The notes below the pieces were generated by a model. That model was not told where the DNA came from. It saw nothing but the letters and a program-made list of their open reading frames with translations, and made no database searches. Positions 1-64,000 of a stretch of 64,000 nucleotides of DNA are shown piece after piece. The stretch lies in assembly GCA_045630845.1 (NCBI GenBank), contig JAZQTP010000045.1, positions 16,526 to 80,525 on the forward strand, given 5' to 3'. This DNA is from Anaerotignum sp. GTDB lineage: Bacteria; Bacillota; Clostridia; Lachnospirales; Anaerotignaceae. The stretch's first letter is position 1. The number at the start of each line of letters is the position of its first letter. A program made the translations under genes and the position numbers.

Positions 1-638
1 GCAACAGGGTCCACACGGAAGATATATTTGTAGCCTTCTGCAGAACCCGGCTGCAGAGCGATATAAATACCTAAGCCAACGAAAAGAATAAAGAAAAGAG
101 GCATCATAATCTTATTTGCTTTTTCGATGCCTTTGCCGATTCCAAGCATGGTGATTGCAATACAGATCACTAGAGCGCCAAGCTGCCAGATGTTGTTGCC
201 AAAGGCACTTGCCATACCGCCAAAAGCACCTGCGTAGCCGTCTACATCGGTATAGGCAAGGGTTGCGCCGGTAAAAGTACCAACGGCATATTTCAGAATC
301 CAGCCCATAACAACGGTGTATCCAATTGCCATTGCCAATGCCCCCGCCATGGGAATCAGACCAATGCCTTCACCCAGACGGCGCTTTCCTTTGCTTTCCA
401 TTGCCATGCCGAAAGCGTTTACGGGGCCGGAACGGGATGCACGACCAAATGCCATTTCACCGATAACGCCGGTTGCACCGATCAGGATGACAAAAATAAA
501 ATAGGGGATTAAGAAAGAACCGCCGCCATACATAGATACTCTCGTAGGAAACATCCATAGATTACCCATGCCGACAGCAGAACCGATACAGGCTAAAATA
601 AAGCCAAGCCTGTTGTTAAAAGAATCTCGTTTTTTCAT
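1..638 (-). CDS. sodium-dependent transporter, SNF/NSS family (N-terminal part; 3' end lies beyond the window start)
   Basis: Own translation of the minus strand from ATG at 636-638; the ORF is open at the window edge, so it is absent from the ORF track. It reads MKKRDSFNNRLGFILACIGSAVGMGNLWMFPTRV..., the G-x-x-V-G-x-G-N-x-W-x-F-P signature of neurotransmitter:sodium symporters. AGGAG-type RBS at about 645-651. Confidence 0.8.
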   Translation of the reverse strand, partial: MKKRDSFNNRLGFILACIGSAVGMGNLWMFPTRVSMYGGGSFLIPYFIFVILIGATGVIGEMAFGRASRSGPVNAFGMAMESKGKRRLGEGIGLIPMAGALAMAIGYTVVMGWILKYAVGTFTGATLAYTDVDGYAGAFGGMASAFGNNIWQLGALVICIAITMLGIGKGIEKANKIMMPLFFILFVGLGIYIALQPGSAEGYKYIFRVDPV

Positions 639-726
639 AAAGCTTCTCCTTTGATATAAATATACTTTGCACAGTATACCATTTTTTTGATAAAAAGAAC
701 ATCCCTAAAATGAAAAAAGTAAAAAA

Positions 727-852
727 GCATTTCGCTTGACGAAATGCTCCGCCTGCGGCGGTGTCGCTAGCGACTGACTACCTTGCCGCCGCCCTGCGTC
801 CCCCGGAGGGTTTTTACTCTATAAGAAACGAAATTTCTTATAGAGTAAAAAA
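727..852 (-). repeat. about 126-nt structured intergenic repeat, copy A (inverted relative to copy B at 27098-27223)
   Basis: By manual alignment the reverse complement matches 27098-27223 with 3 substitutions and 2 single-base indels. It contains four hairpins: gcatttcg/cgaaatgc, gcggcgg/ccgccgc enclosing the 12-nt palindrome gtcgctagcgac, and tactctataagaaa/tttcttatagagta. Confidence 0.9.
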
Positions 853-892
853 GCCCCACTTGTCAGAGCAGTGTACTGCATGACAAGTGGGG
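847..892 (-). terminator. intrinsic terminator of the icd-aconitase-citrate synthase operon
   Basis: 12-bp stem ccccacttgtca (854-865) / tgacaagtgggg (881-892). On the minus strand it is followed by a T6 run (plus-strand aaaaaa at 847-852). It lies 7 nt after the icd stop codon. Confidence 0.8.
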
Positions 893-898
893 GAGGAA

Positions 899-1897
899 TT
901 AAAGTTTAGCGATTACAGCATCGGCAAATGCTTCTGTTGTGGCATTGCCGCCCATATCCTGTGTCAGGATTTCACCTTCGGTAATCACAGAGGCAACCGC
1001 CCGTTCTATGGAAGCTGCGGCTTCAGCCTCACCCAGATGAGAAAGCATCAGGCTTGCAGAGAGAATACAGGCGGTGGGGTTGATTTTATGCTGTCCGGCA
1101 ATATCGGGAGCGGAGCCGTGAATCGGCTCGAAAATTGCGCCGTTTACACCGATATTCGCACTGGGTGTCAGTCCCAGCCCGCCGACCAGACCGGCACACA
1201 AATCAGAAACAATATCCCCATAAAGATTTGGACAAACCAGAACATCATAATCCTCCGGATGCATCACCAGACGCATACACATGGCGTCTACGATGCTGTC
1301 ATCAAATTCGATTTGCGGGTATTCTGCGGCAATCTCTTTTGCAACCCGCAGAAAGAGTCCGTCGGTGCATTTCATGATATTGGCTTTATGTACTGCGGTT
1401 ACTTTTTTTCTGCCTTCTCTGACAGCATAATCAAAGGCATAGCGGCAGATGCGCTCGCAGCCTTTTCTGGTGATAAGCTTGATGCTTTCTGCGGCATCCT
1501 CGCCGATCATATGCTCAATGCCTGCATAAAGGTCTTCCGTATTTTCTCTGACGATTACTAAATCAATGTTGTCAAATTTTGTGACCACACCGGGGTAGGT
1601 TTTGGCAGGGCGTACATTTGCATAAAGGTCAAAGGCTTTACGCAAGGCAACATTTACGCTGCGGAAGCCTGTCCCGATTGGAGTGGTGATGGGACCTTTC
1701 AGTGCAACGCCGTTTCTTTGGATGGATTGGATCACATGGTCGGGCAGGGGTGTGCCATATTTTTCGATCATTGCAGCGCCTGCTTCCATTTCATCCCATT
1801 CAATGGCAACGCCGGTTGCTTCCACTACCTTTTTTGCCGCTGCAATCACCTCCGGTCCGCTGCCGTCACCGGGAATCAGAGTTACTTTATATGCCAT
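899..1897 (-). CDS. icd: isocitrate dehydrogenase (isocitrate/isopropylmalate dehydrogenase family, 332 aa)
   Basis: The [20 protein letters not shown]... has the typical beta-decarboxylating dehydrogenase N-terminus and the GSAPDIAG motif. It is last in an operon with aconitase and a citrate synthase-type enzyme. Confidence 0.8.
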
Positions 1898-1948
1898 AAT
1901 GCGTTCGCTTCCTTTCTGTATTTCGGACTGTTTCCAAGGGTGGAAGGC

Positions 1949-3883
1949 TTATTTTGCCTCCTTTGTATAATTCAATAAGCCGCCGGCTAATAGGATTTCT
2001 GCCTGTCTATCGGAAATATTCAGCCTTGTGGCAAAATCCTTGCCTGTGCGTGTGCAGCTTACGATAACATCCTGTCCTTTTACTGCACCACTGATTTGAT
2101 CTGCTGCATATTTTATAATCAGTTCATCGCCCAGCTGGAGGTTGTCATAATCCCATTCATTGACAAAAACCAGAGGTAGAATACCATTGTTGATGAGATT
2201 TGCCATATGAATACGGGCAAAGGATTTGGCAATGACACCTTTTACGCCAAGCTGCAAGGGTGCAAGTGCTGCGTGCTCACGGCTGGAGCCCTGACCGTAG
2301 TTCTGTCCTGCGATGATGAAGCCGCCGCCTGCTTTTTTCGCTCGTGCGGGAAATTCTGCGTCGCAGGGTGTCAGACAGTAATCCGCCAGATAGGGCACAT
2401 TGGAACGGAAGGGCAAAAGCTTTGCGTTGGAAGGCATGATATGATCGGTTGTGATATTATCCTCCACTTTGATAAGGCAGCTGCCTTTGATTTCCTTGGG
2501 AACCTTGGTATTTTTCGGGAAAGGCTGGATATTCGGACCTCTCACGACTTTTACATCCGTGCCGTCTGCGGCAGGAGGGAGAATGAGATTGTCATTCACC
2601 ATGAAATGTGTGGGCATGGAGATCAGCGGTGCATCCCCCAGACAATGAGGATCTGTTACGACGCCGGCTAGTGCAGATGCCACGGCTGTTTCGGGGGATA
2701 CAATATAAACCTGTGCGGATTTTGTGCCGCTTCTGCCTTCAAAGTTTCTGTTTACGGTACGCAGGGAAACGGCATTCGTAGCAGGAGCCTGTCCCATGCC
2801 GATACAAGGGCCGCAGCCACATTCCAGTATTCTGGCACCGGCGGAAATGATATCTGCCAGTGCGCCGTTTGCCGCCAGCATATTCATTACCTGCTTGGAG
2901 CCGGGGGCAATCACAAGGCTTACATCGGGATGCACAGATTTCCCCTTGAGCAGGGAAGCCACAGTCATCATATCCGTATAAGAAGAATTGGTGCAGGAGC
3001 CGATGGCAACCTGATCTACCTTTAAGCCCTGAATGTCTGCAACATTTTTGATATGATCGGGAGAATGGGGGCAGGCAACCAGAGGTACGATTTCATCCAG
3101 TGCAATGGTTACTTCCTCATCATAAACTGCATCTGCATCTGCACACAGTGCAACCCAGTCTTCGCTGCGCCCCTGTGCGTCCAGAAATGCCTTTGTCACC
3201 TCATCAGAAGGGAATACAGAGGTGGTAGCACCCAGCTCTGCACCCATATTTGTGATGGTGGCACGCTGGGGAACAGAAAGAGTTTTTACGCCATCCCCGG
3301 CATATTCCATTACCTTTCCCACGCCGCCTTTTACAGAAAGGCGTTTCAGTACTTCAAGAATGACATCCTTTGCTGTTACCCAAGGGGAAAGCTTTCCTGT
3401 CAGATTGATGCGGCAAACCTTGGGCATAGCCAGATAATACGCACCGCCGCCCATAGCCACGGCAACATCCAGTCCGCCGGCACCAATGGCAAGCATACCG
3501 ATGCCGCCGCCGGTGGGGGTATGGCTGTCAGAGCCTAAAAGCGTTTTACCCGGCTTTCCGAAGCGTTCCAGATGCACCTGATGGCAAATGCCGTTGCCCG
3601 GCTTGGAAAAATAGATGCCGTGCTTGGAGGCAACGGTCTGGATATATTTATGGTCGTCTGCATTTTCAAAGCCGGTTTGTAGTGTGTTGTGGTCAATATA
3701 AGCAACAGATTTTTCTGTTTTTACCCGAGGGATGCCGATTGCTTCAAACTGCAAATATGCCATAGTGCCGGTGGAATCCTGTGTTAATGTCTGGTCTATT
3801 TTGATGGCAATTTCTTTTCCGGCAACCATTTCGCCGCTTACCAGATGGCTTTTGATTAGTTTTTGGGTTAAATTCATTCCCAT
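1949..3883 (-). CDS. aconitate hydratase (about 640-aa clostridial type)
   Basis: Fe-S ligand motifs IGSCTNSS and CGCGPCIGMGQ. The start is moved to the MGMNLTQK ATG at 3883, which has an AGGAGG RBS 8 nt upstream. The ORF-track start at 3925 would overlap the upstream gene. Confidence 0.85.
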   Translation of the reverse strand: MGMNLTQKLIKSHLVSGEMVAGKEIAIKIDQTLTQDSTGTMAYLQFEAIGIPRVKTEKSVAYIDHNTLQTGFENADDHKYIQTVASKHGIYFSKPGNGICHQVHLERFGKPGKTLLGSDSHTPTGGGIGMLAIGAGGLDVAVAMGGGAYYLAMPKVCRINLTGKLSPWVTAKDVILEVLKRLSVKGGVGKVMEYAGDGVKTLSVPQRATITNMGAELGATTSVFPSDEVTKAFLDAQGRSEDWVALCADADAVYDEEVTIALDEIVPLVACPHSPDHIKNVADIQGLKVDQVAIGSCTNSSYTDMMTVASLLKGKSVHPDVSLVIAPGSKQVMNMLAANGALADIISAGARILECGCGPCIGMGQAPATNAVSLRTVNRNFEGRSGTKSAQVYIVSPETAVASALAGVVTDPHCLGDAPLISMPTHFMVNDNLILPPAADGTDVKVVRGPNIQPFPKNTKVPKEIKGSCLIKVEDNITTDHIMPSNAKLLPFRSNVPYLADYCLTPCDAEFPARAKKAGGGFIIAGQNYGQGSSREHAALAPLQLGVKGVIAKSFARIHMANLINNGILPLVFVNEWDYDNLQLGDELIIKYAADQISGAVKGQDVIVSCTRTGKDFATRLNISDRQAEILLAGGLLNYTKEAK

Positions 3884-3905
3884 ATTTCTTTCCTCCTGAA
3901 AATAA

Positions 3906-5294
3906 TCATTTGATATATGCTGCAAATGCGGGGAGCAGCAATTTCACGGCATCTTCCATTTCCTCTTCGGAAATAAAGGTCATACGCCCGTCTTCATACT
4001 GTTTGTCTACCCATTCTTTCAGAATAGCGGTTTCTGGATCATTTTTGCTGATTTTTCTGCCGTCGGGCAGACCGATGGATTGATTTAGCCAGTAGGCAAC
4101 TCCGGCAAGTCCGGAATTTTTATTTACCTCTACACTGAGGGGGCGGTTCAGAATTTTTCCTGTGTTGAAGATGTTATAGATTTCCTCATCCTTCGCAACA
4201 CCGTCTGCGTGGATGCCTGCACGGGTTACATTGAAATCTCTGCCGACAAAAGGTGTGCGAGGGGGCAGCTTATAATGCAGCTCTTTTTCATAGAAATGTG
4301 CAATCTCCGTAATTACGGTGGGGTCCATGCCGTCCAGTGTGCCACGCAGGGAAGCGTATTCCATTACCATAGCCTCCAGTGGTGTGTTTCCGGTTCTTTC
4401 GCCGATGCCAAGGAGAGATGTGTTTACGGCAGAACAGCCGTAAAGCCATGCGGTGGAGGCGTTTACAACGGCTTTATAAAAATCGTTGTGCCCGTGCCAT
4501 TCCAAAAGCTCGGAGGGTATTTGTGCAAAGTGATTGACACCATAAATGATACCGCCTACAGAACGGGGCAGAGTAGCACCGGGATAAGGTACGCCATAGC
4601 CCATGGTATCGCAGAAACGGATTTTTACAGGTGTCTGATATTTATCCATCAGATGCTTCAGCTCTGTTGCAAAAGGAACAACGCAGCCATAGAAATCGGC
4701 TCTGGTAACATCCTCGAAGTGACAGCGTGGAATAATTCCCATTTCCAGCGCAGCCTCTACGATTTCCAGGTAGCCCTCAATGGCTTCCCGTCTGGTCTTT
4801 TGCAGTTTATTGAAGATATGATAGTCGGAGCAGGAAACCAGAATACCACATTCCTTCAGCCCCATTTCCTTTACCAGCTTGAAATCTTCCTTTGTGGCGC
4901 GAATCCAGCCGGTGATTTCCGGAAATTCAAAGCCCAGATCACGGCAGGCATCTATGGCTTTGCGGTCCGTTTCACTGTAAAGGAAAAATTCACACTGCCT
5001 GATTTTTCCTTTCGGGCCGCCCAGACGATGCAGCATTTCATAAAGCTTTTTGATTTGTTCTACGGTATAGGGCGCACGGGATTGCTGCCCATCCCGAAAG
5101 GTGGTATCAGTGATCCAGATTTCGTCTGGCACATTCATAGGAACTTGCCGATAGTTGAAGGTAACCTTTGGTATTTCATCGTAATTGAAATTATCACGAT
5201 ACAGATTGGGCTCTGTAACATCCTGTAGGCTGTACTGATATCTGCGTAGCTCCAGTAAGTTAGTTTTATTATTGTATGTAATCAAGAAAATCAC
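3906..5294 (-). CDS. Re-citrate synthase-like enzyme (homocitrate synthase / 2-isopropylmalate synthase family)
   Basis: HMGL-like motif ITDTTFRDGQQ. Its position upstream of aconitase and icd matches the clostridial Re-citrate synthase arrangement (established for C. kluyveri). The exact start is uncertain because the GTG at 5294 has a poorly spaced RBS. Confidence 0.7.
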   Translation of the reverse strand: MIFLITYNNKTNLLELRRYQYSLQDVTEPNLYRDNFNYDEIPKVTFNYRQVPMNVPDEIWITDTTFRDGQQSRAPYTVEQIKKLYEMLHRLGGPKGKIRQCEFFLYSETDRKAIDACRDLGFEFPEITGWIRATKEDFKLVKEMGLKECGILVSCSDYHIFNKLQKTRREAIEGYLEIVEAALEMGIIPRCHFEDVTRADFYGCVVPFATELKHLMDKYQTPVKIRFCDTMGYGVPYPGATLPRSVGGIIYGVNHFAQIPSELLEWHGHNDFYKAVVNASTAWLYGCSAVNTSLLGIGERTGNTPLEAMVMEYASLRGTLDGMDPTVITEIAHFYEKELHYKLPPRTPFVGRDFNVTRAGIHADGVAKDEEIYNIFNTGKILNRPLSVEVNKNSGLAGVAYWLNQSIGLPDGRKISKNDPETAILKEWVDKQYEDGRMTFISEEEMEDAVKLLLPAFAAYIK

Positions 5295-5646
5295 CCTTTC
5301 ACATGATTTTTGTACGCCGAAAAGAAACAGATGTTTTTGTAATATCTTATTTAATTATAGAATATATCAATCATATATCTGTTTGTCAATGAAAATCCAT
5401 AAATTTTGAGAATGTTTTATCGTTCAAGAAAAAAGGCGAAAATGTGTTAAAATATTGGATATATCTATATTCTTATGAATATGATTTACACAAAACAATA
5501 GAAAAAATAAATAGAATATGGATTGATAATAAAAAAGATTAGAATAATCTATAGAAATGCTTTTTGAAATATGGAATAACGCAGTTGGCATTCCTTTTTG
5601 AATGTGATACAATCTGAAAAATAGCAGAATTTACGGAGGAAGAAAG

Positions 5647-5883
5647 ATGGAAATGAAAGAAATACTGAAAATTGTAGATGAAATTTATCATAAAAAGAAT
5701 GAGGTGGATGCGACAGACCTGTATCGGTCGGCAGGGATTACAGCTACAGAAGCGAATGATTTTATTCTGCGGATGGAAGAAGAAGGCCTTGCTGAGGTAG
5801 TAGAGATTGATATGTGCTGTGCGGCGGATTATGTGGTAAAGGGACTGACAAAAAAGGGAAAAGCGCTGCTTGGGGAAGAATAA
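5647..5883 (+). CDS. small hypothetical protein (78 aa), possibly winged-helix-like
   Basis: ATG preceded by the GGAGGAAG RBS. No recognisable catalytic motif. Confidence 0.5.
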   Translation: MEMKEILKIVDEIYHKKNEVDATDLYRSAGITATEANDFILRMEEEGLAEVVEIDMCCAADYVVKGLTKKGKALLGEE

Positions 5884-5989
5884 GCAAAAGGCGGCGGAGA
5901 ATATTGAAAGGCGTGCGGCTCTGTGCTATATTGTATGGAAAGCATCATTTTCTTTGGGGATGGAAAATGAGGGGAAGGAGAAGAGGAAA

Positions 5990-6757
5990 ATGACAGAGCG
6001 TTTTGAGATTATTGCTCCATTGCCCTATGGCGGCAGCGAGACGCGTTTTGCATATATTTATTTGCCGAAATCTTATTTTAATGAACCAAACAGAAGATAT
6101 CCGGTGCTCTATATGTTTGATGGGCATAATGTGTTCTTTGATGAGGATGCGACTTATGGAAAATCATGGGGGATGGAGGACTTCATGAACCGCAGCCGTA
6201 TTCAGATGATTATTTGTGCGGTGGAATGCAGTCATGATCCGGATAATGGCAGATTAAAGGAATATGCGCCCTTTACCTTTCGCAATAGCCAGCTTGGCAT
6301 AATTGAAGGCAGAGGAAAGATGACTATGGATTGGTATGTGAATGAACTGAAGCCTGCGGTGGATGAGAATTTCCGCACCAGACCCGGCAGAGAATACACT
6401 TATATTGCCGGCTCCTCTATGGGGGGGCTGATGACGCTCTATGCTTTGATGGAATACAATCACATCTTTTCAAAAGGGGCGGCATTGTCCCCCTCTCTTT
6501 GGACAGATTTTCAAAAAATAAAGGCGATGATTAGCAGGGCAAAGCTGGATCCTTACACGGTGCTTTATATGGACTATGGCTCGGAAGAATTTTCCTATCA
6601 CCGCTCTATGCGTAGAATTTTTGGAGAATGCACCTCTTTGCTGATGCAGAAGGGGGTTTTGCTGGATAGCCGTATTGTACCCGGTGGGAATCATAGTGAA
6701 GCAAGCTGGGAAAAGCAGCTACGCTTTTTCATGCAGACATTGCTTTATAAACCATGA
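5990..6757 (+). CDS. alpha/beta-hydrolase, putative esterase (esterase D / enterochelin-esterase-like)
   Basis: GSSMGG nucleophile elbow, and YLPKSY...YPVLYMFDGHN typical of the putative-esterase family. The start is set at the MTERFEI ATG at 5990, after GGAGAAGAGG. The ORF-track N-terminal extension has no RBS. Confidence 0.75.
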   Translation: MTERFEIIAPLPYGGSETRFAYIYLPKSYFNEPNRRYPVLYMFDGHNVFFDEDATYGKSWGMEDFMNRSRIQMIICAVECSHDPDNGRLKEYAPFTFRNSQLGIIEGRGKMTMDWYVNELKPAVDENFRTRPGREYTYIAGSSMGGLMTLYALMEYNHIFSKGAALSPSLWTDFQKIKAMISRAKLDPYTVLYMDYGSEEFSYHRSMRRIFGECTSLLMQKGVLLDSRIVPGGNHSEASWEKQLRFFMQTLLYKP

Positions 6758-6794
6758 GAAAATGAATTTTCAGAAGAAGACTGGAGGCGTTTTA

Positions 6795-7991
6795 ATGAGT
6801 AAGAATATCATTTTTATTTCACCTAATTTTCCTGAAAACTACTGGCATTTTTGTAAAGAATTAAAGGATAATGGCATGAATGTGCTGGGCATCGGCGATC
6901 AGCCTTATGATGCGCTTCGTACAGAATTAAAGGAAAATCTGAACGAATACTATAAAGTAAGCAGTCTGGAGAGCTATGATGAGGTTTATCGTGCGGTAGC
7001 TTTCTTTGCATTCAAACATGGCAAAATCGAATGGCTGGAATCCAATAATGAATATTGGCTGGAAAGAGATGCGAAGCTGCGTACGGATTTCAACATTACA
7101 ACAGGCTTCCATACGGAGGATATTCCTCGCATCAAATACAAATCCAAAATGAAGGAGTATTACAAAAAAGCGGGCTTGACTGTGGCACGCTATCATTTGG
7201 TGGATGATTTGGCTGCCTGCAAAAAATTCATTCGGGAAGTGGGCTACCCTGTTGTAGCCAAGCCGGATAATGGTGTCGGTGCATCTCATAATTTTAAGAT
7301 CAGAAACGATGCGGAGCTGGAAAGCTTCTATGAGCAGCGGCATGAGGGTGTTGTTTATATTATGGAGGAATTTGTAAACGGTATTGTAAATTCCTATGAT
7401 GCCATCATTGATTCCAAGGGCGAAATCATGTTTGAAACAGGGAATATCTCCCTTGGCTCTATTATGGATATTGTAAATGAAAAGCAAAATTCCAAGTTTT
7501 ATATCCTGAAAGAGCTGCCGGAGGACACGAAAAAGGCTGGCAGAGATACGGTAAAAGCCTTTGGCGTAAAGAGCCGTTTTGTTCATTTTGAATTTTTCCG
7601 TCTGTTGGAGGATCAGAAAGGGCTTGGGAAAAAAGGCGACATCATGGCACTGGAGGTAAATATGCGTCCCAGTGGCGGCGTTTCTCCCGATATGATCAAT
7701 TTTGCCCATAGCACGGATGTATATAAAATCTGGGCAGATATGGTGGCTTTCGATCAGTCTACAAAGCCGGAGGGCGAGCATACATACTGTGGGTTTATTG
7801 GCCTGCGTGATGAAAAGACCTTTGTGATGTCCCATGGGGATATTATGGAAAAATATGGCGCTCATATCAAAATGTCTGAGCGTGTTCCGGATGCACTTTC
7901 CGGTGCAATGGGAAATCAGATGTATCTGGCTACTTTCCCGACAGAAGAAGAATTGATGCATTTCTATGATGACATTTCCAAAGAAGTATAA
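6795..7991 (+). CDS. ATP-grasp domain protein (carboxylate-amine ligase-like, function unknown)
   Basis: GYPVVAKPDNGVGA and EEFV...ALEVNMRP blocks are typical of the ATP-grasp fold. The start is at the MSKNIIF ATG at 6795, with a GGAGG RBS at 6784-6788. Confidence 0.7.
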   Translation: MSKNIIFISPNFPENYWHFCKELKDNGMNVLGIGDQPYDALRTELKENLNEYYKVSSLESYDEVYRAVAFFAFKHGKIEWLESNNEYWLERDAKLRTDFNITTGFHTEDIPRIKYKSKMKEYYKKAGLTVARYHLVDDLAACKKFIREVGYPVVAKPDNGVGASHNFKIRNDAELESFYEQRHEGVVYIMEEFVNGIVNSYDAIIDSKGEIMFETGNISLGSIMDIVNEKQNSKFYILKELPEDTKKAGRDTVKAFGVKSRFVHFEFFRLLEDQKGLGKKGDIMALEVNMRPSGGVSPDMINFAHSTDVYKIWADMVAFDQSTKPEGEHTYCGFIGLRDEKTFVMSHGDIMEKYGAHIKMSERVPDALSGAMGNQMYLATFPTEEELMHFYDDISKEV

Positions 7992-8092
7992 ATAGAGTGG
8001 GAAAGACCTGATTTTGATTCGGGTCTTTTTCTTATGATAGGTGGGGAAAAGGTGGTCAAAAAGAAATTTCGTTTTTTTTCGACAGATAAGTA

Positions 8093-8122
8093 TTGAAATT
8101 ATTGTGAAAAATAGGGTATACT
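8093..8122 (+). promoter_or_regulatory. sigma-A-type promoter for the purine permease gene
   Basis: TTGAAA (8093-8098), 18-nt spacer, TATACT (8117-8122), about 45 nt before the start codon. Confidence 0.4.
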
Positions 8123-8169
8123 TTTTCAGTATCAAATATTGGTAGCAGTGACAAAAAGGAGGTAATATT

Positions 8170-9507
8170 TTGAGTTTTTTAGAGAAGTGCTTTCGATTAA
8201 GAGAGCATAACACAACAGTAAAAACGGAAGTCATGGCCGGTATTACAACATTCATGACAATGGCGTACATTCTGGTGGTTAACCCCAGCATTCTGTCTGC
8301 GACAGGTATGGATTATGGTGCAGTGCTTGGGGCAACCTGTATCGCATCTGCCTTCGGTACCTTTCTGATGGCATTTTTTGCGAATTATCCTTTTGTACTG
8401 GCACCCGGTATGGGGCTGAATGCGTATTTTGCATATACGGTTGTATCCCAGTATGGCTATGGCTGGGAAGTGGCACTGGCTGCGGTATTTGTAGAGGGTA
8501 TTATTTTTATCCTGCTTTCACTGGTAAATATTCGTGAGGCGATTTTTAATGCAATTCCCACGAATATGAAAAAAGCGGTAAGTGTGGGTATCGGTATGTT
8601 TATCGCATTTATCGGCATGCAGAATGCAGGTATTGTTGTGAATAATGCGTCTACCTGTGTTGCGCTGGGTGATGTGAAATCCGTTTCCGTTGCGCTGGCA
8701 CTGATTGGCACAATCCTGACCTTGGTTCTGGTTATCAGAAAAGTAAAAGGTGCATTGTTGGTAGGTATCCTGCTGACATGGATTTTGGGCATTATCTGTC
8801 AGCTGGCAGGTATTTATCAGGTAAATCCGGATGCAGGTATGTATTCTCTAATTCCTACCGGTATTGTTTCTGCACCCCCCAGCATTGCGCCTGTAGCAGG
8901 TAAGCTGAGCTTTGCCGGTGTTTCTATATTTGACTTTATTGTTGTTGTATTTGCGTTTTTGTTTGTTGACTTGTTTGATACACTGGGCACACTCATTGGT
9001 GTATCTACAAAAGCAGGCTTCCTTGATAAAGATGGAAAGCTGCCTAAAATCAAGGGTGCATTGATGGCGGATGCTGTGGCAACAACAGCTGGTGCTGTTT
9101 TGGGTACTTCTACAGTAACAACCTTTGTTGAATCCGCTTCCGGCGTATCCGATGGCGGTAGAACCGGTTTGACAGCGTTCACAGCAGGTATTCTGTTTTT
9201 GGTAGCACTGCTGTTTTCCCCCATTCTGACAACAATTCCTTCCTTTGCGACAACGCCTGCGCTGATTGTTGTTGGGTTGATGATGGCAGAAAATGTAACA
9301 GAAATCAGCTTCTCTGATTTTTCCGAGGGCTTCCCTGCATTTATGACAATCCTGATGATGGTTGTATGCTACAGCATTTCGGAGGGTCTGGTATTTGGCG
9401 TAATTTCTTATGTTCTGCTGAAGCTGCTGTGCGGCAAAAAGAATGAACTGAATCCTGTAATCGTAATTATTGCATTCCTGTTCTTGCTGAAGCTGATTTT
9501 GGCTTAA
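8170..9507 (+). CDS. NCS2-family purine permease (AzgA/PbuG-like adenine/guanine/hypoxanthine transporter)
   Basis: MSFLEKCFRLREHNTTVKTEVMAGITTFMTMAYILVVNP... is the characteristic AzgA-type N-terminus. There are multiple TM segments. TTG start with an AAGGAGG RBS. Confidence 0.85.
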   Translation: MSFLEKCFRLREHNTTVKTEVMAGITTFMTMAYILVVNPSILSATGMDYGAVLGATCIASAFGTFLMAFFANYPFVLAPGMGLNAYFAYTVVSQYGYGWEVALAAVFVEGIIFILLSLVNIREAIFNAIPTNMKKAVSVGIGMFIAFIGMQNAGIVVNNASTCVALGDVKSVSVALALIGTILTLVLVIRKVKGALLVGILLTWILGIICQLAGIYQVNPDAGMYSLIPTGIVSAPPSIAPVAGKLSFAGVSIFDFIVVVFAFLFVDLFDTLGTLIGVSTKAGFLDKDGKLPKIKGALMADAVATTAGAVLGTSTVTTFVESASGVSDGGRTGLTAFTAGILFLVALLFSPILTTIPSFATTPALIVVGLMMAENVTEISFSDFSEGFPAFMTILMMVVCYSISEGLVFGVISYVLLKLLCGKKNELNPVIVIIAFLFLLKLILA

Positions 9508-9566
9508 AGGATTATTTGGTATAGAAAAATGAGTTTTGGTGCATACTTCGCCTAAGAGGTGGTTTT

Positions 9567-10100
9567 ATGCGCAAAACACTATGCATTGCATCTGTAATAA
9601 GCTTTCTGTTTTTTTTGTTTCTGGGCTATTCTCATGCACTTTTGGTGGGAGAGCGGGAAGAACGGGAAACAGCAGAGGCACCTGTTATGCAGCAGAGAAA
9701 TATCATACTGCCGGATACCAGAATGGTATATCAGTATTTTTATACATCAGATCGGGTAACGAAGGAAGAGAGCGAGAAAGCACCGGAATTTTTGCAGGGG
9801 CTGGATATGCAGCAGCTGGAAAGTGTATATAACGGTTGGCAAATCGTTTTATTTTCTCCGGAAACAGTGATTCTGCGATGCAGCATAGAAGGGCTTAGCA
9901 GTGAAACCTATATTCTGGGTGAAGAAGATGGATTTCTTGCGGTTTTTTATGAGGATGCACAGCATATGATACGCTTAAAGGAACGCACGGATATTCCGCT
10001 TTCTGTGCTTGCAGAGGAAGAAACGGAAAAGCTGCGGGAAGGGATGCGTGTGATAGGAGAAGAAGAATTGGCAAGGGTTTTATCTGATCTAAATAGCTGA
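9567..10100 (+). CDS. hypothetical membrane-anchored/secreted protein (177 aa)
   Basis: N-terminal hydrophobic segment CIASVISFLFFLFLGY and an AGAGGTGG RBS. The C-terminal part vaguely recalls BofC-like domains, but I cannot support that call. Confidence 0.5.
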   Translation: MRKTLCIASVISFLFFLFLGYSHALLVGEREERETAEAPVMQQRNIILPDTRMVYQYFYTSDRVTKEESEKAPEFLQGLDMQQLESVYNGWQIVLFSPETVILRCSIEGLSSETYILGEEDGFLAVFYEDAQHMIRLKERTDIPLSVLAEEETEKLREGMRVIGEEELARVLSDLNS

Positions 10101-10227
10101 TGATTTGTGGTTGAGCGATTGGGATAGATAAATTTTGTCTTGCAAGCGGGAATATTATTGCAAAAACGCTATGATTTTTGTAAAGCAAGCGTTATCTATA
10201 TCTCGAATAATTCAATAAATATTTGCA

Positions 10228-10267
10228 AAGGGGCAGCCGGTATCAGGCTGCCCTTTCTTCTTTTTTT
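10228..10267 (+). terminator. intrinsic terminator
   Basis: Stem gggcagcc (10231-10238) / ggctgccc (10246-10253) followed by a T-rich run, tttcttcttttttt. Confidence 0.75.
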
Positions 10268-10317
10268 CATATATGGGATATTTCGATTTCAAGCGGGGGG
10301 CTTCTGGCTGCTTCTGA

Positions 10318-10347
10318 TTGACATAATGGATGAAAAACGGGTATAAT
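10318..10347 (+). promoter_or_regulatory. consensus sigma-A promoter of the GH13 gene
   Basis: TTGACA (10318-10323), 18-nt spacer, TATAAT (10342-10347). Confidence 0.6.
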
Positions 10348-10385
10348 ATTCCCATTGCTTGATAAAAGGATAAGGTGGTGTATGT

Positions 10386-12434
10386 ATGCCAGAGAGAGAA
10401 CTATCCGGCATTTTTTTGTCTGCTGCGGAATTTCGTGCACAGGCAGTATATAGTGATGAAACAATGCAATTTCGTTTTCCCGTTGAGCCTCTTTCTACGG
10501 ATGAGGTAACGGTTCGGCTTCGTGTGGGGCAGGGGAGCTTTTCCGCTGTTTTTTTATGCACAGCGGAAAGAGAGTATCTGATGGAGGAAGAGGAGAATGA
10601 TGGTATTTTTCAGTATTATAGTGTCGTGCTTCCGCCAACAGAAAAAAAGATTTGCTATATTTTTCGCTTGCAATATGGCGAAGCAGAGGCTTTTTATACA
10701 AAATACGGCTATGCAGAAGAATTTAAGGGCGAAGGCTTCTTTGAAATCATCCGTGATTTTACAACGCCGGATTGGGCAAAGGGTGCGGTTATGTATCAAA
10801 TCTACCCTGACCGCTTCTGCAATGGCGACACTTCCAATGATGTAAAAACCAATGAATATCTGTATTTGAATCGAATGGTGGCGCAGGTGGAGAACTGGGA
10901 AACGCCGCCGGCAGCAACAGATGTCAATCATTTTTACGGAGGAGATTTGCAGGGGGTTATCCATAAGCTGGATTATCTGAAGGAGCTGGGGATAGAGGTC
11001 ATTTATTTTAATCCGCTATTTGTTTCCCCCAGTAATCATAAATATGATGCACAGGATTATCACCATATTGATCCCCATTTCGGAAAAATCGTAAGGGATG
11101 GTGGGCAAGTGCTGCAATCAGACGCAGTAACCAATGAGGCTGCGACCATGTATGCTATCCGTACTACCAGCGAGGAAAATCTGACCGCTTCCGACTGGTT
11201 GTTCATCGAATTGGTGGAGAAAGCCCACGCAAGAGGGATTCGTGTGTTGGTAGACGGTGTATTCAACCATTGTGGTGCGTTCCATAAATGGTTGGATAGA
11301 GAGGGTTTTTATAAAAACAGCGAAAAAGGTGCTTATCAGCACGAAACAAGCATTTATCGGGATTATTTTTACTGGAAAGAAGATGGCAGCTACGAAGGCT
11401 GGTGGGATTATGAAAATCACCCCAAGTTGAATGAAGAAGGCTGTGCCGAGCTGAAGCAGGAAATTCTGGATATTGGGAAAAAATGGGTTTCTGCGCCATT
11501 TCATGCAGATGGCTGGCGTCTGGATGTGGCGGCAGACCTTGGGAAAACAGAAGCTTTCAATCATCAGTTTTGGGCAGAATTTCGGGATGCCATAAAAGGT
11601 GTTTCCGCAGATAAGCTGATTTTGGCAGAGCATTATGGCGATGCCTCTGGCTGGCTGCAGGGCGATGAATGGGATTCCATCATGAACTATGATGCTTTTA
11701 TGGAGCCGATTACATGGTTTTTGACCGGTGTTTCCAAGCATAGCACGGAAGAAAGAGAAGATATGTATAATGATGCGGATATATTCTGGCGAACCATGAT
11801 TTATCAGATGGGCAAGCTCCCAATTCAAGCGTTGATGGTTTCCATGAATGAGCTTTCCAATCACGACCATTCTCGGTTTTTGACCAGAACAAACCGCAGA
11901 GTCGGCAGATTGCAGACAGATGGCACAGAGGCTGCCTCCAGAGGAACGGATAAGGCAGTTTTGCGGGAAGCGGTGCTGCTGCAGATGACATGGCTCGGTG
12001 CGCCTACGGTTTATTATGGGGATGAAGCGGGGCTTGCTGGCTGGACAGACCCCGATAATAGGCGTACCTATCCTTGGGGCAAGGAGGACCATAGACTGAT
12101 TGCCTTCCATAAAGAGGCAATTCATTTGAGAAAAGAAAATCCGGTGCTGCGTCATGGCTCCTTGCTGCATCTTTATGGAGAGTATGGCGTGATTGCCTAC
12201 GGACGCTTTGATAGAGAGGATAAATTTGTGATTGCGCTCAATAATACCGAAGAAGTGAAAAGTCTTTTGGTGCCGGTATGGCAGATTGGCTGCGCTTTGG
12301 AGGGAGCGTTGGAATGTCGGCTGATGACCAGCAGAGAGGGCTTTTCCACTTTTGGCTTCTGTTATGCGGTAAAGGGCGGTATAGCGGAAATTACGCTGCC
12401 GCCAAAGGGTGCTGTTGTGCTAAAGGAAGTGTAA
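10386..12434 (+). CDS. glycoside hydrolase family 13 (neopullulanase / cyclomaltodextrinase / alpha-glucosidase-like)
   Basis: GH13 conserved regions DGVFNH, GWRLDVAADL, LAEHYGD and NHDHSR, preceded by DRFCNGDTSND and GGDLQG. Confidence 0.85.
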   Translation: MPERELSGIFLSAAEFRAQAVYSDETMQFRFPVEPLSTDEVTVRLRVGQGSFSAVFLCTAEREYLMEEEENDGIFQYYSVVLPPTEKKICYIFRLQYGEAEAFYTKYGYAEEFKGEGFFEIIRDFTTPDWAKGAVMYQIYPDRFCNGDTSNDVKTNEYLYLNRMVAQVENWETPPAATDVNHFYGGDLQGVIHKLDYLKELGIEVIYFNPLFVSPSNHKYDAQDYHHIDPHFGKIVRDGGQVLQSDAVTNEAATMYAIRTTSEENLTASDWLFIELVEKAHARGIRVLVDGVFNHCGAFHKWLDREGFYKNSEKGAYQHETSIYRDYFYWKEDGSYEGWWDYENHPKLNEEGCAELKQEILDIGKKWVSAPFHADGWRLDVAADLGKTEAFNHQFWAEFRDAIKGVSADKLILAEHYGDASGWLQGDEWDSIMNYDAFMEPITWFLTGVSKHSTEEREDMYNDADIFWRTMIYQMGKLPIQALMVSMNELSNHDHSRFLTRTNRRVGRLQTDGTEAASRGTDKAVLREAVLLQMTWLGAPTVYYGDEAGLAGWTDPDNRRTYPWGKEDHRLIAFHKEAIHLRKENPVLRHGSLLHLYGEYGVIAYGRFDREDKFVIALNNTEEVKSLLVPVWQIGCALEGALECRLMTSREGFSTFGFCYAVKGGIAEITLPPKGAVVLKEV

Positions 12435-12435
12435 C

Positions 12436-13101
12436 ATGAATATAGAGATTTTATATGAGGACGAAACGCTCCTTGGGGTAGTAAAGCCGCAAGGGATGCC
12501 GGCGCAGGCAGATAAAACAGGAGATGCAGACCTACTTTCCATGCTGGAGGAATATGCAGGACAGTCCCTTGGACTGCTGCATCGGCTGGATAGACCTGTT
12601 GGCGGTGTTATGCTGTTTGCAAAAAGCAAGCAGGCAGAGGCTATATTGGCAAAGGATTTGCAGGAGCATCGGCTGAAGAAAACATATCTGACGGTATTAT
12701 GCGGCAAATTACCTGCGATAGACGGAACGCTGGAAAATTACCTTTTGAAAAATGCCCGCACCAACCTTTCCGAGGTTGTGTCTAAAGAGAGAAAGGGCGC
12801 AAAAAGAGCAGTTCTGCATTATAGAAGAATTGCGGAAATGGAAACGGATATGGGATATCTGACGCTGGCGGAGATTGTGTTGGAAACAGGACGCCATCAT
12901 CAGATTCGTGTGCAGACCTCCCATGCAGGCTTTCCCATTTGGGGGGATAAAAAATACCACAAAACCTTCTCCCGAAAAGGGAAAACAGAGATTGCACTCT
13001 GGTCTTATCGTCTGGAGGGGATACACCCTGTTACAAAAAAGCCTTTTCTACTGACGGCAAAGCCGGAGAAAGAACCCTTTTCCTGCTTTGCGGAGGAATG
13101 A
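12436..13101 (+). CDS. RluA-family pseudouridine synthase
   Basis: HRLDRPVGGVMLFAKS (catalytic Asp motif) and GRHHQIRVQ. Its start lies 1 nt after the GH13 stop codon. Confidence 0.8.
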   Translation: MNIEILYEDETLLGVVKPQGMPAQADKTGDADLLSMLEEYAGQSLGLLHRLDRPVGGVMLFAKSKQAEAILAKDLQEHRLKKTYLTVLCGKLPAIDGTLENYLLKNARTNLSEVVSKERKGAKRAVLHYRRIAEMETDMGYLTLAEIVLETGRHHQIRVQTSHAGFPIWGDKKYHKTFSRKGKTEIALWSYRLEGIHPVTKKPFLLTAKPEKEPFSCFAEE

Positions 13102-13196
13102 AAGGAATTGCAAGAAAGAGGCATAAAGGCAATACCGAAATAATCTGCGCGCAGATGTCCCTGTAGTGAATTGTGCGGCGTTGCCTAAAGTATCCT

Positions 13197-13225
13197 TTGC
13201 ATTTTTTTTCGGTGTGATATATAAT
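13197..13225 (+). promoter_or_regulatory. sigma-A-type promoter upstream of clpC
   Basis: TTGCAT (13197-13202), 17-nt spacer, TATAAT (13220-13225). It would give a leader of about 110 nt. Confidence 0.5.
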
Positions 13226-13340
13226 AAGAAACGGCAAAAGGAATATCAAGTAAAAGAACTTTCGGGTTCTTTTATTTTCTACAATAAATTAGCAATCACA
13301 GCCTTTATTGGCTAACAAATTGATGGGATGGTGAAAAATA

Positions 13341-15782
13341 ATGCCGGAATATACGAGTAAAGCGAAAGAGGTGCTGGAGCGGGCAAAGGATGCTGCGGCA
13401 ACGCTGGGGAATGAATATATCGGAACAGAGCATATTCTGCTGGGCTTGACACTGGTGCAGCAGAGCGTGGCTGCAAAGGCACTGGAAAGCAGAAATGTGA
13501 CATATCATCAAGTGATGGAGCGAATTACGGCGCTGCAAAGCGGAAAGAAAAAGCATACTGTACCTGTAGATATGACGCCGCGGGCAAAGCGTGTGATAGA
13601 GCTGAGCAGACAGGAGGCTTTCCAGATGGAGGCGGCGGAGATTGGAACAGAGCATCTCCTGATTGGTCTTTTGAGAGAAACGGATACCCTTGCGTCACAG
13701 ATTATGACGGGGCTGGGTGTCAATATACAAGCATTATATGAGGACATTATGCTGATGCTTGGAGAAAGCGAAGGCCAACCTGCGGATATGAGGGGGATGC
13801 TGGAGCGCCCGATGGAGGATATGTCCGATGGAACGGAAACACTGGAAAAATACAGCCGTGATTTGACATTAGCTGCCAAAGAGGGGAAGTTTGATCCCAT
13901 TGTAGGCAGAGAGGCAGAGGTTGAACGGATCATACAGATATTAAGCAGAAGAACGAAAAATAATCCCTGTCTGACCGGTGATTCTGGCGTAGGGAAAACA
14001 GCTATTGTAGAAGGCCTTGCACAGCGTATTGCGGTGGGAAATGTGCCGGATACACTGAAGAACAGACGCATCTTTAATCTGGATATTTCTGCTATGGTGG
14101 CAGGCTCCAAATATCGTGGAGAGTTTGAGGAACGGATGAAAAAGGCGCTGGATGAAGTGCGGGCAGACCGCGATATCATTTTGTTTGTGGATGAGCTTCA
14201 TACCATCATCGGTGCCGGTGCAGCAGAAGGCTCTATTGATGCCTCCAATATCTTGAAGCCTGCCATGGCAAGAGGAGAAATTCAGCTGATTGGGGCGACC
14301 ACATTGGAGGAATACCGCAAGCATATCGAAAAAGACCCTGCCTTTGAGCGGCGTTTTCAGCCGGTGCGGGTGGAGGAGCCGACGGAAGAAGTGGCAATAC
14401 AAATGCTGGAAGCCCTAAAGGAACGCTACGAAATGCACCATGGCGTTGTAATCACACAGGAAGCACTGGAGGCGGCGGTGAAGCTTTCGGCGCGCTATGT
14501 TTCCGACCGTTTCCTGCCGGATAAGGCGATTGACCTCATCGACGAAGCGGCATCCAGATTGCGGCTGCATACATCCGCAGAACCGCCGATGATACTGGAG
14601 CTGGAAAGCAACATTCAAAAAATGGAGCAGGAAAAGGAAGCCGCTATTAAGGCGGAGGATTTTGAAAAGGCGGCACAGCTGAAAAGGGGACAACATTCTC
14701 TGCGTATCAGCTTACAGCTTGCCAGAGAAGTTTTGGCGAAGGAGAAGGCTGTTGCGGTTGTGACGAAGGAAGAAATTGCGGCTGTGGTATCCCACTGGAC
14801 AGGTGTGCCTGTGCAGAGCCTGCAGGAGGAGGAAAGCCAGCGCTTGCTCCGCTTGGAGGAAACTCTGCATCGGCGGGTGATTGGGCAGGAGGAGGCGATA
14901 AAGTCGCTTTCCAAGGCAGTGCGTCGTGGTCGTGTGGGGTTGAAAGACCCGAACAGACCGATTGGCTCTTTCTTATTCCTTGGCCCTACAGGTGTAGGTA
15001 AAACGGAGCTTTCCAAGGCACTGGCAGAGGCGTTGTTCGGGGATGAAAATGCAATGGTGCGTATTGATATGTCTGAATATATGGAAAAGCACAGTGTTTC
15101 TCGTATGGTTGGTTCTCCTCCGGGCTATGTTGGCTACGAAGAGGGCGGTCAGCTCAGTGAAAAGGTACGCCGCAATCCGTATTCTGTGGTATTGTTCGAT
15201 GAGATTGAAAAGGCATCGCCTGAGGTGTTCAATATCCTGTTACAGGTGCTGGATGATGGGCATATCACCGATGGTCAGGGCAGAAAAATAGACTTCAAGA
15301 ATACAGTCATCATCATGACCTCTAACGCAGGGGCAAGAAGCATCGCTGCACCCAAGCGCCTTGGCTTTACCAGTGTGGAAACAGCAGAGCAGAGCTATGC
15401 CCACATGAAAAAGGGTGTCATGGAGGAAGTGAAGCATATATTCAAGCCGGAGTTCCTCAATCGTATTGATGATATTATCGTGTTCCATCCACTGGAAAAA
15501 GAGGATATTATCCGCATTGTAAAAATGATGACGGATATTCTGACAAAACGCATTCAAGAGAATATGAATATCAAAGCAAGCTTTACGGAAAAAGCGCTGG
15601 AAAGGCTGGCGGAGGACGGCTACGATAAAGCCTACGGTGCAAGACCCTTGAAGCGTGCCATCCAATCCCGGATAGAGGATGCCTTTGCGGAGGCGTATCT
15701 TAGGGGGGATTTTGCGGCGGGGGATAAAATCTCTGTTGGGCTAAAAGCAAACGGCACTTTCCATTTCCGTGTGGTAAAATAA
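13341..15782 (+). CDS. clpC: ATP-dependent Clp protease ATP-binding subunit ClpC
   Basis: Clp_N repeats (GTEHILLGL, GTEHLLIGL), two Walker A motifs (GDSGVGKT, GPTGVGKT) and a UVR-like linker (EDFEKAAQLKRGQ). 813 aa, immediately upstream of radA as in other Firmicutes. Confidence 0.9.
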   Translation: MPEYTSKAKEVLERAKDAAATLGNEYIGTEHILLGLTLVQQSVAAKALESRNVTYHQVMERITALQSGKKKHTVPVDMTPRAKRVIELSRQEAFQMEAAEIGTEHLLIGLLRETDTLASQIMTGLGVNIQALYEDIMLMLGESEGQPADMRGMLERPMEDMSDGTETLEKYSRDLTLAAKEGKFDPIVGREAEVERIIQILSRRTKNNPCLTGDSGVGKTAIVEGLAQRIAVGNVPDTLKNRRIFNLDISAMVAGSKYRGEFEERMKKALDEVRADRDIILFVDELHTIIGAGAAEGSIDASNILKPAMARGEIQLIGATTLEEYRKHIEKDPAFERRFQPVRVEEPTEEVAIQMLEALKERYEMHHGVVITQEALEAAVKLSARYVSDRFLPDKAIDLIDEAASRLRLHTSAEPPMILELESNIQKMEQEKEAAIKAEDFEKAAQLKRGQHSLRISLQLAREVLAKEKAVAVVTKEEIAAVVSHWTGVPVQSLQEEESQRLLRLEETLHRRVIGQEEAIKSLSKAVRRGRVGLKDPNRPIGSFLFLGPTGVGKTELSKALAEALFGDENAMVRIDMSEYMEKHSVSRMVGSPPGYVGYEEGGQLSEKVRRNPYSVVLFDEIEKASPEVFNILLQVLDDGHITDGQGRKIDFKNTVIIMTSNAGARSIAAPKRLGFTSVETAEQSYAHMKKGVMEEVKHIFKPEFLNRIDDIIVFHPLEKEDIIRIVKMMTDILTKRIQENMNIKASFTEKALERLAEDGYDKAYGARPLKRAIQSRIEDAFAEAYLRGDFAAGDKISVGLKANGTFHFRVVK

Positions 15783-15955
15783 AATAATTTATGTTTATTT
15801 ATCAAAAATTGCTATGACAAATGATAAAATTATGATATACTGTGTAATAGTATAGCCATTTTATGGGGCTGTGCGAAAAAAACAGGTTAATCCATTCAGG
15901 CAGCCTTAGGCTGCCTTGACGAAACATAATAGAGAAGTGACTGGAGGTACTGAAA

Positions 15956-16369
15956 ATGGCAGTAATCGAAGAATTAATCAGACAGGAAGAAAATGGCACA
16001 ATTAGCTTCGGAAATCATCTGATGGATGAAAAGAAAAAGGTTCTGGATTTTGAAGTAAATGGTGATTTGTATAAAGTAAAAACATTCTGTGAAATCACAA
16101 AGCTGGAAAAGAATGGGAAAATGCTTCTGGAAGCAGTGCCCGGTGCAACCGTACATAATTTCGAGATGGACGAAAAAGGGGCTCGTTTCACAGTGGAAGG
16201 TGCAGAGGATGCGCAGATTACAATGGAGCTGGAGCCGGAAACAGAATATAAAATTCTGATTGATGATGTGAATGTTGGCAAAATGAAATCCAATCTGAGC
16301 GGTAAGGTGACCTTCAGCGTAGAGCTGCAGAAAGGTATGCCTGCTGTTGCAATCGAAAAAATCGGCTGA
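15956..16369 (+). CDS. hypothetical protein (137 aa)
   Basis: ATG with a GGAGG RBS and its own terminator downstream. No motif recognised. Confidence 0.55.
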   Translation: MAVIEELIRQEENGTISFGNHLMDEKKKVLDFEVNGDLYKVKTFCEITKLEKNGKMLLEAVPGATVHNFEMDEKGARFTVEGAEDAQITMELEPETEYKILIDDVNVGKMKSNLSGKVTFSVELQKGMPAVAIEKIG

Positions 16370-16377
16370 TAAAAAAG

Positions 16378-16410
16378 GGGACTGTAATCTGATTACAGTT
16401 CCTTTTTTTT
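16378..16410 (+). terminator. intrinsic terminator
   Basis: ggactgtaatc / gattacagttcc stem followed by T8. It lies inside the ORF-track N-terminal extension of radA, which argues against that extension. Confidence 0.8.
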
Positions 16411-16442
16411 ATAAAATTTTTCACAAAAGGAATGGTGGAGAA

Positions 16443-17825
16443 ATGAAGACAAAAACTGTATATAAATGCACAAGCTGTGGATACAAAAGTCCGAAATGGG
16501 TAGGGAAATGTCCTGATTGTGGAGAGTGGAATACATTTCTGGAAATAGAGGAAACAAAAGCAAAAGGGGGGAAGGCGGTGTCGAAGCAGCCCCTTTCTCG
16601 CCTTGCGGATGTGGAAACAGGGAATGACCTACGCCTCTTGACAGGCATCACGGAATTTGATCGGGTGATGGGTGGTGGCATCGTGCGGGATTCGGTCACC
16701 ATCATCACCTCTCCGCCCGGCGGCGGCAAATCCACGCTCTCGCTGATGGCAGCAGCAGCCCTTGCAAGGGATGGCTTCCGTGTGCTTTATGCCAGTGGGG
16801 AGGAAAGCGACAGCCAGATCAAAAGCAGGGCAGACCGTATTCTGCAAAGTATTGAAAAAAACATCTGGATTTTGGCGGATACCTCTATGGATCGTGTGCT
16901 GGATGCCATTGTGGAGATTGATGCGGATTTTATCATTCTGGATAGTATTCAGACCTTTTCCTTGGCGGAATTTCTGCCATCCAGAGCAGGCAACCCCACT
17001 CAGACTATGGAATGTGCCTCTGCGCTGGTGCAGATGGCGAAGAATAAAAGCCGTCCCCGTGCGGTGCTGATGATTGGGCAGATGAATAAAAGCGACGAGA
17101 TTGCAGGGCTGCGAGCGTTGGAGCATCTGGTGGATACGGTGCTGGTGCTGGAGGGTGAGGGCGCAGACGAGCTACGCTGTCTGGTGGCAACGAAAAACCG
17201 CTTCGGCAGCACAGGAGAAATGGGCTTTTTCACCATGACGGAAAGCGGTCTTGCGTCCATAGAGAACCCTTCCGAATATTTCGTGACCAAAAGGCAGAAG
17301 GGTGAGCCTGTTTCCGGCAGTGCGCTGACAGTACTGAAAGAGGGCAGCCGCCCTGTCATTGCGGAGATAGAAAGTCTGGTTTCCGCAGCCTTTACGCCTT
17401 ATCCTTCCCGCATCAGTGAAACCATGAAAAAGGATACCATGAATACGCTGATTTCTATTCTGGAACAGCGGGGCGGCTTAAAGCTTTATGATAGAAATGT
17501 GGTCATCAAAACAACAGGCGGCTTATATCTGAAAGAACAGGCGGCAAATCTGGCAGTGCTGATGAGTATTGCTTCCTCTGTCTACAATCAGCCAATTCCC
17601 TCTGATTGGGCATTTATTGCCGATGTGGGGCTGACGGGCGAGCTGAAGCGGGTGCCTGCTATGGAAAGCCGTGTGCGGGAGCTTGACAGAATGGGCTTTG
17701 CCAAGGTATTTGTTGCAGCAGATGCCCTGCGTGAGCATCAGATAGAGCAGCTGGAAGTGGTGGAGGTGAAATACCTCTCACAGCTGATGGGTATGCTGTT
17801 TGGCGGAAGAAAGAAAGAAAAATAA
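16443..17825 (+). CDS. radA: DNA repair protein RadA/Sms
   Basis: Zinc finger CTSCGYKSPKWVGKCPDCGEWNTF, Walker A PPGGGKST, a KNRFG motif and a Lon-like C-terminus. The start is at the MKTKTVY ATG at 16443, after GGTGGAG. Confidence 0.9.
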   Translation: MKTKTVYKCTSCGYKSPKWVGKCPDCGEWNTFLEIEETKAKGGKAVSKQPLSRLADVETGNDLRLLTGITEFDRVMGGGIVRDSVTIITSPPGGGKSTLSLMAAAALARDGFRVLYASGEESDSQIKSRADRILQSIEKNIWILADTSMDRVLDAIVEIDADFIILDSIQTFSLAEFLPSRAGNPTQTMECASALVQMAKNKSRPRAVLMIGQMNKSDEIAGLRALEHLVDTVLVLEGEGADELRCLVATKNRFGSTGEMGFFTMTESGLASIENPSEYFVTKRQKGEPVSGSALTVLKEGSRPVIAEIESLVSAAFTPYPSRISETMKKDTMNTLISILEQRGGLKLYDRNVVIKTTGGLYLKEQAANLAVLMSIASSVYNQPIPSDWAFIADVGLTGELKRVPAMESRVRELDRMGFAKVFVAADALREHQIEQLEVVEVKYLSQLMGMLFGGRKKEK

Positions 17826-18002
17826 TGGGGTATGTCCGCTTGGCGGAGATAAAGGTGTTTTTCTGGTGGAACATGGAAAATAATTATTTACGAAAAATGG
17901 AATCTATAGTATAATAATCGTTAATTATCTTTTGGCTGTTTTTCCAAAAGGATGAAATATTCTGCGTTTGATATAGCGTATATGATAAAGGAGGTAATAA
18001 CC

Positions 18003-21000
18003 ATGGGAAATGTAAAAATCAGAAGATATAAAAAGGTTCTCGTGGCAAACCGTGGCGAAATCGCTATTCGTGTATACCGTGCGCTGAATGAGCTTGGTAT
18101 CCAGACAGTCGGCATTTTCTCCAAAGAGGATAAATATGCTCTTTTCCGTACAAAAACGGACGAGGCTTATATGCTGAACCCGGAAAAAGGCCCTCTGGAT
18201 GCGTATCTGGATATTGAAAACATCATCAAGATTGCAAAGGCGAAGGGCGTAGATGCCATCCATCCCGGCTATGGCTTTCTGGCGGAAAATCCCGAATTTG
18301 TAGAAGCCTGTAAAAAAGAGGGCATTGATTTTATCGGCCCTGATGTTGATGTGATGTATAAAATGGGGGATAAAATCTCCTCCAAGAAAATGGCAATCGA
18401 GTGCAATGTGCCTATCATCCCCGGTGTGGATTATGCCATCCGTAATCTGGATGAGGTGCTGGAGGTGGCGGCAAATGTCGGCTACCCTGTGATGCTGAAG
18501 GCGTCTAATGGCGGCGGCGGCCGTGGTATGCGTATCGTAAATACGCCGGAGGAAATGCCTACAGTATTTGAAGAAGCAAGAAACGAAGCGAAAAAAGCCT
18601 TCGGTGATGATAAAATCTTTGTGGAAAAATATCTGCGAGATCCTAAGCATATCGAGGTGCAGGTGCTGGGGGATAAATACGGCAATGTAGTCCATCTGTT
18701 TGACCGTGACTGCTCCGTACAAAGACGCCATCAGAAAGTGGTGGAATTTGCACCTGCCTTCACAGTAAGTGAGCCTGTGCGTGAGAAAATTCTGGCGGAT
18801 GCGGTGCGTCTGTCCAAGTATGTGGGCTATAAAAATGCCGGCACACTGGAATTTCTGGTGGATGCCGATGAAAACTATTACTTCATCGAAATGAACCCTC
18901 GTATTCAGGTAGAGCATACCGTTACGGAGGAAGTGACCGGTGTGGATATTGTGCAGGCACAGATTTTGATTGAGGAGGGTTATCCGTTATATGCCCCTCA
19001 AATTGGTCTGGCTTCGCAGGCGGATGTAAAGTGCAATGCTTACTCCATCCAGCTGCGTATCACAACAGAAGATCCGGCAAATCACTTTATGCCGGATACA
19101 GGCAAAATCAGCGTATATCGTTCTCCTGCCGGAAACGGTATTCGTCTGGATGGTGCGGCAGCCCATGCCGGTGCGGAAATCACACCTTACTACGACTCTT
19201 TGCTGGTTAAGGTCATTGCCCATGACAGAACCTTCCGTGGGGTGACGAACAAAGCAATCCGTGCCATCAAGGAAACCCGTATCCGTGGGGTGAAAACCAA
19301 TATTCCTTTCCTCATCAATGTGTTGCAGAGCAAAACATGGAGAGAGGGGAAATGCACCACCACATTCATCGAAAATACACCCGATTTATTCCATTTTGTA
19401 CCCGGTAAGGACAGGGCGAGCAAAATTGCGGAATTTATCGGCAATCAGATTGTAAACGAATCCAGAGGCGAAAAGCCGCAGTTTGAGCCAATTATTGAGC
19501 CTTCTTTCGGCAAGGCGGAAAATGGCACAACCATTCCCGTATCCGGTGCGAGAGATCAGTTCCTCAAAATGGGCGCAAAGGCTTATACCCAATCTCTGAT
19601 GCAGGAAAAACGCCTCTTTCTTACAGACACCACCATGCGTGATGCCCATCAGTCCCTGATGGCGACCAGATTGCGTACCAATGACCTGCTGGCGGCAGCA
19701 CCTGCCACCAATATGGCAATGGCAAATGCATTCTCTGTGGAAGCATGGGGCGGCGCAACCTTTGATGTGGCATATCGTTTTCTAAAGGAATCCCCTTGGA
19801 TAAGGTTGGATATGCTCAGAGAGGCAATGCCTAATACGCTAATTCAGATGCTGCTGCGTGCCTCCAATGCCGTAGGCTATGCAAACTATCCCGATAATGT
19901 GGTGCGGGAGTTTATCAAGGTTTCTGCGGAAAGGGGTATTGATGTGTTCCGTATTTTCGACTCTCTGAACTGGGTGGAAAATATGAAAATGCCCATCGAG
20001 GAGGCTCTGAAAACAGAGAAAATTATAGAGGGTGCCATCTGCTACACAGGCGACATCCTTGACCCGAAAGAAACCAAATATACATTGGATTATTATGTCA
20101 GAAAAGCCAAAGAGCTGGAGGCTTTGGGCTGTCATATCTTCGCCATTAAGGATATGGCGGGGCTTTTGAAGCCCTATGCGGCGAAAAAGCTGTTCTCTAC
20201 AATGAAAGAGGAGCTGAATATTCCGCTGCATCTGCATACCCATGATACCACAGGCAATGGCGTAAGCACCATTCTGATGGCAGCCGAAGCAGGGGTGCAT
20301 ATTGCCGATGTAGCCATTCAGTCTATGTCCTCGCTGACCTCTCAGCCCTCCATGAACGCAGTGGTGGAAGCATTGAAAGGCACAGAGCGTGACACCGGGC
20401 TGGATACAGACCAGCTGACAGAGCTGAGCCAGTATTATCAAGGTGTGCGCCAGATTTTCACAGGCTTTGAATCCGAAATGAAAACGCCCAATACGGAAAT
20501 CTATAAATACGAAATCCCCGGTGGGCAGTATTCCAACCTGCTGGCGCAGGTAAAGGCAATGGGCTCGGCAGACCAGTTCGAGGAAATCAAGCAGCTTTAT
20601 AAACAGGCGAATGACCTGCTGGGCAATATCGTAAAGGTTACGCCCTCCTCTAAGGTGGTTGGCGATATGGCGATTTTCATGTCTAAAAACGGACTGACGC
20701 AGGGAAATATACTGACAGAAGGCGCAGACCTTTCCTATCCCGATTCCGTGGTGGATTATTTCATGGGAAATATCGGTCAGCCGGAGGGAGGCTTCCCCGA
20801 AGCACTGCAAAAAATCGTGCTAAAGGGTGCAAAACCCATCGAGGGCAGAGCCGGTGCGCTGATGCCGGCGGCGGATTTTGATGCCATTGAAAAGCATCTG
20901 AAAAATGCCCATGCCGTGAAAGAAATCAATTCCAGAAACAAAATCTCCTATGCGCTGTATCCCAAGGTGTATGATGATTATACAAACCATTGGGAGGTTT

Positions 21001-21467
21001 ATACAGATGTATCCAAGCTGAGCAGTGATGTATTTTTCTACGGTCTGGCAAAAGGCGAGGAAACCGTCATTGAAATCGGCGAGGGCAAGGAAATTACCAT
21101 TAAATATATTGATATGACAGAGCCAAACAGCGAGGGCTATCGTTTCCTGACCTTTGAAATAAACGGCGTAATGCGTGAAATCAAGGTGATGGATAAACAT
21201 CTGGAGGTCAAGAGCGATGGTAAGCTGAAAGCAGATAAGAATAATCCGTTCCATCTTGGCTCCTCCATTCCTGGCACAGTTTCTAAGGTGCTGGTGAAGG
21301 AGGGCGATGCGGTTGTGAAGAACCAGCCCTTGCTGACAGTAGAGGCAATGAAGATGGAAACCTCCATTGTAGCAAAGGAAGATGGCACAGTAGATAAGAT
21401 TTATGTGAAAGAAGGGGACAAGGTAAATCAAGGTGATTTGCTGGTTTCCTTTGTGCAGGAAAGATAA
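18003..21467 (+). CDS. pyc: pyruvate carboxylase
   Basis: Biotin carboxylase N-terminus (KKVLVANRGEIAIRVYRA), a central carboxyltransferase region (TTMRDAHQSL) and a C-terminal biotinyl motif EAMKMET. The start is at MGNVKI at 18003, after AAGGAGG. Confidence 0.9.
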   Translation: MGNVKIRRYKKVLVANRGEIAIRVYRALNELGIQTVGIFSKEDKYALFRTKTDEAYMLNPEKGPLDAYLDIENIIKIAKAKGVDAIHPGYGFLAENPEFVEACKKEGIDFIGPDVDVMYKMGDKISSKKMAIECNVPIIPGVDYAIRNLDEVLEVAANVGYPVMLKASNGGGGRGMRIVNTPEEMPTVFEEARNEAKKAFGDDKIFVEKYLRDPKHIEVQVLGDKYGNVVHLFDRDCSVQRRHQKVVEFAPAFTVSEPVREKILADAVRLSKYVGYKNAGTLEFLVDADENYYFIEMNPRIQVEHTVTEEVTGVDIVQAQILIEEGYPLYAPQIGLASQADVKCNAYSIQLRITTEDPANHFMPDTGKISVYRSPAGNGIRLDGAAAHAGAEITPYYDSLLVKVIAHDRTFRGVTNKAIRAIKETRIRGVKTNIPFLINVLQSKTWREGKCTTTFIENTPDLFHFVPGKDRASKIAEFIGNQIVNESRGEKPQFEPIIEPSFGKAENGTTIPVSGARDQFLKMGAKAYTQSLMQEKRLFLTDTTMRDAHQSLMATRLRTNDLLAAAPATNMAMANAFSVEAWGGATFDVAYRFLKESPWIRLDMLREAMPNTLIQMLLRASNAVGYANYPDNVVREFIKVSAERGIDVFRIFDSLNWVENMKMPIEEALKTEKIIEGAICYTGDILDPKETKYTLDYYVRKAKELEALGCHIFAIKDMAGLLKPYAAKKLFSTMKEELNIPLHLHTHDTTGNGVSTILMAAEAGVHIADVAIQSMSSLTSQPSMNAVVEALKGTERDTGLDTDQLTELSQYYQGVRQIFTGFESEMKTPNTEIYKYEIPGGQYSNLLAQVKAMGSADQFEEIKQLYKQANDLLGNIVKVTPSSKVVGDMAIFMSKNGLTQGNILTEGADLSYPDSVVDYFMGNIGQPEGGFPEALQKIVLKGAKPIEGRAGALMPAADFDAIEKHLKNAHAVKEINSRNKISYALYPKVYDDYTNHWEVYTDVSKLSSDVFFYGLAKGEETVIEIGEGKEITIKYIDMTEPNSEGYRFLTFEINGVMREIKVMDKHLEVKSDGKLKADKNNPFHLGSSIPGTVSKVLVKEGDAVVKNQPLLTVEAMKMETSIVAKEDGTVDKIYVKEGDKVNQGDLLVSFVQER

Positions 21468-21527
21468 AAATTAGACAAAATCCACAAAAGAAGATGCATA
21501 TAAAATTGCTTTTTTAGTTATTTTTTA

Positions 21528-21536
21528 GGGGGGGGG
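21528..21536 (+). repeat. homopolymeric G9 tract 14 nt upstream of the -35 box of the surface-protein promoter
   Basis: Counted directly: nine consecutive G residues at 21528-21536. Confidence 0.95.
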
Positions 21537-21550
21537 TATTGCGATGCTTC

Positions 21551-21579
21551 TTGTGATTTTGTCGAAAATGGCGTATAAT
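21551..21579 (+). promoter_or_regulatory. sigma-A-type promoter of the giant surface protein gene
   Basis: TTGTGA (21551-21556), 17-nt spacer, TATAAT (21574-21579). Confidence 0.5.
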
Positions 21580-21720
21580 ACAATCAAATTAGAAAATATA
21601 CCATAAATTGGCAAGCAAACAAGAAATTTTGCTATTTTTGGTAAGCAGCCCACAGTGTATAAGGAGCTACGCTGGGGCGAAGAAAAAAGCTCCAGTGAGA
21701 ACAGTAAGGGGGAGAGAGTA

Positions 21721-24700
21721 TTGAAAGAATGGAAAAGACTCTTGAGCAAACTGATGACTTTTGTCATGGTTTTCAGCTTACTTCCTACATCTGCTGTGTA
21801 TGCGGTAGAGAACACAGAATATTTCTGTGAACAGGAAGAGCATATCCATGACGAGATGTGTTATCTGATTTGCGGAAAAACGCTGGATACAGTGGAAGCT
21901 GTTGCCAGTGGCGACGAAATCATTTATCACAAACATGAGGAAAGCTGTTATGGGGCAGAATTGAACTGCCAAAAAGCGGAGCATACCCATACAGCAGAAT
22001 GTGAAACACCGGAGCAGACGGAAGATCCAGAGCAGACGGAAGATCCAGAGCAGACGGAGGATCCAGAGCAGACGGAGGAACCGGCAGACGGTGTGGAAAA
22101 AGAAATGGAAACTGCACTCCTGCAGCAGCCGATGCTGACAGCAGGGGCACACACAGATCATCGCATCTGCGGCTCGAAAGATTTGGAATGTCCAGGAAAC
22201 GATCATGGTTGCGGAGAAAGTGCCGTGTCGTGGACAGCCGTTTCTACACTGGAAGAATTGAAGAGTGCATTTGCAAGCGATGGCAACTACTATCTGGCGA
22301 ATGATATAGAATTTGATTTGGGTAAGAATATTCTGACAATCAGTAGAAATGTGAATCTTTGTCTAAATGGCAAGACGCTGCGTAAGGCTAAGCTGGACAT
22401 CAGAGATGTTATTCGGGTGCAGGCAAACGCAACGCTAAACCTATGCGATTGCAGCGGTACAAATGCCGGCGTAATTACCAATGGTAGCTCAGGTGTGAAA
22501 GTAGAGAGTGGTGCTACTTTCAATATGTATAGCGGTAACATTAGCGGCAATGGCAATGGTGTGGATAATAATGGCACCTTCAATATGTATGGCGGCAGCA
22601 TCAGTGGCAATGCGATAGATAAGTGTACATCGGGTATTCAAAATATCGGTGGTGCTGGTGTGTATAACGAAGGCACCTTCAATATGCGTGGCGGCACCAT
22701 CAGCGATAATGATGCGGATTATAACGGCTGGGGGAGTGGCGGCGGTGTATATGTTTGGAGCGGGGAATTTACCTTATATCAAGGTACCATTTCCGGCAAT
22801 GAAGCAGGCTATGACGGCGGCGGCGTATATGTAAGATCAGCGGGTATATTCACTATAGGGGAAGGCGACGGTGCTATCATTTCCGGCAATGAAGCACGCC
22901 AAAACGGCGGCGGCGTCTATTTACAATCTAGTAGTGCGAATAGTGGATTCAAGATGTATGGCGGCAAAATTTCCAACAACAACGCATATGGTACATATGG
23001 TGCTGGTAAAGAGGGTCATGGTGGCGGTGTGTACGGCTTTAATAGAAATATATCTATATTTGGCGGCGAAATCACTCAAAATCGTGCCGCTAAGGATGGC
23101 GGTGGCGTGTATGCATCTACAGATGACGATACTGCATTTTCTATGTCTGGTGGCACTATTAGCGAGAATACTGCGTCCGGATGTGGCGGCGGTGTGTGGC
23201 TACAAAATTCCTACAAGGCGTTAGAGATATCCGGCGGTAGCATCAGCCAAAATGAGGCAGAGAACGGCGGCGGTATATATATACATGATGGAACTGAGGA
23301 CTTCACAATTAGCGGTCTTACCATCAGCGACAATACGGCTGTAAACGGCGGCGGTGTGCATATCGCAAAGGACGGAGCAGCATTAGAAATGCATGACAAT
23401 ACTAGCATCACTGGAAACCATGCTGTAAACGGCGGCGGTGTGTATATTCAAGACAACACACAAGCTCCGGGTGCTAGCACAGTGGATTACGGTAAATTTT
23501 ATATACAGGGCGGTAGCATCAGCAAAAATGAGGCAGAGCATGGCGGCGGTGTGTATGCTGTAGGGAGCTCCTCAATTTACCTGAACGGTGGCTATATCAT
23601 TGAGAATACCCTAACCGATGGAAGCACAGCCAACAACATAGATTTGAGCCACGGTGTAACGATAGCTGACATAGAGGAGAACCTTGCTTCGTCAGCCAAA
23701 TTCGGCATTACAGCGGAGAAAGGGGCGTATGTTACCCGGACACTGTGGTGGAGAAAGTTTTCTCCGGAACAGATGGCATGCTTTGTTGCCGATGTCCGAA
23801 ATAGGAAGGTTGAATATTTATCTGGCGAAAACAAACTGCAGATGGTGGGATACCATCCTTCCCACAGCATTTGTGGCAGTGAAGAATGTGAGCATGATGG
23901 ATGTGCAGGAACAGATACCCAATGGAAAGTCTTCGAGGAGATGGGCTGGTATGAGCTACCGAGCGGCAACTATTATTTGAGTGACGATTATACGATGGAG
24001 GAGCAGAGGAGCGGCATAAGCATAGATAACCCGGTAACCATTTGTTTGGCTGGTAATACACTCGATCTGGCGGGAGGAAGCGGTTTTCAGGTGGATTCGG
24101 CTGCAACCCTGACGCTTTGTGATTGTGTTGGAGGCGGCGAAATTATTGGTGGCGGCTATTCTGCTATACATATCGGGGGACCCGCCGTAGGAGAAGAAAC
24201 AGCTACTTTCATCATGTATGGCGGCAGCATTACCGGCAATAACCGCGGCGTGTCTAATAGAGGTACTTTCATTATGCATGGCGGCGACATCAGCGACAAT
24301 AATGGCAGCGGTGTGTATAATTGTGGCACTTTCATTATGGAAGATGGCAGCATCGCCGACAATACGGCTGAAAAGGGCGGTGGCGTACACAACGATGGCG
24401 CTGAATTTATTATGAATGGCGGCACCATCAGCGGCAATAACGGCAGCGGTGTGTATAATGGGTATTACAATGGAGAAGAAGGAAGTTTCACCATGAATGG
24501 TGGCGAAATCACCGGCAATACGGGGGAAAATGGCGGTGGTGTGTATAACGATAGTGACTGTGACTTCACCATGAATGACGGTACCATCGGCGGCAATATT
24601 GGCAATGGTGGTGTGTATAATAACGGTGGGACTTTGACTATAAATGGTGGTGAGATTACGGATGATATCCTCGTTAGGGATACTTCTTACCCCGGCAAAG

Positions 24701-26916
24701 ATATACTTGCGATACCCGATCCGGATAATCCCGGCGGACTTATCTATGTAGAAGTAGATGAGGAGCATCCCGGAGTATATTACCCTGTAAATCCTAAGGG
24801 AAATGAAGTTTATATTCCGGATACTTATAAGCCTGGTAGATATATTACAGTAGAGCCAGTAGAGAAGCCTGCTGGAGCATATAAGCCTATCAATCCGAAA
24901 GAGGGACAGGGAAATGGAGTTTATATTCCGGATCCTTATAAGCCCGGTGAATTTATCTTTATCCTTGTTGTACCGGATGAAGATAACCCCGGAGCATATA
25001 ACCCGGTAAAACCCGATGGCGAAATTGGGGAAGATATCATTATTCCGGATCCTTCAAACCCCGGTGGATTTATTCCTGTTGTACCGGATGAAGATCATCC
25101 CGGTGGCTATAACCCGGTAGACCCCGACTCTGGCGAGGTAGGGGAAGATATCATCTTACCGGATCCTTCTAATCCCGGCGGATTTATCCCTGTTGTACCG
25201 GATGAAGATCATCCCGGTGGCTATAACCCGAAAGATCCCGACTCTGGCGAGGTAGGGGAAGATATTATTGTACCGGATCCTTCTAATCCCGGTGGCGGAT
25301 TTACGCCTGGGATACCCGATCCGGAAAATCCTGAAGTAATTATCCCGGTGAAACCCGATCCGGATGTTCCCGGTGGATATAATCCGATAAACCCGGATAC
25401 AGGTGATGTTGATGAAGACATTATTATCATTCCGGATCCTTCAAACCCCGGCGGCTATATTCCTGTTGTACCGGATGAAGATAACCCCGGAGCATATAAC
25501 CCGAAAGATCCCGAAACAGGCGAAGGTACGGGAGATATCATTATTCCGGATCCTTCAAACCCCGGTGGATTTATCCCTGTTGTACCGGATGAAGATACCC
25601 CCGGAGCATATAATCCGAAAGATCCCGAAACAGGCGAAGGTACGGAAGATATCATCATCCCGGATCCCTATAATCCCGGTGGCTTCATTCCTGTAGAACC
25701 TTCTGAGGATGTACCCGGTGCATATGTACCTACAACACCCGAAGAGGGAAAAGAGAAAGAAATCATCATCCCGGATCCCTCTAACCCTGGCGGTTTCATT
25801 CCTCTTGTACCGGATGAAGATAACCCCGGAGCATATAAGGATAAGGCTGGAAACATTTATATACCTGTAAAGGATAAGGATGGTAAAATAGAGTTTGTAT
25901 CTGTAAAAGAGAATGCTGATGGCACTTATACAAATGCTTCTGATTCCACGAAGAAGTATAAAGCTGTAGATGCAAATGAGGATGGTAAGCCTGATTATTA
26001 TGAAATTGTGACACCTGTTAAACCTGTCACGCCTGTCACACCCGGCGGTAGTTCCGGCGGCGGTGGCGGCGGCGGTGGTGGCGGGGGCGGCGGGGCCGCT
26101 CCAGCTGTAGATACAGACGCCACTGTCAAAGTGATACCTACAGAAAATGGTAATACAACGGTTGATAATCCAAATGCGAAGAAGGGCAATACGGTAACTA
26201 TTACTGTAACACCTAATATAGGCTTTGAATTGGATGTGCTGAAAGTCACAGATAAAAATAGTAAGGCAATTGAAACAAAAGAACTTGGAAATAATAAGTA
26301 TAGCTTTGTTTTCCCTGGAGGCGTTGTATCTGTAGAGGCAACATATCGTATGATAGAAGAAGTGATTACTCTGGAGAATTACGACCCTGCGAAAGCGATG
26401 ATTTTGAAAGTTGGCGGGTCTATAGCCCAGCTATTTGGCAAGGCAGCGGCAATGGATGCAGCTCCTATTATCAGAAATGACAGAACGATGCTTCCTATCA
26501 GAATTATTGCGGAAGGTCTTGGTACAAAGGTTGCATGGAATGCAGCAGAGCGCAAGACAACAATATCCAGTGGAAACACAGTGATTGAAATTATAATTAA
26601 TTCCAAGATTGCAAAAGTAAATGGTAAGCCTGTTCAGCTGGATGCACCTGCATTTATCGAAAGTAATAGAACCTATCTGCCATTGAGATTTGTAGCAGAG
26701 AATTTGAATGCAACTGTACTTTGGGATGCAAAAGAAAGACAGGTAATTATTGTTCCCAAGGCAGTAAGCACAGCAGCAAAAGCAGCAGGTACAGCAGCAG
26801 CAGGTACAGCAGCGGCAGGTACAGCAGCGGCAGGTACAGCAGCAAAAGCAGCAGGTACAGCAGCAAAAGCAGCAGGTACAGCAGCAAATGTGAAAGCAGG
26901 CAGTGCGAAAGAATAA
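21721..26916 (+). CDS. giant secreted surface protein (about 1730 aa). Architecture: two Cys/His-rich + parallel-beta-helix (GGGVY repeat) modules, a Pro-rich 38-aa tandem repeat stalk, a poly-Gly linker, an Ig-like region, a copper-amine-oxidase-N-terminal-like domain and an A/G/T/K repeat tail.
   Basis: A TTG start at 21721, after the GGGGGAGAG RBS, gives the signal peptide (M)KEWKRLLSKLMTFVMVFSLLPTSAVYA. The GGGVY/GGGVH motif recurs more than 12 times. MLPIRIIAEGLG...RTYLPLRFVAENLNATV matches the clostridial stalk (Cu_amine_oxidN1-like) domain. No LPXTG motif or SLH domain. Confidence 0.85.
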   Translation: MKEWKRLLSKLMTFVMVFSLLPTSAVYAVENTEYFCEQEEHIHDEMCYLICGKTLDTVEAVASGDEIIYHKHEESCYGAELNCQKAEHTHTAECETPEQTEDPEQTEDPEQTEDPEQTEEPADGVEKEMETALLQQPMLTAGAHTDHRICGSKDLECPGNDHGCGESAVSWTAVSTLEELKSAFASDGNYYLANDIEFDLGKNILTISRNVNLCLNGKTLRKAKLDIRDVIRVQANATLNLCDCSGTNAGVITNGSSGVKVESGATFNMYSGNISGNGNGVDNNGTFNMYGGSISGNAIDKCTSGIQNIGGAGVYNEGTFNMRGGTISDNDADYNGWGSGGGVYVWSGEFTLYQGTISGNEAGYDGGGVYVRSAGIFTIGEGDGAIISGNEARQNGGGVYLQSSSANSGFKMYGGKISNNNAYGTYGAGKEGHGGGVYGFNRNISIFGGEITQNRAAKDGGGVYASTDDDTAFSMSGGTISENTASGCGGGVWLQNSYKALEISGGSISQNEAENGGGIYIHDGTEDFTISGLTISDNTAVNGGGVHIAKDGAALEMHDNTSITGNHAVNGGGVYIQDNTQAPGASTVDYGKFYIQGGSISKNEAEHGGGVYAVGSSSIYLNGGYIIENTLTDGSTANNIDLSHGVTIADIEENLASSAKFGITAEKGAYVTRTLWWRKFSPEQMACFVADVRNRKVEYLSGENKLQMVGYHPSHSICGSEECEHDGCAGTDTQWKVFEEMGWYELPSGNYYLSDDYTMEEQRSGISIDNPVTICLAGNTLDLAGGSGFQVDSAATLTLCDCVGGGEIIGGGYSAIHIGGPAVGEETATFIMYGGSITGNNRGVSNRGTFIMHGGDISDNNGSGVYNCGTFIMEDGSIADNTAEKGGGVHNDGAEFIMNGGTISGNNGSGVYNGYYNGEEGSFTMNGGEITGNTGENGGGVYNDSDCDFTMNDGTIGGNIGNGGVYNNGGTLTINGGEITDDILVRDTSYPGKDILAIPDPDNPGGLIYVEVDEEHPGVYYPVNPKGNEVYIPDTYKPGRYITVEPVEKPAGAYKPINPKEGQGNGVYIPDPYKPGEFIFILVVPDEDNPGAYNPVKPDGEIGEDIIIPDPSNPGGFIPVVPDEDHPGGYNPVDPDSGEVGEDIILPDPSNPGGFIPVVPDEDHPGGYNPKDPDSGEVGEDIIVPDPSNPGGGFTPGIPDPENPEVIIPVKPDPDVPGGYNPINPDTGDVDEDIIIIPDPSNPGGYIPVVPDEDNPGAYNPKDPETGEGTGDIIIPDPSNPGGFIPVVPDEDTPGAYNPKDPETGEGTEDIIIPDPYNPGGFIPVEPSEDVPGAYVPTTPEEGKEKEIIIPDPSNPGGFIPLVPDEDNPGAYKDKAGNIYIPVKDKDGKIEFVSVKENADGTYTNASDSTKKYKAVDANEDGKPDYYEIVTPVKPVTPVTPGGSSGGGGGGGGGGGGGAAPAVDTDATVKVIPTENGNTTVDNPNAKKGNTVTITVTPNIGFELDVLKVTDKNSKAIETKELGNNKYSFVFPGGVVSVEATYRMIEEVITLENYDPAKAMILKVGGSIAQLFGKAAAMDAAPIIRNDRTMLPIRIIAEGLGTKVAWNAAERKTTISSGNTVIEIIINSKIAKVNGKPVQLDAPAFIESNRTYLPLRFVAENLNATVLWDAKERQVIIVPKAVSTAAKAAGTAAAGTAAAGTAAAGTAAKAAGTAAKAAGTAANVKAGSAKE
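22009..22080 (+). repeat. 4 x 18-nt in-frame tandem repeat (PEQTED)
   Basis: ccggagcagacggaagat-type units read directly from the sequence. Confidence 0.9.
24712..25839 (+). repeat. about 10 x 114-nt in-frame tandem repeat encoding IIIPDPSNPGGFIPVVPDEDxPGxYNPxDPxxGExxED
   Basis: The period was verified from two near-identical neighbouring units that start at ccggat 25045 and 25159, i.e. 114 nt apart. Units become more diverged towards both ends. Confidence 0.9.
26041..26100 (+). repeat. GGN low-complexity run encoding GGSSGGGGGGGGGGGGGAAPA
   Basis: Read directly from the sequence. Confidence 0.9.
26773..26886 (+). repeat. 15/21-nt in-frame repeats encoding AAGT / AAKAAGT units at the C-terminus of the surface protein
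   Basis: gcagc(a/g)gcaggtaca and gcagcaaaagcagcaggtaca units read directly from the sequence. Confidence 0.9.
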
Positions 26917-27063
26917 AAAAACAGGAAGTATTTTTACTGATGTGAGAAGATTTCTTGTTTGATTGGCAATACAGATGGTTCACCGCTTTGTTATTCGAAA
27001 GAAATTTTGCGTAACAGAGCGGAGGCCGTCGCTGAAAAAAACGAAAACACTGCGGATAAAAGA

Positions 27064-27103
27064 AATCGTCGGTTCCGACAATAGTCGGTTCCGACGATTT
27101 TTT
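27064..27103 (+). terminator. intrinsic terminator of the surface protein gene
   Basis: Extended hairpin aatcgtcgg-tt-ccgac-aata-gtcgg-tt-ccgacgatt followed by T6. The T-run doubles as the first bases of repeat copy B. Confidence 0.7.
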
Positions 27104-27223
27104 ACTCTATAAGAAATTTCGTTTCTTATAGAGTAAAACCCTCCGGGGGATCGCACTGCGGCGGCAAGGTAATCAGTCGCTAGCGACACCGCCGCAGGCG
27201 GAGCATTTCGTCAAGCGAAATGC
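27098..27223 (+). repeat. about 126-nt structured intergenic repeat, copy B
   Basis: See copy A (727-852). Same four hairpins, flanked by T-runs on both sides. Confidence 0.9.
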
Positions 27224-27445
27224 TTTTTTATTTGATGGGAGAGTTTGTTGTATATTTTAGATTGGAGTTTTGCAAAATGTCCTTTTGTTGAAGTGTTTTA
27301 CACATTTTTTGGTGCAATTTATACAAATACATTGCGAAACAAGGCAGAATGGGTTATATTAATAAGTGAAATAAAATATGTGCAATATGCTTTTGGAAAA
27401 ATAAGAAATTTGAAATAATATAAGATTTTGGAAGGAGGAGTAATT

Positions 27446-28750
27446 ATGGGATTGATTAAAGCAGCATTTGGTTCTGCAGGTGCTGTCATGGCGGATCAGT
27501 GGAAGGATTTTTTTACTTGTGACTCCATGCCGGCAGATGTATTGATTATGAGAGGCAGAAAAAAACAGTCGGGGCGCTCTAGTAATACAAAGGCAGATGC
27601 AGATATTATTACAAATGGTTCTGTCATTGCGGTTGCGGAAGGGCAGTGTATGCTCATTACAGAACAGGGCAAGGTAGTGGATGTTTGTGCAGAGCCAGGT
27701 GAATATACATACGATATGTCTACAGAGCCATCGGTATTCTCCGGCGATTTGGGTGATGACATCAAGGCAGTCTTCCGGAATATTGGCAAGCGTTTTACAT
27801 TTGGCGGCGAAGCACCGAAGGATCAGCGTGTTTACTATGTGAATACAAAGGAGATTATTGGAAATAAATATGGCACACCTTCTCCAGTTCCCTTTAGAGT
27901 TGTGGATGAAAGGGCTGCCATTGATATTGATATTTCTGTACGCTGTTTCGGCGTATATAGCTATAAGGTGGTAAACCCCTTGCTGCTGTATACAGCACTG
28001 AGCGGCAATGTATCTGATGTTTACACCAGAGATGAATTGGATGCACAGCTGAAAAGTGAGTTGCTGACGAAATTGCAGCCGGCATTTGCAAGAATTTCTG
28101 CGATGGGTGTTCGTTATTCTGCGATTCCCGGTCATACTACAGAGCTGGCAGCAGCCTTGCGGGAGGAGCTAACAGCAGATTGGAAAGAAGGACGCGGTAT
28201 TGAAATGCAGTCTATCGGGGTTTCTTCTGTTAAGGCAAGTGAAGAAGACGAAAAGATGATCAAAGAAATGCAGCGTGATGTTGCATATATGGATGAAAGG
28301 CGTGCGGCTGGTCGTCTGGCGGGCGCAAGAGCAGCGGCGATGGAGGCAGCGGCAAGTAATCCCAATGGTGCAATGGCAGGCTTTATGGGCATGGGTATGG
28401 TAAATGGTATGGGCAGTATGAGCGAACAGCAGCTCTTTCAGATGGCAAATCAGAGGGAACAGATGCAGCAGACGGCACCTGCTTCTGCAGAGGGCTGGAA
28501 ATGCAGCTGTGGAGCAATAGCGACAGGGAAATTCTGTCCTGAATGTGGTGCTCCAAAGCCTGTGGAAGGTTGGAGTTGTGTTTGTGGCGCGGTGAATAAA
28601 GGGAATTTCTGTACAGAGTGTGGTGCTAAGAAGCCTGTAGGTGTTACCCGATACAAATGTGATAAGTGTGGTTGGATGCCTGAAGACCTGACAAAGGCAC
28701 CAAAATTCTGCCCTGAATGCGGCAATCCCTTTGATGGTGGGGATATTTGA
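27446..28750 (+). CDS. SPFH-domain protein with three C-terminal zinc ribbons (YdjI / COG4260-like)
   Basis: The MGLIKAAFGSAGAVMADQWKDFF... N-terminus is typical of YdjI-like proteins. The C-terminus has three CxxC...CxxC units (CSCGAIATGKFCPECG, CVCGAVNKGNFCTECG, CDKCGW...FCPECG). The start is at ATG 27446, after GGAAGGAGG. Confidence 0.75.
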   Translation: MGLIKAAFGSAGAVMADQWKDFFTCDSMPADVLIMRGRKKQSGRSSNTKADADIITNGSVIAVAEGQCMLITEQGKVVDVCAEPGEYTYDMSTEPSVFSGDLGDDIKAVFRNIGKRFTFGGEAPKDQRVYYVNTKEIIGNKYGTPSPVPFRVVDERAAIDIDISVRCFGVYSYKVVNPLLLYTALSGNVSDVYTRDELDAQLKSELLTKLQPAFARISAMGVRYSAIPGHTTELAAALREELTADWKEGRGIEMQSIGVSSVKASEEDEKMIKEMQRDVAYMDERRAAGRLAGARAAAMEAAASNPNGAMAGFMGMGMVNGMGSMSEQQLFQMANQREQMQQTAPASAEGWKCSCGAIATGKFCPECGAPKPVEGWSCVCGAVNKGNFCTECGAKKPVGVTRYKCDKCGWMPEDLTKAPKFCPECGNPFDGGDI

Positions 28751-28787
28751 AGTGCTGATGACTTACTGAAATCGCCTTCGCAGAAAT

Positions 28788-28896
28788 GAAGTGATGCATT
28801 TACCTACTGAAGAACAGGGGTTAGCAAACATGGATGCTGCTTCAGGAAGGTGGCAGAGAAAATACCCAAATGCCATGAAAGGCTGCTCGAATAATA
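28788..28896 (+). pseudogene. possible remnant of an IS256/mutator-family transposase (about 35 codons)
   Basis: One frame reads ...PTEEQGLANMDAASGRWQRKYPNAMKGCSNN. From memory this resembles the conserved W-x-x-K-Y-P...W-x-x-N-W block of IS256-type transposases. There is no start codon or remaining gene body, so support is weak. Confidence 0.3.
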
Positions 28897-28901
28897 GAAA
28901 A

Positions 28902-28956
28902 CAGGCATATCAGAAGTCCTGTAAATCAGGATTTTCTTGATATGCCTGCATTTTTG
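28902..28956. terminator. bidirectional intrinsic terminator between the convergent SPFH and kdpE-like genes
   Basis: 11-bp stem caggcatatca (28902-28912) / tgatatgcctg (28938-28948) with an inner tcctg/cagga hairpin. T-runs follow on both strands. Confidence 0.7.
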
Positions 28957-29061
28957 TCATTATATTGTTTTTGAGGTTGGATGCTTGGAAAATTAGCTGT
29001 TCAGCCATAAAATTCTGTCATAGAAATCCTATTTATAGAAAATTTTTCACACCCGTTCCTT

Positions 29062-29763
29062 TCAGCTTTCATCCGTCATGCGATAGCCAACGCCAACTTC
29101 TGTGAAAATATATTCCGGAGAAGCGGGATTTTTTTCCAGTTTTCTTCTGATATTCGCCATGTTTACCCGTAAAATTTGATTGTCTTTTACTGCATAAGGT
29201 CCCCATAATTCTGTTATGATGAAATCGTAAGTTAGAACCCGTCCGGCACTTTTTGCCAGAAGAGAAACAATCTTAAATTCAATTTGTGTTAGATGGATAT
29301 CTTTGCCATCCACAGTGATTTGCCGTTTGTCGAAATCAATTGTAAGTCCCTTGGCACGGAAAATATCGTTGGCGGAAGAACCGTTGCTTGCCATAATACT
29401 ATGACGCAGGGCAGTACGGATACGAGCCAGCAGTTCCGATGTACCGAAAGGCTTTGCGATATAATCATCTGCACCTAAATCCAGTGCTTCTACCTTATCA
29501 GATTCTTCCCCACGCGCCGAAACAACGATAACGGGAACAGTAGACCATTCTCTGATTTTTTTCAATATTTCAATACCATCCATGTCTGGCAGGCCGAGAT
29601 CCAGCAAAATGAGATCCGGACAATGGGAGGGAATCATAGAAAGAGCCTCTGAGCCACTTTTTGCAATTAGAGGTGCATATGTATTTGCCTTAAGGGTAGT
29701 TGCAATAAAATTACTGATGGCTTCTTCATCCTCTATAATCATGATTTTAATTTTATTCAGCAT
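29062..29763 (-). CDS. OmpR-family response regulator, KdpE-like
   Basis: Receiver domain (IMIIEDE...DLILLDLGLPDMDG) plus a winged-helix output with a KdpE-like tail (LRVNMANIRRKLEKNPASPEYIFTEVGVGYRM). The ATG at 29763 overlaps the last codons of the kinase gene. Confidence 0.8.
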   Translation of the reverse strand: MLNKIKIMIIEDEEAISNFIATTLKANTYAPLIAKSGSEALSMIPSHCPDLILLDLGLPDMDGIEILKKIREWSTVPVIVVSARGEESDKVEALDLGADDYIAKPFGTSELLARIRTALRHSIMASNGSSANDIFRAKGLTIDFDKRQITVDGKDIHLTQIEFKIVSLLAKSAGRVLTYDFIITELWGPYAVKDNQILRVNMANIRRKLEKNPASPEYIFTEVGVGYRMTDES

Positions 29764-31312
29764 TTTCAACTTCTCCTTTCATCGGCAGTAAAAATGTAAA
29801 GCTTGCACCGCCGTTTAGATTATTTTCAGCAAAAATTTTGCCGCCATGAGCAAGGATAATAGATTTACAAATAGAAAGACCGATACCAATTCCGCGGGTG
29901 GAATCGCTGGAGCCGTTGTTTGCTTTTCCGTCAAAGATGTCTGGAATACGAGCAGGGTCTATCCCTTTTCCCGTATCCGAAACGGTGAAAACAGCGCCGC
30001 TTTTTTTATGACTTACCCGCAGCGAAATAGGCAGGATGCTGCCGGAATGACGAATGGAATTTTCAATCAAGTTGATAAGCACCTGTTCGATTAATGTGGC
30101 ATCCATGGGAACGATTAGCATTTCATCGGGTACCTTTACCTGAATAGTCGCATCAGGAAATCTTTTTCTGATTCTTCCGACTGCCTCTCCGACAACTTCT
30201 TCTACGATTTCATCTTGTTTTTTCAGTGTAGTAGTACCGCCACTGATGCGTGTGACAGATAAGAGATTTTCTACCATATGTACTAGCCATTCTGCGTCCT
30301 GCTGAATATCCGTCAGCATTTTTTTCCCAGTTTCCGCGGAGATGAGTGCTCCGCTTTCCAATAGTGTGCTGGCAGAACCAATAATTCCAGTCAGTGGCGT
30401 TCTCAAATCATGAGAAACAGCACGCAGAAGATTACTCCTCATTTTTTCTTTTTCTGTTTCCAGAAGGATTTCCTGTGCCTGTTCCGTCATTTGCTGTTTT
30501 TCTAATGCGAGGATAGTCTGTGCAATCATAACATTGATATAGCTATAGGTATCCTCCAATATCTGCTTAGAATCGTCAAACAAAAAGCCGACTACGCCAT
30601 ATTTCTTATCTCTGGCCATAATAGGAAGATATGTACCCTTGCAGTTTTGGCTGCCGTTTTTGATATCTGCACCGGCAGGAGTACCGCTTTCATAAGCGTG
30701 AGCAGCCACCTGTTTTTCCAGAACACTTGAAAAGATAGTATCGTCTGTTTCATGGACGGTTTTAGTGGTTATTCTATCCGGAGCGGCAGGGTGTCCCAGA
30801 TAGAGTACAACACTGCATTGATTTGCATCGTGGAAATATCCCGCTGCCATTTCTGCAATGGTATGCAAATCAGCAGCAGTCAGGATGGAATTACTCATGG
30901 CATTCAGCGTTTCTGCTTTGATTTTACCTGCGGCAGAAATGGCAGCAGCATTTTTGACCTTTGCAGTCAGAAGGCTAGTCAAAATCGACATCAGCAACAT
31001 TAGTGTGAAAGTGACTGGATAGCCGGAAATTCTAAAATTCAGTGCAAAATACGGAAAGGTGAAGAAGAAGTTTACACCAATTACGCCGCCAATAGATGCC
31101 AGAATACCCCAGATGAATCCTTCTGTTGCAAAGGAAATTGCCGCTACTGCCAGCATATATACACCGAATATATTGTCATTCATTACATCTGCATCATTCA
31201 ACCAAAGAGCAAAGCTGGTTGCGATTAGATAAATAAACAGTGTTTTTGAAAAATTATATAATAAATGGTGGAAATCAAAATTATTTAATGTACGAATAAT
31301 TCTTTTCTGCAT
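29753..31312 (-). CDS. sensor histidine kinase, KdpD C-terminal-half type (DUF4118 membrane domain, GAF-like, HisKA, HATPase)
   Basis: H-box SHDLRTPLT and G-boxes DTGKGI and GIGIGLSICK. It has four N-terminal TM segments and lacks the KdpD N-terminal sensor/Usp region. The start is at the MQKRIIRT ATG at 31312, after GGAGAA. Confidence 0.8.
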   Translation of the reverse strand: MQKRIIRTLNNFDFHHLLYNFSKTLFIYLIATSFALWLNDADVMNDNIFGVYMLAVAAISFATEGFIWGILASIGGVIGVNFFFTFPYFALNFRISGYPVTFTLMLLMSILTSLLTAKVKNAAAISAAGKIKAETLNAMSNSILTAADLHTIAEMAAGYFHDANQCSVVLYLGHPAAPDRITTKTVHETDDTIFSSVLEKQVAAHAYESGTPAGADIKNGSQNCKGTYLPIMARDKKYGVVGFLFDDSKQILEDTYSYINVMIAQTILALEKQQMTEQAQEILLETEKEKMRSNLLRAVSHDLRTPLTGIIGSASTLLESGALISAETGKKMLTDIQQDAEWLVHMVENLLSVTRISGGTTTLKKQDEIVEEVVGEAVGRIRKRFPDATIQVKVPDEMLIVPMDATLIEQVLINLIENSIRHSGSILPISLRVSHKKSGAVFTVSDTGKGIDPARIPDIFDGKANNGSSDSTRGIGIGLSICKSIILAHGGKIFAENNLNGGASFTFLLPMKGEVENAE

Positions 31313-31520
31313 GGTTTTCTCCGCTTTATAAAAATTTGTCATATTATTATACATCATCTGATAAAGAAAAGGAATATAGGTAGCCTTAAGATTATGATAA
31401 AATAAGATAATTTCAGAAAAACAATAGAAAAGAGGATTGCTTCATTGAAAATGCGATAACGCTTTGATATAATTTAAGAATATAATCGTTATTTATGTAG
31501 AAAAAAGGAGTATCTCGGAT

Positions 31521-32774
31521 ATGAAGAAACCGTTTATTACATTAGAACAGGCAAAAAAAATAAAGGAACAATATCCCACACCATTTCATATCTATGACGA
31601 GAAGGGTATCCGTGAAAATGCAAGAAATGTGAATAAAGCGTTTTCATGGAATAAAGGTTTTCGGGAATACTTTGCAGTAAAGGCAACACCTACACCCGGT
31701 ATCCTTCAAGTGCTGAGGGAAGAGGGGTGCGGTGCAGACTGCTCCTCGCTGACGGAGCTGATGCTCTCTGAAGCCATCGGCTGCAAGGGACATGATATTA
31801 TGTTTTCCTCCAATGTAACACCAGCGGAGGATTTTGCGAAAGCTGCCGCACTTGGAGCAATCATCAATTTCGATGATATCACACATATTCCTTTTTTTGA
31901 AAAGCTGGCACCAATTCCTGAAACAGTATGCTGTCGTTTCAACCCTGGCGGCGTATTTCAAGTAAGCAACGAGATTATGGATCATCCTGGTGAGTCTAAA
32001 TATGGCATGACTAAGACACAGATGAAAGAAGCCTTTCGTATGTTAAAGGAAAAGGGAGCAAAGCATTTTGGTATCCATTCTTTTCTTGCATCCAGCACAA
32101 AATCCAACGACTATTATCCTATGCTGGCTAAAATTCTCTTTGAGCTGGCAGTAGAAATGAAAAAAGAGCTGGATATTCATATTGCTTTTATCAATCTTTC
32201 CGGTGGGGTGGGTATCCCTTATGAACCACATGAAGAACCCTGCGATATTTTTGCTATCGGGGAAGGTGTCAGAAAGGTATATGAGGAGGTACTGATTCCC
32301 GAAGGGATGGACGATGTTGCCATCTTTACGGAAATGGGGCGTTATATGCTGGCGCCCTATGGGGCATTGATTTCAGAAGTAATCCATGAAAAGCATATTT
32401 ATAAGGAATATATTGGCATGGATGCCTGTGCGGCAAATCTGATGCGTCCTGCAATGTATGGCTCTTATCATCACATTTCTATCCTTGGTAGAGAGAATGC
32501 TGCCTGCGACCATAAATACGATATTACCGGAGGTTTGTGTGAAAATAATGATAAATTTGCCATTGACCGAATGATGCCGGAAATTAAGATTGGTGATCTT
32601 CTGTTTATCCATGATACAGGGGCGCATGGTCATGCGATGGGCTATAATTACAATGGAAAGCTCCGTTCTGCAGAGCTTTTGTTGCGGGAAGATGGTGGCG
32701 TAAAGCTGATTCGCAGAGCAGAAACAGAAAAAGACTATTTTGCAACCTTTGATTTTACAGGGTTGTTCCAATAA
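31521..32774 (+). CDS. PLP-dependent decarboxylase, Orn/DAP/Arg decarboxylase family 2 (probably diaminopimelate decarboxylase)
   Basis: YPTPFHIYDE...YFAVKATP (PLP-lysine context) and the C-terminal CENNDKF...HDTGAHG motifs. Substrate assignment is not certain from sequence alone. Confidence 0.7.
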   Translation: MKKPFITLEQAKKIKEQYPTPFHIYDEKGIRENARNVNKAFSWNKGFREYFAVKATPTPGILQVLREEGCGADCSSLTELMLSEAIGCKGHDIMFSSNVTPAEDFAKAAALGAIINFDDITHIPFFEKLAPIPETVCCRFNPGGVFQVSNEIMDHPGESKYGMTKTQMKEAFRMLKEKGAKHFGIHSFLASSTKSNDYYPMLAKILFELAVEMKKELDIHIAFINLSGGVGIPYEPHEEPCDIFAIGEGVRKVYEEVLIPEGMDDVAIFTEMGRYMLAPYGALISEVIHEKHIYKEYIGMDACAANLMRPAMYGSYHHISILGRENAACDHKYDITGGLCENNDKFAIDRMMPEIKIGDLLFIHDTGAHGHAMGYNYNGKLRSAELLLREDGGVKLIRRAETEKDYFATFDFTGLFQ

Positions 32775-32806
32775 CCTCGTAGCATAAAAAAAAGTATTTC
32801 ACCTCG

Positions 32807-32861
32807 AACCGACCTCCCAAAAGTCAGATTGAAAATCTGGCGATTGGAAGGTCGGTTTTTT
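32807..32861 (+). terminator. intrinsic terminator
   Basis: aaccgacctcccaa / ttggaaggtcggtt stem with an inner cagatt/aatctg hairpin, followed by T6. Confidence 0.75.
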
Positions 32862-33010
32862 GTGGTGAAACACTTTTTTGCATTTAAGAAAAAGGTAGTC
32901 TTGTTCTGTTGAAAGAACTTCTGCAAAGGTGCGGTTGAAAAAGCTGTGCGAAACAGAATAAGCGGATATTTTCGCATATAAATGCTTGTAAAAAAATATT
33001 TGTGCGTATG

Positions 33011-34633
33011 TTATTTTTTTCTGCCGTATGCTTTTTCTTTTTTTGCAATTTCGATATGCACTTTTTTTCCTTTGATTTTTGCGTTTTTCATTCCGTACAG
33101 AATATCTCTGACATATTCAGAGGGTACATCAACAAAGGTATAGTCGTCATAAAGGTCGATGGCGCCGAGGGTTTTTCCGGGAACGCCGGCTTCGTTGGCA
33201 ATCGCACCGACAATATCCTTTGCGCGAATCTTATTTTTCTTGCCTGCATTGATAAACAGGCGAACCATAGATTCTCCTTCGCCGCCATAAAATTCTGTGC
33301 CGTTAAAGTTAATGTCTTCGATGGCATCAATATCATCAGCAATTGCATCAGCCAGATGATTTTTCAAAAGGGCAGCGGCAATATCAATGCTGGTATATTC
33401 TTCATCCATCAGACGGTCAACCATGTGGATATATTTTGTCAGATGACCTTCCTCGATGATGCCTTTTATTTTTTCAAGGAAGAAGCGTGTTTTCAGTTCC
33501 TCCACATCACTGAGGGTAGGCAGCTTCTGCTGCAGAATTTTTGTCTTGGTATAGCGCATGATGTCACGCAGCTTATAAATCTCCTTGCCAACGCAGAAGG
33601 TGAAGGCTTTGCCGCTTTTGCCGGCACGACCGGTTCTGCCGATACGATGCACATAATATTCTTCATCCTGAGGCACATCGTAGTTGAAAACAATATCAAT
33701 GTCATCAATATCCAGACCTCTTGCCGCTACATCTGTGGCAACCAGAACTTCAATAGTACCATTGCGGAATTTCTGCATGACCTTATCCCGCTGGGGCTGC
33801 TTCAGGTCGCCGTGCAGACCTTCTGCAAAATAGCCGCGCCCCTGTAGCATTTCCACCAGATCATCCACTCTTTTTTTGGTGTTGCAGAAAACCATAGCAA
33901 GGTTAGGGTCATATACATCCATGATGCGGCACAGCGCATCCAGCTTGGATTTTTCCTTTACATCGAAATAATACTGTTCAATACTGGGAACAGTCAGTTC
34001 CTTCCGCACGATTTTAATAAATTCGGGATCTCTCTGGAAGCGTTTGGTGATGTCCAGAATTTCAGGGGAAAGTGTTGCAGAAAAAAGCAGTGTCTGATGA
34101 TCCTCGGGGATTTTTACCAGAATGGTTTCAATATCTTCTCTGAAGCCCATATCCAGCATTTCATCCGCCTCATCCAGAATCATCATCTGAACGGTTTCAG
34201 CCTTGATGGTTCTTCTTCTCATATGGTCCATCACACGACCGGGCGTGCCAATAACAACCTGAGCGCCTTTTTTCAAAGCAGCAATCTGTCTGTCGATGGG
34301 CTGTCCGCCATAGATAGGCAGTACACGAATATTATCCTTATATTTCAGCAGCTTGCGAAATTCCTCTGATACCTGAATTGCAAGCTCTCTGGTAGGGCAG
34401 AGAATCATCGCCTGCAGGCGTCTGTCATCGGGATCAATGCGTTCCAGACAAGGGATACCGAAGGCTGCTGTTTTGCCTGTACCGGTCTGGGACTGCCCGA
34501 TAATATCTTTTCCCTCCAGAATAACAGGGATTGCCTGCGATTGGATTGGTGTAGCTTCTTCAAAGCCCATATCCAATACGGCACGAAGGATTTCGTTAGA
34601 GATGTTCATTTCTTCAAACTTAATGTGTTCCAT
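33011..34633 (-). CDS. DEAD-box ATP-dependent RNA helicase (CshA/DeaD-like, with DbpA-type C-terminal RNA-binding domain)
   Basis: Q-motif/Walker A GQSQTGTGKT, plus DEAD (LDEADEML), SAT and HRIGRTGRAG. A leader of about 300 nt lies upstream, as is common for cold-shock helicases. Confidence 0.9.
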   Translation of the reverse strand: MEHIKFEEMNISNEILRAVLDMGFEEATPIQSQAIPVILEGKDIIGQSQTGTGKTAAFGIPCLERIDPDDRRLQAMILCPTRELAIQVSEEFRKLLKYKDNIRVLPIYGGQPIDRQIAALKKGAQVVIGTPGRVMDHMRRRTIKAETVQMMILDEADEMLDMGFREDIETILVKIPEDHQTLLFSATLSPEILDITKRFQRDPEFIKIVRKELTVPSIEQYYFDVKEKSKLDALCRIMDVYDPNLAMVFCNTKKRVDDLVEMLQGRGYFAEGLHGDLKQPQRDKVMQKFRNGTIEVLVATDVAARGLDIDDIDIVFNYDVPQDEEYYVHRIGRTGRAGKSGKAFTFCVGKEIYKLRDIMRYTKTKILQQKLPTLSDVEELKTRFFLEKIKGIIEEGHLTKYIHMVDRLMDEEYTSIDIAAALLKNHLADAIADDIDAIEDINFNGTEFYGGEGESMVRLFINAGKKNKIRAKDIVGAIANEAGVPGKTLGAIDLYDDYTFVDVPSEYVRDILYGMKNAKIKGKKVHIEIAKKEKAYGRKK

Positions 34634-34923
34634 GGTGTTTTCCTTTCTTTTCTTCGGATTTTTCAGTATAAGCCGAAGAAAGAATACGAAAACAACCCGT
34701 TTTCACGAAAATCCGTGAACGCAAATCGTCATGCCTTTTTGTCAGGCTTCTTCGGCTTTGTCAGTGCTTTCGCAATAAGATATATCTGCGGTGTTAGTAT
34801 GCACAGAATATCTGGAAATTCCCGTTAAAGCACTTGTCTGCGGAAAAAAGCCGCAGATATTCATCATAACAGCTATAGAGGAAAAAAGCAAGGAAAAGAC
34901 TGGAGAAGGGATAAGGAATGTGG

Positions 34924-34952
34924 GTATATTTTCTCTTTAGATAGAGATACTA
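34924..34952 (+). promoter_or_regulatory. possible forespore sigma-G/sigma-F-type promoter of spoVA
   Basis: GTATA (34924-34928), 17-nt spacer, GATACTA (34946-34952). Compared with the GHATR-N17/18-CAHWHTA consensus recalled from B. subtilis there is one mismatch. Confidence 0.35.
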
Positions 34953-34979
34953 ACGAAAAACAAGCGGGAGGTGCTTGCT

Positions 34980-35318
34980 TTGGATACATCAAAAAAAGGA
35001 AAGGCCGTCTATAGTGAGATGGTGAAGCAGCTTTCTCCGAATAGCCCTCTTTTGGGAAATTGTATCAAAGCTTTTTTTTCGGGCGGAGCAATCTGCACGC
35101 TGGGGCAGATTTTACTGGAATGGTATACAGGAAGCGGACTCAATCAGAAAGAGGCGGCGATGGGGGTATCTATTACATTGATTGCCTTATCTGCACTGCT
35201 GACGGCATTGGGGCTATACGAAAAAATGGGGAAGCACTGCGGGGCAGGGACAATTGTACCTATCACGGGCTTTGCCAATTCCGTGGTTTCGCCTGCCATT
35301 GAATTTAAAAAAGACTAG
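34980..35318 (+). CDS. spoVAC: stage V sporulation protein AC, 3'-truncated (interrupted by the mobile element)
   Basis: ...SPNSPLLGNCIKAFFSGGAICTLGQ...GAGTIVPITGFANSVVSPAIEFKKD-stop aligns from memory with SpoVAC up to the GFANS block, but stops about 35 aa early. A TTG at 34980 sits 9 nt after GGGAGG. The ORF-track GTG at 34971 abuts the RBS. Confidence 0.8.
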   Translation: MDTSKKGKAVYSEMVKQLSPNSPLLGNCIKAFFSGGAICTLGQILLEWYTGSGLNQKEAAMGVSITLIALSALLTALGLYEKMGKHCGAGTIVPITGFANSVVSPAIEFKKD

Positions 35319-35428
35319 AAGGATATAATGGGGACAAGACAAAAACATCATAGAGAGATGTGTTGTTTTGACCACGAAACTAAAAATCTAAAGAGGAGGA
35401 ACAATAGAAAAATATAGTTATGACAGAG

Positions 35429-35455
35429 AAGCATCTTCGGATGCTTTTTTGTTTT
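35429..35455 (+). terminator. intrinsic terminator just inside the element's left end
   Basis: aagcatc-ttcg-gatgctt hairpin followed by ttttttgtttt. It would block read-through from spoVA. Confidence 0.7.
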
Positions 35456-35484
35456 GAGAAAAATATGGAAAGGGAGGGTTTAAT

Positions 35485-36600
35485 ATGAGTTATCAATTAG
35501 AAATCAAACAGTTATTGAAATTTCGTCATTGCCGGATATACAGAAGATTTATAAGGGAATTAATGAGAGATATGGACTTAAAAACAAAAGGTACTTCATA
35601 TCTCTTTTTTTATGTCATTCTTTGTTCCTATGCGAACTTTAGAACTTCATATGTAAGGATCGAGTCCAACTATTTCACAGTATATCCTGGGCACTGGGTA
35701 TGTAGGGTAAATGATATTACAGAATGGTTCAGATTAAAGACAAAAAAGAAGACATTAGAAGTATTAGATGTTTTGGTTGAAAAGAATCTGATCAGCTATA
35801 AGCTGCATCACAATGATAAAATCATCAACTTCAAAATAAAGGGATGGAAAGCCAGCAATATGGTGCTGGAGTATAATGCTCCTTGTCAGAAGGAAGATGG
35901 TTTTTTCTTCTTTCCTATCATCCATGCGCTAAAACTCGTAAGAGGCTGTAAATGCTCTGAAGCGGATGTTTTGATAGATATTTGGCTTAATACTATTTTG
36001 AACGATCTGGAGGTCACAGGTTCCCTCCTGGGGCCTATTGCATACTTCAGGGGCATCAGGGAATCTGCTTTGGTAAGCAATTCTGAACTAGCAGCAAGAT
36101 GGGGGATTTCCAGAACGACTGTTTTTAGAGTTCTTAAGAAATTACAGGAGAAAGAATATATTGATGTGATTCATTTTACAGGGGCATTAGGATCAGTGAT
36201 CTACACAAAAAATTATATGCAGACAATGTTTGATGTTGAGGAGTTATATATTGACAGGGAAGAAGTAGTTGCGGTTTTTGAAACAACGGAACGACTGCAG
36301 CCCCAGTCTATGGATTCTTCAGTTATTCTTACTGTTAAAGAACTTTCTGATGATTATGTTGCCGGTTCAAAAGAAGAATTTATTGGTTCAAAAGCGGAGG
36401 GTAGACGACTGGTATCCAAAGTGCGTGAATTGCTGATGAATCAAGGCTTTTCTGAACTTTCAGATGCCTCTGCTATATATAAGTTATCTCCGTTATCTTT
36501 AGACTGCAAGAGAGATATTAAGTCTTATATATTAACTATAGCAATCCACAAAAAAGAACTGTACTTTGAGGTTTGCATCAGGGAGTTGGATGACGGCTGA
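35485..36600 (+). CDS. hypothetical DNA-binding protein (371 aa) with winged-helix/HTH segments
   Basis: SNSELAARWGISRTTVFRVLKKLQEKEYI is a clear HTH. GGGAGGG RBS. Its role (replication or regulation) is unknown. Confidence 0.55.
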   Translation: MSYQLEIKQLLKFRHCRIYRRFIRELMRDMDLKTKGTSYLFFYVILCSYANFRTSYVRIESNYFTVYPGHWVCRVNDITEWFRLKTKKKTLEVLDVLVEKNLISYKLHHNDKIINFKIKGWKASNMVLEYNAPCQKEDGFFFFPIIHALKLVRGCKCSEADVLIDIWLNTILNDLEVTGSLLGPIAYFRGIRESALVSNSELAARWGISRTTVFRVLKKLQEKEYIDVIHFTGALGSVIYTKNYMQTMFDVEELYIDREEVVAVFETTERLQPQSMDSSVILTVKELSDDYVAGSKEEFIGSKAEGRRLVSKVRELLMNQGFSELSDASAIYKLSPLSLDCKRDIKSYILTIAIHKKELYFEVCIRELDDG

Positions 36601-36631
36601 AAGAGAAAAAATGTAGGAAAGGAGGAATACG

Positions 36632-37150
36632 ATGAAAGAGGATCCCAGAAATCAGATTGATGATATGATCTTCCATAACACAGAATTATTGCTGAAAAAC
36701 TATAGGGATGTAGTTTGGAGCCTGGAAGTATCTGTGTTTCATGCAAATAACAGTTTTCTGGAAGAGTACGGCAGCACGTTGGAAGAATTTTTAGATTTAA
36801 GTTATGCGGCAGGCATGGAGATCGAAGCTTCAGATATTGCAACAAGAGTAAAAAGCATGAATCGTAGTAGGAACATGCTTCGGGTCATAGATAGTGCCGT
36901 TGATCTGCTCCGAAAAAAACATAGAAACGGCGAACTGTATTACTGGGTTCTGTACTACAGTTATCTATCTCCGCAGGAATTAGGCAGTATAGCGGAAATT
37001 GTTGAAAAACTATCGAATTACACAAAGGATATGTCGAGGAGAACATATTTCAGACGGCGAGATGAGGCGGTTTTACAATTAGGAAGATTGCTATGGGGAT
37101 ATACAACCAAGGAATGTATGGAAATCCTGGAAAGATTTTTCCCAGAGTAA
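36632..37150 (+). CDS. putative sigma-70 region-4 / ArpU-like transcriptional regulator (172 aa)
   Basis: The C-terminal ...MSRRTYFRRRDEAVLQLGRLLWG resembles the region-4-like HTH of small MGE sigma/ArpU-type regulators. AAGGAGG RBS. The functional call is tentative. Confidence 0.4.
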   Translation: MKEDPRNQIDDMIFHNTELLLKNYRDVVWSLEVSVFHANNSFLEEYGSTLEEFLDLSYAAGMEIEASDIATRVKSMNRSRNMLRVIDSAVDLLRKKHRNGELYYWVLYYSYLSPQELGSIAEIVEKLSNYTKDMSRRTYFRRRDEAVLQLGRLLWGYTTKECMEILERFFPE

Positions 37151-37326
37151 GAAAATGTCACAGAATTGGCACCGGACTGCCAAGAATTGGCACTGGTATT
37201 CCGTATCTTTGGCATTTGGGTTGTGGTAAAATGATAGTAGCTAAAAGTGGCAAAATAATATGAGAATGGGCTGCACTTGATTTTATGATCGGGTGTTTTT
37301 TTATGCCCAGATTTAGGAGGTAAGTG

Positions 37327-37692
37327 ATGAATAAAAGATTGAAAGAAGAATTTTCTGCTCGCTTGGCTCAGGCTGGGCACTTAACGTTTTGTACGGTAAC
37401 GATGTTGGCATACATGGCTAAACCAGTCTATGCCAATGTGACGATTTGGGAGAAAGCAACGGAAATCATGTCTGATCTATATGGAGAAATCGTTGCGATT
37501 TCTACCATTGCTGCTGTTGTGACTGCTGCGATTGCGCTATTGATGATGAACTTTTCCCGTAGTGGCAGAACAGTAGATGAATCCAGAGCATGGCTGAAGC
37601 GCATTATTATCACTTGGGCAATTATCAATGGTTTGGGCTTTATCATGTCCTATATCACACCATTTTTCTCCGGTGGTCAGTGGACACCTTGA
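37327..37692 (+). CDS. VirB2/TrbC-like small membrane protein (putative T4SS pilin-like subunit)
   Basis: Signal-like N-terminus ending PVYA, then two hydrophobic helices (IVAISTIAAVVTAAIALLMM and IIITWAIINGLGFIM). ATG at 37327, 6 nt after AGGAGG. Confidence 0.45.
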   Translation: MNKRLKEEFSARLAQAGHLTFCTVTMLAYMAKPVYANVTIWEKATEIMSDLYGEIVAISTIAAVVTAAIALLMMNFSRSGRTVDESRAWLKRIIITWAIINGLGFIMSYITPFFSGGQWTP

Positions 37693-37781
37693 TAGGCATA
37701 GAACCGTGTGCTAAACTAAAATCAGTTATAAAAAAGATTTTACTGTTTGATTGAAATACTCAAATGATCGAGGAGAATAAA

Positions 37782-38978
37782 ATGGTGAATAGTTACATTG
37801 ATTTTAGCAAGCAACAATTACCTAAGATATACAAAAGACAAGGAAAAAACTGCTATTTAGATCCAATTAGAGAAAAACTAATATTTATTACACCGGAAGA
37901 AACTGTTAGACAACAGGTGATTTCATATTTATTGAATGTTTTAAATGTTCCTGCAAAAATGATTGATGTAGAAATACATCTTTCTCATTATGGCATTAAA
38001 TCAAAGCATAGAGTAGATATATTGATTAATAAATATAACGAGAGTAATAATTCATTGGAACCTCTTTGTGTTATAGAATGTAAAGCGCCTACAATTATGT
38101 TGGGAGAGTCTGTTCGGAATCAAATGGTTGATTACTGTGATGAACTTGGATGTAATTATTCTATGATTACAAATGGCCATGATGTTCAATGTTATCATTA
38201 TGATGACAATAAAAGTGCTTATATAGCAATAAAAGAATTGCCAAAGTATTTAGACCTGGTAAAAGGTGAGTATGTGGAACTGCCTGATAACAAGATTCTA
38301 CCCCGCTTGCAATTTGAAGAATTATTCGAAAATGAAAATTGGAGAGCATACATTTATTCAGATATGGGTGAGGCAATAACAAAAGAGCTTGCTATTCCAA
38401 TGGTTAATTTTTGGGAAGGCTTAATTTATCCAGAACACAAATTCCCTAAAAAAGACTTCAAGTTATTTTCAGTGATTGATGATTTGGGTGTTAGATTGCT
38501 TTCTTATGGAAATGCATCTGGGGGAAAGTTTCAGGGACCATATCGTTCTTTTTTGGTCGAATATAATGGCAGTACTGAAATTGTTTCTTTGGGCTTTTCT
38601 ACATATCTTACTACAGCTAAACCAGATGTTGTTCGCACTTGTATAAGTGTGGCAATAGATAATGAAAAAGATACGCATCACGCACTACAATTAGTTGTTG
38701 ATGATAATGTATCTGTAATAGGTTCTAAAGTAACATTTTACCACCATGGGAGAATTGGCATTAGCAATAAGGGAAGTGGAAAGATTGATGAATTGAGACA
38801 ATTTGTTTCAGAACTTTATCCTGAAATAATCCATGGAAAAAGATTTAATCTGGGTACTTTGGAAAATGATCATTTATGGAATCTCGATGAAGATGATATG
38901 ATAAAAGTAATTGAAAATTTTATATCATATGCACTTGTAAGAGATGAATATCGTAATTTTGTTAAAAATAACAGGTAA
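37782..38978 (+). CDS. HsdR_N-like PD-(D/E)xK nuclease-domain protein with an unassigned 250-aa C-terminal region (AT-rich cargo)
   Basis: PEETVRQQVISYLL...HRVDILINKY...PLCVIECKAP...YSMITNG matches the type I restriction enzyme R-protein N-terminal domain pattern (D...E-x-K). ATG at 37782 after GAGGAG. Confidence 0.6.
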   Translation: MVNSYIDFSKQQLPKIYKRQGKNCYLDPIREKLIFITPEETVRQQVISYLLNVLNVPAKMIDVEIHLSHYGIKSKHRVDILINKYNESNNSLEPLCVIECKAPTIMLGESVRNQMVDYCDELGCNYSMITNGHDVQCYHYDDNKSAYIAIKELPKYLDLVKGEYVELPDNKILPRLQFEELFENENWRAYIYSDMGEAITKELAIPMVNFWEGLIYPEHKFPKKDFKLFSVIDDLGVRLLSYGNASGGKFQGPYRSFLVEYNGSTEIVSLGFSTYLTTAKPDVVRTCISVAIDNEKDTHHALQLVVDDNVSVIGSKVTFYHHGRIGISNKGSGKIDELRQFVSELYPEIIHGKRFNLGTLENDHLWNLDEDDMIKVIENFISYALVRDEYRNFVKNNR

Positions 38979-39051
38979 CGATATTATAAGTAAAAGTGTA
39001 ATAATTATTGTTATGAGGAATAATAAATTCCCCAATTATAGAATAGAAATT

Positions 39052-39089
39052 AAATCTCCTCTCATTTTGAAAGGAGATTTTTTATTTTT
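39052..39089 (+). terminator. intrinsic terminator after the HsdR_N-like cargo gene
   Basis: 9-bp stem aaatctcct (39052-39060) / aggagattt (39072-39080) followed by ttttatttt. Confidence 0.75.
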
Positions 39090-39100
39090 ACAAAGGAGGG

Positions 39101-40894
39101 ATGTCTTTGGGAATTCTTGACGGTATCGTAGAATGGATCGCCGAACAGGTGATGAACATTCTGGATATGATCAATACCTCTGTGCTGGGGGCTTTGGGAT
39201 GTAACATGGAAACATTCCTCAGATATTTCCCGGCGGCAGAGACCTTTTACAGTATCATCGTTGCGTTGGCCGTTGGGCTTTTGATGCTGAACCTGATATT
39301 CCAGCTTCTTAGAAACTTTGGGATTATGAACAGCGGTGAAGCAGAGAATCCGGTCAGTCTGACAGCAAGAACGCTACTGTTTTTATTTCTGGCTCTCTTT
39401 ACCGATGATATATTAAATATTGTATTGAAAATAGGCGGAACACCTTTTGGCTGGATGATGTCAGAGGAGCTTCCGCCTATTAATTTTGCGGATTTCAATT
39501 CTGTATTGCTGACGATCCTTGGAGTATCTCTGAATGGGTCGATTGCTTTGATTGCCTTGATCCTTTTGGTGATGCTGGCATGGAACTATCTTAAGCTGTT
39601 GTTTGAAGCAGCAGAAAGATATGTGCTTTTGGGTGTTCTGGTCTATACCGCACCGATGGCGTTTTCCATGGGTGGCTCTATGAATACCATCAACATCTTC
39701 CGCAGTTGGTGCAGGATGCTGGGCGGTCAGATTTTTATGATCCTGATGAATGTCTGGTGCCTACGCATTTTTACATCTATGTTTGCCAATTTTATCTCTA
39801 ATCCACTTTCTTTGGAGAATGGCAATTTTCTGATCTGGTTCCTGTGTGCAATCGGTTTTCTGAAAATCTCTCAGAAAATAGATAACTTCATGCAGATGCT
39901 TGGTATCAACGTAGGCAGAACAGGTAGTTCTATGCTTGGTGAAGCAGCCATTGCCATGAGAGGTTTGGGTATGACAGGAAAGGCAATCGGTGGCGGAGGT
40001 GGTACTTCCGGGGGAAGTAGCTTCAACAGCTCCAGTAGTGAAACAATCTTGCAGGGCGGTCTGGCCGGTGCAGTCGGTAGACAGTTTAACCAGAATGCCA
40101 TCAGTAACATCACTGGCAAGAGTGACAGCATTGCATCGAATATTGCGAGGTCGGTATATAACTCCTCCATCCAGAATGGCGGTGGATTTTCTACCAATGT
40201 CATAAGTACCGTTGCAAAAGGAGACATTAGAAAAATGGGCTCTATCAAAGGGAATGACGCGGTACAGGCGTTCCAATCCTATATGGGCATTGATCGAGCG
40301 AACAATCAGAAAGAAACGACTGCAGCAGGCATGGAAAGAACTTCCGAGTCTGCTACAAGCAGCATATTTGATAACCAGAATACAAGTACATATTCCGATC
40401 GTTCCTTCGAAGGGATGCAGACATCCGTGGAACAGGTATTGGCTGAATATCAGCAGAATATCGGCATGGAATCCTTCGATACAGGAACAGAGCAGCCTGA
40501 TGGTTTCTATACACCTTTCCCAGACCATCAGGCTCCCCCTCCAGAAAACAGTGGAATCAATATAGAAAAAGGAGAAAGTTTTATACCATCTGTCAGTCCT
40601 GCATCTCAGTTCTCTCATGTGGAGATTGGCGGCGGACGGATCATGGGTACGGAAACATCAAAGGAACTTGGTGGCAGTGTGAACTTTGCCATGTATTCTA
40701 CGGATAAATATATGCCTCCTACACAGGGGGATTATAAGACAGTAACGGCTGTGGATGGTTCCAAATGGTATCACCAGTACGCACAGCCAACAGTAGTAAA
40801 AGAGCCTTATATGAAAGAGGATGGAAAGATCCAGTATAAGGAACATATTGAAAATAAATTACCGGAAGCGCCAAGGAGAAAGGATAAAATCTAA
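39101..40894 (+). CDS. VirB6/TrbL (TcpH)-like polytopic T4SS membrane protein
   Basis: Six or more TM helices in the first 300 aa, followed by a Gly/Ser-rich and polar tail; the position fits a T4SS array. The ATG at 39101 abuts the AAGGAGG RBS, so the TTG at 39107 may be the true start. Confidence 0.65.
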   Translation: MSLGILDGIVEWIAEQVMNILDMINTSVLGALGCNMETFLRYFPAAETFYSIIVALAVGLLMLNLIFQLLRNFGIMNSGEAENPVSLTARTLLFLFLALFTDDILNIVLKIGGTPFGWMMSEELPPINFADFNSVLLTILGVSLNGSIALIALILLVMLAWNYLKLLFEAAERYVLLGVLVYTAPMAFSMGGSMNTINIFRSWCRMLGGQIFMILMNVWCLRIFTSMFANFISNPLSLENGNFLIWFLCAIGFLKISQKIDNFMQMLGINVGRTGSSMLGEAAIAMRGLGMTGKAIGGGGGTSGGSSFNSSSSETILQGGLAGAVGRQFNQNAISNITGKSDSIASNIARSVYNSSIQNGGGFSTNVISTVAKGDIRKMGSIKGNDAVQAFQSYMGIDRANNQKETTAAGMERTSESATSSIFDNQNTSTYSDRSFEGMQTSVEQVLAEYQQNIGMESFDTGTEQPDGFYTPFPDHQAPPPENSGINIEKGESFIPSVSPASQFSHVEIGGGRIMGTETSKELGGSVNFAMYSTDKYMPPTQGDYKTVTAVDGSKWYHQYAQPTVVKEPYMKEDGKIQYKEHIENKLPEAPRRKDKI

Positions 40895-42418
40895 ATGGAT
40901 AATGATATGCGTAGGGCGGTAAAGACAGCAGCGATCATTCGCTATGGCGTCACAGGCCCGATTGCTGCTATGGATATGGCATGGCAGCAGAAGCATAACA
41001 TTGTAAAGGTCACATTAAGTCTTGGATTTTTACTGGTTTTGCCGGTACTTTTTTTGTGTATGCTGCCGTCTTTTATATTCGGCAGTTTTCAGCTTACGAC
41101 CGCCTGGAATGATAATGCTGTTCTCATGCAGAACATCCAGTATTATCAGACTGCGGTATGGTCTGTGATAGAGGAAGCCCATGATGATTTGCTTGAGGAA
41201 TTACAGAGCGAAGCAGAAGAGAATGAGGAGATCACAATCCTTGATGACTTTAACTACAGCTCTGTAAATACAACACTGATTTTATGTCAGTATTCTGCGG
41301 CAATGGGAACGGATGAGATCGATGTGGAGGATATTGTTTCAGTTATTTCAGCTCATAGTGCATTTTTATTTTCAAGTTCGAAAAGTGGCGCCAATACATA
41401 TCGCATTCGTTATGTCGGGGACGACTATTTCGCAGACCATATTTTTAAATTGACAGAAGAACAGAAGGAACTGGCAGAGATGTATGCCTCCAATCTGGAA
41501 CTGTTTTTATACGGCAGCAGGTTTGGCAGTGTATCAGCTCAGGTCAGTGAAGATGTTTTGAAATATAAAGACTTGGTAGAGAAATATGCCCAGAAGTACG
41601 GGATTTCGCATTTTGTTGATGTGATCAATGCCGTTATGATGGCTGAAAGCGGAGGACGGGGGCCTGATGTTATGCAGGCCAGTGAATGTCCTTATAACAA
41701 GAAATACCCCAATGAACCAAATGGTATCACTGACCCGGAGTATTCCATTGAAGTTGGGGTACATTACCTGTCGGATTGTCTGAAAGCTGCAGGCTGTACT
41801 TCTCCCAGTCAGACAGAGAAACTGAGTTTGGCATTGCAAGGATATAACTATGGGAATGGTTATATTTCCTGGGCAATAGAAAAAGATGGCGGATATACAG
41901 AAGCCAATGCACAGGAATTTTCCAAAATGATGCAAAAGAAACTGGGCTGGAGTGGATACGGTAATCCGAAATATGTCAGTGCAGTATTCAAATACTTAGT
42001 ATTCTCTGGAAATGGTATCTGGGGGTCTCCTTTTGTCGGGAAGAATTGGAATAATGCTGTTTCTTCAGAGTTTGGCTGGAGAACAGATCCATTAAACGGT
42101 AGTAAAGCTTTTCATGAAGGATTGGACATTGCGTATCCAACTGGTACAGAAATCAATGCGATTTCCGGTGGGGTTGTGACTTCCGTTGTTTATTCAAAAA
42201 AAGGGTATGGTCATCATGTCAGAGTGGATTGTGGAGATGGTGTAACAGTATTGTATGCCCATTGCAGTGATATTTTTGTAGTGAAAGGACAGAGTATTAC
42301 TGCGGGACAGGTTATTGCAGAAGTAGGCGCAACAGGGCGTGTGACAGGTGCACATCTGCATCTGGGTGTATTAGTCAATGGGGAAGAAGTGAATCCAAGG
42401 GAGTATATCAGTTCATAA
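40895..42418 (+). CDS. T4SS cell-wall hydrolase (lysozyme-like domain + M23 LytM peptidase; CwlT/TcpG analogue)
   Basis: MMAESGGRGPDVMQASECPYN (lysozyme-like family) and FHEGLDIAYPTGT...GHHVRV...GAHLHLGV (M23 metal ligands). N-terminal TM anchor. Confidence 0.8.
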   Translation: MDNDMRRAVKTAAIIRYGVTGPIAAMDMAWQQKHNIVKVTLSLGFLLVLPVLFLCMLPSFIFGSFQLTTAWNDNAVLMQNIQYYQTAVWSVIEEAHDDLLEELQSEAEENEEITILDDFNYSSVNTTLILCQYSAAMGTDEIDVEDIVSVISAHSAFLFSSSKSGANTYRIRYVGDDYFADHIFKLTEEQKELAEMYASNLELFLYGSRFGSVSAQVSEDVLKYKDLVEKYAQKYGISHFVDVINAVMMAESGGRGPDVMQASECPYNKKYPNEPNGITDPEYSIEVGVHYLSDCLKAAGCTSPSQTEKLSLALQGYNYGNGYISWAIEKDGGYTEANAQEFSKMMQKKLGWSGYGNPKYVSAVFKYLVFSGNGIWGSPFVGKNWNNAVSSEFGWRTDPLNGSKAFHEGLDIAYPTGTEINAISGGVVTSVVYSKKGYGHHVRVDCGDGVTVLYAHCSDIFVVKGQSITAGQVIAEVGATGRVTGAHLHLGVLVNGEEVNPREYISS

Positions 42419-42517
42419 ATCTGTATTCTTTAAAAAGATAAATAAATAGTTTATAATGAAAACAAGTATAGGATGTTCTTGTTTTTAGTGTATTTAAATA
42501 TGCAAGGGGAATTTTGT

Positions 42518-43006
42518 ATGGAAAAAATTACAATGGACTATTTATTAAATCATAAATTCGAGTTAACAGGTCTTGAAGAAGAGTCCGTAAATAAAACGCG
42601 CAGCAGTGGTATGTTTTCAAAGGCAGAACTGGGAATGTTGCCGCGTTCGGATACAGATAGATTTGATGATTTGAATATACTTATTACTGACATGATTTTT
42701 GATAAATTTGGAAATTTTCAAAGATTTTCTCAGAAGTCTAATTTGAATGCAGAAACAGTTAGGAAATATATTCGCGTGGGTAGTGGTAAATCTTTGTCAA
42801 AAGAAATGCTTGCGAAGTTTGTGATTGCCTGTGCGCTTTCTGTAGATGAGGCGAATAAATTATTTGAACTTCATTCTCATGTATTGCAACCTAATAAAAT
42901 TCTTTTAGATGCTGTAATCGTACATTGTTTAGAAAATAAGCACGATCTAGACGGTTTTTTTGATACATGTAAACAAGTTGGATTGAAGATCGAATATAAG
43001 GTTTAA
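42518..43006 (+). CDS. XRE-like HTH protein (162 aa), first gene of the AT-rich cargo block
   Basis: FSQKSNLNAETVRKYIRVGSGKSLSKEMLAKFVIACALSVDEANKLF is an HTH plus a helical extension. ATG at 42518 after GGGGA. Confidence 0.55.
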   Translation: MEKITMDYLLNHKFELTGLEEESVNKTRSSGMFSKAELGMLPRSDTDRFDDLNILITDMIFDKFGNFQRFSQKSNLNAETVRKYIRVGSGKSLSKEMLAKFVIACALSVDEANKLFELHSHVLQPNKILLDAVIVHCLENKHDLDGFFDTCKQVGLKIEYKV

Positions 43007-43082
43007 AACGGGATTATAGTTCCCGAATTCATTGCTTACGATTGATAAAATGGTGTTAATCATTCGTAAGGAGGGAGAACAT

Positions 43083-45716
43083 ATGGCAAAAAGAACGTTT
43101 ACTTGGGAAATCTTTCCCTATGATTTTCTGAAAGCAATTGCTTATGGAAAAGAAACACCTATAAGGTTAAGACCTAAAAGGGTATATGAAGAAAATGATA
43201 TTGAGTTTTTAGCTCCGCATGTTTCACGTATCTGTAATTATCCAGATGAGTATTTCGTTAGAAAATATCGAAAAGCAATTGAAGATTATTTTTTGAACGG
43301 AACAAACCATTTGATTCGTGTAGTGCAAAGGTTAGAGAAAATCAACTATGGTGGCGTTCATTTGGGTGAAAATGATGATATGCTTTTTGCATTACGCCAA
43401 AAAAGACTTACACAGACATTAGTTGATGTGTACTTAAATGAATTACGAATCACCGGAAAAATTGCTTTTGATGATGATGAAAGCATTTTCCGTCTGCCTA
43501 AAACGGTAGACCTCAGTTCTGCAGAACAAGATAAGGTTTCCTTGTATCCCTATCAGGAAAAAGCAGTTGCGGCGATGAATCAGTATTTTGTAAAAGAAGA
43601 TAAAAAATCTGCGATTTTATCAATGCCTACTGGCAGTGGTAAAACACGAACCAGCGTATATTATCTGCTGCATGATATGATCAGTCAGGGTTACCAGGTG
43701 ATTTGGTTATGCCATCGTTCAATGTTGATTGAACAGGCCGCAGAACAATTTTATAAATTTTCTCCAATTATCAAAGAGACGAATGGCTCTATGGATCAGT
43801 TTAAGATGGTCTGCATTTCAGGTAAACATGCCAGTGTTCGTGCTTTGGAAGAAGATGATAATCTTATTATTTCCAGTGTTCAGAGCTTATGCAACAATAC
43901 AGTGTATTTACCTAATATTTTGGCCGAAAAAGTTATGATTGTTGTAGACGAGGCACATCATACATTGGCTCCTTCGTATAGACGAATTATTAAAGCGGTC
44001 AGAGAGAAAAGACCTGATGCCAAGCTTTTGGGGCTTACTGCAACACCTGTTCGTTTGACAGAAAAAGCGACAGGACAGTTGATGAAAATATTTGATAACA
44101 AGATTGTGTATTCTGTTTCAATGAGCGATTTAATTGCTGATAAGACATTGGCAACACCTAAATACGTTCCTGTTGAAACGAATGTTGATATTGAAACCCT
44201 TATTAATATCGACGAACGAAAATATATTGCAAAATGGGGCGAATTTCCAGAGTCTTTGGTAATGAAAGTGGCAAAGACAAATGAACGAAATGAAGTCATT
44301 GTAAATGAGTATGTAAAAAACAAAGAAAAGTATGGCAAAACAATTATTTTTGCATTAAATGCTGTTCATTGTGACTCGTTAAATGAAGCTTTTAAGAAAA
44401 AAGGTATTCGCAGTGGCTATGTTTATACTTTAATCGGCAACGCAGAAAACCAGAAAACCATTGATCGTTTCCGTCATAATGAGGATGAAGATGGAATTGA
44501 TGTTTTGATCAATATCAATATTTTAACAGAAGGTAGTGATATTCCAGATATTCAGACTGTTTTTCTTACAAGACCTACTACCAGTGATGTTTTATTGATG
44601 CAGATGGTTGGTCGAGGCATGAGAGGCCCTGGCTGTGGTGGTACAGAAACTGTTAATATTGTAGACTTTTGCGATAAATGGACAAGTATCACTAGTTGGT
44701 TAAATCCTAAGTTCATTTGTGGAACAGAAGAGCCTGACGATGAAGAATTTGAACGAAAGCCATATAAACAGAACTTAATTCCGATGGATGCAATTCGTGA
44801 TATCGTGAAAGGAATTAGTTATAAAGGTGAATATGCGGATATTCGAGAAATGACATTACCAATTGGCTGGTTTGATGTTATTGATGAGTATGGTAATGAC
44901 ACAAAGGTTTTAGTATTTGAAAATCAATTACAGGGATATGATGCTTTCAAAGTGGATGTAGAACGCTATTTTGAGGATGATAAAGTAAGCACTCAGGATC
45001 TGATTGTAAAGTATTTCAGAGATTTTGGGATGCTTCCTGACAAAAACGATTTGAATGATATCCTGCGCTATATTAAACAGGAGAAAGAATTCCCAGAGTT
45101 ATGCAGTTTTGAAATTCGAGATAAGATTGATCCCTTTACTATAGCTGAAACGATTAAAAAGGGAGACATGACTTATAGCGATACAATGAAATGTATCAAG
45201 GATGCTTATGAACAAAATAAAGAGATAACAGAAAGTCTTTATGGCAGTTTTGAATATTACAAAAAAAGAGTATCAGACTGCTTAATGTTTCCAAAAGGGA
45301 TTGTTCCTCTTGGTACAAGATTGGAAGAAGTAGATAAAGAAGTTTTCCATCTGTCTAAAGAGCCTCTTGCAGAAAGTATTGAAGAACTTTTAGCAGAAGT
45401 GATTGAGGAAAATAAAGAGCACCTGGGACAGGATTTTATTGTGCCGGAGATTCATTGGACAGATCGTCCTCTGGGGGGCTTTTGGGGAAGATACATTCAT
45501 GACTATAATTTGATTCAAATGAATGCTCTTTTAAATTCTGAAAGCATTGATAAAGAAGTAGTCAAGTTCGTGATTTATCATGAGTGCCTGCATCAATTCT
45601 ATAAAGGACATCCCAAGGAATTTTATGAAAAAGAGCACTTGTATAAAGACTTCCAGAAGCATCAGCATTTTCTTGATTATGCACTTCGTGATTTTGATAT
45701 GGATTTTGATTATTGA
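43083..45716 (+). CDS. SF2 (DEAH) helicase with unassigned N-terminal and middle regions and a C-terminal DUF45/YgjP-like HExxH metallopeptidase motif
   Basis: Motif I MPTGSGKT, motif II VVDEAHH, motif III LTATP and motif VI QMVGRGMRG. The C-terminal VIYHECLHQFYKGHPKEFY has H-E-x-x-H-x5-H-[SP]-K-x-F-[WY] spacing, as in YgjP-type proteins. ATG at 43083 after AAGGAGGGAG. Confidence 0.75.
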   Translation: MAKRTFTWEIFPYDFLKAIAYGKETPIRLRPKRVYEENDIEFLAPHVSRICNYPDEYFVRKYRKAIEDYFLNGTNHLIRVVQRLEKINYGGVHLGENDDMLFALRQKRLTQTLVDVYLNELRITGKIAFDDDESIFRLPKTVDLSSAEQDKVSLYPYQEKAVAAMNQYFVKEDKKSAILSMPTGSGKTRTSVYYLLHDMISQGYQVIWLCHRSMLIEQAAEQFYKFSPIIKETNGSMDQFKMVCISGKHASVRALEEDDNLIISSVQSLCNNTVYLPNILAEKVMIVVDEAHHTLAPSYRRIIKAVREKRPDAKLLGLTATPVRLTEKATGQLMKIFDNKIVYSVSMSDLIADKTLATPKYVPVETNVDIETLINIDERKYIAKWGEFPESLVMKVAKTNERNEVIVNEYVKNKEKYGKTIIFALNAVHCDSLNEAFKKKGIRSGYVYTLIGNAENQKTIDRFRHNEDEDGIDVLININILTEGSDIPDIQTVFLTRPTTSDVLLMQMVGRGMRGPGCGGTETVNIVDFCDKWTSITSWLNPKFICGTEEPDDEEFERKPYKQNLIPMDAIRDIVKGISYKGEYADIREMTLPIGWFDVIDEYGNDTKVLVFENQLQGYDAFKVDVERYFEDDKVSTQDLIVKYFRDFGMLPDKNDLNDILRYIKQEKEFPELCSFEIRDKIDPFTIAETIKKGDMTYSDTMKCIKDAYEQNKEITESLYGSFEYYKKRVSDCLMFPKGIVPLGTRLEEVDKEVFHLSKEPLAESIEELLAEVIEENKEHLGQDFIVPEIHWTDRPLGGFWGRYIHDYNLIQMNALLNSESIDKEVVKFVIYHECLHQFYKGHPKEFYEKEHLYKDFQKHQHFLDYALRDFDMDFDY

Positions 45717-45730
45717 TTGGGGAGATAAAA

Positions 45731-46834
45731 ATGAAAAAAGTGGTTTTCTGCGAAGTAACATGGATGAAATATTATGCAGGGGTTACTGAAAAAGATCGCC
45801 CCAAAAATGGTGGTAAACATATTAAAGAAAACGAAACAGGTGGTGAGGTTTATAACTTCACCCCATATAATCACAAATGCTATGGATACGTAATGCATTA
45901 CGGGGATGAGTTACATATAGAACGTTATGCTAAAGTCTTAAAAAGTTCTGATGAAGTACGAGATATGACTGTAGTATGGGTTGCATCTGATGGTGTGAGC
46001 AGTAAAATCGTGGGATGGTATGAACATGCTCAAATGTTTCGGTATTGGCAATCCTATTATGATATTGAGTACAGCGGTGACAGCTATAATTATTATAACT
46101 TTGTAGCTGATGAAAAGGACTGTTACTTAATTGATGAAAAAGAGCGTTCTTTTGTCATTCCAAGAGCAATTATTGCAGGTAAAGGTAGAGGTATGGGGCG
46201 ATCTCAGATCTGGTATGCAGATTCTCAGTATGCACAGGATGAGTTTGTGCCTAAAGTATTAATGTATCTCGAATCCATGAAAGATAAATGCATTCCTATA
46301 CGCCTGTTGCCTGAAGAATTGGCGAAGGTTGCAGAAGATCATGGAGAAACAACGGATGAATTACTTGAAAAAGCAATGAATCTACTTTCCGATGAGAATG
46401 GATCTCTGCACACTGCAGCTGAACTTATAAACCTTGCTATTAAAAAAGAGGATTGCTATAAAACAAGAGCGGCAAAAGGCAAGTTGTTTTATAGTATCGG
46501 ATGGTATGATGAGGCAGAGGAAGAATATAAATTAGCTTTGTATCACGAAGAGGTAGTAGAAGCTATGGCAGATCTTATGTATGTTGAATTAATGCTGGGG
46601 AACACTTTTATTGCAATAGATTTAGGTGAAAAAATCAGAAAACGTAAATCAGAGGATGACGCATGGATTTATATTTCTGGTAATCTTGCATTTGCATATA
46701 TCAATGAGCATGAACTGGATGCTGCTACTCTTTTGATAAAAGAATGCGAAAATGATACAAGCAGGGAATATTCCTGGATTGCTTATGCCAAAGAGTTAAT
46801 CGTAGATATAAGAAAAGAAATAAAGAGGCAATAA
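45731..46834 (+). CDS. hypothetical protein (367 aa): unrecognised N-terminal domain + TPR-like C-terminal helical repeats, translationally coupled to the helicase
   Basis: ATG at 45731, 15 nt after the helicase stop, with a GGGGAG RBS. The C-terminal region (...GKLFYSIGWYDEAEEEYKLALY...GNLAFAYINEHELDAA...) looks like TPR. Confidence 0.6.
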   Translation: MKKVVFCEVTWMKYYAGVTEKDRPKNGGKHIKENETGGEVYNFTPYNHKCYGYVMHYGDELHIERYAKVLKSSDEVRDMTVVWVASDGVSSKIVGWYEHAQMFRYWQSYYDIEYSGDSYNYYNFVADEKDCYLIDEKERSFVIPRAIIAGKGRGMGRSQIWYADSQYAQDEFVPKVLMYLESMKDKCIPIRLLPEELAKVAEDHGETTDELLEKAMNLLSDENGSLHTAAELINLAIKKEDCYKTRAAKGKLFYSIGWYDEAEEEYKLALYHEEVVEAMADLMYVELMLGNTFIAIDLGEKIRKRKSEDDAWIYISGNLAFAYINEHELDAATLLIKECENDTSREYSWIAYAKELIVDIRKEIKRQ

Positions 46835-46978
46835 GAATAAAGATGGATATTATGTGCAATCAAAAAACGGGATAAATAATACCGGATTCAGATTTCAACT
46901 CTTGTTATTATATAGCCACAGAAGGGGAACAGAAACCCACTGGATAAGAGTTATATATAGCAATTGGAGGGATCTATT

Positions 46979-47358
46979 ATGAATACACAGCGAATCACAA
47001 ATATTCATGAAGATATTGTTAAGGTACTGATTTCTAACTTGGAAAAAATCCTGGACGCGCAATTCTTACATATGAGGATTTATGTAACAGAATCGGAAAT
47101 CAGGTTCATTGTAGAACTGTTGCAGGTTATTTGGGCGATATTTCATGTTGGTGTGATGAAATCGGAGCACCAATGTTGTCTGTTCTGGTAATAAACAAAC
47201 ACGAAAATCGACCAGGAAAAGGGTTCTTTAGATTATATTCTGACTTGCATGGTATGCCGGTTAAATCTTTAGATGAAGAACTGGTTTTTGTTACAGAACT
47301 TAAGAAAGTTATGAAATATCGCAAATGGACTGAACTGAAATATTATTTAGGTATCTAG
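46979..47358 (+). pseudogene. small winged-helix-like gene split by a frameshift near an A6 run (about 47044-47049)
   Basis: Frame A reads MNTQRITNIHEDIVKVLISN.... Frame B continues GKNPGRAILTYEDLCNRIGNQVHCRTVAGYLGDISCWCDEIGAPMLSVLVINKHENRPGKGFF...LGI-stop. Joined, they give one protein of about 125 aa. Confidence 0.6.
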
Positions 47359-47406
47359 AAGTAAATGTACTTCATACATAATCTCACACTCTCTTACTCT
47401 AAAAGT

Positions 47407-47440
47407 CGGGTTGCATAATTGTTTATGCAGCTCGATTTTT
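47407..47440 (+). terminator. intrinsic terminator closing the cargo block
   Basis: 12-bp stem cgggttgcataa / ttatgcagctcg (two G-U pairs), 4-nt loop, then attttt. Confidence 0.75.
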
Positions 47441-47758
47441 AATTTATGGAGAAAAAGAAATACCAAGAATAAACTTAATTCTTTTATAATCATATTATTG
47501 TCTATTCGTAACGAATATGATAATAAAACTATATTTTTTGAAAGAAAAGGAATATAATATTATAATATATTTAAATCATAAACAGAAGATTTCAAATGTT
47601 CTGAAGAGGAGGTATTAAAGCTGCTATGAAAGATAAGAAGGAACAACGAGTTGAAAAAGCAAAAAAAGTGCGGCATTTGCTGTTCCAGTTGTAGTTACAG
47701 TTTTTAATAAAGGTAAAATTATAATTCAAAACATTAAAAGATAAATATATAAAAGATT

Positions 47759-47795
47759 AACAACCTCTTTTTAAATGAAAGAGGTTGTTTTATTT
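47759..47795 (+). terminator. intrinsic terminator immediately upstream of the VirB3-VirB4 gene
   Basis: 10-bp stem caacctcttt (47761-47770) / aaagaggttg (47778-47787) followed by ttttattt. The GAGGAG RBS of the next gene starts 4 nt later. Confidence 0.75.
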
Positions 47796-47803
47796 GCTGA
47801 GGA

Positions 47804-50644
47804 GTGGTTGTTATTACAAATAAAAGAAATGAACGAGATATATTTATAATTCCGACAAATTTTCTTAATGAAGGTTTGATTTTTGGCGGTATGTTAAAAC
47901 TAAGAAATGCAATAGAGGCTGTTGTTTTGGTAATAGGAATTACGATCCCAATACTGAAAATAACAGCCCTTTCTTTTACAGGAAAGACCATAGCATTATG
48001 CCTGACAGCATTGCCAATCGGCATTTTTGCTCTGATCGGTATTGGAGGAGAAAGCCTGACCGCATTTCTGATGAATTTCTTCCGTTTTTTTCGAAACAGA
48101 AAAGTGCGTTATCGTACTGATGCCATTCCAAAAGAGGAAAAGGTAAGAATATCTATCCTGCAGGCAGACGGGGAATGGCCGGAGGAATACGGAGAAGAAA
48201 AGCTAAAGAAGAAAAGAAAGGAGAAAAAGCGGAAATTAAATGAGCCGTTCCCCGTTGAGAAAATCGAGAACGGCATCTGTTATCTGAGAGATAAACGGTA
48301 TATCAAAATCATTGAAGTAGAACCCATCAACTTCCTTTTGCGTTCTGCGAGGGAGCAGAGAAACATTATTTACTCCTATATGTCCTATCTGAAGATCAGT
48401 CCTGTACGGATGCAGATCAAGGTGATTTCCAAAAAGGCTGATATTTCGAGCCATCTGGATAAGATACAGGAGGAAATCAAAAAGGAACAGGATGAGAGAT
48501 GTAAGATCCTGCTGATGGACTATTATAATTTGATTCGTCGTATCGGGCTGAAAGAAGCCGTAACACGGCGTTTTTTTATTGTCTTTGAGTATGAGCCTAT
48601 CCCCGGCGGCAGTAAGAAAAATGAGGAAAAGGATGCGGTCAATCAGTTGGAGATTGCAGAAAGAACGGCAAGGACATATCTCATGCAGTGCGGTAACAAT
48701 GTGGTCGAGCATGAGGATGCCAATGCGTTTATGGCAGAGGTCTTATATATGCTTTTGAATCGGAAGACCAGCACAGAGATTTCCTTTTCTGAAAGAGCTG
48801 CTGCAGAAGTCGGGAAGCATATGGCGGAAGGGGATGCCAATTTTATTCCCATATCCGCATTTATCATGCCGGAAGAGATGGATTTCAGAAAAGCAGGCTA
48901 CAGCATTATCGACGGTCTATACTACTCATATTTTATGATACCCTCTGACGGGTATAAAACACAGGTAACAGCAGGATGGCTTTCCTTACTGGTCAACGCA
49001 GGGGAAGGCATTGATGTAGATATCTTTCTGAGTAAGGAACCGAAGGAAAAAGTACAGTTCCAGTTAGGCAGACAGATCCGTATCAATCGCTCCAAAATGA
49101 AGGAAACGTCGGATACCAATACGGATTTTGATGACATTGATTCTGCAGTTCGGTCCGGGTATTACCTGAAGGATGGACTGGCGAATAACCAGGACTTTTA
49201 CTACATCAACACCCTTATCACCATTACGGCAGATAGTCCCGAAGAACTGGAATGGCGTACCAATGAGATGAAAAAACTGATGTTATCTCAGGATCTGCTA
49301 CTGAAGCCCTGTTATTTCCGTCAGGACTTAGCCTTTGCGTCGGTTCTGCCGTTGAATAAGCTCCACAAGAGCATATATGAACTAAGTAGGCGAAATGCTT
49401 TAACTACAGGTGCAGCGAGCTGCTATCCTTATGTCAGTTTTGAAATGAGTGATGATAACGGTATCCTGCTGGGGGTCAATAAGTACAATAACTCACTTAT
49501 CATCGTGGATATCTTCAATTCCAAGATATATAAGAATGCCAATATGGTACTGCTTGGAACTTCTGGCGCTGGGAAGACTTTTACCATGCAGCTGATGGCA
49601 CTGAGACTTAGAGAAAAGAATATCCAAACCTTTATTCTGGCACCTCTGAAAGGGCATGAGTTCCGTAGAGCCTGTCATAACATTGGTGGAGAGTTTATTC
49701 AGATATCGCCTGCGTCCAAAAACTGCATTAATATCATGGAAATCAGAAAAACAGACCGTACAGCGAGTATGCAGTTGGATGGAGATGCTAATGAACGTTC
49801 TGAATTATCAGCAAAGATTCAGCGTCTTCATATCTTCTTTTCACTATTGATACCAGATATGACTCATGAGGAACGGCAGCTTTTGGATGAGGCGATGATT
49901 AAGACATACACTGAAAAAGGTATCACCCACCAGAATGAGTCCTTATATGAGCCTACAGGTGCTTATAAACCTATGCCGATATTAGGGGATCTTCATAAAG
50001 TTCTGATAGAAAATATTGAAACGAAGCGAATGGCTAATATTTTAAACCGTTTAGTCAATGGCTCTGCCAGTACTTTCAACCAACAGACAAATGTAAAACT
50101 GGATAATAAGTACATCGTTCTGGATATTTCAGAACTGACAGGTGACCTTCTGACAGTTGGGATGTTTCTTGCGTTGGATTATGTCTGGGATAAAGCGAAA
50201 GAGGATAGAACGCAGGAAAAAGCCATCTTTATCGATGAAGTTTGGCAGCTCATAGGTGCATCCAGTAACCGATTGGCTGCAGAGTTTGTACTGGAAATCT
50301 TCAAAATCATTCGTGGTTATGGCGGTGCTGCCATCTGTGCCACACAGGATATCAATGACTTTTTGGCATTGGACGACGGGAAATATGGCAAGGGCATCAT
50401 CAATAACAGTAAGACGAAAATCGTACTGAATTTGGAGGATGAAGAAGCGCAGAGAGTGCAGAGCATCTTGAATCTAAGTGATACAGAAATTATGAATATC
50501 ACACACTTTGCTCGCGGGAATGGCTTAATTCTCACCAATAACAATAATGTTACAGTGGAGTTTAAGGCATCACAGCTGGAAACGGAAATGATCACGACCG
50601 ACAGAGAACAGTTGAAAGAGATTATACGCAATAAAAACGCATAG
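47804..50644 (+). CDS. VirB4-family conjugation ATPase fused to an N-terminal VirB3/PrgI-like two-TM segment
   Basis: Walker A LLGTSGAGKT and Walker B IFIDEVWQL. The N-terminal 110 aa carry two hydrophobic helices (AIEAVVLVIGITIPILKI and IALCLTALPIGIFALIGIG). The start codon is ambiguous: a GTG overlapping the RBS, or an ATT at 47813. Confidence 0.85.
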   Translation: MVVITNKRNERDIFIIPTNFLNEGLIFGGMLKLRNAIEAVVLVIGITIPILKITALSFTGKTIALCLTALPIGIFALIGIGGESLTAFLMNFFRFFRNRKVRYRTDAIPKEEKVRISILQADGEWPEEYGEEKLKKKRKEKKRKLNEPFPVEKIENGICYLRDKRYIKIIEVEPINFLLRSAREQRNIIYSYMSYLKISPVRMQIKVISKKADISSHLDKIQEEIKKEQDERCKILLMDYYNLIRRIGLKEAVTRRFFIVFEYEPIPGGSKKNEEKDAVNQLEIAERTARTYLMQCGNNVVEHEDANAFMAEVLYMLLNRKTSTEISFSERAAAEVGKHMAEGDANFIPISAFIMPEEMDFRKAGYSIIDGLYYSYFMIPSDGYKTQVTAGWLSLLVNAGEGIDVDIFLSKEPKEKVQFQLGRQIRINRSKMKETSDTNTDFDDIDSAVRSGYYLKDGLANNQDFYYINTLITITADSPEELEWRTNEMKKLMLSQDLLLKPCYFRQDLAFASVLPLNKLHKSIYELSRRNALTTGAASCYPYVSFEMSDDNGILLGVNKYNNSLIIVDIFNSKIYKNANMVLLGTSGAGKTFTMQLMALRLREKNIQTFILAPLKGHEFRRACHNIGGEFIQISPASKNCINIMEIRKTDRTASMQLDGDANERSELSAKIQRLHIFFSLLIPDMTHEERQLLDEAMIKTYTEKGITHQNESLYEPTGAYKPMPILGDLHKVLIENIETKRMANILNRLVNGSASTFNQQTNVKLDNKYIVLDISELTGDLLTVGMFLALDYVWDKAKEDRTQEKAIFIDEVWQLIGASSNRLAAEFVLEIFKIIRGYGGAAICATQDINDFLALDDGKYGKGIINNSKTKIVLNLEDEEAQRVQSILNLSDTEIMNITHFARGNGLILTNNNNVTVEFKASQLETEMITTDREQLKEIIRNKNA

Positions 50645-50723
50645 TGTACGCACGGGCGAAAATTTTGGCCGAATAACAGGCGGAAAAAGAAGGGTATACG
50701 CATATTGGGCGTACGGATTACGC

Positions 50724-51260
50724 ATGAGAAAGAAGGGATTGCTGATGGTCGATATGAAAAATCAGAGTTTTACTTTGGAGGAAAAAATATTTGAACTGGT
50801 GTCTGAATATGGCGCCTTAAAAGCAGAGCAGGTCAAGCGATATTTTGATATTGACGAGGAAAAACTGGAAAAAATGGCTGTAAGGCTTATGAAAAAAGGA
50901 AGAATGAAGTATGACAGGAAAAATGGTTATCTTAGGATGCTTACCCAGAAGGAATATGATGATAACCTTATCAGAAGTTTCTGGCTTGTCATTGATCTGA
51001 AAGAACCGGTTGAATATCATGGTGCCGGTAAATATCCCTTATATATTGCTATGTATGCAGATGGAAAGGCATACGAGATCTATTGTTGTAAAAAGGGTGA
51101 TGAATTTACCCTGAACCATGTGGTCAGTATGCTGAAGGAACAGGCTGATGGAAAGGTGTTGATCGTAATAGAAGATATGGAGCAGATGCAGCAGTTAAAC
51201 CTTGGAAACTGTACATATTGTATGGTGGATGAAGATGGGCAGGTGAAGTATTTTGAGTGA
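50724..51260 (+). CDS. hypothetical ICE protein with an N-terminal winged-helix-like segment (178 aa)
   Basis: Co-directional ORF. An alternative start at 50745 follows GAAGGGA. No catalytic motif. Confidence 0.5.
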   Translation: MRKKGLLMVDMKNQSFTLEEKIFELVSEYGALKAEQVKRYFDIDEEKLEKMAVRLMKKGRMKYDRKNGYLRMLTQKEYDDNLIRSFWLVIDLKEPVEYHGAGKYPLYIAMYADGKAYEIYCCKKGDEFTLNHVVSMLKEQADGKVLIVIEDMEQMQQLNLGNCTYCMVDEDGQVKYFE

Positions 51261-51891
51261 TGTTTTGTTTTATCAGCAGTTGGATCGTTTAAAATATGAT
51301 GTATCCCGGCTGCAAAATACGATTACGGACTATGAACTTACTGATTCTTCGAAGTATCCGGAAAATTTCGAGAAAGTTGGATTGGATGTAGCAATGCAGG
51401 CAGAAGCAGTAGCGTGCACTACAAGGAGCATTGTCAGTAGTTTTATGACGAATGGCAGAACACAGTTGATCCATGATGTTGCGAAAATGCAGGGTATCAG
51501 GATAGAGGAAAATAAGCTGGGTTACGAAATCATCATGCCTTCTTTGATGAAAAAAAGAAGTGGGAAACATAGTGTGATGTTTTTACTGGAACCGCTATCC
51601 TATGCATTGAAGCGTTTTGCAAATACGCATTCTATTGATCGTATGAGTCATGCGGTAATCTGGTTTATTTATGAATATGCGGAAGATGTGCCTATGTGTC
51701 AAATTCGGGATTATGACAATATCGAAGCAAAAGAGGTCCTGGATTTGATCAATACCCATTTTCTTGTGGATGACGGAGGACGATATTGTGAACTGCATTA
51801 CAGCATAAAACGAGGCAAAAGGAACCGAACAAGGGTCGTAATCAGTGAGGACATAGGTCTATTTCTGTGTTCAGAATCAGAAAAAATTTGA
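51253..51891 (+). CDS. hypothetical ICE protein (212 aa) with a possible RusA-like acidic motif
   Basis: IRDYDNIEAKEVLDLINTHFLVDDGG loosely resembles the D-x-D-N...K...D...DD core of RusA resolvases. This is tentative. TTG start overlapping the upstream stop. Confidence 0.45.
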   Translation: MSDVLFYQQLDRLKYDVSRLQNTITDYELTDSSKYPENFEKVGLDVAMQAEAVACTTRSIVSSFMTNGRTQLIHDVAKMQGIRIEENKLGYEIIMPSLMKKRSGKHSVMFLLEPLSYALKRFANTHSIDRMSHAVIWFIYEYAEDVPMCQIRDYDNIEAKEVLDLINTHFLVDDGGRYCELHYSIKRGKRNRTRVVISEDIGLFLCSESEKI

Positions 51892-52056
51892 CATAGGTTT
51901 TGGGTATATGGCAAAAAGTGCTTCCAGTCGTTGATTTTACTGGATTTTTATCATGTGAAAATGTCGAGTTTTTACCATAGTCTAGGAGGCTATGGTAAAT
52001 TGTGTGTTTGGGGGAGGTGAGGATATATTATTTCTAAAGATTCGCAGGCGTATCGA

Positions 52057-53115
52057 GTGTTGTCTTTGATTGGAATGTCAGGAGAATGCTCAGGGGAAGC
52101 ATTGTCTCTTTTGCTGCCGCAGGAGAGTTATAAGAAAAGGGTAATAAAAAAGCTGATGATGGATAATCTGATTACGAAAAGGCAAAAAGATGGTGTGGTC
52201 GGTTATCGGCTGATGTATAACAGTAAAAAATATTTATTGCAGACTTCAGAGGATTCGTTATCTTTTTATCTGGCAGAAGGTGCGGATTTTTCTATGCGGA
52301 AATCAACGCCGACACAAAGGATGCGGCAGCATCGAATTTCGGAGACCATTGTAATGATGGAGAAAGCAGGAATCGTGCTGGATAGGGCGATAAAACCTCC
52401 GCTATTTGAAGAAAAACCATTGCAGACTGACGAGTATTCGCAGTCTTTTTTTTATCATCCAAAGGAAGTGAAGGCACAGTCTGACCTGACAAGGAAAATC
52501 ATCAGTTCCAGAATGACAGGTGTATGGCTTACCCCTTCCGCAGTCTGGCTTTGCTATAATATTGGCTCCCAATTGCCGAATTGGTTTGAAAATGTAGAGG
52601 ACAGGGCAGAAGCCTTGATCCGTTCTATGCTGCGGGAAAAAGATATCCCATTTGATGATGCCGGTGCGTTGTTGTTTGGGAGAAGTATGGAATGGGCGAA
52701 GGAATGCTTAAATGACCCCAAGACAGTGAGATACATCCTAAATTCCTCGTTCAATCAGTTCTGCTATGTACCGCTGAATGAAAAAGGGATATTGTATCTG
52801 CAATTATTGAATAAAAACGATGCTTTTACCTGTTTGCAGTCTATCCTTGCAGAAGATTTGCAGGCTGATTCGCGTGACCGTTGGATCAGTCATGACGGGT
52901 ATAACCCTGATGGACTGCCAACTTTGGTCTGTATAGACTGTGACCTGAAGCGGTTGATACGATTTATCACCCAGCTTCGGTATCAAGGACTGAAGGGTGA
53001 GGTCATCTGCTTTGATTTCCAGAAGGAGGGGATACAAGAATATTGTGAAGAAAAAGCGAAAATTTCAACTGTCGATCTGGAAACCGTCCGAAGAAAGTTC
53101 CTTTCCAGAACATAG
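52057..53115 (+). CDS. replication-relaxation (Replic_Relax)-like protein, candidate relaxase/DNA-processing protein
   Basis: An N-terminal winged-helix pattern (...YRVLSLIGMSGECSGEALSLLL...RVIKKLMMDNLITKR) sits directly upstream of the coupling protein. The frame is open from 52021, with a GGGGAGG RBS at 52011-52017, so the true start is probably upstream of the ORF-track GTG (see findings). Confidence 0.5.
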   Translation: MLSLIGMSGECSGEALSLLLPQESYKKRVIKKLMMDNLITKRQKDGVVGYRLMYNSKKYLLQTSEDSLSFYLAEGADFSMRKSTPTQRMRQHRISETIVMMEKAGIVLDRAIKPPLFEEKPLQTDEYSQSFFYHPKEVKAQSDLTRKIISSRMTGVWLTPSAVWLCYNIGSQLPNWFENVEDRAEALIRSMLREKDIPFDDAGALLFGRSMEWAKECLNDPKTVRYILNSSFNQFCYVPLNEKGILYLQLLNKNDAFTCLQSILAEDLQADSRDRWISHDGYNPDGLPTLVCIDCDLKRLIRFITQLRYQGLKGEVICFDFQKEGIQEYCEEKAKISTVDLETVRRKFLSRT

Positions 53116-53119
53116 TAGT

Positions 53120-54976
53120 ATGATCAAAACAGTAGTGCTGCTGTTGATCGCAGTCGTTCCGATCCTGTATATCAGTGGACTACTGGCACAGCTTCTGGCG
53201 AATTATCATAGCTGGCAGGCAGCCGGCGGTATGCTTGGCGATGGCACATCACCAAAACTTCCGCAGACAGGCTTTTTTCATTGCTTGTTTGCAGTCTTTT
53301 CCATTTACGGTTTAAAAGCTTTCATTGGTATCTCCGGTGCAGTCGGTATTATGTTTCTGATGGTATGGGTCAGAGATCTGGAAGATGGCAGATATTATGA
53401 CAAAGACCGAAACTTCAAGTACTCGAAAAAAGGTATATACGGCACAGCAAAGTTCTTATCCGTAAAAGAAATGCGTGAGTTTCTGGATGTGACAACCATA
53501 GAGGAAACAACGGGAACGATTTTAGGCTCTCGATGGCGGAAAGTTATCAGTATCCCGGAAGATATCTTTATGAATAAGCATATCGCGGTATATGGTGCTT
53601 CCGGAAGTATGAAATCAAGGGCCTTTGTAAGAAACATGATCTTTCAGGCAGTGGCCAGAGGGGAATGTATCGTGGTAACTGACCCCAAAAGTGAACTGTT
53701 CGAAGATATGTCCCTTTATCTGGAGGCGAATGGATATGCTGTGCGGGTCTTTAATCTGGTGCATCCGGAATGCAGTGACCGCTGGAACTGTTTGAGTATG
53801 GTCCATGGGGATGAGATCAACGCACAGGTATGTGTGGAGATCATCTTTACCAATACTGGTGATGTGGTAGATGCCAGCTTTTGGAGCAGGGGTGAAACAA
53901 ATCTGCTGAAGGCATTGATTTTGTATGTGGATCTGGAAAGAAAAACAGAAGACCGAAACATGGGTGCTGTTTATGAAATGATCCTGGAACGGACGGAACA
54001 GGACCTGGAAAATCTATTTGGTGTTCTGCCGAAATGGCATCCGGCGAAAAAGCCTTACAGTATTTACCGAAAATCCGATGCAAAAGTGCGGTCAGATATG
54101 ATGGCAGGTCTTGGGACAAGGCTGCAGGTTTTCCAAAGCCAGAAGATATGTGATGTCACAGCGGCAGACGATTTTGTTTTCTCGAGAGTTGGATGGGAAA
54201 AATGTGCCTATTTCGTGATTATGAGCGATCAGGACGGGACCTTCCGGTTTCTATCCTCTTTGTTTTTCTCGTCCCTTTTCATTGAGTCGGTGCGTTCTGC
54301 CGATGATAAAACGGAAGAGAGGACATTGCCGATCGGTGTGAATTTTATTCTGGATGAGTTTACGCAAATTGGGAGAATACCGGATTTCAATATGAAGATA
54401 TCAACGGTAAGAAGCAGGAACATCCGTATTTCGATTATTTTCCAAAGTATCCCACAGCTGGAGAATCGTTACCCGAAGAATGAATGGATCGAAATTCTGG
54501 GGAACTGCGATACGCAGATCGCCCTTGGCTGCAATGATACATTCACTGCTGAATTTATTTCTGATCGTAGTGGTGTTACTACGGTAGAGGCGGCCAATGA
54601 ATCAAGGAATCTAAGTACTTGGCGGTTCAGCGATCATACACCGGAGCATAAGGAAACGAAGTCAGAACATCCAAGAAATCTTATAGACCCCAGTGAGGTC
54701 ATGCGGATCCCGATGAATCAGGCATTGGTCATCCTTAGAACGAAAAATGTGTTTAAGGTCAAGAAGTTCGATTATACCAAGCATCCTGAAAGTAAAAAAC
54801 TGAAGAAACGGAAAGCGACGAAGTATATACCGGAGTGGCGGAAAAGTCAAGGGAAAATGGAAAATGTGGTAAAAAACGCAAAAAATGTGGTAAAAACCGT
54901 AATACCGCAGGAAGAAAAGAAGAAAGAATTCGTTGAAATATCAAAATTTGAACTGATGAGTAAGGAGGAGGAATAA
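53120..54976 (+). CDS. VirD4/TraG-type type IV coupling protein
   Basis: Two N-terminal TM helices, Walker A VYGASGSMKS and Walker B NFILDEFTQIG. ATG at 53120, 5 nt after the upstream stop. Confidence 0.85.
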   Translation: MIKTVVLLLIAVVPILYISGLLAQLLANYHSWQAAGGMLGDGTSPKLPQTGFFHCLFAVFSIYGLKAFIGISGAVGIMFLMVWVRDLEDGRYYDKDRNFKYSKKGIYGTAKFLSVKEMREFLDVTTIEETTGTILGSRWRKVISIPEDIFMNKHIAVYGASGSMKSRAFVRNMIFQAVARGECIVVTDPKSELFEDMSLYLEANGYAVRVFNLVHPECSDRWNCLSMVHGDEINAQVCVEIIFTNTGDVVDASFWSRGETNLLKALILYVDLERKTEDRNMGAVYEMILERTEQDLENLFGVLPKWHPAKKPYSIYRKSDAKVRSDMMAGLGTRLQVFQSQKICDVTAADDFVFSRVGWEKCAYFVIMSDQDGTFRFLSSLFFSSLFIESVRSADDKTEERTLPIGVNFILDEFTQIGRIPDFNMKISTVRSRNIRISIIFQSIPQLENRYPKNEWIEILGNCDTQIALGCNDTFTAEFISDRSGVTTVEAANESRNLSTWRFSDHTPEHKETKSEHPRNLIDPSEVMRIPMNQALVILRTKNVFKVKKFDYTKHPESKKLKKRKATKYIPEWRKSQGKMENVVKNAKNVVKTVIPQEEKKKEFVEISKFELMSKEEE

Positions 54977-54977
54977 T

Positions 54978-55916
54978 ATGGCAACAGAATTTGATAAGAA
55001 CTGGGAATCAATGCAGCCGATACTGACGATTGATGCAGGTGACAGTATCGAATCGTCTGAGAAGTGGGAGGATGTTGTCTGGCACGAACTGCAGAATGCC
55101 TATCACACAAAGCGTGTTCTTTCGGCATCATTGGGCGGTTATGAAGCTACCGAAGGCGGTGGGGTCGTTGTTGCTTATTATAAAGAGCACCGTATTGTTA
55201 TCCCAATGAAAGAAATGGCATTGAATCTGGTGGAACAGAAAGCATACGGTGAGCTGGACAAACGACAGATCCGTATCGTAAACAGTATGCTTGATTGCGA
55301 GATCGATTTCGCGATCATTGCACTGGATAATGAAGAACGCAGCGTAGTTGCCAGCCGCAGGCTTGCCATGAAAGCAAAGCGAAAGAAATTTTATTTCGCT
55401 GATATAGATGGAAAACCCCGTATCAATGTTAAGGATACTGTGCAGGCACGTGTGATCGCAGTCGGGGAAAAAGCCATTCGATTGGATGTTTTTGGCGCAG
55501 AATGCTCCGTAACTGCAAAAGATCTGTCCTGGGAATGGCTGGGCGATGCCAGAGAACGCTATACCGTAGGTGAAAGGATTCTGGTAGTAGTAACATCTAT
55601 CGAACCGGATGAAGAAACGCTGGATGTTAAAGTAACAGCAGAGGTAAAAAGCCTTTTGAAGAATAACCTTCTTGAGAAGATGAAAGAAGCGAAGATACAG
55701 GGCAGTTATGCCGGAAAAATCACAGATATACATAAAGGTGTTATTTTCATTCGTTTGGATATGGGGGTCAATGCTATAGCCCATTCCTGCAAAGACCATA
55801 GAATGCCGGGGAAAGGTGATAGAGTGACATTTACAGTAACACACCATGATGAGGAAAATGCCGTTGCAGTAGGCATCATCAACCGCATCATTCGACAGAA
55901 TGTACGAGGATGGTAA
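54978..55916 (+). CDS. hypothetical ICE protein with S1/OB-like repeats (312 aa)
   Basis: VQARVIAVGEKAIRLDVFGAECSV and YAGKITDIHKGVIFIRLDMGVNAIAH look like S1-domain strands. AAGGAGGAGG RBS. Confidence 0.5.
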   Translation: MATEFDKNWESMQPILTIDAGDSIESSEKWEDVVWHELQNAYHTKRVLSASLGGYEATEGGGVVVAYYKEHRIVIPMKEMALNLVEQKAYGELDKRQIRIVNSMLDCEIDFAIIALDNEERSVVASRRLAMKAKRKKFYFADIDGKPRINVKDTVQARVIAVGEKAIRLDVFGAECSVTAKDLSWEWLGDARERYTVGERILVVVTSIEPDEETLDVKVTAEVKSLLKNNLLEKMKEAKIQGSYAGKITDIHKGVIFIRLDMGVNAIAHSCKDHRMPGKGDRVTFTVTHHDEENAVAVGIINRIIRQNVRGW

Positions 55917-56581
55917 TTATGAGAAGCAGGCTATATTATGCCATTGGCTGTTTTATCCTGTCTGTGGTTTTGTTGTTTATCGCGGTACCCGTTCTAACGC
56001 ATCGGCTATATCCCAAAATACAGGCTGTTAAAGTCATCCGACCCATGGATAAAGGGGAACAGCTGACAAGAGAAGATATTGCACCCATTGAGATCGGTGT
56101 TTTGGAACTGCCGAAAGGGATAGAACTGACAGCAGAGGATGTGCTCGGCAGATACGCAGCAGTGGAACTGGTTAAGGATGATGTGCTGTTTTCTGATAAA
56201 CTGTCCCAGCTTCCGTTAGATGGCGATTTGCCCAAAAATATCCTGCCGGAAGGTAATATTTCACAGCTGATCACAATGAAAATGATCACAGGCAGCGAAT
56301 ATCCCGTTCCGCAGACAGGGGATGTGGTAAAACTGAATGGATTTCAGGGTAAACTCATTGATATTCCACAGCTCCAGTTTGTTCGGGTGTTATCTGTCAT
56401 TCTGCCGGAGGAAGATTCGGAAAATGTCACAGTAACGGTATCTCTGAACGAGGAGCAACAGAAGTATATTCGCCGGCATAAAGAGGATGTATTCTATACC
56501 TCGGTCATTGTACGTAGCAACGAGGAACTGGCAGAGAAGTTACTGGCAGAACAGAAGTTATATTTTGAGGAGGGGAATTGA
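55910..56581 (+). CDS. CpaB/RcpC-like SAF-domain protein
   Basis: N-terminal TM helix, then VKVIRPMDKGEQLTREDIAPIEI...LGRYAAVELVKDDVLFSDKL, the SAF-domain pattern of Flp-pilus assembly protein CpaB. Confidence 0.6.
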   Translation: MVIMRSRLYYAIGCFILSVVLLFIAVPVLTHRLYPKIQAVKVIRPMDKGEQLTREDIAPIEIGVLELPKGIELTAEDVLGRYAAVELVKDDVLFSDKLSQLPLDGDLPKNILPEGNISQLITMKMITGSEYPVPQTGDVVKLNGFQGKLIDIPQLQFVRVLSVILPEEDSENVTVTVSLNEEQQKYIRRHKEDVFYTSVIVRSNEELAEKLLAEQKLYFEEGN

Positions 56582-57303
56582 TGGCAAAGCATATCTTTAT
56601 ATTTGGCAGCCCCGGAAGTGGGAAAAGTATTTTTTGCACTGCCCTTGCGAAAGCAGGGATGAAACAGAAGAAACGTATCATGATCGTATGTGCAGACCGT
56701 ATTATACCGATGATGCCGTTCTTTGGCGGCAGCGAAGAAATATTGGGTCTTGGGGCATTATGTGTAAAGGATATCACATCCAAAACGCTTGCGCAGGCGG
56801 TAAAAGTCATTAAAAAATACCCTGATATTGGAATTCTGGGGATGAATTTTGAAGATGATCCAAGCTCCATTACCCGTCAGAAATATGAGCAGATCTTTCA
56901 TCTGTTGGACAGTATCGTTGATGTTGTGATTTGGGATGGCAATGCAAATTTGTATGATCCGATGCATCTGGCAGTCAGTCATAAAGCGACTTTGCAAATA
57001 TGTATTTTGACAGCGGATGTAAAAGGGATACTTTATTTTGAGAATTATAGGCACATAATTCGGGATAAGGGAAAATGTATTCTGCTGGAAGGCATGGCAA
57101 AGCCATATACAGCCTATGAAGAAATGTCGGCACTCATTGGCGGTTTCGATGGCAGGTTGAACTACAGCAGGGAAGTGGAACGAGTCTGTCTGGAGGGTGA
57201 AATTTTTTCTGTTGATGATGTCTGCCATAAAGAGTACAGGGAATTGACCGAGCGGCTGATAAAAAAGATAATGCAGGGAGAGGAGGTAACTTTTGATTCG
57301 TAA
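56581..57303 (+). CDS. P-loop ATPase (ParA/MinD/CpaE-like)
   Basis: Deviant Walker A IFGSPGSGKS near the N-terminus. It follows the CpaB-like gene as CpaE does in Tad loci. ATG at 56581 after GAGGAGGGG. Confidence 0.55.
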   Translation: MAKHIFIFGSPGSGKSIFCTALAKAGMKQKKRIMIVCADRIIPMMPFFGGSEEILGLGALCVKDITSKTLAQAVKVIKKYPDIGILGMNFEDDPSSITRQKYEQIFHLLDSIVDVVIWDGNANLYDPMHLAVSHKATLQICILTADVKGILYFENYRHIIRDKGKCILLEGMAKPYTAYEEMSALIGGFDGRLNYSREVERVCLEGEIFSVDDVCHKEYRELTERLIKKIMQGEEVTFDS

Positions 57304-57769
57304 GAAAGGTCATCAGACATTGCGGGATGAAATAGAAAAATTGAAAAAAGATACTGAAAAGAAGAAAACGAAGGGAAAAAGAAAGTTTTTGATTAAACTG
57401 ATTTTTTCTCTTCTTTTTTTGTCAGCAGGATATTTTTTAGATTTTCTGATCTATGCAGTCTATGGATTATTAGCAGCAGAGATGATGCAATGCCTGTTGG
57501 CTCGACGAAGATTTCATAAGAATAAAGAGCAGCATAAAGCACAGAAACAGATGGAACTACAGATCCGAACTGCATCAGAAACTATCCTGATCGGGTATCT
57601 CGTGATGGTAGGGATGGTGATTTCGGTCTATGGCAGTGTGCATTATATCTTGAAAATATCTATGATCAGATTTCCTGTTTGGGATTGGCTGCAGTATGGA
57701 CTTCTGCTGTTTCTGTTGTTTGAAGTGATATTGCTCCGGTACTATAAAAAAATTGATAGAAAGGTTTGA
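57293..57769 (+). CDS. hypothetical membrane protein (158 aa)
   Basis: Lys-rich N-terminus and then four hydrophobic helices. TTG start overlapping the upstream gene. Confidence 0.45.
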   Translation: MIRKKGHQTLRDEIEKLKKDTEKKKTKGKRKFLIKLIFSLLFLSAGYFLDFLIYAVYGLLAAEMMQCLLARRRFHKNKEQHKAQKQMELQIRTASETILIGYLVMVGMVISVYGSVHYILKISMIRFPVWDWLQYGLLLFLLFEVILLRYYKKIDRKV

Positions 57770-58662
57770 TAAACGTGAAAAAAAGACTGATAATTGCCAC
57801 GCTTTGTACCATATCTATGTCGATGCCCGTTTTCGGTGCGCCAAAGGTTGATTTGGAAAACTATGAAAAAGACGGTATGAAGTATATCGAAAAAACTTAT
57901 GTGATCGATGCAGAAGAAGAAATATCTGAAGTGGCCGATACTACTTTTGAACTGGATGGATGCGCCTACTTTCAGATCGACATTAAATCTGAGCCCGTGG
58001 TCCAGACGGAAGAAAAAGAAGTGGAACAGCTGGAAACAGCATCAGTATCTGCCCAAAGTGCAGCAGAGATCTATGAAAAAATCGGTAAAACCTTGGAATA
58101 TGCCGATGAAGACGGGTTCCAAGGAGAATTAAAGCCTGATTTGGACAATGTAAAATACTATGCTTCCGGCTATACCTATAAGACTATGACAAAGAACGGT
58201 ATTCAGATGTATTATAACCTGTCTTCCATGGATACCAGCCAGATCCCGAAATCCATCTGGAGAGACGGTATTCAGCTGAAACTGATGGATGTGCAGTGGA
58301 TCGGGAATAACCGTTCTGCCAGTGCCGATACAGCAGTTGGTAATAACTTTGCGGCCAAAGGCGTTTATCAGGGCACATATCAGGTAAATATCCCTTCTGG
58401 TTATGCGGTAGAAGTCATGTATAAAGGGACAGTAGAAAAAGAAATTTCCGAGCAGACTGCCTATAAAGTCACTTATGTAGGCGAGGAGGTGGATACAGGA
58501 TTCTTTGATAATGTGCCTGTTCCGTTTTTGATTGGCTTTGTTCTGTTGGATCTAGCTGTGATTGCAGCAGCCGTGTTGTTGTACCGTAAATTTAAGAAAA
58601 AAAGACGGGATGAGGAGAATGAAGTGGATGATGAGGAAGAAGGTGGTACTGATGCGGATTAA
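57766..58662 (+). CDS. secreted protein with a C-terminal TM anchor and charged tail (298 aa)
   Basis: Signal peptide KKRLIIATLCTISMSMPVFGAP. The C-terminus reads ...EEVDTGFFDNVPVPFLIGFVLLDLAVIAAAVLLYRKFKKKRRD followed by an acidic tail. Confidence 0.6.
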   Translation: MINVKKRLIIATLCTISMSMPVFGAPKVDLENYEKDGMKYIEKTYVIDAEEEISEVADTTFELDGCAYFQIDIKSEPVVQTEEKEVEQLETASVSAQSAAEIYEKIGKTLEYADEDGFQGELKPDLDNVKYYASGYTYKTMTKNGIQMYYNLSSMDTSQIPKSIWRDGIQLKLMDVQWIGNNRSASADTAVGNNFAAKGVYQGTYQVNIPSGYAVEVMYKGTVEKEISEQTAYKVTYVGEEVDTGFFDNVPVPFLIGFVLLDLAVIAAAVLLYRKFKKKRRDEENEVDDEEEGGTDAD

Positions 58663-59740
58663 AGGTGTACTGCTTTCTATGGCAGTTGTAACGGCCATTG
58701 CTCCAATGACTGTTCATGCGGCGTCTTATACGGACATTGTGGGGCATAAGGATGAAGCCTATATCACAGAATATAGCTCCCATGGATTGGTCAGTGGGTA
58801 TCCGGATGGGTCATTCCTGCCCGATGCCAATATCACCAGGGCAGAGGTCACAGCCTTTATCAATAAACTGGAACTTCCGGCAGAAAATCATAACAGCACT
58901 GTTTTTACTGATGTATCCACTTCTGAATGGTACTATGAAATCATTCAAAATGCTGTAAAAAGTGGACTGGTCAGCGGTTATGAGGATAATACCTTCCAGC
59001 CTCAGAAGAATATCACCCGTTATGAAGCAATTTCTATCGTTTCCAGAATGGTAACAAGCGGTGATTATGATAATCTTCAACTGCCCTATACCGATAAGTT
59101 TGACATTCCCGAATGGGTCGAAGATTCAGTAAAAAATCTCTATGCTGTAGGGATCATCAGTGCCTATGACGGAAATGCAATCAATGGCAATTCACCGATT
59201 ACAAGGGCGGAAATGGTGAGAATGCTGGATAAAATGATGCGTACTTATGATTTTGATACTAATAATATTACGGTGACGAAAAAAGAAACTTCCTCGGTGC
59301 AGACGAATACTACACTTACAAATACAAGTGTGGCAATGGTCAGCTCCATTCCCCATGACATTCTTGGATATTTGACCATTGAGAGTATTGGTATCAATAA
59401 ATATCCTGTGAAAGATGGTGCCGATCTGGAAACCATTCAGACTGCTATCGGTCATTTTGCAGAAACACCCTTATGGGACGGCAATGTAGCGTTCTGTGCC
59501 CATAACAGGGACTATAAATATGATTTCAGAAATCTGAAAAATATTGAAAAAGGCGATACAGTCATCTATGAAACTCGTTTTGGTACTCGTGCCTATGTGG
59601 TGAATGAAATTGAAGCGATTTCTGAAACGGACTGGGATGATGTTCTGGAGGTCAATGATATGAATCAGGTAACAATGATCACTTGTGTCGAAGATCAGCC
59701 TACCAAACGCCTAATGGTACAAGCGGTACAGAAAAATTGA
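58652..59740 (+). CDS. sortase fused to three N-terminal SLH domains
   Basis: Signal peptide MRIKGVLLSMAVVTAIAPMTVHA. Three SLH repeats (e.g. YTDIVGHKDEAYITEYSSHGLVSGYPDGSFLPDANITRAEV). Sortase core with FCAHNRD (His), TMITC (Cys) and KRLMVQAV (Arg). Confidence 0.8.
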   Translation: MRIKGVLLSMAVVTAIAPMTVHAASYTDIVGHKDEAYITEYSSHGLVSGYPDGSFLPDANITRAEVTAFINKLELPAENHNSTVFTDVSTSEWYYEIIQNAVKSGLVSGYEDNTFQPQKNITRYEAISIVSRMVTSGDYDNLQLPYTDKFDIPEWVEDSVKNLYAVGIISAYDGNAINGNSPITRAEMVRMLDKMMRTYDFDTNNITVTKKETSSVQTNTTLTNTSVAMVSSIPHDILGYLTIESIGINKYPVKDGADLETIQTAIGHFAETPLWDGNVAFCAHNRDYKYDFRNLKNIEKGDTVIYETRFGTRAYVVNEIEAISETDWDDVLEVNDMNQVTMITCVEDQPTKRLMVQAVQKN

Positions 59741-59819
59741 AAATTCTGTGGAGATTTTGTTGTTTTACAATTTTTCTGTACGTATAAAACAGTAGAAAGA
59801 CAAAAAAGGAGGAAGAAAA

Positions 59820-61070
59820 ATGAAGAAACCTGTTTTGATTGGAATGCTGTTGGCGTGTGTCATGGGTATGAACAGTACTGCATTTGCTGCGCCAGCTGCC
59901 GCCTTTGGTGATATTTCGGATGGCAATCATCCAATGGCACCTTATGCAGAGAGCGAAATCATCGTTCCAAGACCGGGCGAGTCTAAATATACAGCATTAT
60001 CAAGATATTCTTATACGAAAATTCCATCTGATGTAAGAGGTCATTGGGCGGAACAGTATTTAACCTATTTCATTCAGGCAGGCTATATGAACGGGAATGT
60101 TGCGGCATTCAAGCCCAATGAGCCTGTGACTTACGGAAAATTTGCTTCTGTTATCGCCAGATTAGGTCTGAATTCTGTGGAGTTCAACGGTGGTTCTATC
60201 TCTTATAAAGTATTCAATGACTATGCCCTTTGGAATCCCAATCATTCTGTATCCCAGGCAGCCTATATCTGTGGGGAGGCGGGGGTGTGGGGGAATCCCT
60301 CTAAAGCCAATGATACGATGATCGTGTATCCCAAATGTGCTTTGGGCGACCAGGCGCAAAGACAGTATATTGCAGCATTCCTCGCGAATATGCTGGACCC
60401 AATGGAAGTGGATTTCGGAACACAGAAATATTTTAAGGACATGAACCAGTTTTCTTCTCAATTAGGTAGAACAGCCATGGAACGACTGGTGCAGGAAGGC
60501 ATTCTTTCTGGGTATGCAGACGGAACAATCCGTCCCACAGCCAAAGTTACAAGGGCGGAACTGGCTGTGATGCTCTATAAAGTGCTGGAAAAATCCAATT
60601 TTAATATGGATAGCATCAGTGATAACCTGTATGGGAATTACCATAGCTACTATTGGGAGGAAGAAGCAAAACTTCTGAATCTGGTTAATGAAGCCAGAAG
60701 ATATGATGGTGTCAAAGAATTGAAGTATGATGCAGATCTGAACGCCCTCTGCGAGATCAAGATGATTGAAAAATCCATCTATGGCATGGATACCTTCAGT
60801 CAGCTGATCCATGTGGATGGTAAGTCGGTTGCTGCAGGGCATGTATCCCAGTTCTATGGCAGATGTTCCGATATGGCGAAAACCTTTGGGCTCAATACAT
60901 ATCGTGTGGGAGAAAATGCAGTAACAAATGCATCTAATGCTGCGAAAGCCCATAACCTTCTGACCAATTCGGAAGGACATAGAGAGAACTATCTAAGTGA
61001 TACCTATGAAGTGGCTGGTTTTGCAGTTGGCCCGAAGGCGACTTACCAGATGTTTGCGTATCTGAAGTAA
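59820..61070 (+). CDS. secreted SLH-domain protein with a C-terminal CAP/SCP (YkwD-like) domain
   Basis: Signal peptide. SLH repeats (SDVRGHWAEQYL...FKPNEPVTYGKF and FKDMNQF...GILSGYADGTIRPTAKVTRAEL). CAP motifs LVNEARR...GENAV...SEGHRENYL. Confidence 0.75.
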   Translation: MKKPVLIGMLLACVMGMNSTAFAAPAAAFGDISDGNHPMAPYAESEIIVPRPGESKYTALSRYSYTKIPSDVRGHWAEQYLTYFIQAGYMNGNVAAFKPNEPVTYGKFASVIARLGLNSVEFNGGSISYKVFNDYALWNPNHSVSQAAYICGEAGVWGNPSKANDTMIVYPKCALGDQAQRQYIAAFLANMLDPMEVDFGTQKYFKDMNQFSSQLGRTAMERLVQEGILSGYADGTIRPTAKVTRAELAVMLYKVLEKSNFNMDSISDNLYGNYHSYYWEEEAKLLNLVNEARRYDGVKELKYDADLNALCEIKMIEKSIYGMDTFSQLIHVDGKSVAAGHVSQFYGRCSDMAKTFGLNTYRVGENAVTNASNAAKAHNLLTNSEGHRENYLSDTYEVAGFAVGPKATYQMFAYLK

Positions 61071-61143
61071 TGTTATTGATTGAACTTGTGCAAAGAATGG
61101 ACATACTGAAAAACCCCTGCTCGGTGGGGCAGGGGATGAATTA

Positions 61144-61776
61144 TTAATGCAGTAATTCTGAAATATCGCATTTTAAGGCTTTGGCAAGTCTGATTAGAAT
61201 ATCGATCTGGGCTTTGTTTAAATCCTTGCTTTTTCGTTCGTATGCTTTGATGGTATTCAAAGAAACCCCGGACTGTTCTGCAAGAGCTTCCTGTGTTAAT
61301 CCGCGATATTTTCGAGCAATTTTCAGTTTACTCTCGCTGTTTTCAAAATGGGCGTCAAATACTTCGTAGCTCTTTTGAATATCGGCTTCATGAAGGGTTC
61401 CGTAAAGGAAGAGTAGATCGTTATAGGAAATGGTATCAAGGATACTTTTGAAGGTATATCCGGAATACCACTGATAATGTGTCAGAATCCAGCCCACCCA
61501 ATAGACATCACTTCGGATATAGCTTTCAACAAGGTGAGAGTTGTATTTTTCTCCGGAAGTCTTTTCGACTACTTCCAGGAACAGTTCCATACCGCTTTTA
61601 CCGGCGATGTACTTAGGATTACCGTTTTCAAACTGTTCTGCTACATCAGACTGGATAAAGCGGTTTAAGAAGTCTGTACCGTCCATGCCAAACTCCAGAA
61701 CGGCATTATGCAGCATGTTTCCAATCGAACGGGAAGCTTTACTCAGATATAATTGACTGTAAGCGTGGGTCATCAT
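61144..61776 (-). CDS. DUF3791-like protein with a C-terminal XRE-type HTH
   Basis: C-terminal LKIARKYRGLTQEALAEQSGVSLNTIKAYERKSKDLNKAQIDILIRLAKAL is a classic XRE HTH. The gene overlaps the 3' end of the DUF3990-like gene. Confidence 0.65.
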   Translation of the reverse strand: MMTHAYSQLYLSKASRSIGNMLHNAVLEFGMDGTDFLNRFIQSDVAEQFENGNPKYIAGKSGMELFLEVVEKTSGEKYNSHLVESYIRSDVYWVGWILTHYQWYSGYTFKSILDTISYNDLLFLYGTLHEADIQKSYEVFDAHFENSESKLKIARKYRGLTQEALAEQSGVSLNTIKAYERKSKDLNKAQIDILIRLAKALKCDISELLH

Positions 61777-62440
61777 GTTTCATGTCCTCCCTCATGATAT
61801 CCAGAATAAAAATATCATCCATAAGCTGTTGCAAACTTTTTTTCCTGTTTGCATAAGTGCTTCTGGCATTTTGGTCTCGTTCAGCTCTCTTGTAGTAATA
61901 TTCTCGGTGATCTGCGATTTCATATTCCTGAAACTCGATATGCTCAAAGGATCGCTTGGAAAGCAATACGATCTGTTCTCCAAGTGTACCAAGCTGCATG
62001 GCAACATTTAGATCACGAAGGGAAATGGTATTGTTTACAAAGTCTTCTGCAAAGGAGAAGTAAGAATCGTCTGCGCGATACCCGATCATAATATCAACAT
62101 CTGTTGTATCTGGCAGAAAGTGGGATAAAATATATTCTCTTGCATTTTTCCCGATTAGGGATGTGATATCAAATTTTCTATGCGCAAGCAATACGGCAAG
62201 CCAGTTTAGAATATTGAATTTACCTTTTGTCAGATGCATAACATTCAGACCATCGAAGTGCATGATGTATTTATTGGAATAGCCGTCATTTTTAATGGGA
62301 CAAGCCCATTCTTTTGCAAGTTCAATACTTTCTGTGCAGTAGAAGCCTTGACCATAATCATTATAGCCTTTGCCAATACCAAAAGTCGGTTTTTTAACAA
62401 TTTGTTGGGAACCGTGATAGATGATTAAATCTTGTTTCAT
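61739..62440 (-). CDS. DUF3990-like protein
   Basis: MKQDLIIYHGSQQIVKKPTFGIGKGYNDYGQGFYCTESIELAKEWA matches my recollection of the DUF3990 N-terminus. ATG at 62440 after GGAGGTG. Confidence 0.6.
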   Translation of the reverse strand: MKQDLIIYHGSQQIVKKPTFGIGKGYNDYGQGFYCTESIELAKEWACPIKNDGYSNKYIMHFDGLNVMHLTKGKFNILNWLAVLLAHRKFDITSLIGKNAREYILSHFLPDTTDVDIMIGYRADDSYFSFAEDFVNNTISLRDLNVAMQLGTLGEQIVLLSKRSFEHIEFQEYEIADHREYYYKRAERDQNARSTYANRKKSLQQLMDDIFILDIMREDMKHDDPRLQSIISE

Positions 62441-62603
62441 AATACACCTCCGAAGGAATACTGTGGTATTAGTTGGTTCCATTATAATGCTGTGGTATTA
62501 CTTCGTCAATAATAAACGGAATCGCTATTTTGTTTTTAAGATGATGTTCGCTTTTCAGATTTGGTGGAGATGATATAATGAAAAATAGAAAGATGGTGGT
62601 TTT

Positions 62604-62813
62604 ATGGAGAAAAAAGAATATATTTATCAGTTACTCCAGAAATCTGAAAAAGACTTTGAAAGCAACAATGTTCTTGATGCGAAAATGGGAATTGAGAATT
62701 TGCGAGAGAAGTATCAGTTGTATGTTGAGTACAATATAAAAAAGGGCATTGAAGATGCTGAAGCCCGCAGAGTTGTTTCTCATAAAGATGTAAAAAAAAT
62801 GTTCTGTAAGTAA
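62604..62813 (+). CDS. small hypothetical protein (69 aa)
   Basis: ATG ORF. The C-terminal IEDAEARRVVSHKDVKKMF recalls antitoxin-type tails, but no partner gene is adjacent. Confidence 0.4.
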   Translation: MEKKEYIYQLLQKSEKDFESNNVLDAKMGIENLREKYQLYVEYNIKKGIEDAEARRVVSHKDVKKMFCK

Positions 62814-62867
62814 GTCGTTCAAAAAGCGAAAATAATAAAAGATACTATAGTTTTGGAGTGAGAAATT

Positions 62868-63719
62868 ATGGATGATAATAATAAAATCCAGTTATTCGAA
62901 GATAAAAGAATCAGAACTGCATGGGATCCGGAAAAAGAAGAATGGTTTTTTTCTATTGTTGATGTGGTAAGTGTTTTAACCGAAAGCACAAATCCAACAG
63001 CATATTGGAGAAAGTTGAAACAGCGATTAAAAGAAGAAGGAAATGAAACCGTGACAAATTGTCACGGTTTGAAGATGACTGCTCTGGATGGTAAAAAAAG
63101 AATGACTGATGTTGCTGATACAGAACAGCTTCTTCGTATCATCCAATCCATCCCTTCTCCAAAGGCTGAACCTTTCAAAATGTGGTTGGCACAGGTTGGT
63201 AGAGATCGTATCGAAGAAACGATCGATCCTGAGCAGGCAATTGACAGAGCTTTGGAAACATACCTCAAAAAGGGATATAACGAAGAATGGGTACGACAAA
63301 GATTACTTAGTATCCGTATCAGAAATGGTCTGACAGATGAATGGCAGAAGAGAGGCGTAGAAAAAGGTCGTGAATATGCGATTCTGACAGATGAGATTTC
63401 TAGATCTTGGGCGGGTATGACAACAAGACAGTACAAGGATCATAAAGGATTGAAGAAGGAAAACCTTCGTGATAATATGACGGATCTTGAACTTGTACTT
63501 ACTATGCTGGCAGAAGCGACTACAACAGAGATTTCCAAGCAGAAAGAACCGGAAACATTCTCTGAAAATATGGCAGTTGCTCGTGCCGGTGGTGAAGCTG
63601 CAGGGGAAGCGAGAAAAGCGGTTGAAGCAAGGACTGGAGTACCTGTGATCACAGAAAGGACTGCAGTGGAACTGCATCAGGTTGTAACAGACTTGATTGA
63701 AAAAGGTGGAATAAAGTAA
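62868..63719 (+). CDS. Bro-N domain protein, DinD-like (DNA-damage-inducible protein D family)
   Basis: N-terminal LFEDKRIRTAWDPEKEEWFFSIVDVVSVLTES is the Bro-N pattern. Length and the central region resemble DinD-type proteins (from memory). Confidence 0.6.
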   Translation: MDDNNKIQLFEDKRIRTAWDPEKEEWFFSIVDVVSVLTESTNPTAYWRKLKQRLKEEGNETVTNCHGLKMTALDGKKRMTDVADTEQLLRIIQSIPSPKAEPFKMWLAQVGRDRIEETIDPEQAIDRALETYLKKGYNEEWVRQRLLSIRIRNGLTDEWQKRGVEKGREYAILTDEISRSWAGMTTRQYKDHKGLKKENLRDNMTDLELVLTMLAEATTTEISKQKEPETFSENMAVARAGGEAAGEARKAVEARTGVPVITERTAVELHQVVTDLIEKGGIK

Positions 63720-63780
63720 ATAGGATAGAATTAATTAACTATTTTAAAATAGGAAAAACATATGAAGAGGGAAATAAACC

Positions 63781-64000
63781 ATGATTATTCGAACAGAAAC
63801 ATATAGAGATTTAGAAGAAGATATTGCGACAATCTGTGATTGTGTTGAGGAATACTTATACGAAACTTTATCTACTTATGATGCTAAATGTTGTAAGGGT
63901 ATTATTTTTGATTACAATAAGTTTTATGGCTTATTAGATGGATTTATTGAGAAAAATGCTGATTTGGACTTAATTGATGAAATATATGTATATCATCTCG
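63781..64000 (+). CDS. hypothetical protein, 5' part (runs off the window end)
   Basis: ATG at 63781, 8 nt after GAGGGA. The frame is open to the window end (MIIRTETYRDLEEDIATICDCVEEYLYE...). Confidence 0.4.
   Translation, partial: MIIRTETYRDLEEDIATICDCVEEYLYETLSTYDAKCCKGIIFDYNKFYGLLDGFIEKNADLDLIDEIYVYHL

Follow-up and report, generated by a model that had tools for sequence, protein, structure and literature searches.

The spoVA genes form a sigma-G operon of the forespore in B. subtilis and C. difficile, and the products of spoVAC, spoVAD and spoVAE make up the channel that loads dipicolinic acid (DPA) into the developing spore. In the window, that is, the whole stretch of 64,000 nt analyzed here, the reading frame of spoVAC ends where a conjugative element begins. 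Was the gene split by an integrating element and, if so, is this an ordinary integration that disrupts the gene or a programmed interruption that is repaired when the cell sporulates?

Results

Truncation of spoVAC

The following features lie around the break:

34924..34952, + strand: candidate forespore-type promoter (sigma-G/sigma-F-like), GTATA-N17-GATACTA, 28 nt 5′ of the spoVAC start
34966-34971, + strand: ribosome-binding site of spoVAC, GGGAGG
34980..35318, + strand: truncated spoVAC ORF, TTG start at 34980, TAG at 35316-35318, 112 aa
35313..35314, no strand: crossover dinucleotide GA (attL core), the last bases common to attB and attL
35315..64000, + strand: left part of an integrative conjugative element (ICE), at least 28.7 kb, right end beyond the window

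The left 35 kb of the window is ordinary chromosome. Its genes encode isocitrate dehydrogenase, aconitase, BofC-like, ClpC-like and RadA-like proteins, pyruvate carboxylase, a two-component system, a decarboxylase and a DEAD-box helicase.

The truncated SpoVAC ends in ...SPAIEFKKD. Native sequence extends over codons 1-111; the junction turns the E of codon 112 into D, and the TAG comes from the element. The ORF covers profile positions 1-85 of the 117 of the Pfam model SpoVAC_SpoVAEB. Intact SpoVAC has 148 aa in the relatives examined, against 112 aa in the window, so that the preliminary description of this locus was right to call the protein about 35 residues short; the 120 best SpoVAC homologues are 136-156 aa long, and the nearest among them are Anaerotignum-like. 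If element-free relatives also ended in EFKKD, the truncation would have nothing to do with the element, but all 28 aligned relatives read ...EFKKEG followed by some 35 further residues and none of them ends at KKD. In the same alignment of 28 relatives, 11 of the 33 invariant SpoVAC positions fall inside the lost 36 residues.

A tblastn search across the 64-kb window found no 3′ part of spoVAC, no spoVAD, no spoVAE and no second SpoVAC-like sequence, in agreement with the earlier statement that spoVAD and spoVAE do not follow. The normal state, found in nearly all relatives (best 80 of 574 stretches), is a 148-aa spoVAC directly 5′ of spoVAD and spoVAE. The promoter match reported previously at 34924-34952 was recovered by our motif scan, in which GHATR-N17-SATNNTA had this single match on both strands of the window, with a chance expectation of about 2.5 per 128 kb; given this match count, its placement 28 nt before the spoVAC start is unlikely to be due to chance. 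The element-free contig L001 has the identical predicted motif, and L012 and L015 have similar ones.

Left junction and intact site

The intact site (attB) was read from contigs L253, L001 and L084, and the left junction (attL) from the window and L086. L253, an element-free contig of the same species, is 98.0% identical to the window over 34258-35314 and has no similarity beyond. L001, of this species too, is 96.2% identical over 34866-35314, with similarity likewise gone after 35314. Past this point both contigs continue with GGGGATGATACTGG..., the remainder of spoVAC, and then spoVAD, while the intact allele of L084 runs on through spoVAD and spoVAE. The alignment with element-free relatives that had been suggested thus gives both attB and the crossover, and it bears out the view that spoVAC is cut short where the conjugative element starts, since similarity ends at 35314/35315. 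With a caret at the crossover, attB reads ...GAATTTAAGAAAGA^GGGGATG (shorter form ...AAGAAAGA^GGGGATG) and attL reads ...GAATTTAA(A/G)AAAGA^CTAGAAGGATATAATGGGG (shorter form ...AAGAAAGA^CTAGAAGG).

An identical attL is present in L085, L086 and L087, which come from different samples, and an assembly chimera is ruled out because the junction is common to independent assemblies. L085 (10.5 kb) matches the window at 98.6% identity, with 6.4 kb of the match lying in the element. Compared with the other attL and attB alleles, the spoVAC of the window has seven substitutions, all of them synonymous and in codons 80-110, from which it follows that the same ICE sits at the same nucleotide of two different spoVAC alleles. 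At the crossover, no more than 2-3 bp are common to attB and the inferred attP, a short (2-bp) core with no long direct repeat. That only GA is shared there is the signature of serine integrases.

Gene content of the element

The element carries the following features:

35425..35455, + strand: hairpin with U-run, intrinsic-terminator-like, just inside the element and 5′ of its first gene
35485..36600, + strand: first element gene, 371-aa winged-helix/MarR-like HTH protein (domain match)
37324..37692, + strand: small membrane protein, weak VirB2/TrwL pilin-like match below the cut-off, with a 62% identical homologue in L180
after the pilin-like gene and before the hydrolase gene, + strand: HSDR_N protein, then a large membrane protein
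40895..42418, + strand: cell-wall hydrolase, lysozyme-like plus peptidase M23 (domain match)
43032..45716, + strand: ResIII/SNF2-type helicase with a YgjP-like metallopeptidase domain, a cargo or anti-restriction candidate
47804..50644, + strand: VirB4-like conjugal transfer ATPase, CD1110-family model below the cut-off, 56% identical to that of L144
50724..51891, + strand: DUF5697 and DUF6100 genes, also paired in this order in the L144 ICE
52997..54976, + strand: type IV coupling protein (T4SS-DNA_transf, TraG-D_C), 43% identical to that of L144
54978..61070, + strand: proteins with an S1 domain, a SAF domain, a P-loop, a sortase with SLH repeats and a CAP domain with SLH repeats
61144..63719: HTH_3 regulator and DUF3990 (- strand), Bro-N protein (+ strand)

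The GC content falls from about 0.44 before the junction to 0.32-0.39 after it, as expected from the earlier remark that the sequence is AT-richer from 35319. The more than 25 kb of co-directional T4SS genes reported there are also present: all ORFs from 35485 to 61070 lie on the + strand, the VirB4-like ATPase and the coupling protein among them. As for the terminator placed at 35429-35455, a strong hairpin does fold at 35425-35450, with a U-run to 35455 (-18.7 kcal/mol, z = -5.8), but a simple terminator scan did not have the 35425-35450 hairpin on its list. The element's surface or adhesion module consists of the genes at 54978..61070. No repeats of note were seen in the AT-rich gap at 46.8-47.8 kb, and an Rfam scan of the window gave no match.

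Of a conjugation module, the window contains the VirB4-like ATPase, the coupling protein and the hydrolase, and the element runs past the window end. No relaxase was recognized among the window ORFs and no recombinase gene was found in the 64 kb, which places the right end beyond 64000. The ICE brings no replacement 3′ end of spoVAC into the window: KKD is followed by TAG one codon past the junction, and the gene is plainly disrupted. Another position for such a replacement was considered and rejected, there being no SpoVAC-like sequence elsewhere in the window.

Among viral contigs, the first element gene had no match and the Bro-N protein matched only unrelated phages; PLSDB held no related plasmid.

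The displaced 3′ half of spoVAC

Within the 90% SpoVAC protein cluster, P0245 is the 112-aa protein of the window, P0247 is a second 112-aa variant and P0248 is an intact protein of 148 aa whose first 111 residues are identical to those of the window. The missing part of the gene, which the preliminary description had proposed to look for, was found in P0243 and, in related elements, beside recombinase genes at the far end. P0243 is a SpoVAD of 400 aa, encoded on an NCBI contig of 143,479 nt, with a 59-residue N-terminal extension that reads MPLPTLKKLFFYPLLDTTG^GDDTGDGGKNVY... (longer reading MPLPTLKKLFFYPLLDTTG^GDDTGDGGKNVYCGR...). By comparison with L001, the residues past the caret are the out-of-frame 3′ fragment of spoVAC, starting at the crossover, and the sequence before it is foreign. 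Back-translated, the foreign part gives CTTGACACNACNGGN^GGGGAT, that is, CTT GAC ACN ACN GGN ^ GGG GAT. The element then ends in CTTGACAC.AC.GG., with the fragment behind it; the register is that of the family motif described below, and this end falls in the GGA class of nine loci; the GA core of the element's own attR is read here from a back-translated glycine codon (GGN).

Known from the protein and its back-translation, the N-terminal extension of P0243 is the attR junction, and its existence makes the event an insertion rather than a deletion. The absence of any 3′ fragment, named earlier as a sign of an old deletion, is contradicted by a fragment that survives at attR from the crossover onward. 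We took two NCBI contigs, of 83,629 and 143,479 nt, to hold the right end of the window's element; P0245 is encoded on the shorter one. The SpoVAE P0371 is on record from a contig just as long as that of P0243 (143,479 nt), and P0243 and the window presumably come from one genome. A degenerate right-end pattern had no match in metagenome contigs. No exact match is on record for P0243, for the Bro-N and CAP/SLH proteins of the element or for an ORF of 69 aa close to the window end, and exact matches of P0371 were confined to short contigs; the metagenome strains share about 98.6% identity with the window, so that such matches are rare for long proteins.

A recurrent attachment site

With the SpoVAC alignment as query, IMG/VR yielded 12 contigs on which only the C-terminal part of the protein is present; it starts at residue 110-112 in 11 of them and at residue 95 in the twelfth. 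In each contig a conserved element end, ...CTTGACAnnnnnnGA^RGG, lies before the fragment (in L120 the motif is one base longer), and spoVAD follows 3′ in two of the 12. On the 5′ side lie three tandem, co-directional large serine recombinase (LSR) genes, two of which are visible on the short contig L121. They carry Resolvase and Recombinase domains, with a Zn-ribbon in two of the three.

Tried on 132 control loci, a pattern made from this junction matched 11 of the 12 true cases and nothing else. In metagenome contigs it matched at least 120 stretches, and viral and metagenome contigs together hold at least 126 attR junctions with a SpoVAC C-terminus, among which there are at least 30 distinct 30-nt element ends in many host species. 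The remaining figures refer to the matches listed. All junctions have the end ...CTTGACAnnnnnnGA^RGG, fused to SpoVAC residues 112-148. A single element end occurs next to 24 different SpoVAC C-termini. Right before the junction there is always GA, in 126 of 126 cases (AGA in 115, GGA in nine, CGA in two). Median GC is 58% in the host flank, with a range of 33-68%, and 47% on the recombinase side. Displaced fragments that reach a stop are intact and of normal length in 115 of 117 cases, and damaged in two. LSR genes are found at every related junction with enough upstream sequence; by hand count, three or more are present in 38 of the 44 loci that have 5.3 kb or more of upstream sequence. A DUF6870 gene, a candidate accessory gene only, precedes the LSR genes in 38 loci; in 36 of these its distance from the junction is about 5.1-5.4 kb.

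Independent elements in independent hosts have used the same nucleotide, which is what site-specific insertion means, and we consider it likely that the EFKK-EG stretch of spoVAC is a dedicated attB for a large and diverse group of LSR elements in Clostridia. The preliminary description had not foreseen a dedicated, widely used serine-recombinase site. Left junctions of other family members were sought in viral contigs with an N-terminal SpoVAC profile and a conserved-motif DNA pattern and none was found, likely because only the LSR-bearing ends are classed as viral. Among cultured phages there was no close homologue of the junction-proximal LSR, whose best match was a metagenomic record at 52% identity. 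By eye, there is only a weak dyad symmetry between the left end of the window's element and the right-end motif of the family.

Relatives of the window's element and smaller members of the family

L144 contains genes in the same order as the window: VirB4 (56% identical), DUF5697, DUF6100, a 400-aa ORF and the coupling protein (43%). After the coupling protein come a single LSR gene, the junction, the 3′ fragment of spoVAC and spoVAD. Compared with the triplets, the L144 LSR shares 57% identity with the junction-proximal member and 29% with the other two, so that the junction-proximal paralogue is the one that goes with spoVAC specificity. In L180, homologues of genes from the left part of the window's element (the pilin at 62% and a membrane protein at 58%) lie upstream of such a junction. 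The window's own element presumably ends in an LSR module of this kind.

L165, L169, L123 and L213 contain an intact spoVAC or several 3′ fragments, with cassettes of 0.5-2.3 kb in between. ORF translations suggest that the L165 cassettes encode barnase-like toxins with barstar-like partners. These small family members evidently bring a replacement 3′ end of spoVAC, and plain disruption may not be the rule for the family, since L165 and L169 keep an intact gene. The abundance of the family suggests that insertion somehow comes at a low cost. ParM-like and primase-like (DUF3854) proteins are among the products of some members.

Discussion

Comparison with known systems

ICEs that integrate by LSRs are already known; what is new here is the target, spoVAC, and its wide use. 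In the full-text literature searched, spoVAC is not described as the target of a serine recombinase, prophage or ICE. Streptococcal ICEs have single or triplet serine integrases with mutT, traG, hsdM and rumA as targets, the triplets disrupting mutT, traG and hsdM (Ambroset et al. 2016, PMC4701971). The spoVAC elements are similar to them in having one or more LSR genes at one end of the element, oriented to the target gene, and in the site-specific disruption of a protein-coding gene, with repeats of 2-8 bp in the streptococcal cases (PMC4701971). The external, middle and internal positions of the streptococcal triplets are distinct clades; in the spoVAC family, the one LSR of L144 clusters with the junction-proximal LSR. 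The differences are the target itself, the module of a CD1110-like VirB4 with DUF5697 and DUF6100, and the DUF6870 gene before the triplet in the spoVAC family; in addition, the LSR is known here from relatives of the window's element.

As in skin (sigK), SPbeta (spsM), gin (gerE), vfbin and vrin, the coding sequence of a sporulation gene is split by an element. The sporulation intervening elements carry an LSR, whereas that of the window's element was not seen within the 64 kb. The gin element, which is not a prophage, has three serine recombinase genes (PMC5595907). With mother-cell targets, excision is confined to the terminal mother cell and the spore keeps the element (PMC4191935). The interrupted sporulation coding sequence is shared with skin, SPbeta and gin; mother-cell expression of the target is not. 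Unlike the targets of these three elements, spoVAC is expressed in the forespore in model species and has a predicted sigma-G/F-like promoter in the window. A further difference is that the window's element is, as far as its sequence tells, an apparently complete conjugative element.

The comK prophage of Listeria also sits inside a conditionally needed gene, and its 'active lysogeny', in which precise excision restores the gene in a non-terminal cell (Rabinovich et al. 2012, as related in PMC4701971), is an example of an element that excises and is nevertheless kept. It differs from the spoVAC ICE, as related there, in being a phage with another integrase and another target. The logic of tRNA-type sites, in which the element supplies a replacement 3′ end, is matched by L165, L169, L123 and L213, with their displaced 3′ copies in arrays. 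The window's ICE departs from it, supplying no in-frame substitute.

Proposed mechanism

The preliminary description had left the choice among a plain knock-out, rescue by a second spoVA locus and an excision logic other than that of the mother cell. The evidence favors ordinary ICE integration with gene disruption. Probably, an LSR directs site-specific integration of the ICE into the dedicated attB of spoVAC, the gene is disrupted, and precise excision would restore it. The ICE would have entered by LSR recombination at the GA in codon 112, within the EFKK-EG coding stretch, and its recombinase gene or genes would lie at the far (right) end, pointing to the displaced 3′ fragment and spoVAD-spoVAE. 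In the integrated state, SpoVAC is without its last 36 residues, including the last hydrophobic segment, and the element separates spoVAD and spoVAE from the predicted forespore-type promoter at 34924-34952. Truncation and separation together would leave the DPA-channel operon off until precise excision, and the insertion thus presumably abolishes SpoVAC function. The LSR and a directionality factor would excise the element precisely, ahead of conjugative transfer, and restore spoVAC exactly. We infer that excision follows the activation of the element itself rather than the sporulation program.

In C. perfringens and C. difficile, spoVA mutants still form spores, although these are without DPA and less heat resistant. 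Insertion into spoVAC need not, therefore, abolish sporulation, and the site may be a tolerable one.

Alternative explanations

An old deletion, with the element merely adjoining the remnant of a decayed spoVAC, would account for the truncation and nothing further; we rejected it as next to impossible, since the 3′ fragment survives at attR exactly from the crossover, nearly isogenic strains have the intact gene and the identical junction nucleotide recurs in at least 126 other cases. Because the recombinase of the window's element lies out of sight, a tyrosine recombinase or a transposase might be invoked instead of a serine recombinase, but this is very unlikely in view of the 2-3 bp at most shared by attB and attP, the lack of a long direct repeat and, among the matches listed, the LSR genes at every related junction with enough upstream sequence. 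It is also rather unlikely that the disruption is phenotypically silent, buffered by a second spoVA locus or by a 112-aa protein that still functions. Mobile spoVA operons exist, such as the Tn1546-borne spoVA2mob cited in PMC6907783, and L165 and L169 do preserve an intact spoVAC; against this, a second spoVAC, spoVAD or spoVAE is absent from the window, related genomes have a single spoVAC-spoVAD-spoVAE locus each (best 80 of 574 stretches) and a third of the invariant positions (11 of 33) belongs to the lost residues.

The alternative with the widest consequences is a programmed intervening element, whose excision at the time of sporulation, in the forespore or the predivisional cell, would rebuild spoVAC for sigma-G expression, the element being kept in the spore as a circle or re-integrating at germination. 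The target is indeed a sporulation gene with a predicted forespore-type promoter, LSR integration requires only attP, attB and the integrase, and there are precedents in the LSR-excised elements of sigK, spsM and gerE (PMC4191935, PMC5595907, PMC5025042). The family is, moreover, very successful although a spore gene is its target, and the ParM-like and DUF3854 proteins of some members could maintain an episome. The documented cases, however, are all mother-cell genes, for which excision is terminal, and programmed excision of a forespore gene such as spoVAC cannot follow the mother-cell paradigm unchanged. The normal length of 115 of the 117 displaced 3′ fragments among the matches listed might seem to speak for repair, but fragments of 37 codons can stay intact by chance and array copies that cannot function, as in L165, are intact too, so that intactness is no evidence of selection. 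Nor is repair obligatory if spoVA mutants still sporulate. We therefore regard programmed excision as improbable. Its fullest form would make the elements at this site conditional switches that excise at commitment to sporulation, so that the DPA channel is rebuilt, and we doubt this; that the element then travels in the spore as an episome, or re-integrates at germination by means of its integrase alone, is similarly doubtful. If true, such a switch would be a germ-line-compatible version of the skin/SPbeta logic, the spore might serve the element as a dispersal vehicle, and the element might adjust, within a population, how much DPA the spores contain and how well they resist heat.

Significance

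Through spoVAC, spoVAD and spoVAE, the heat resistance and dormancy of spores are set and hence the host-to-host transmission of gut Clostridia, and many of the junctions, at least 126 in number, are in human-gut assemblies. A family of elements parked in spoVAC could therefore be a common and reversible cause of strain-level differences in spore quality, and such insertions could explain 'missing' spoVAC calls in genome surveys. The family also provides natural pairs of LSR and attB, which share a conserved 2-bp core and have a broad host range. The established intervening elements are all in mother-cell genes, and the spoVAC family makes it directly testable whether that rule is a necessity.

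Recombination module upstream of the spoVAC junctions

In the related elements, the region ahead of the right junction, where the element end is fused to a spoVAC 3' fragment, contains a conserved recombination module in which a DUF6870 gene comes first and a tandem set of three large serine recombinase (LSR) genes comes next. We found this arrangement in loci L122-L131 and in about 30 metagenome loci, as exemplified by an IMG/VR contig:

L126:4585-9932, DUF6870 gene and three LSR genes

The end of the DUF6870 gene lies ~5.1-5.4 kb ahead of the spoVAC junction in 36 of the 38 loci, and we consider DUF6870 a candidate accessory or directionality factor. The stretch L126:247-3977, which adjoins the LSR triplet, encodes a DUF3854 primase-like protein, a ParM-like actin and a protein with sigma-70 region 4. 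No phage structural genes were found in the 10 kb examined. IMG/VR labels contigs of this type as viral, perhaps in error, and the elements could be plasmid-like or mobilisable.

Arrays of displaced spoVAC 3' ends

In four loci, which belong to small members of the same family, displaced spoVAC 3' fragments are organized in arrays, with small cassettes between the copies:

L165, oriented 1-3176, array
L123:5683-8116, array
L213, array
L169:9083-9960, array

In L165 an intact spoVAC is followed by two further 3' copies. The ORFs interspersed among them seem to resemble barnase and to have barstar-like partners, as judged from their translations alone. The displaced copy of L169 carries a frameshift. 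Such arrays suggest serial integration by small elements, each of which would supply a replacement spoVAC 3' end.

Variation at spoVAC and cargo of the ICE

The spoVAC allele of the window has seven substitutions, all of them synonymous and clustered in 93 nt beside the junction (window 35216-35311, spoVAC codons 80-110). They are unique to the window, being absent from interrupted (attL) and uninterrupted (attB) alleles of the same species alike, and the cluster has the appearance of a recombination tract or of a separate integration event in a different allele. The upstream operon structure of spoVAC also varies within this clade: in most close relatives a different coding gene abuts spoVAC directly (window 34880-34982 vs L002-L021), whereas the window, the element-free L001 of the same species, L012 and L015 have instead an intergenic region with a sigma-G/F-like motif.

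The chromosomal part of the window encodes a BofC C-terminal domain protein (9567-10100), and therefore other sporulation genes are present in the host. On the ICE, an HSDR_N_2 protein (37764-38978) and a ResIII/SNF2 helicase with a fused YgjP-like metallopeptidase domain (43032-45716) may represent anti-restriction or defence cargo. Immediately upstream of the VirB4-like gene there is an ORF-free gap of ~1 kb (46835-47803; 30% GC) with short repeats only, which could be the site of oriT or a regulatory region.

Other carriers of the target gene

A MAG contig labelled Candidatus Epulonipiscium, whose SpoVAD is 72% identical, starts four bases past the spoVAC crossover position (L014:1-102). 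A contig start of this kind would be expected from an assembly break caused by an insertion at this position that varies between strains. In several high-GC hosts spoVAD is absent downstream of spoVAC, so that in some lineages the target gene stands alone. Other genes found downstream in such loci are:

locus L125:10059-11153: gyrA-like gene, opposite strand
locus L119:8632-9075: LysR regulator, opposite strand

In the literature (PMC6907783, PMC12888040), "genetic islands" with spoVAC-spoVAD-spoVAEb are listed by Jiang et al. for Faecalibacterium prausnitzii and Roseburia intestinalis, and both may merit a second look for insertions at the spoVAC site.

Follow-up and report, generated by a model that had tools for sequence, protein, structure and literature searches.

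Between the cell-wall hydrolase gene and the VirB4-like ORF of an ICE, the window (the whole 64-kb stretch of DNA analysed here) carries a self-contained cargo cassette, located at a cargo hot spot of the element. The cassette encodes an SF2 helicase fused to a zinc peptidase domain together with a partner protein, which recur as a unit in other genomes, and the N-terminal domain of the partner, here called parN, belongs to a large family found in restriction enzymes. The cassette putatively encodes a restriction-like defence complex acting on invading DNA, a reader-guided translocase-peptidase, a reading that is given an even chance of being correct. The features of the cassette and its borders are listed in Table 1.

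Table 1. Position of the cassette, its genes and domains, and the neighbouring genes in the window.
Feature	Position	Strand	Evidence
Cell-wall hydrolase gene, 5' neighbour of cassette	ends 42418
Whole cargo cassette (four genes, promoter-like site, terminator)	42412..47444	+	homology borders and GC
Candidate sigma-70-like promoter, TTTAAA-17-TATAAT	42429..42457	+	consensus scan, 10/12 matches
Small protein, 162 aa, possible HTH regulator	42518..43006	+	longer ORF starts 42473; HTH around residues 65-117
SF2 helicase/translocase fused to zinc peptidase domain, 877 aa	43083..45716	+	ResIII E = 7.5e-27; Helicase_C E = 3.6e-14
Helicase N-terminal helical domain (residues 1-148), proposed docking site for partner TPR	43083..43526	+	all-helical in AF2 model
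Helicase middle region (about residues 536-750)	44688..45332	+	model residues 546-612 low confidence
C-terminal YgjP-like/minigluzincin zinc metallopeptidase domain, HECLH...H	45363..45716	+	Pfam and PDB profile match
Ribosome-binding site of partner gene, GGGGAGA	45720..45726	+	sequence reading; 3 nt past helicase stop
Partner, 367 aa	45731-46834	+	ATG 45731
Beta-rich N-terminal domain of partner (parN, residues 1-190), putative reader of DNA or modified DNA	45731..46300	+	AF2 pLDDT mostly >84
Partner C-terminal TPR domain	46301..46834	+	helical repeats, pLDDT 92-98
Fourth gene, frameshifted in window; intact form 126 aa	46979..47358	+	tblastn and DNA alignment with L169
Intrinsic terminator ending cassette	47400..47441	+	19-bp stem, -24.5 kcal/mol, z = -8.8, then UUUUUAAUUU
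VirB4-like ORF, 3' neighbour of cassette	starts 47804

The cassette is cargo of an ICE

The region had been described as an AT-rich block inserted as cargo into the T4SS array, and every feature described for it could be found in place. The GC content across 42-47 kb is 0.353-0.361, compared to 0.40-0.46 in the flanking T4SS genes and 0.42-0.53 in most of the window. Nucleotide homology to ICE relatives breaks at 42409-42411 and restarts at 47798-47831. ICE relatives were recovered as 80 loci with VirB4 proteins 59-88% identical, and about 50 of these also contain the hydrolase gene. Presence of the same block in all relatives would have pointed to ICE backbone; the cassette was absent from all 80 loci, and the hydrolase-VirB4 interval of the approximately 50 relatives with the hydrolase gave no cassette match. 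The junction in relatives is occupied by other cargo of 22-2980 nt, including HipA-like toxin-antitoxin genes. The same cassette is present at this site in one contig of a related ICE (L171), and it has therefore been associated with the ICE lineage for some time. For the cassette copies L169 and L171, homology to the window ends at 47440 and 47444, respectively.

The candidate promoter is located directly behind the stop codon of the hydrolase gene. Promoter-like sites in the AT-rich cassette region are not enriched compared to shuffled sequences, which weakens this candidate. The strong terminator that had been noted at the end of the block was confirmed as a stable hairpin.

A zinc peptidase domain at the C-terminus of the helicase

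The motifs MPTGSGKT, VVDEAHH, LTATP, QMVGRGMRG and HECLHQFYKGHPKEFY are present in the helicase translation, and the SF2 core is complete, as had been reported. In 36 helicase homologues, Walker A, the DEAH box and motif VI show no variation, and the nearest folds are those of RadD, SauUSI, XPB and HsdR. Neither the N-terminal domain nor the middle region had a significant match in Pfam or the PDB. The middle region shows no catalytic signature; only P, G, W, F and Q residues are fully conserved there.

The assignment of the HExxH domain to the YgjP/DUF45 type held up. When the domain was scanned alone, it scored 26.8 bits with the Pfam YgjP-like model (cut-off 26), and its profile matched projannalysin MJ1213 (4QHF-J, 4JIX) in the PDB with E = 2.3e-5. 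Residues H833, E834, H837 and H843 are all invariant among homologues. According to the preliminary description, genes of the YgjP/DUF45 type may commonly be located beside type I R-M genes. Like the minigluzincins and YgjP-like proteins (PF01863), the domain is a catalytic unit of about 110 residues in which HExxH is followed further downstream by a His; unlike these, it is appended to the C-terminus of a helicase of 877 aa.

The helicase stop codon TGA (45714-45716) is followed by the ribosome-binding site and the ATG of the partner gene, in agreement with the translational coupling proposed earlier. The start codons of the three main genes are consistent with their homologues.

Helicase-peptidase and partner form a conserved unit

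Of 80 genomes, counted at species level, that contain a relative of the partner, 25 have the helicase-peptidase gene directly 5' of the partner gene, and the trio of small protein, helicase-peptidase and partner likewise recurs in 25/80. The two genes co-occur in unrelated genomes, and the identities of helicase and partner to their counterparts in the window rise and fall together (r = 0.94, n = 17). Natroniella acetigena (L077) encodes a direct fusion of parN to the helicase-peptidase; the helicase N-domain and the TPR are both missing from this protein, with parN standing where the helicase N-domain would be.

Several module sites are chromosomal, outside any ICE and with no mobile-element genes nearby, and ordinary metabolic genes are neighbours at several module loci. 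PADLOC analysis of 102 proteins neighbouring module loci, a scan without background control, resulted in strong matches to BrxP, DpdE, PDC-S01, PDC-S05 and a DRT protein. For the block itself the PADLOC match is limited to the generic helicase core, which agrees with its earlier placement outside the named systems.

The four-gene content and the 162-aa ORF of the preliminary description were recovered, but its assignment of the small protein to the XRE-type HTH proteins could not be established, as family matches consisted only of a weak HTH_26 hit in 3 of 13 members (E = 0.0066) and the hhalign result was non-significant. Homologues of 153-168 aa are located directly 5' of the helicase gene in module loci; at L043, which has no helicase, the homologue lies directly 5' of the partner gene. 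The small protein is probably a transcriptional regulator.

The fourth gene is broken into two overlapping 75-aa ORFs (46964-47191 and 47131-47358). DNA alignment revealed a 1-nt deletion in the A-run at 47043-47048, which is A6 in the window and A7 in L169, and in tblastn the intact L169 protein was 92% identical to the window gene, split over two reading frames. The gene is unbroken in L169, L170 and L171. The frameshift had thus been recognized correctly, but the winged-helix call was not established, as the MGMT-type winged-helix match had only E = 0.23.

parN belongs to a large family with restriction-enzyme architectures

The partner had been described as an unrecognised N-domain followed by a TPR-like C-terminal half, and both parts were confirmed. 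For the C-terminal half, Foldseek retrieved only TPR proteins (E around 1e-4). For parN, Pfam and PDB sequence and profile searches gave no match, Foldseek gave none either, with the matches swamped by the TPR half, and no similarity to single EVE or SRA sequences was detectable. The partner is more than the repeat scaffold described before: parN belongs to a very large family, with 2455 representative clusters, whose members are found in restriction enzymes at the place of the DNA reader. Among 33 multidomain proteins, fusions of parN to HNH and to HNH_2 were matched by 7 members each, and 19 of 24 proteins of about 320 aa combine parN with DUF3883/NOV_C. Further architectures are SRA-parN-HNH and EVE-parN-McrB GTPase, the latter directly followed by McrC. 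In two genomes, hsdR of a type I R-M locus is followed by a free-standing protein consisting of parN only, and another such protein adjoins DndB. Proteins with parN are also encoded on 17 plasmids, and in two Ruminococcus phages one is present as an opposite-strand insert among tail genes.

Parts of this distribution could also be explained by an abortive-infection type of sensor-effector system, in which the TPR would sense a phage protein, parN would be a toxic or enzymatic effector on DNA and the helicase-peptidase would be an accessory amplifier or regulator. In 16 genomes the parN-TPR gene forms a two-gene module with an HTH-like gene and any further enzyme is missing, and at L043 the small protein and the partner are the sole components; the 16 genomes fit parN as effector instead of reader and count against the restriction-like reading. 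The parN polar residues D22, E39, N42, R104 and R139 are invariant or nearly so in a diverse alignment, and the TPR-S sensor repeat model is matched by some family members, both in favour of such a system. However, parN gave neither a known catalytic motif nor a fold match, it is repeatedly fused to dedicated nucleases (HNH, DUF3883), its place between EVE and the McrB GTPase is that of a DNA-binding module, and the free-standing parN proteins adjoining hsdR lack the TPR. An abortive-infection system is therefore considered rather unlikely.

Relation to known systems

SauUSI-type ATP-dependent type IV enzymes consist of a PLD nuclease, an SF2 helicase and a DUF3427 reader, which is sometimes a separate protein. 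The restriction-like complex proposed here would resemble them in combining an SF2 translocase with a separate or fused DNA-reader module, the reader role of parN being proposed, and SauUSI is among the nearest structures to the cassette helicase (rank 6, E = 2.3e-14). Moreover, parN occupies architectural slots that are filled by DUF3427, namely reader-DUF3883, PUA-type reader with second reader and nuclease, and helicase with reader (PMC6765204). In contrast to the SauUSI type, the cassette has no PLD or other nuclease domain, parN is not DUF3427 by Pfam or PDB-sequence search, the helicase bears a zinc peptidase domain and the putative reader a TPR domain.

With HsdR of type I R-M systems the helicase shares the ResIII-type motor and matches to HsdR/EcoAI models and HsdR structures, and free-standing parN proteins follow hsdR, but it scores far below the family cut-offs and lacks the N-terminal PD-(D/E)xK nuclease domain, and hsdM and hsdS are absent from the cassette. 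McrBC and the single-chain modification-dependent endonucleases (SRA-HNH, EVE-HNH, DUF3427-DUF3883) are similar in that parN is found inside SRA-parN-HNH, parN-DUF3883 and EVE-parN-McrB with McrC, whereas the window partner has a TPR in place of their nuclease or GTPase and is paired with a helicase-peptidase.

ArdC, an anti-restriction protein of conjugative plasmids with an ssDNA-binding and a metalloprotease domain, overcomes the recipient hsdRMS and is, like the cassette product, directed to nucleic acid, equipped with a zinc protease domain and encoded on a conjugative element (PMC7213743). By analogy, a DNA-tracking metalloprotease could destroy restriction complexes of the recipient and thereby protect the incoming ICE. 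The zinc peptidase domain on the helicase and the location of the cassette inside the ICE transfer operon, a position shared by the copy in the ICE L171, are consistent with such an establishment function. It is nevertheless improbable, as the related ICE loci recovered lack the cassette, the same trio occurs at chromosomal sites without nearby mobile-element genes, most copies of the module being chromosomal, the ArdC N-domain was not detected by Pfam, and the module is tied to restriction-type domains, with parN relatives being parts of restriction enzymes and not of anti-restriction proteins. A DNA-repair module, carried as a fitness gene, in which a RadD-like helicase and a SprT/Wss1-like protease would remove DNA-protein crosslinks, is very improbable: structural comparison and NCBIfam both gave RadD as the top match (E = 1e-15 and E = 2.3e-31, respectively), and a weak SprT match (E = 0.025) and a precomputed SprT-like Pfam match in one homologue were found, but the matches are limited to the generic SF2 core, with 108.7 bits for the RadD model far below its cut-off of 720, and the module, of foreign base composition, shows a patchy distribution with horizontal transfer as well as links to defence genes and restriction-type domains.

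Proposed mechanism

In the restriction-like reading, for which the defence role is suggested by these associations, parN would bind DNA and might recognise a feature of it that is modified or foreign in some other way. The TPR half of the partner may dock on the helical N-domain of the helicase and tether the reader to the motor, a contact suggested by the single fusion protein in which both are missing. The SF2 motor, nearest in fold to RadD, HsdR and SauUSI, would then translocate along DNA driven by ATP. The C-terminal zinc hydrolase, the only other catalytic centre, might serve as the effector or as a switch, cleaving for instance a host protein or one bound to DNA. Pfam and PDB searches identified no nuclease domain anywhere in the cassette, which counts against a restriction-like mechanism, and to our knowledge there is little precedent for restriction without a nuclease. 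The parN family is a new finding, and judged by its domain architectures it appears to behave like the DNA readers of type IV restriction systems.

Layout and sequence signals of the cassette

The preliminary description had placed four genes in an AT-rich block between the hydrolase and VirB4 genes of the ICE, with coupling signals between helicase and partner, a frameshifted fourth gene and a strong terminator at its end. The ORF map agrees with this layout, and the GC content is 0.353-0.361 over 42-47 kb against 0.40-0.46 in the neighbouring transfer genes. All signals for the coupling of helicase and partner are present, namely the TGA stop at 45714-45716, a GGGGAGA sequence and the partner ATG at 45731, and the terminator was found as a stable hairpin. 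The frame of the fourth gene (126 aa when intact) is broken by a 1-nt deletion in the A-run 47043-47048 (A6 vs. A7) and is unbroken in three other cassette copies; the deletion may be an error of sequencing or assembly, or else reflect a genuine pseudogene or a switch that is prone to slippage. The best matches of the fourth gene were to the MGMT DNA-binding domain, at E = 0.23 only.

Features of the cassette and its surroundings in the window
Feature	Position	Remarks
AT-rich segment outside the cassette	37324-38978	GC 0.32-0.37
Hydrolase gene	ends 42418	Lysozyme_like and M23
Candidate promoter	42429-42457	TTTAAA-17-TATAAT, directly 3' of the hydrolase stop; such sites are no commoner than in shuffles of this AT-rich DNA
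Small-protein ORF	42518-43006	162 aa
Helicase-peptidase ORF	43083-45716	877 aa
Partner ORF	45731-46834	367 aa
Fourth gene	46964-47358	two overlapping 75-aa ORFs
Terminator hairpin	47400-47441	19 bp, -24.5 kcal/mol, z = -8.8
Segment between terminator and VirB4	47445-47787	not common to L171
Promoter-like site	47538-47566	near-consensus, 11/12
Short ORF	47627-47692	GAGGAGG site and 21-aa ORF
Hairpin	47759-47789	13 bp, ending just 5' of the VirB4 start
VirB4-like ATPase gene	starts 47804	TraG P-loop

The segment between the cassette terminator and VirB4, with its promoter-like site, short ORF and hairpin, could serve the transfer genes downstream as a leader or attenuator.

The cassette is cargo at a hot spot of the ICE family

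The claim that the block is cargo was tested by its presence in ICE relatives. A metagenome scan yielded 80 related ICE loci with a VirB4-like protein of 59-88% identity, and helicase, partner and small protein were absent from all 80. The gap between the hydrolase and VirB4 genes measures 5386 nt in the window and 22 nt, ∼450-700 nt, 1.1 kb, 1.6 kb or 3.0 kb in the relatives, and nucleotide homology to the relatives ends at 42409-42411 and restarts at 47798-47831. This identifies the block as cargo and the hydrolase/VirB4 junction of this ICE family as a hot spot for it. The longer gaps in relatives are filled by other cargo, among it a 462-aa ATPase, a HipA-like toxin-antitoxin pair and single proteins of 356 and 498 aa, and cargo of the addiction or defence type thus accumulates at this junction. 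Junction copies with such other cargo were located in L092 (7016-9995), L096 (3869-5469), L105 (4117-5235) and L091 (3534-5106), and the HipA-like kinase has a small upstream partner. An exact look-up of the hydrolase protein of the window returned no record.

The four-gene cassette was found at the same site in the Logan contig L171, a related ICE with ∼76% DNA identity over 39154 to 48321. In L169 it adjoins an SSB gene (partner identity 95%), and in L170 it belongs to an element that also encodes an integrase and toxin-antitoxin proteins. Homology of the cassette extends as far as the terminator, to 47440 in L169 and to 47444 in L171.

The AT-rich segment at some distance upstream resembles a second cargo insertion. 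It encodes a 404-aa protein in which HSDR_N_2, the N-terminal domain of type I restriction R-subunits, was recognized at E = 7e-24; a 122-aa ORF lies upstream of this gene, and the gap between the flanking genes for a 172-aa protein and a 597-aa membrane protein is 1951 nt in the window vs. ∼700 nt in ICE relatives.

The 877-aa protein combines an SF2 helicase with a putative zinc peptidase

The SF2 core had been described as complete, and Pfam identified both ResIII (E = 7.5e-27) and Helicase_C (E = 3.6e-14). GSGKT (Walker A), DEAHH, TATP and QMVGRGMRG (motif VI) are invariant among 36 homologues with 45-80% identity, and the nearest folds to the AF2 helicase model (mean pLDDT 77) were RadD, SauUSI, XPB and HsdR. 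The protein is thus an SF2 helicase/translocase of the ResIII/DEAD plus Helicase_C type.

A DUF45/YgjP-type HExxH domain had also been proposed for its C-terminus. Members of the YgjP-like/minigluzincin group were defined by an HExxH zinc site with a third ligand, a compact fold of ∼110 residues and a score over the Pfam cut-off. The C-terminal 138 residues alone scored 26.8 bits against the YgjP-like model (PF01863, cut-off 26), whereas the whole protein scored 22.4 bits and fell under the cut-off. A profile of the domain from 19 homologues matched the minigluzincin projannalysin (E = 2.3e-5), and H833, E834, H837 and H843 are invariant in the 36 homologues. The domain is therefore assigned to the YgjP-like/minigluzincin group, marginally by score and consistently across homologues. 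For the helical N-domain of the helicase (residues 1-148) and its middle region (∼536-750), no match was obtained with Pfam, profile searches against PDB sequences gave noise, and neither region contains a nuclease-like constellation of conserved acidic and basic residues.

An XRE-like HTH protein had been proposed for the small ORF upstream; such a regulator was defined by a significant match to an HTH_3, HTH_26 or HTH_31 model, and the Pfam scan found no HTH domain in the 162-aa sequence of the window. HTH_26 was weakly matched by 3 of 13 members of its family (best E = 0.0066), hhalign against a family of HTH_3-like genes (c2) aligned the expected region with a probability of only 0.6%, and comparison with PDB sequences gave noise only.

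The partner carries TPR repeats behind a widespread N-terminal domain

The AF2 model of the partner (pLDDT 91.6) consists of a beta-rich N-domain of ∼190 residues, here named parN, and a C-terminal half of TPR repeats. These repeats, already suspected, were predicted with pLDDT 92-98 over residues 200-367 and led Foldseek to consensus TPR, MamA and PilF (E ∼1e-4); Pfam TPR did not match the partner of the window, yet is present in some homologues. The C-terminal half is a TPR repeat protein. With the whole model, Foldseek against PDB and BFVD returned TPR matches only and none for parN.

parN itself had no match in Pfam, NCBIfam, PADLOC or PDB sequences. Pfam searches with 24 parN sequences found nothing, two parN profiles (A3 and A7) gave nothing significant against PDB sequences, and hhalign detected no similarity to single EVE and SRA sequences. 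An exhaustive profile search identified 2455 representative clusters (50% identity) at E <= 1e-3, of which 1818 were found at E <= 1e-10. parN occurs as free-standing proteins of ∼190 aa, in parN-TPR proteins, and fused to DUF3883 (NOV_C, a PD-(D/E)xK nuclease) in 19 of 24 proteins of ∼320 aa. Among 33 multidomain proteins examined, HNH and HNH_2 each matched seven, and SRA-parN-HNH and SRA-parN architectures were found as well. A McrB homologue in L180 (2042-5346) is built of EVE, parN, AAA_5 and McrB_lid, in this order, and is directly followed by McrC and then a Cas9-Cas1 locus. In L084 and L088 (∼1585-11760) a complete type I R-M locus (hsdS, hsdM, hsdS and a 1060-aa hsdR) precedes a 195-aa parN-only protein and a 318-aa PIN_12 protein, and one further parN-only gene adjoins a DndB gene. 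parN genes were also present on 17 plasmids, where they are annotated merely as DUF3883 or HNH proteins.

DUF3427 and PUA-type readers hold these same architectural slots in modification-dependent restriction enzymes (PMC6765204), from which we infer, by analogy, that parN may be a DNA-reading module. A PUA-like/DUF3427-like reader was defined by a PUA-type beta-barrel with a base-binding pocket and by binding of modified DNA; the parN model is beta-rich and its architectures are of the reader type, and comparisons of sequences and profiles with EVE, SRA, Pfam and PDB sequences gave no similarity.

Two Ruminococcus phages carry parN as an opposite-strand insert among their tail genes, which is the layout of a phage moron. 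In phage NatCom_29429 (PV036441.1; L177, 4962-5939) the gene encodes a 325-aa protein between the tape-measure and tail genes, and the second instance is PV036433.1.

Helicase and partner recur together in unrelated genomes

Partner homologues formed 134 clusters and near-full-length helicase homologues more than 120. Co-occurrence of the two genes elsewhere had been set as a check, and the order small protein, helicase-peptidase, partner indeed recurs in Jutongia huaianensis, Phascolarctobacterium, Selenomonas, Ruminococcus and others. Sites of this module are often chromosomal with unrelated neighbours, and some lie outside mobile elements. Over 80 species-representative loci with a partner relative, the gene directly upstream encoded the helicase-peptidase in 25, a ∼190-aa HTH_3-like protein in 16, a DUF1292 protein in four, hsdR in two (the partner being parN only), a fusion of parN and helicase-peptidase in one, the small protein only in one and other proteins in 24; upstream sequence was lacking in seven. 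Helicases that resemble that of the window more closely have partners that do so as well (r = 0.94, n = 17, for the identities). Together, the genes make up a conserved and mobile module that has no name.

In Natroniella acetigena (L077, 9995-12976) a single 993-aa protein comprises parN, helicase core, middle region and peptidase, with neither the helicase N-domain nor the TPR. A fusion would be expected to dispense with these two parts if their usual role is to join the two proteins, and we infer that they tether the partner to the helicase.

Modules of the Negativicutes type contain an extra Cys-rich gene of 341-368 aa between helicase and partner (L005 8953-9978; L034 8874-9905; L172 10858-11964). 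Its sole match was a faint one to the PcrA/UvrD tudor domain (E = 0.015), and the window does not contain this gene. A PADLOC scan of 102 proteins encoded next to module loci, which had no background control, gave strong matches to BrxP, DpdE, PDC-S01, PDC-S05 and a DRT protein; metabolic genes neighbour other module loci.

The module differs from the named systems compared

The preliminary description could place the cassette in no named system, and in a PADLOC v2.0.0 scan the helicase core alone matched, to PbeA, type IV and type I REase models, PsyrT, DpdF and Cas3; the small protein had a stray weak match only and the partner none. Hachiman, Gabija, Druantia, DISARM, Zorya, Mokosh, Hna, Shango, Azaca and Rst_HelicaseDUF2290, all ten presumably covered by this version, gave nothing above noise, SngC (E = 0.0037, among the generic helicase-core matches) being their sole trace.

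Membership in four systems was rejected because their defining features are absent. The match to PbeA, the best one in PADLOC, is limited to the helicase core (profile positions 242-617 of 672), and small protein, partner and fourth gene had no PADLOC match relevant to PbeABCD. Compared with type I R-M, no nuclease domain was found in the helicase, where HsdR has an N-terminal PD-(D/E)xK nuclease, the cassette contains neither methyltransferase nor specificity genes, and the EcoAI model scored 89 bits vs. a cut-off of 550. SauUSI combines a PLD nuclease with a DUF3427 target-recognition domain, whereas Pfam finds neither in helicase or partner; among PDB sequences, the parN profile did not retrieve that of SauUSI, even with E values up to 10 allowed. 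The fourth, ArdC, is considered below.

Database names for the module proteins are generic (DEAD/DEAH box helicase, tetratricopeptide repeat protein, AAA family ATPase). A literature search on YgjP, DUF45, COG1451, PF01863, SprT or M48 with helicase, defence or restriction found nothing relevant, and no description of this gene combination was found in the open-access literature.

Discussion

The best-supported view of the cassette is that of a variation on restriction-like systems rather than a named system. We consider the chances about evenly balanced that it is a restriction-like defence complex, in which a parN reader, held by the TPR, would guide an SF2 translocase that carries the zinc peptidase. 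As judged from the sequence, this peptidase would be the only catalytic centre of the cassette besides the ATPase, and motors that track along DNA do not usually have an effector of this kind.

An abortive-infection layout with parN as the effector is rather unlikely; two-gene modules of an HTH gene and parN-TPR leave room for it, and the reader-type architectures of parN point to DNA reading. An anti-restriction role like that of ArdC is quite improbable. An ArdC system was defined by an N-terminal ssDNA-binding domain, a C-terminal metalloprotease and confinement to conjugative elements; the cassette has no ArdC-N domain in Pfam, and the module also occurs in chromosomal contexts beyond mobile elements. 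Participation of the helicase-peptidase in DNA repair is very improbable.

The restriction-like reading can be extended to the joint proposal that parN is a new, widespread reader family of (modified) DNA and that the cassette is an immune system that is driven by ATP and works without a nuclease, its zinc peptidase degrading the proteins attached to invading DNA; we regard this joint proposal as unlikely in its entirety. The targets would be, e.g., terminal proteins, packaging or protective proteins, or relaxases, and the system would thus act by proteolysis and not by DNA cutting.

The most valuable by-product of the analysis is the parN family of ∼2,500 clusters, for which Pfam has no model and sequence comparison detects no relative with a known structure. 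It lies within McrBC, HNH, DUF3883 and type I R-M contexts, and once its ligand is defined, a new class of specificity could come to light among modification-dependent restriction enzymes. Such enzymes are of use as epigenetic tools and help to explain what limits gene transfer. The cassette itself, should it give protection from phages or plasmids, would be a further system with a wide distribution among Bacillota of the gut and rumen.
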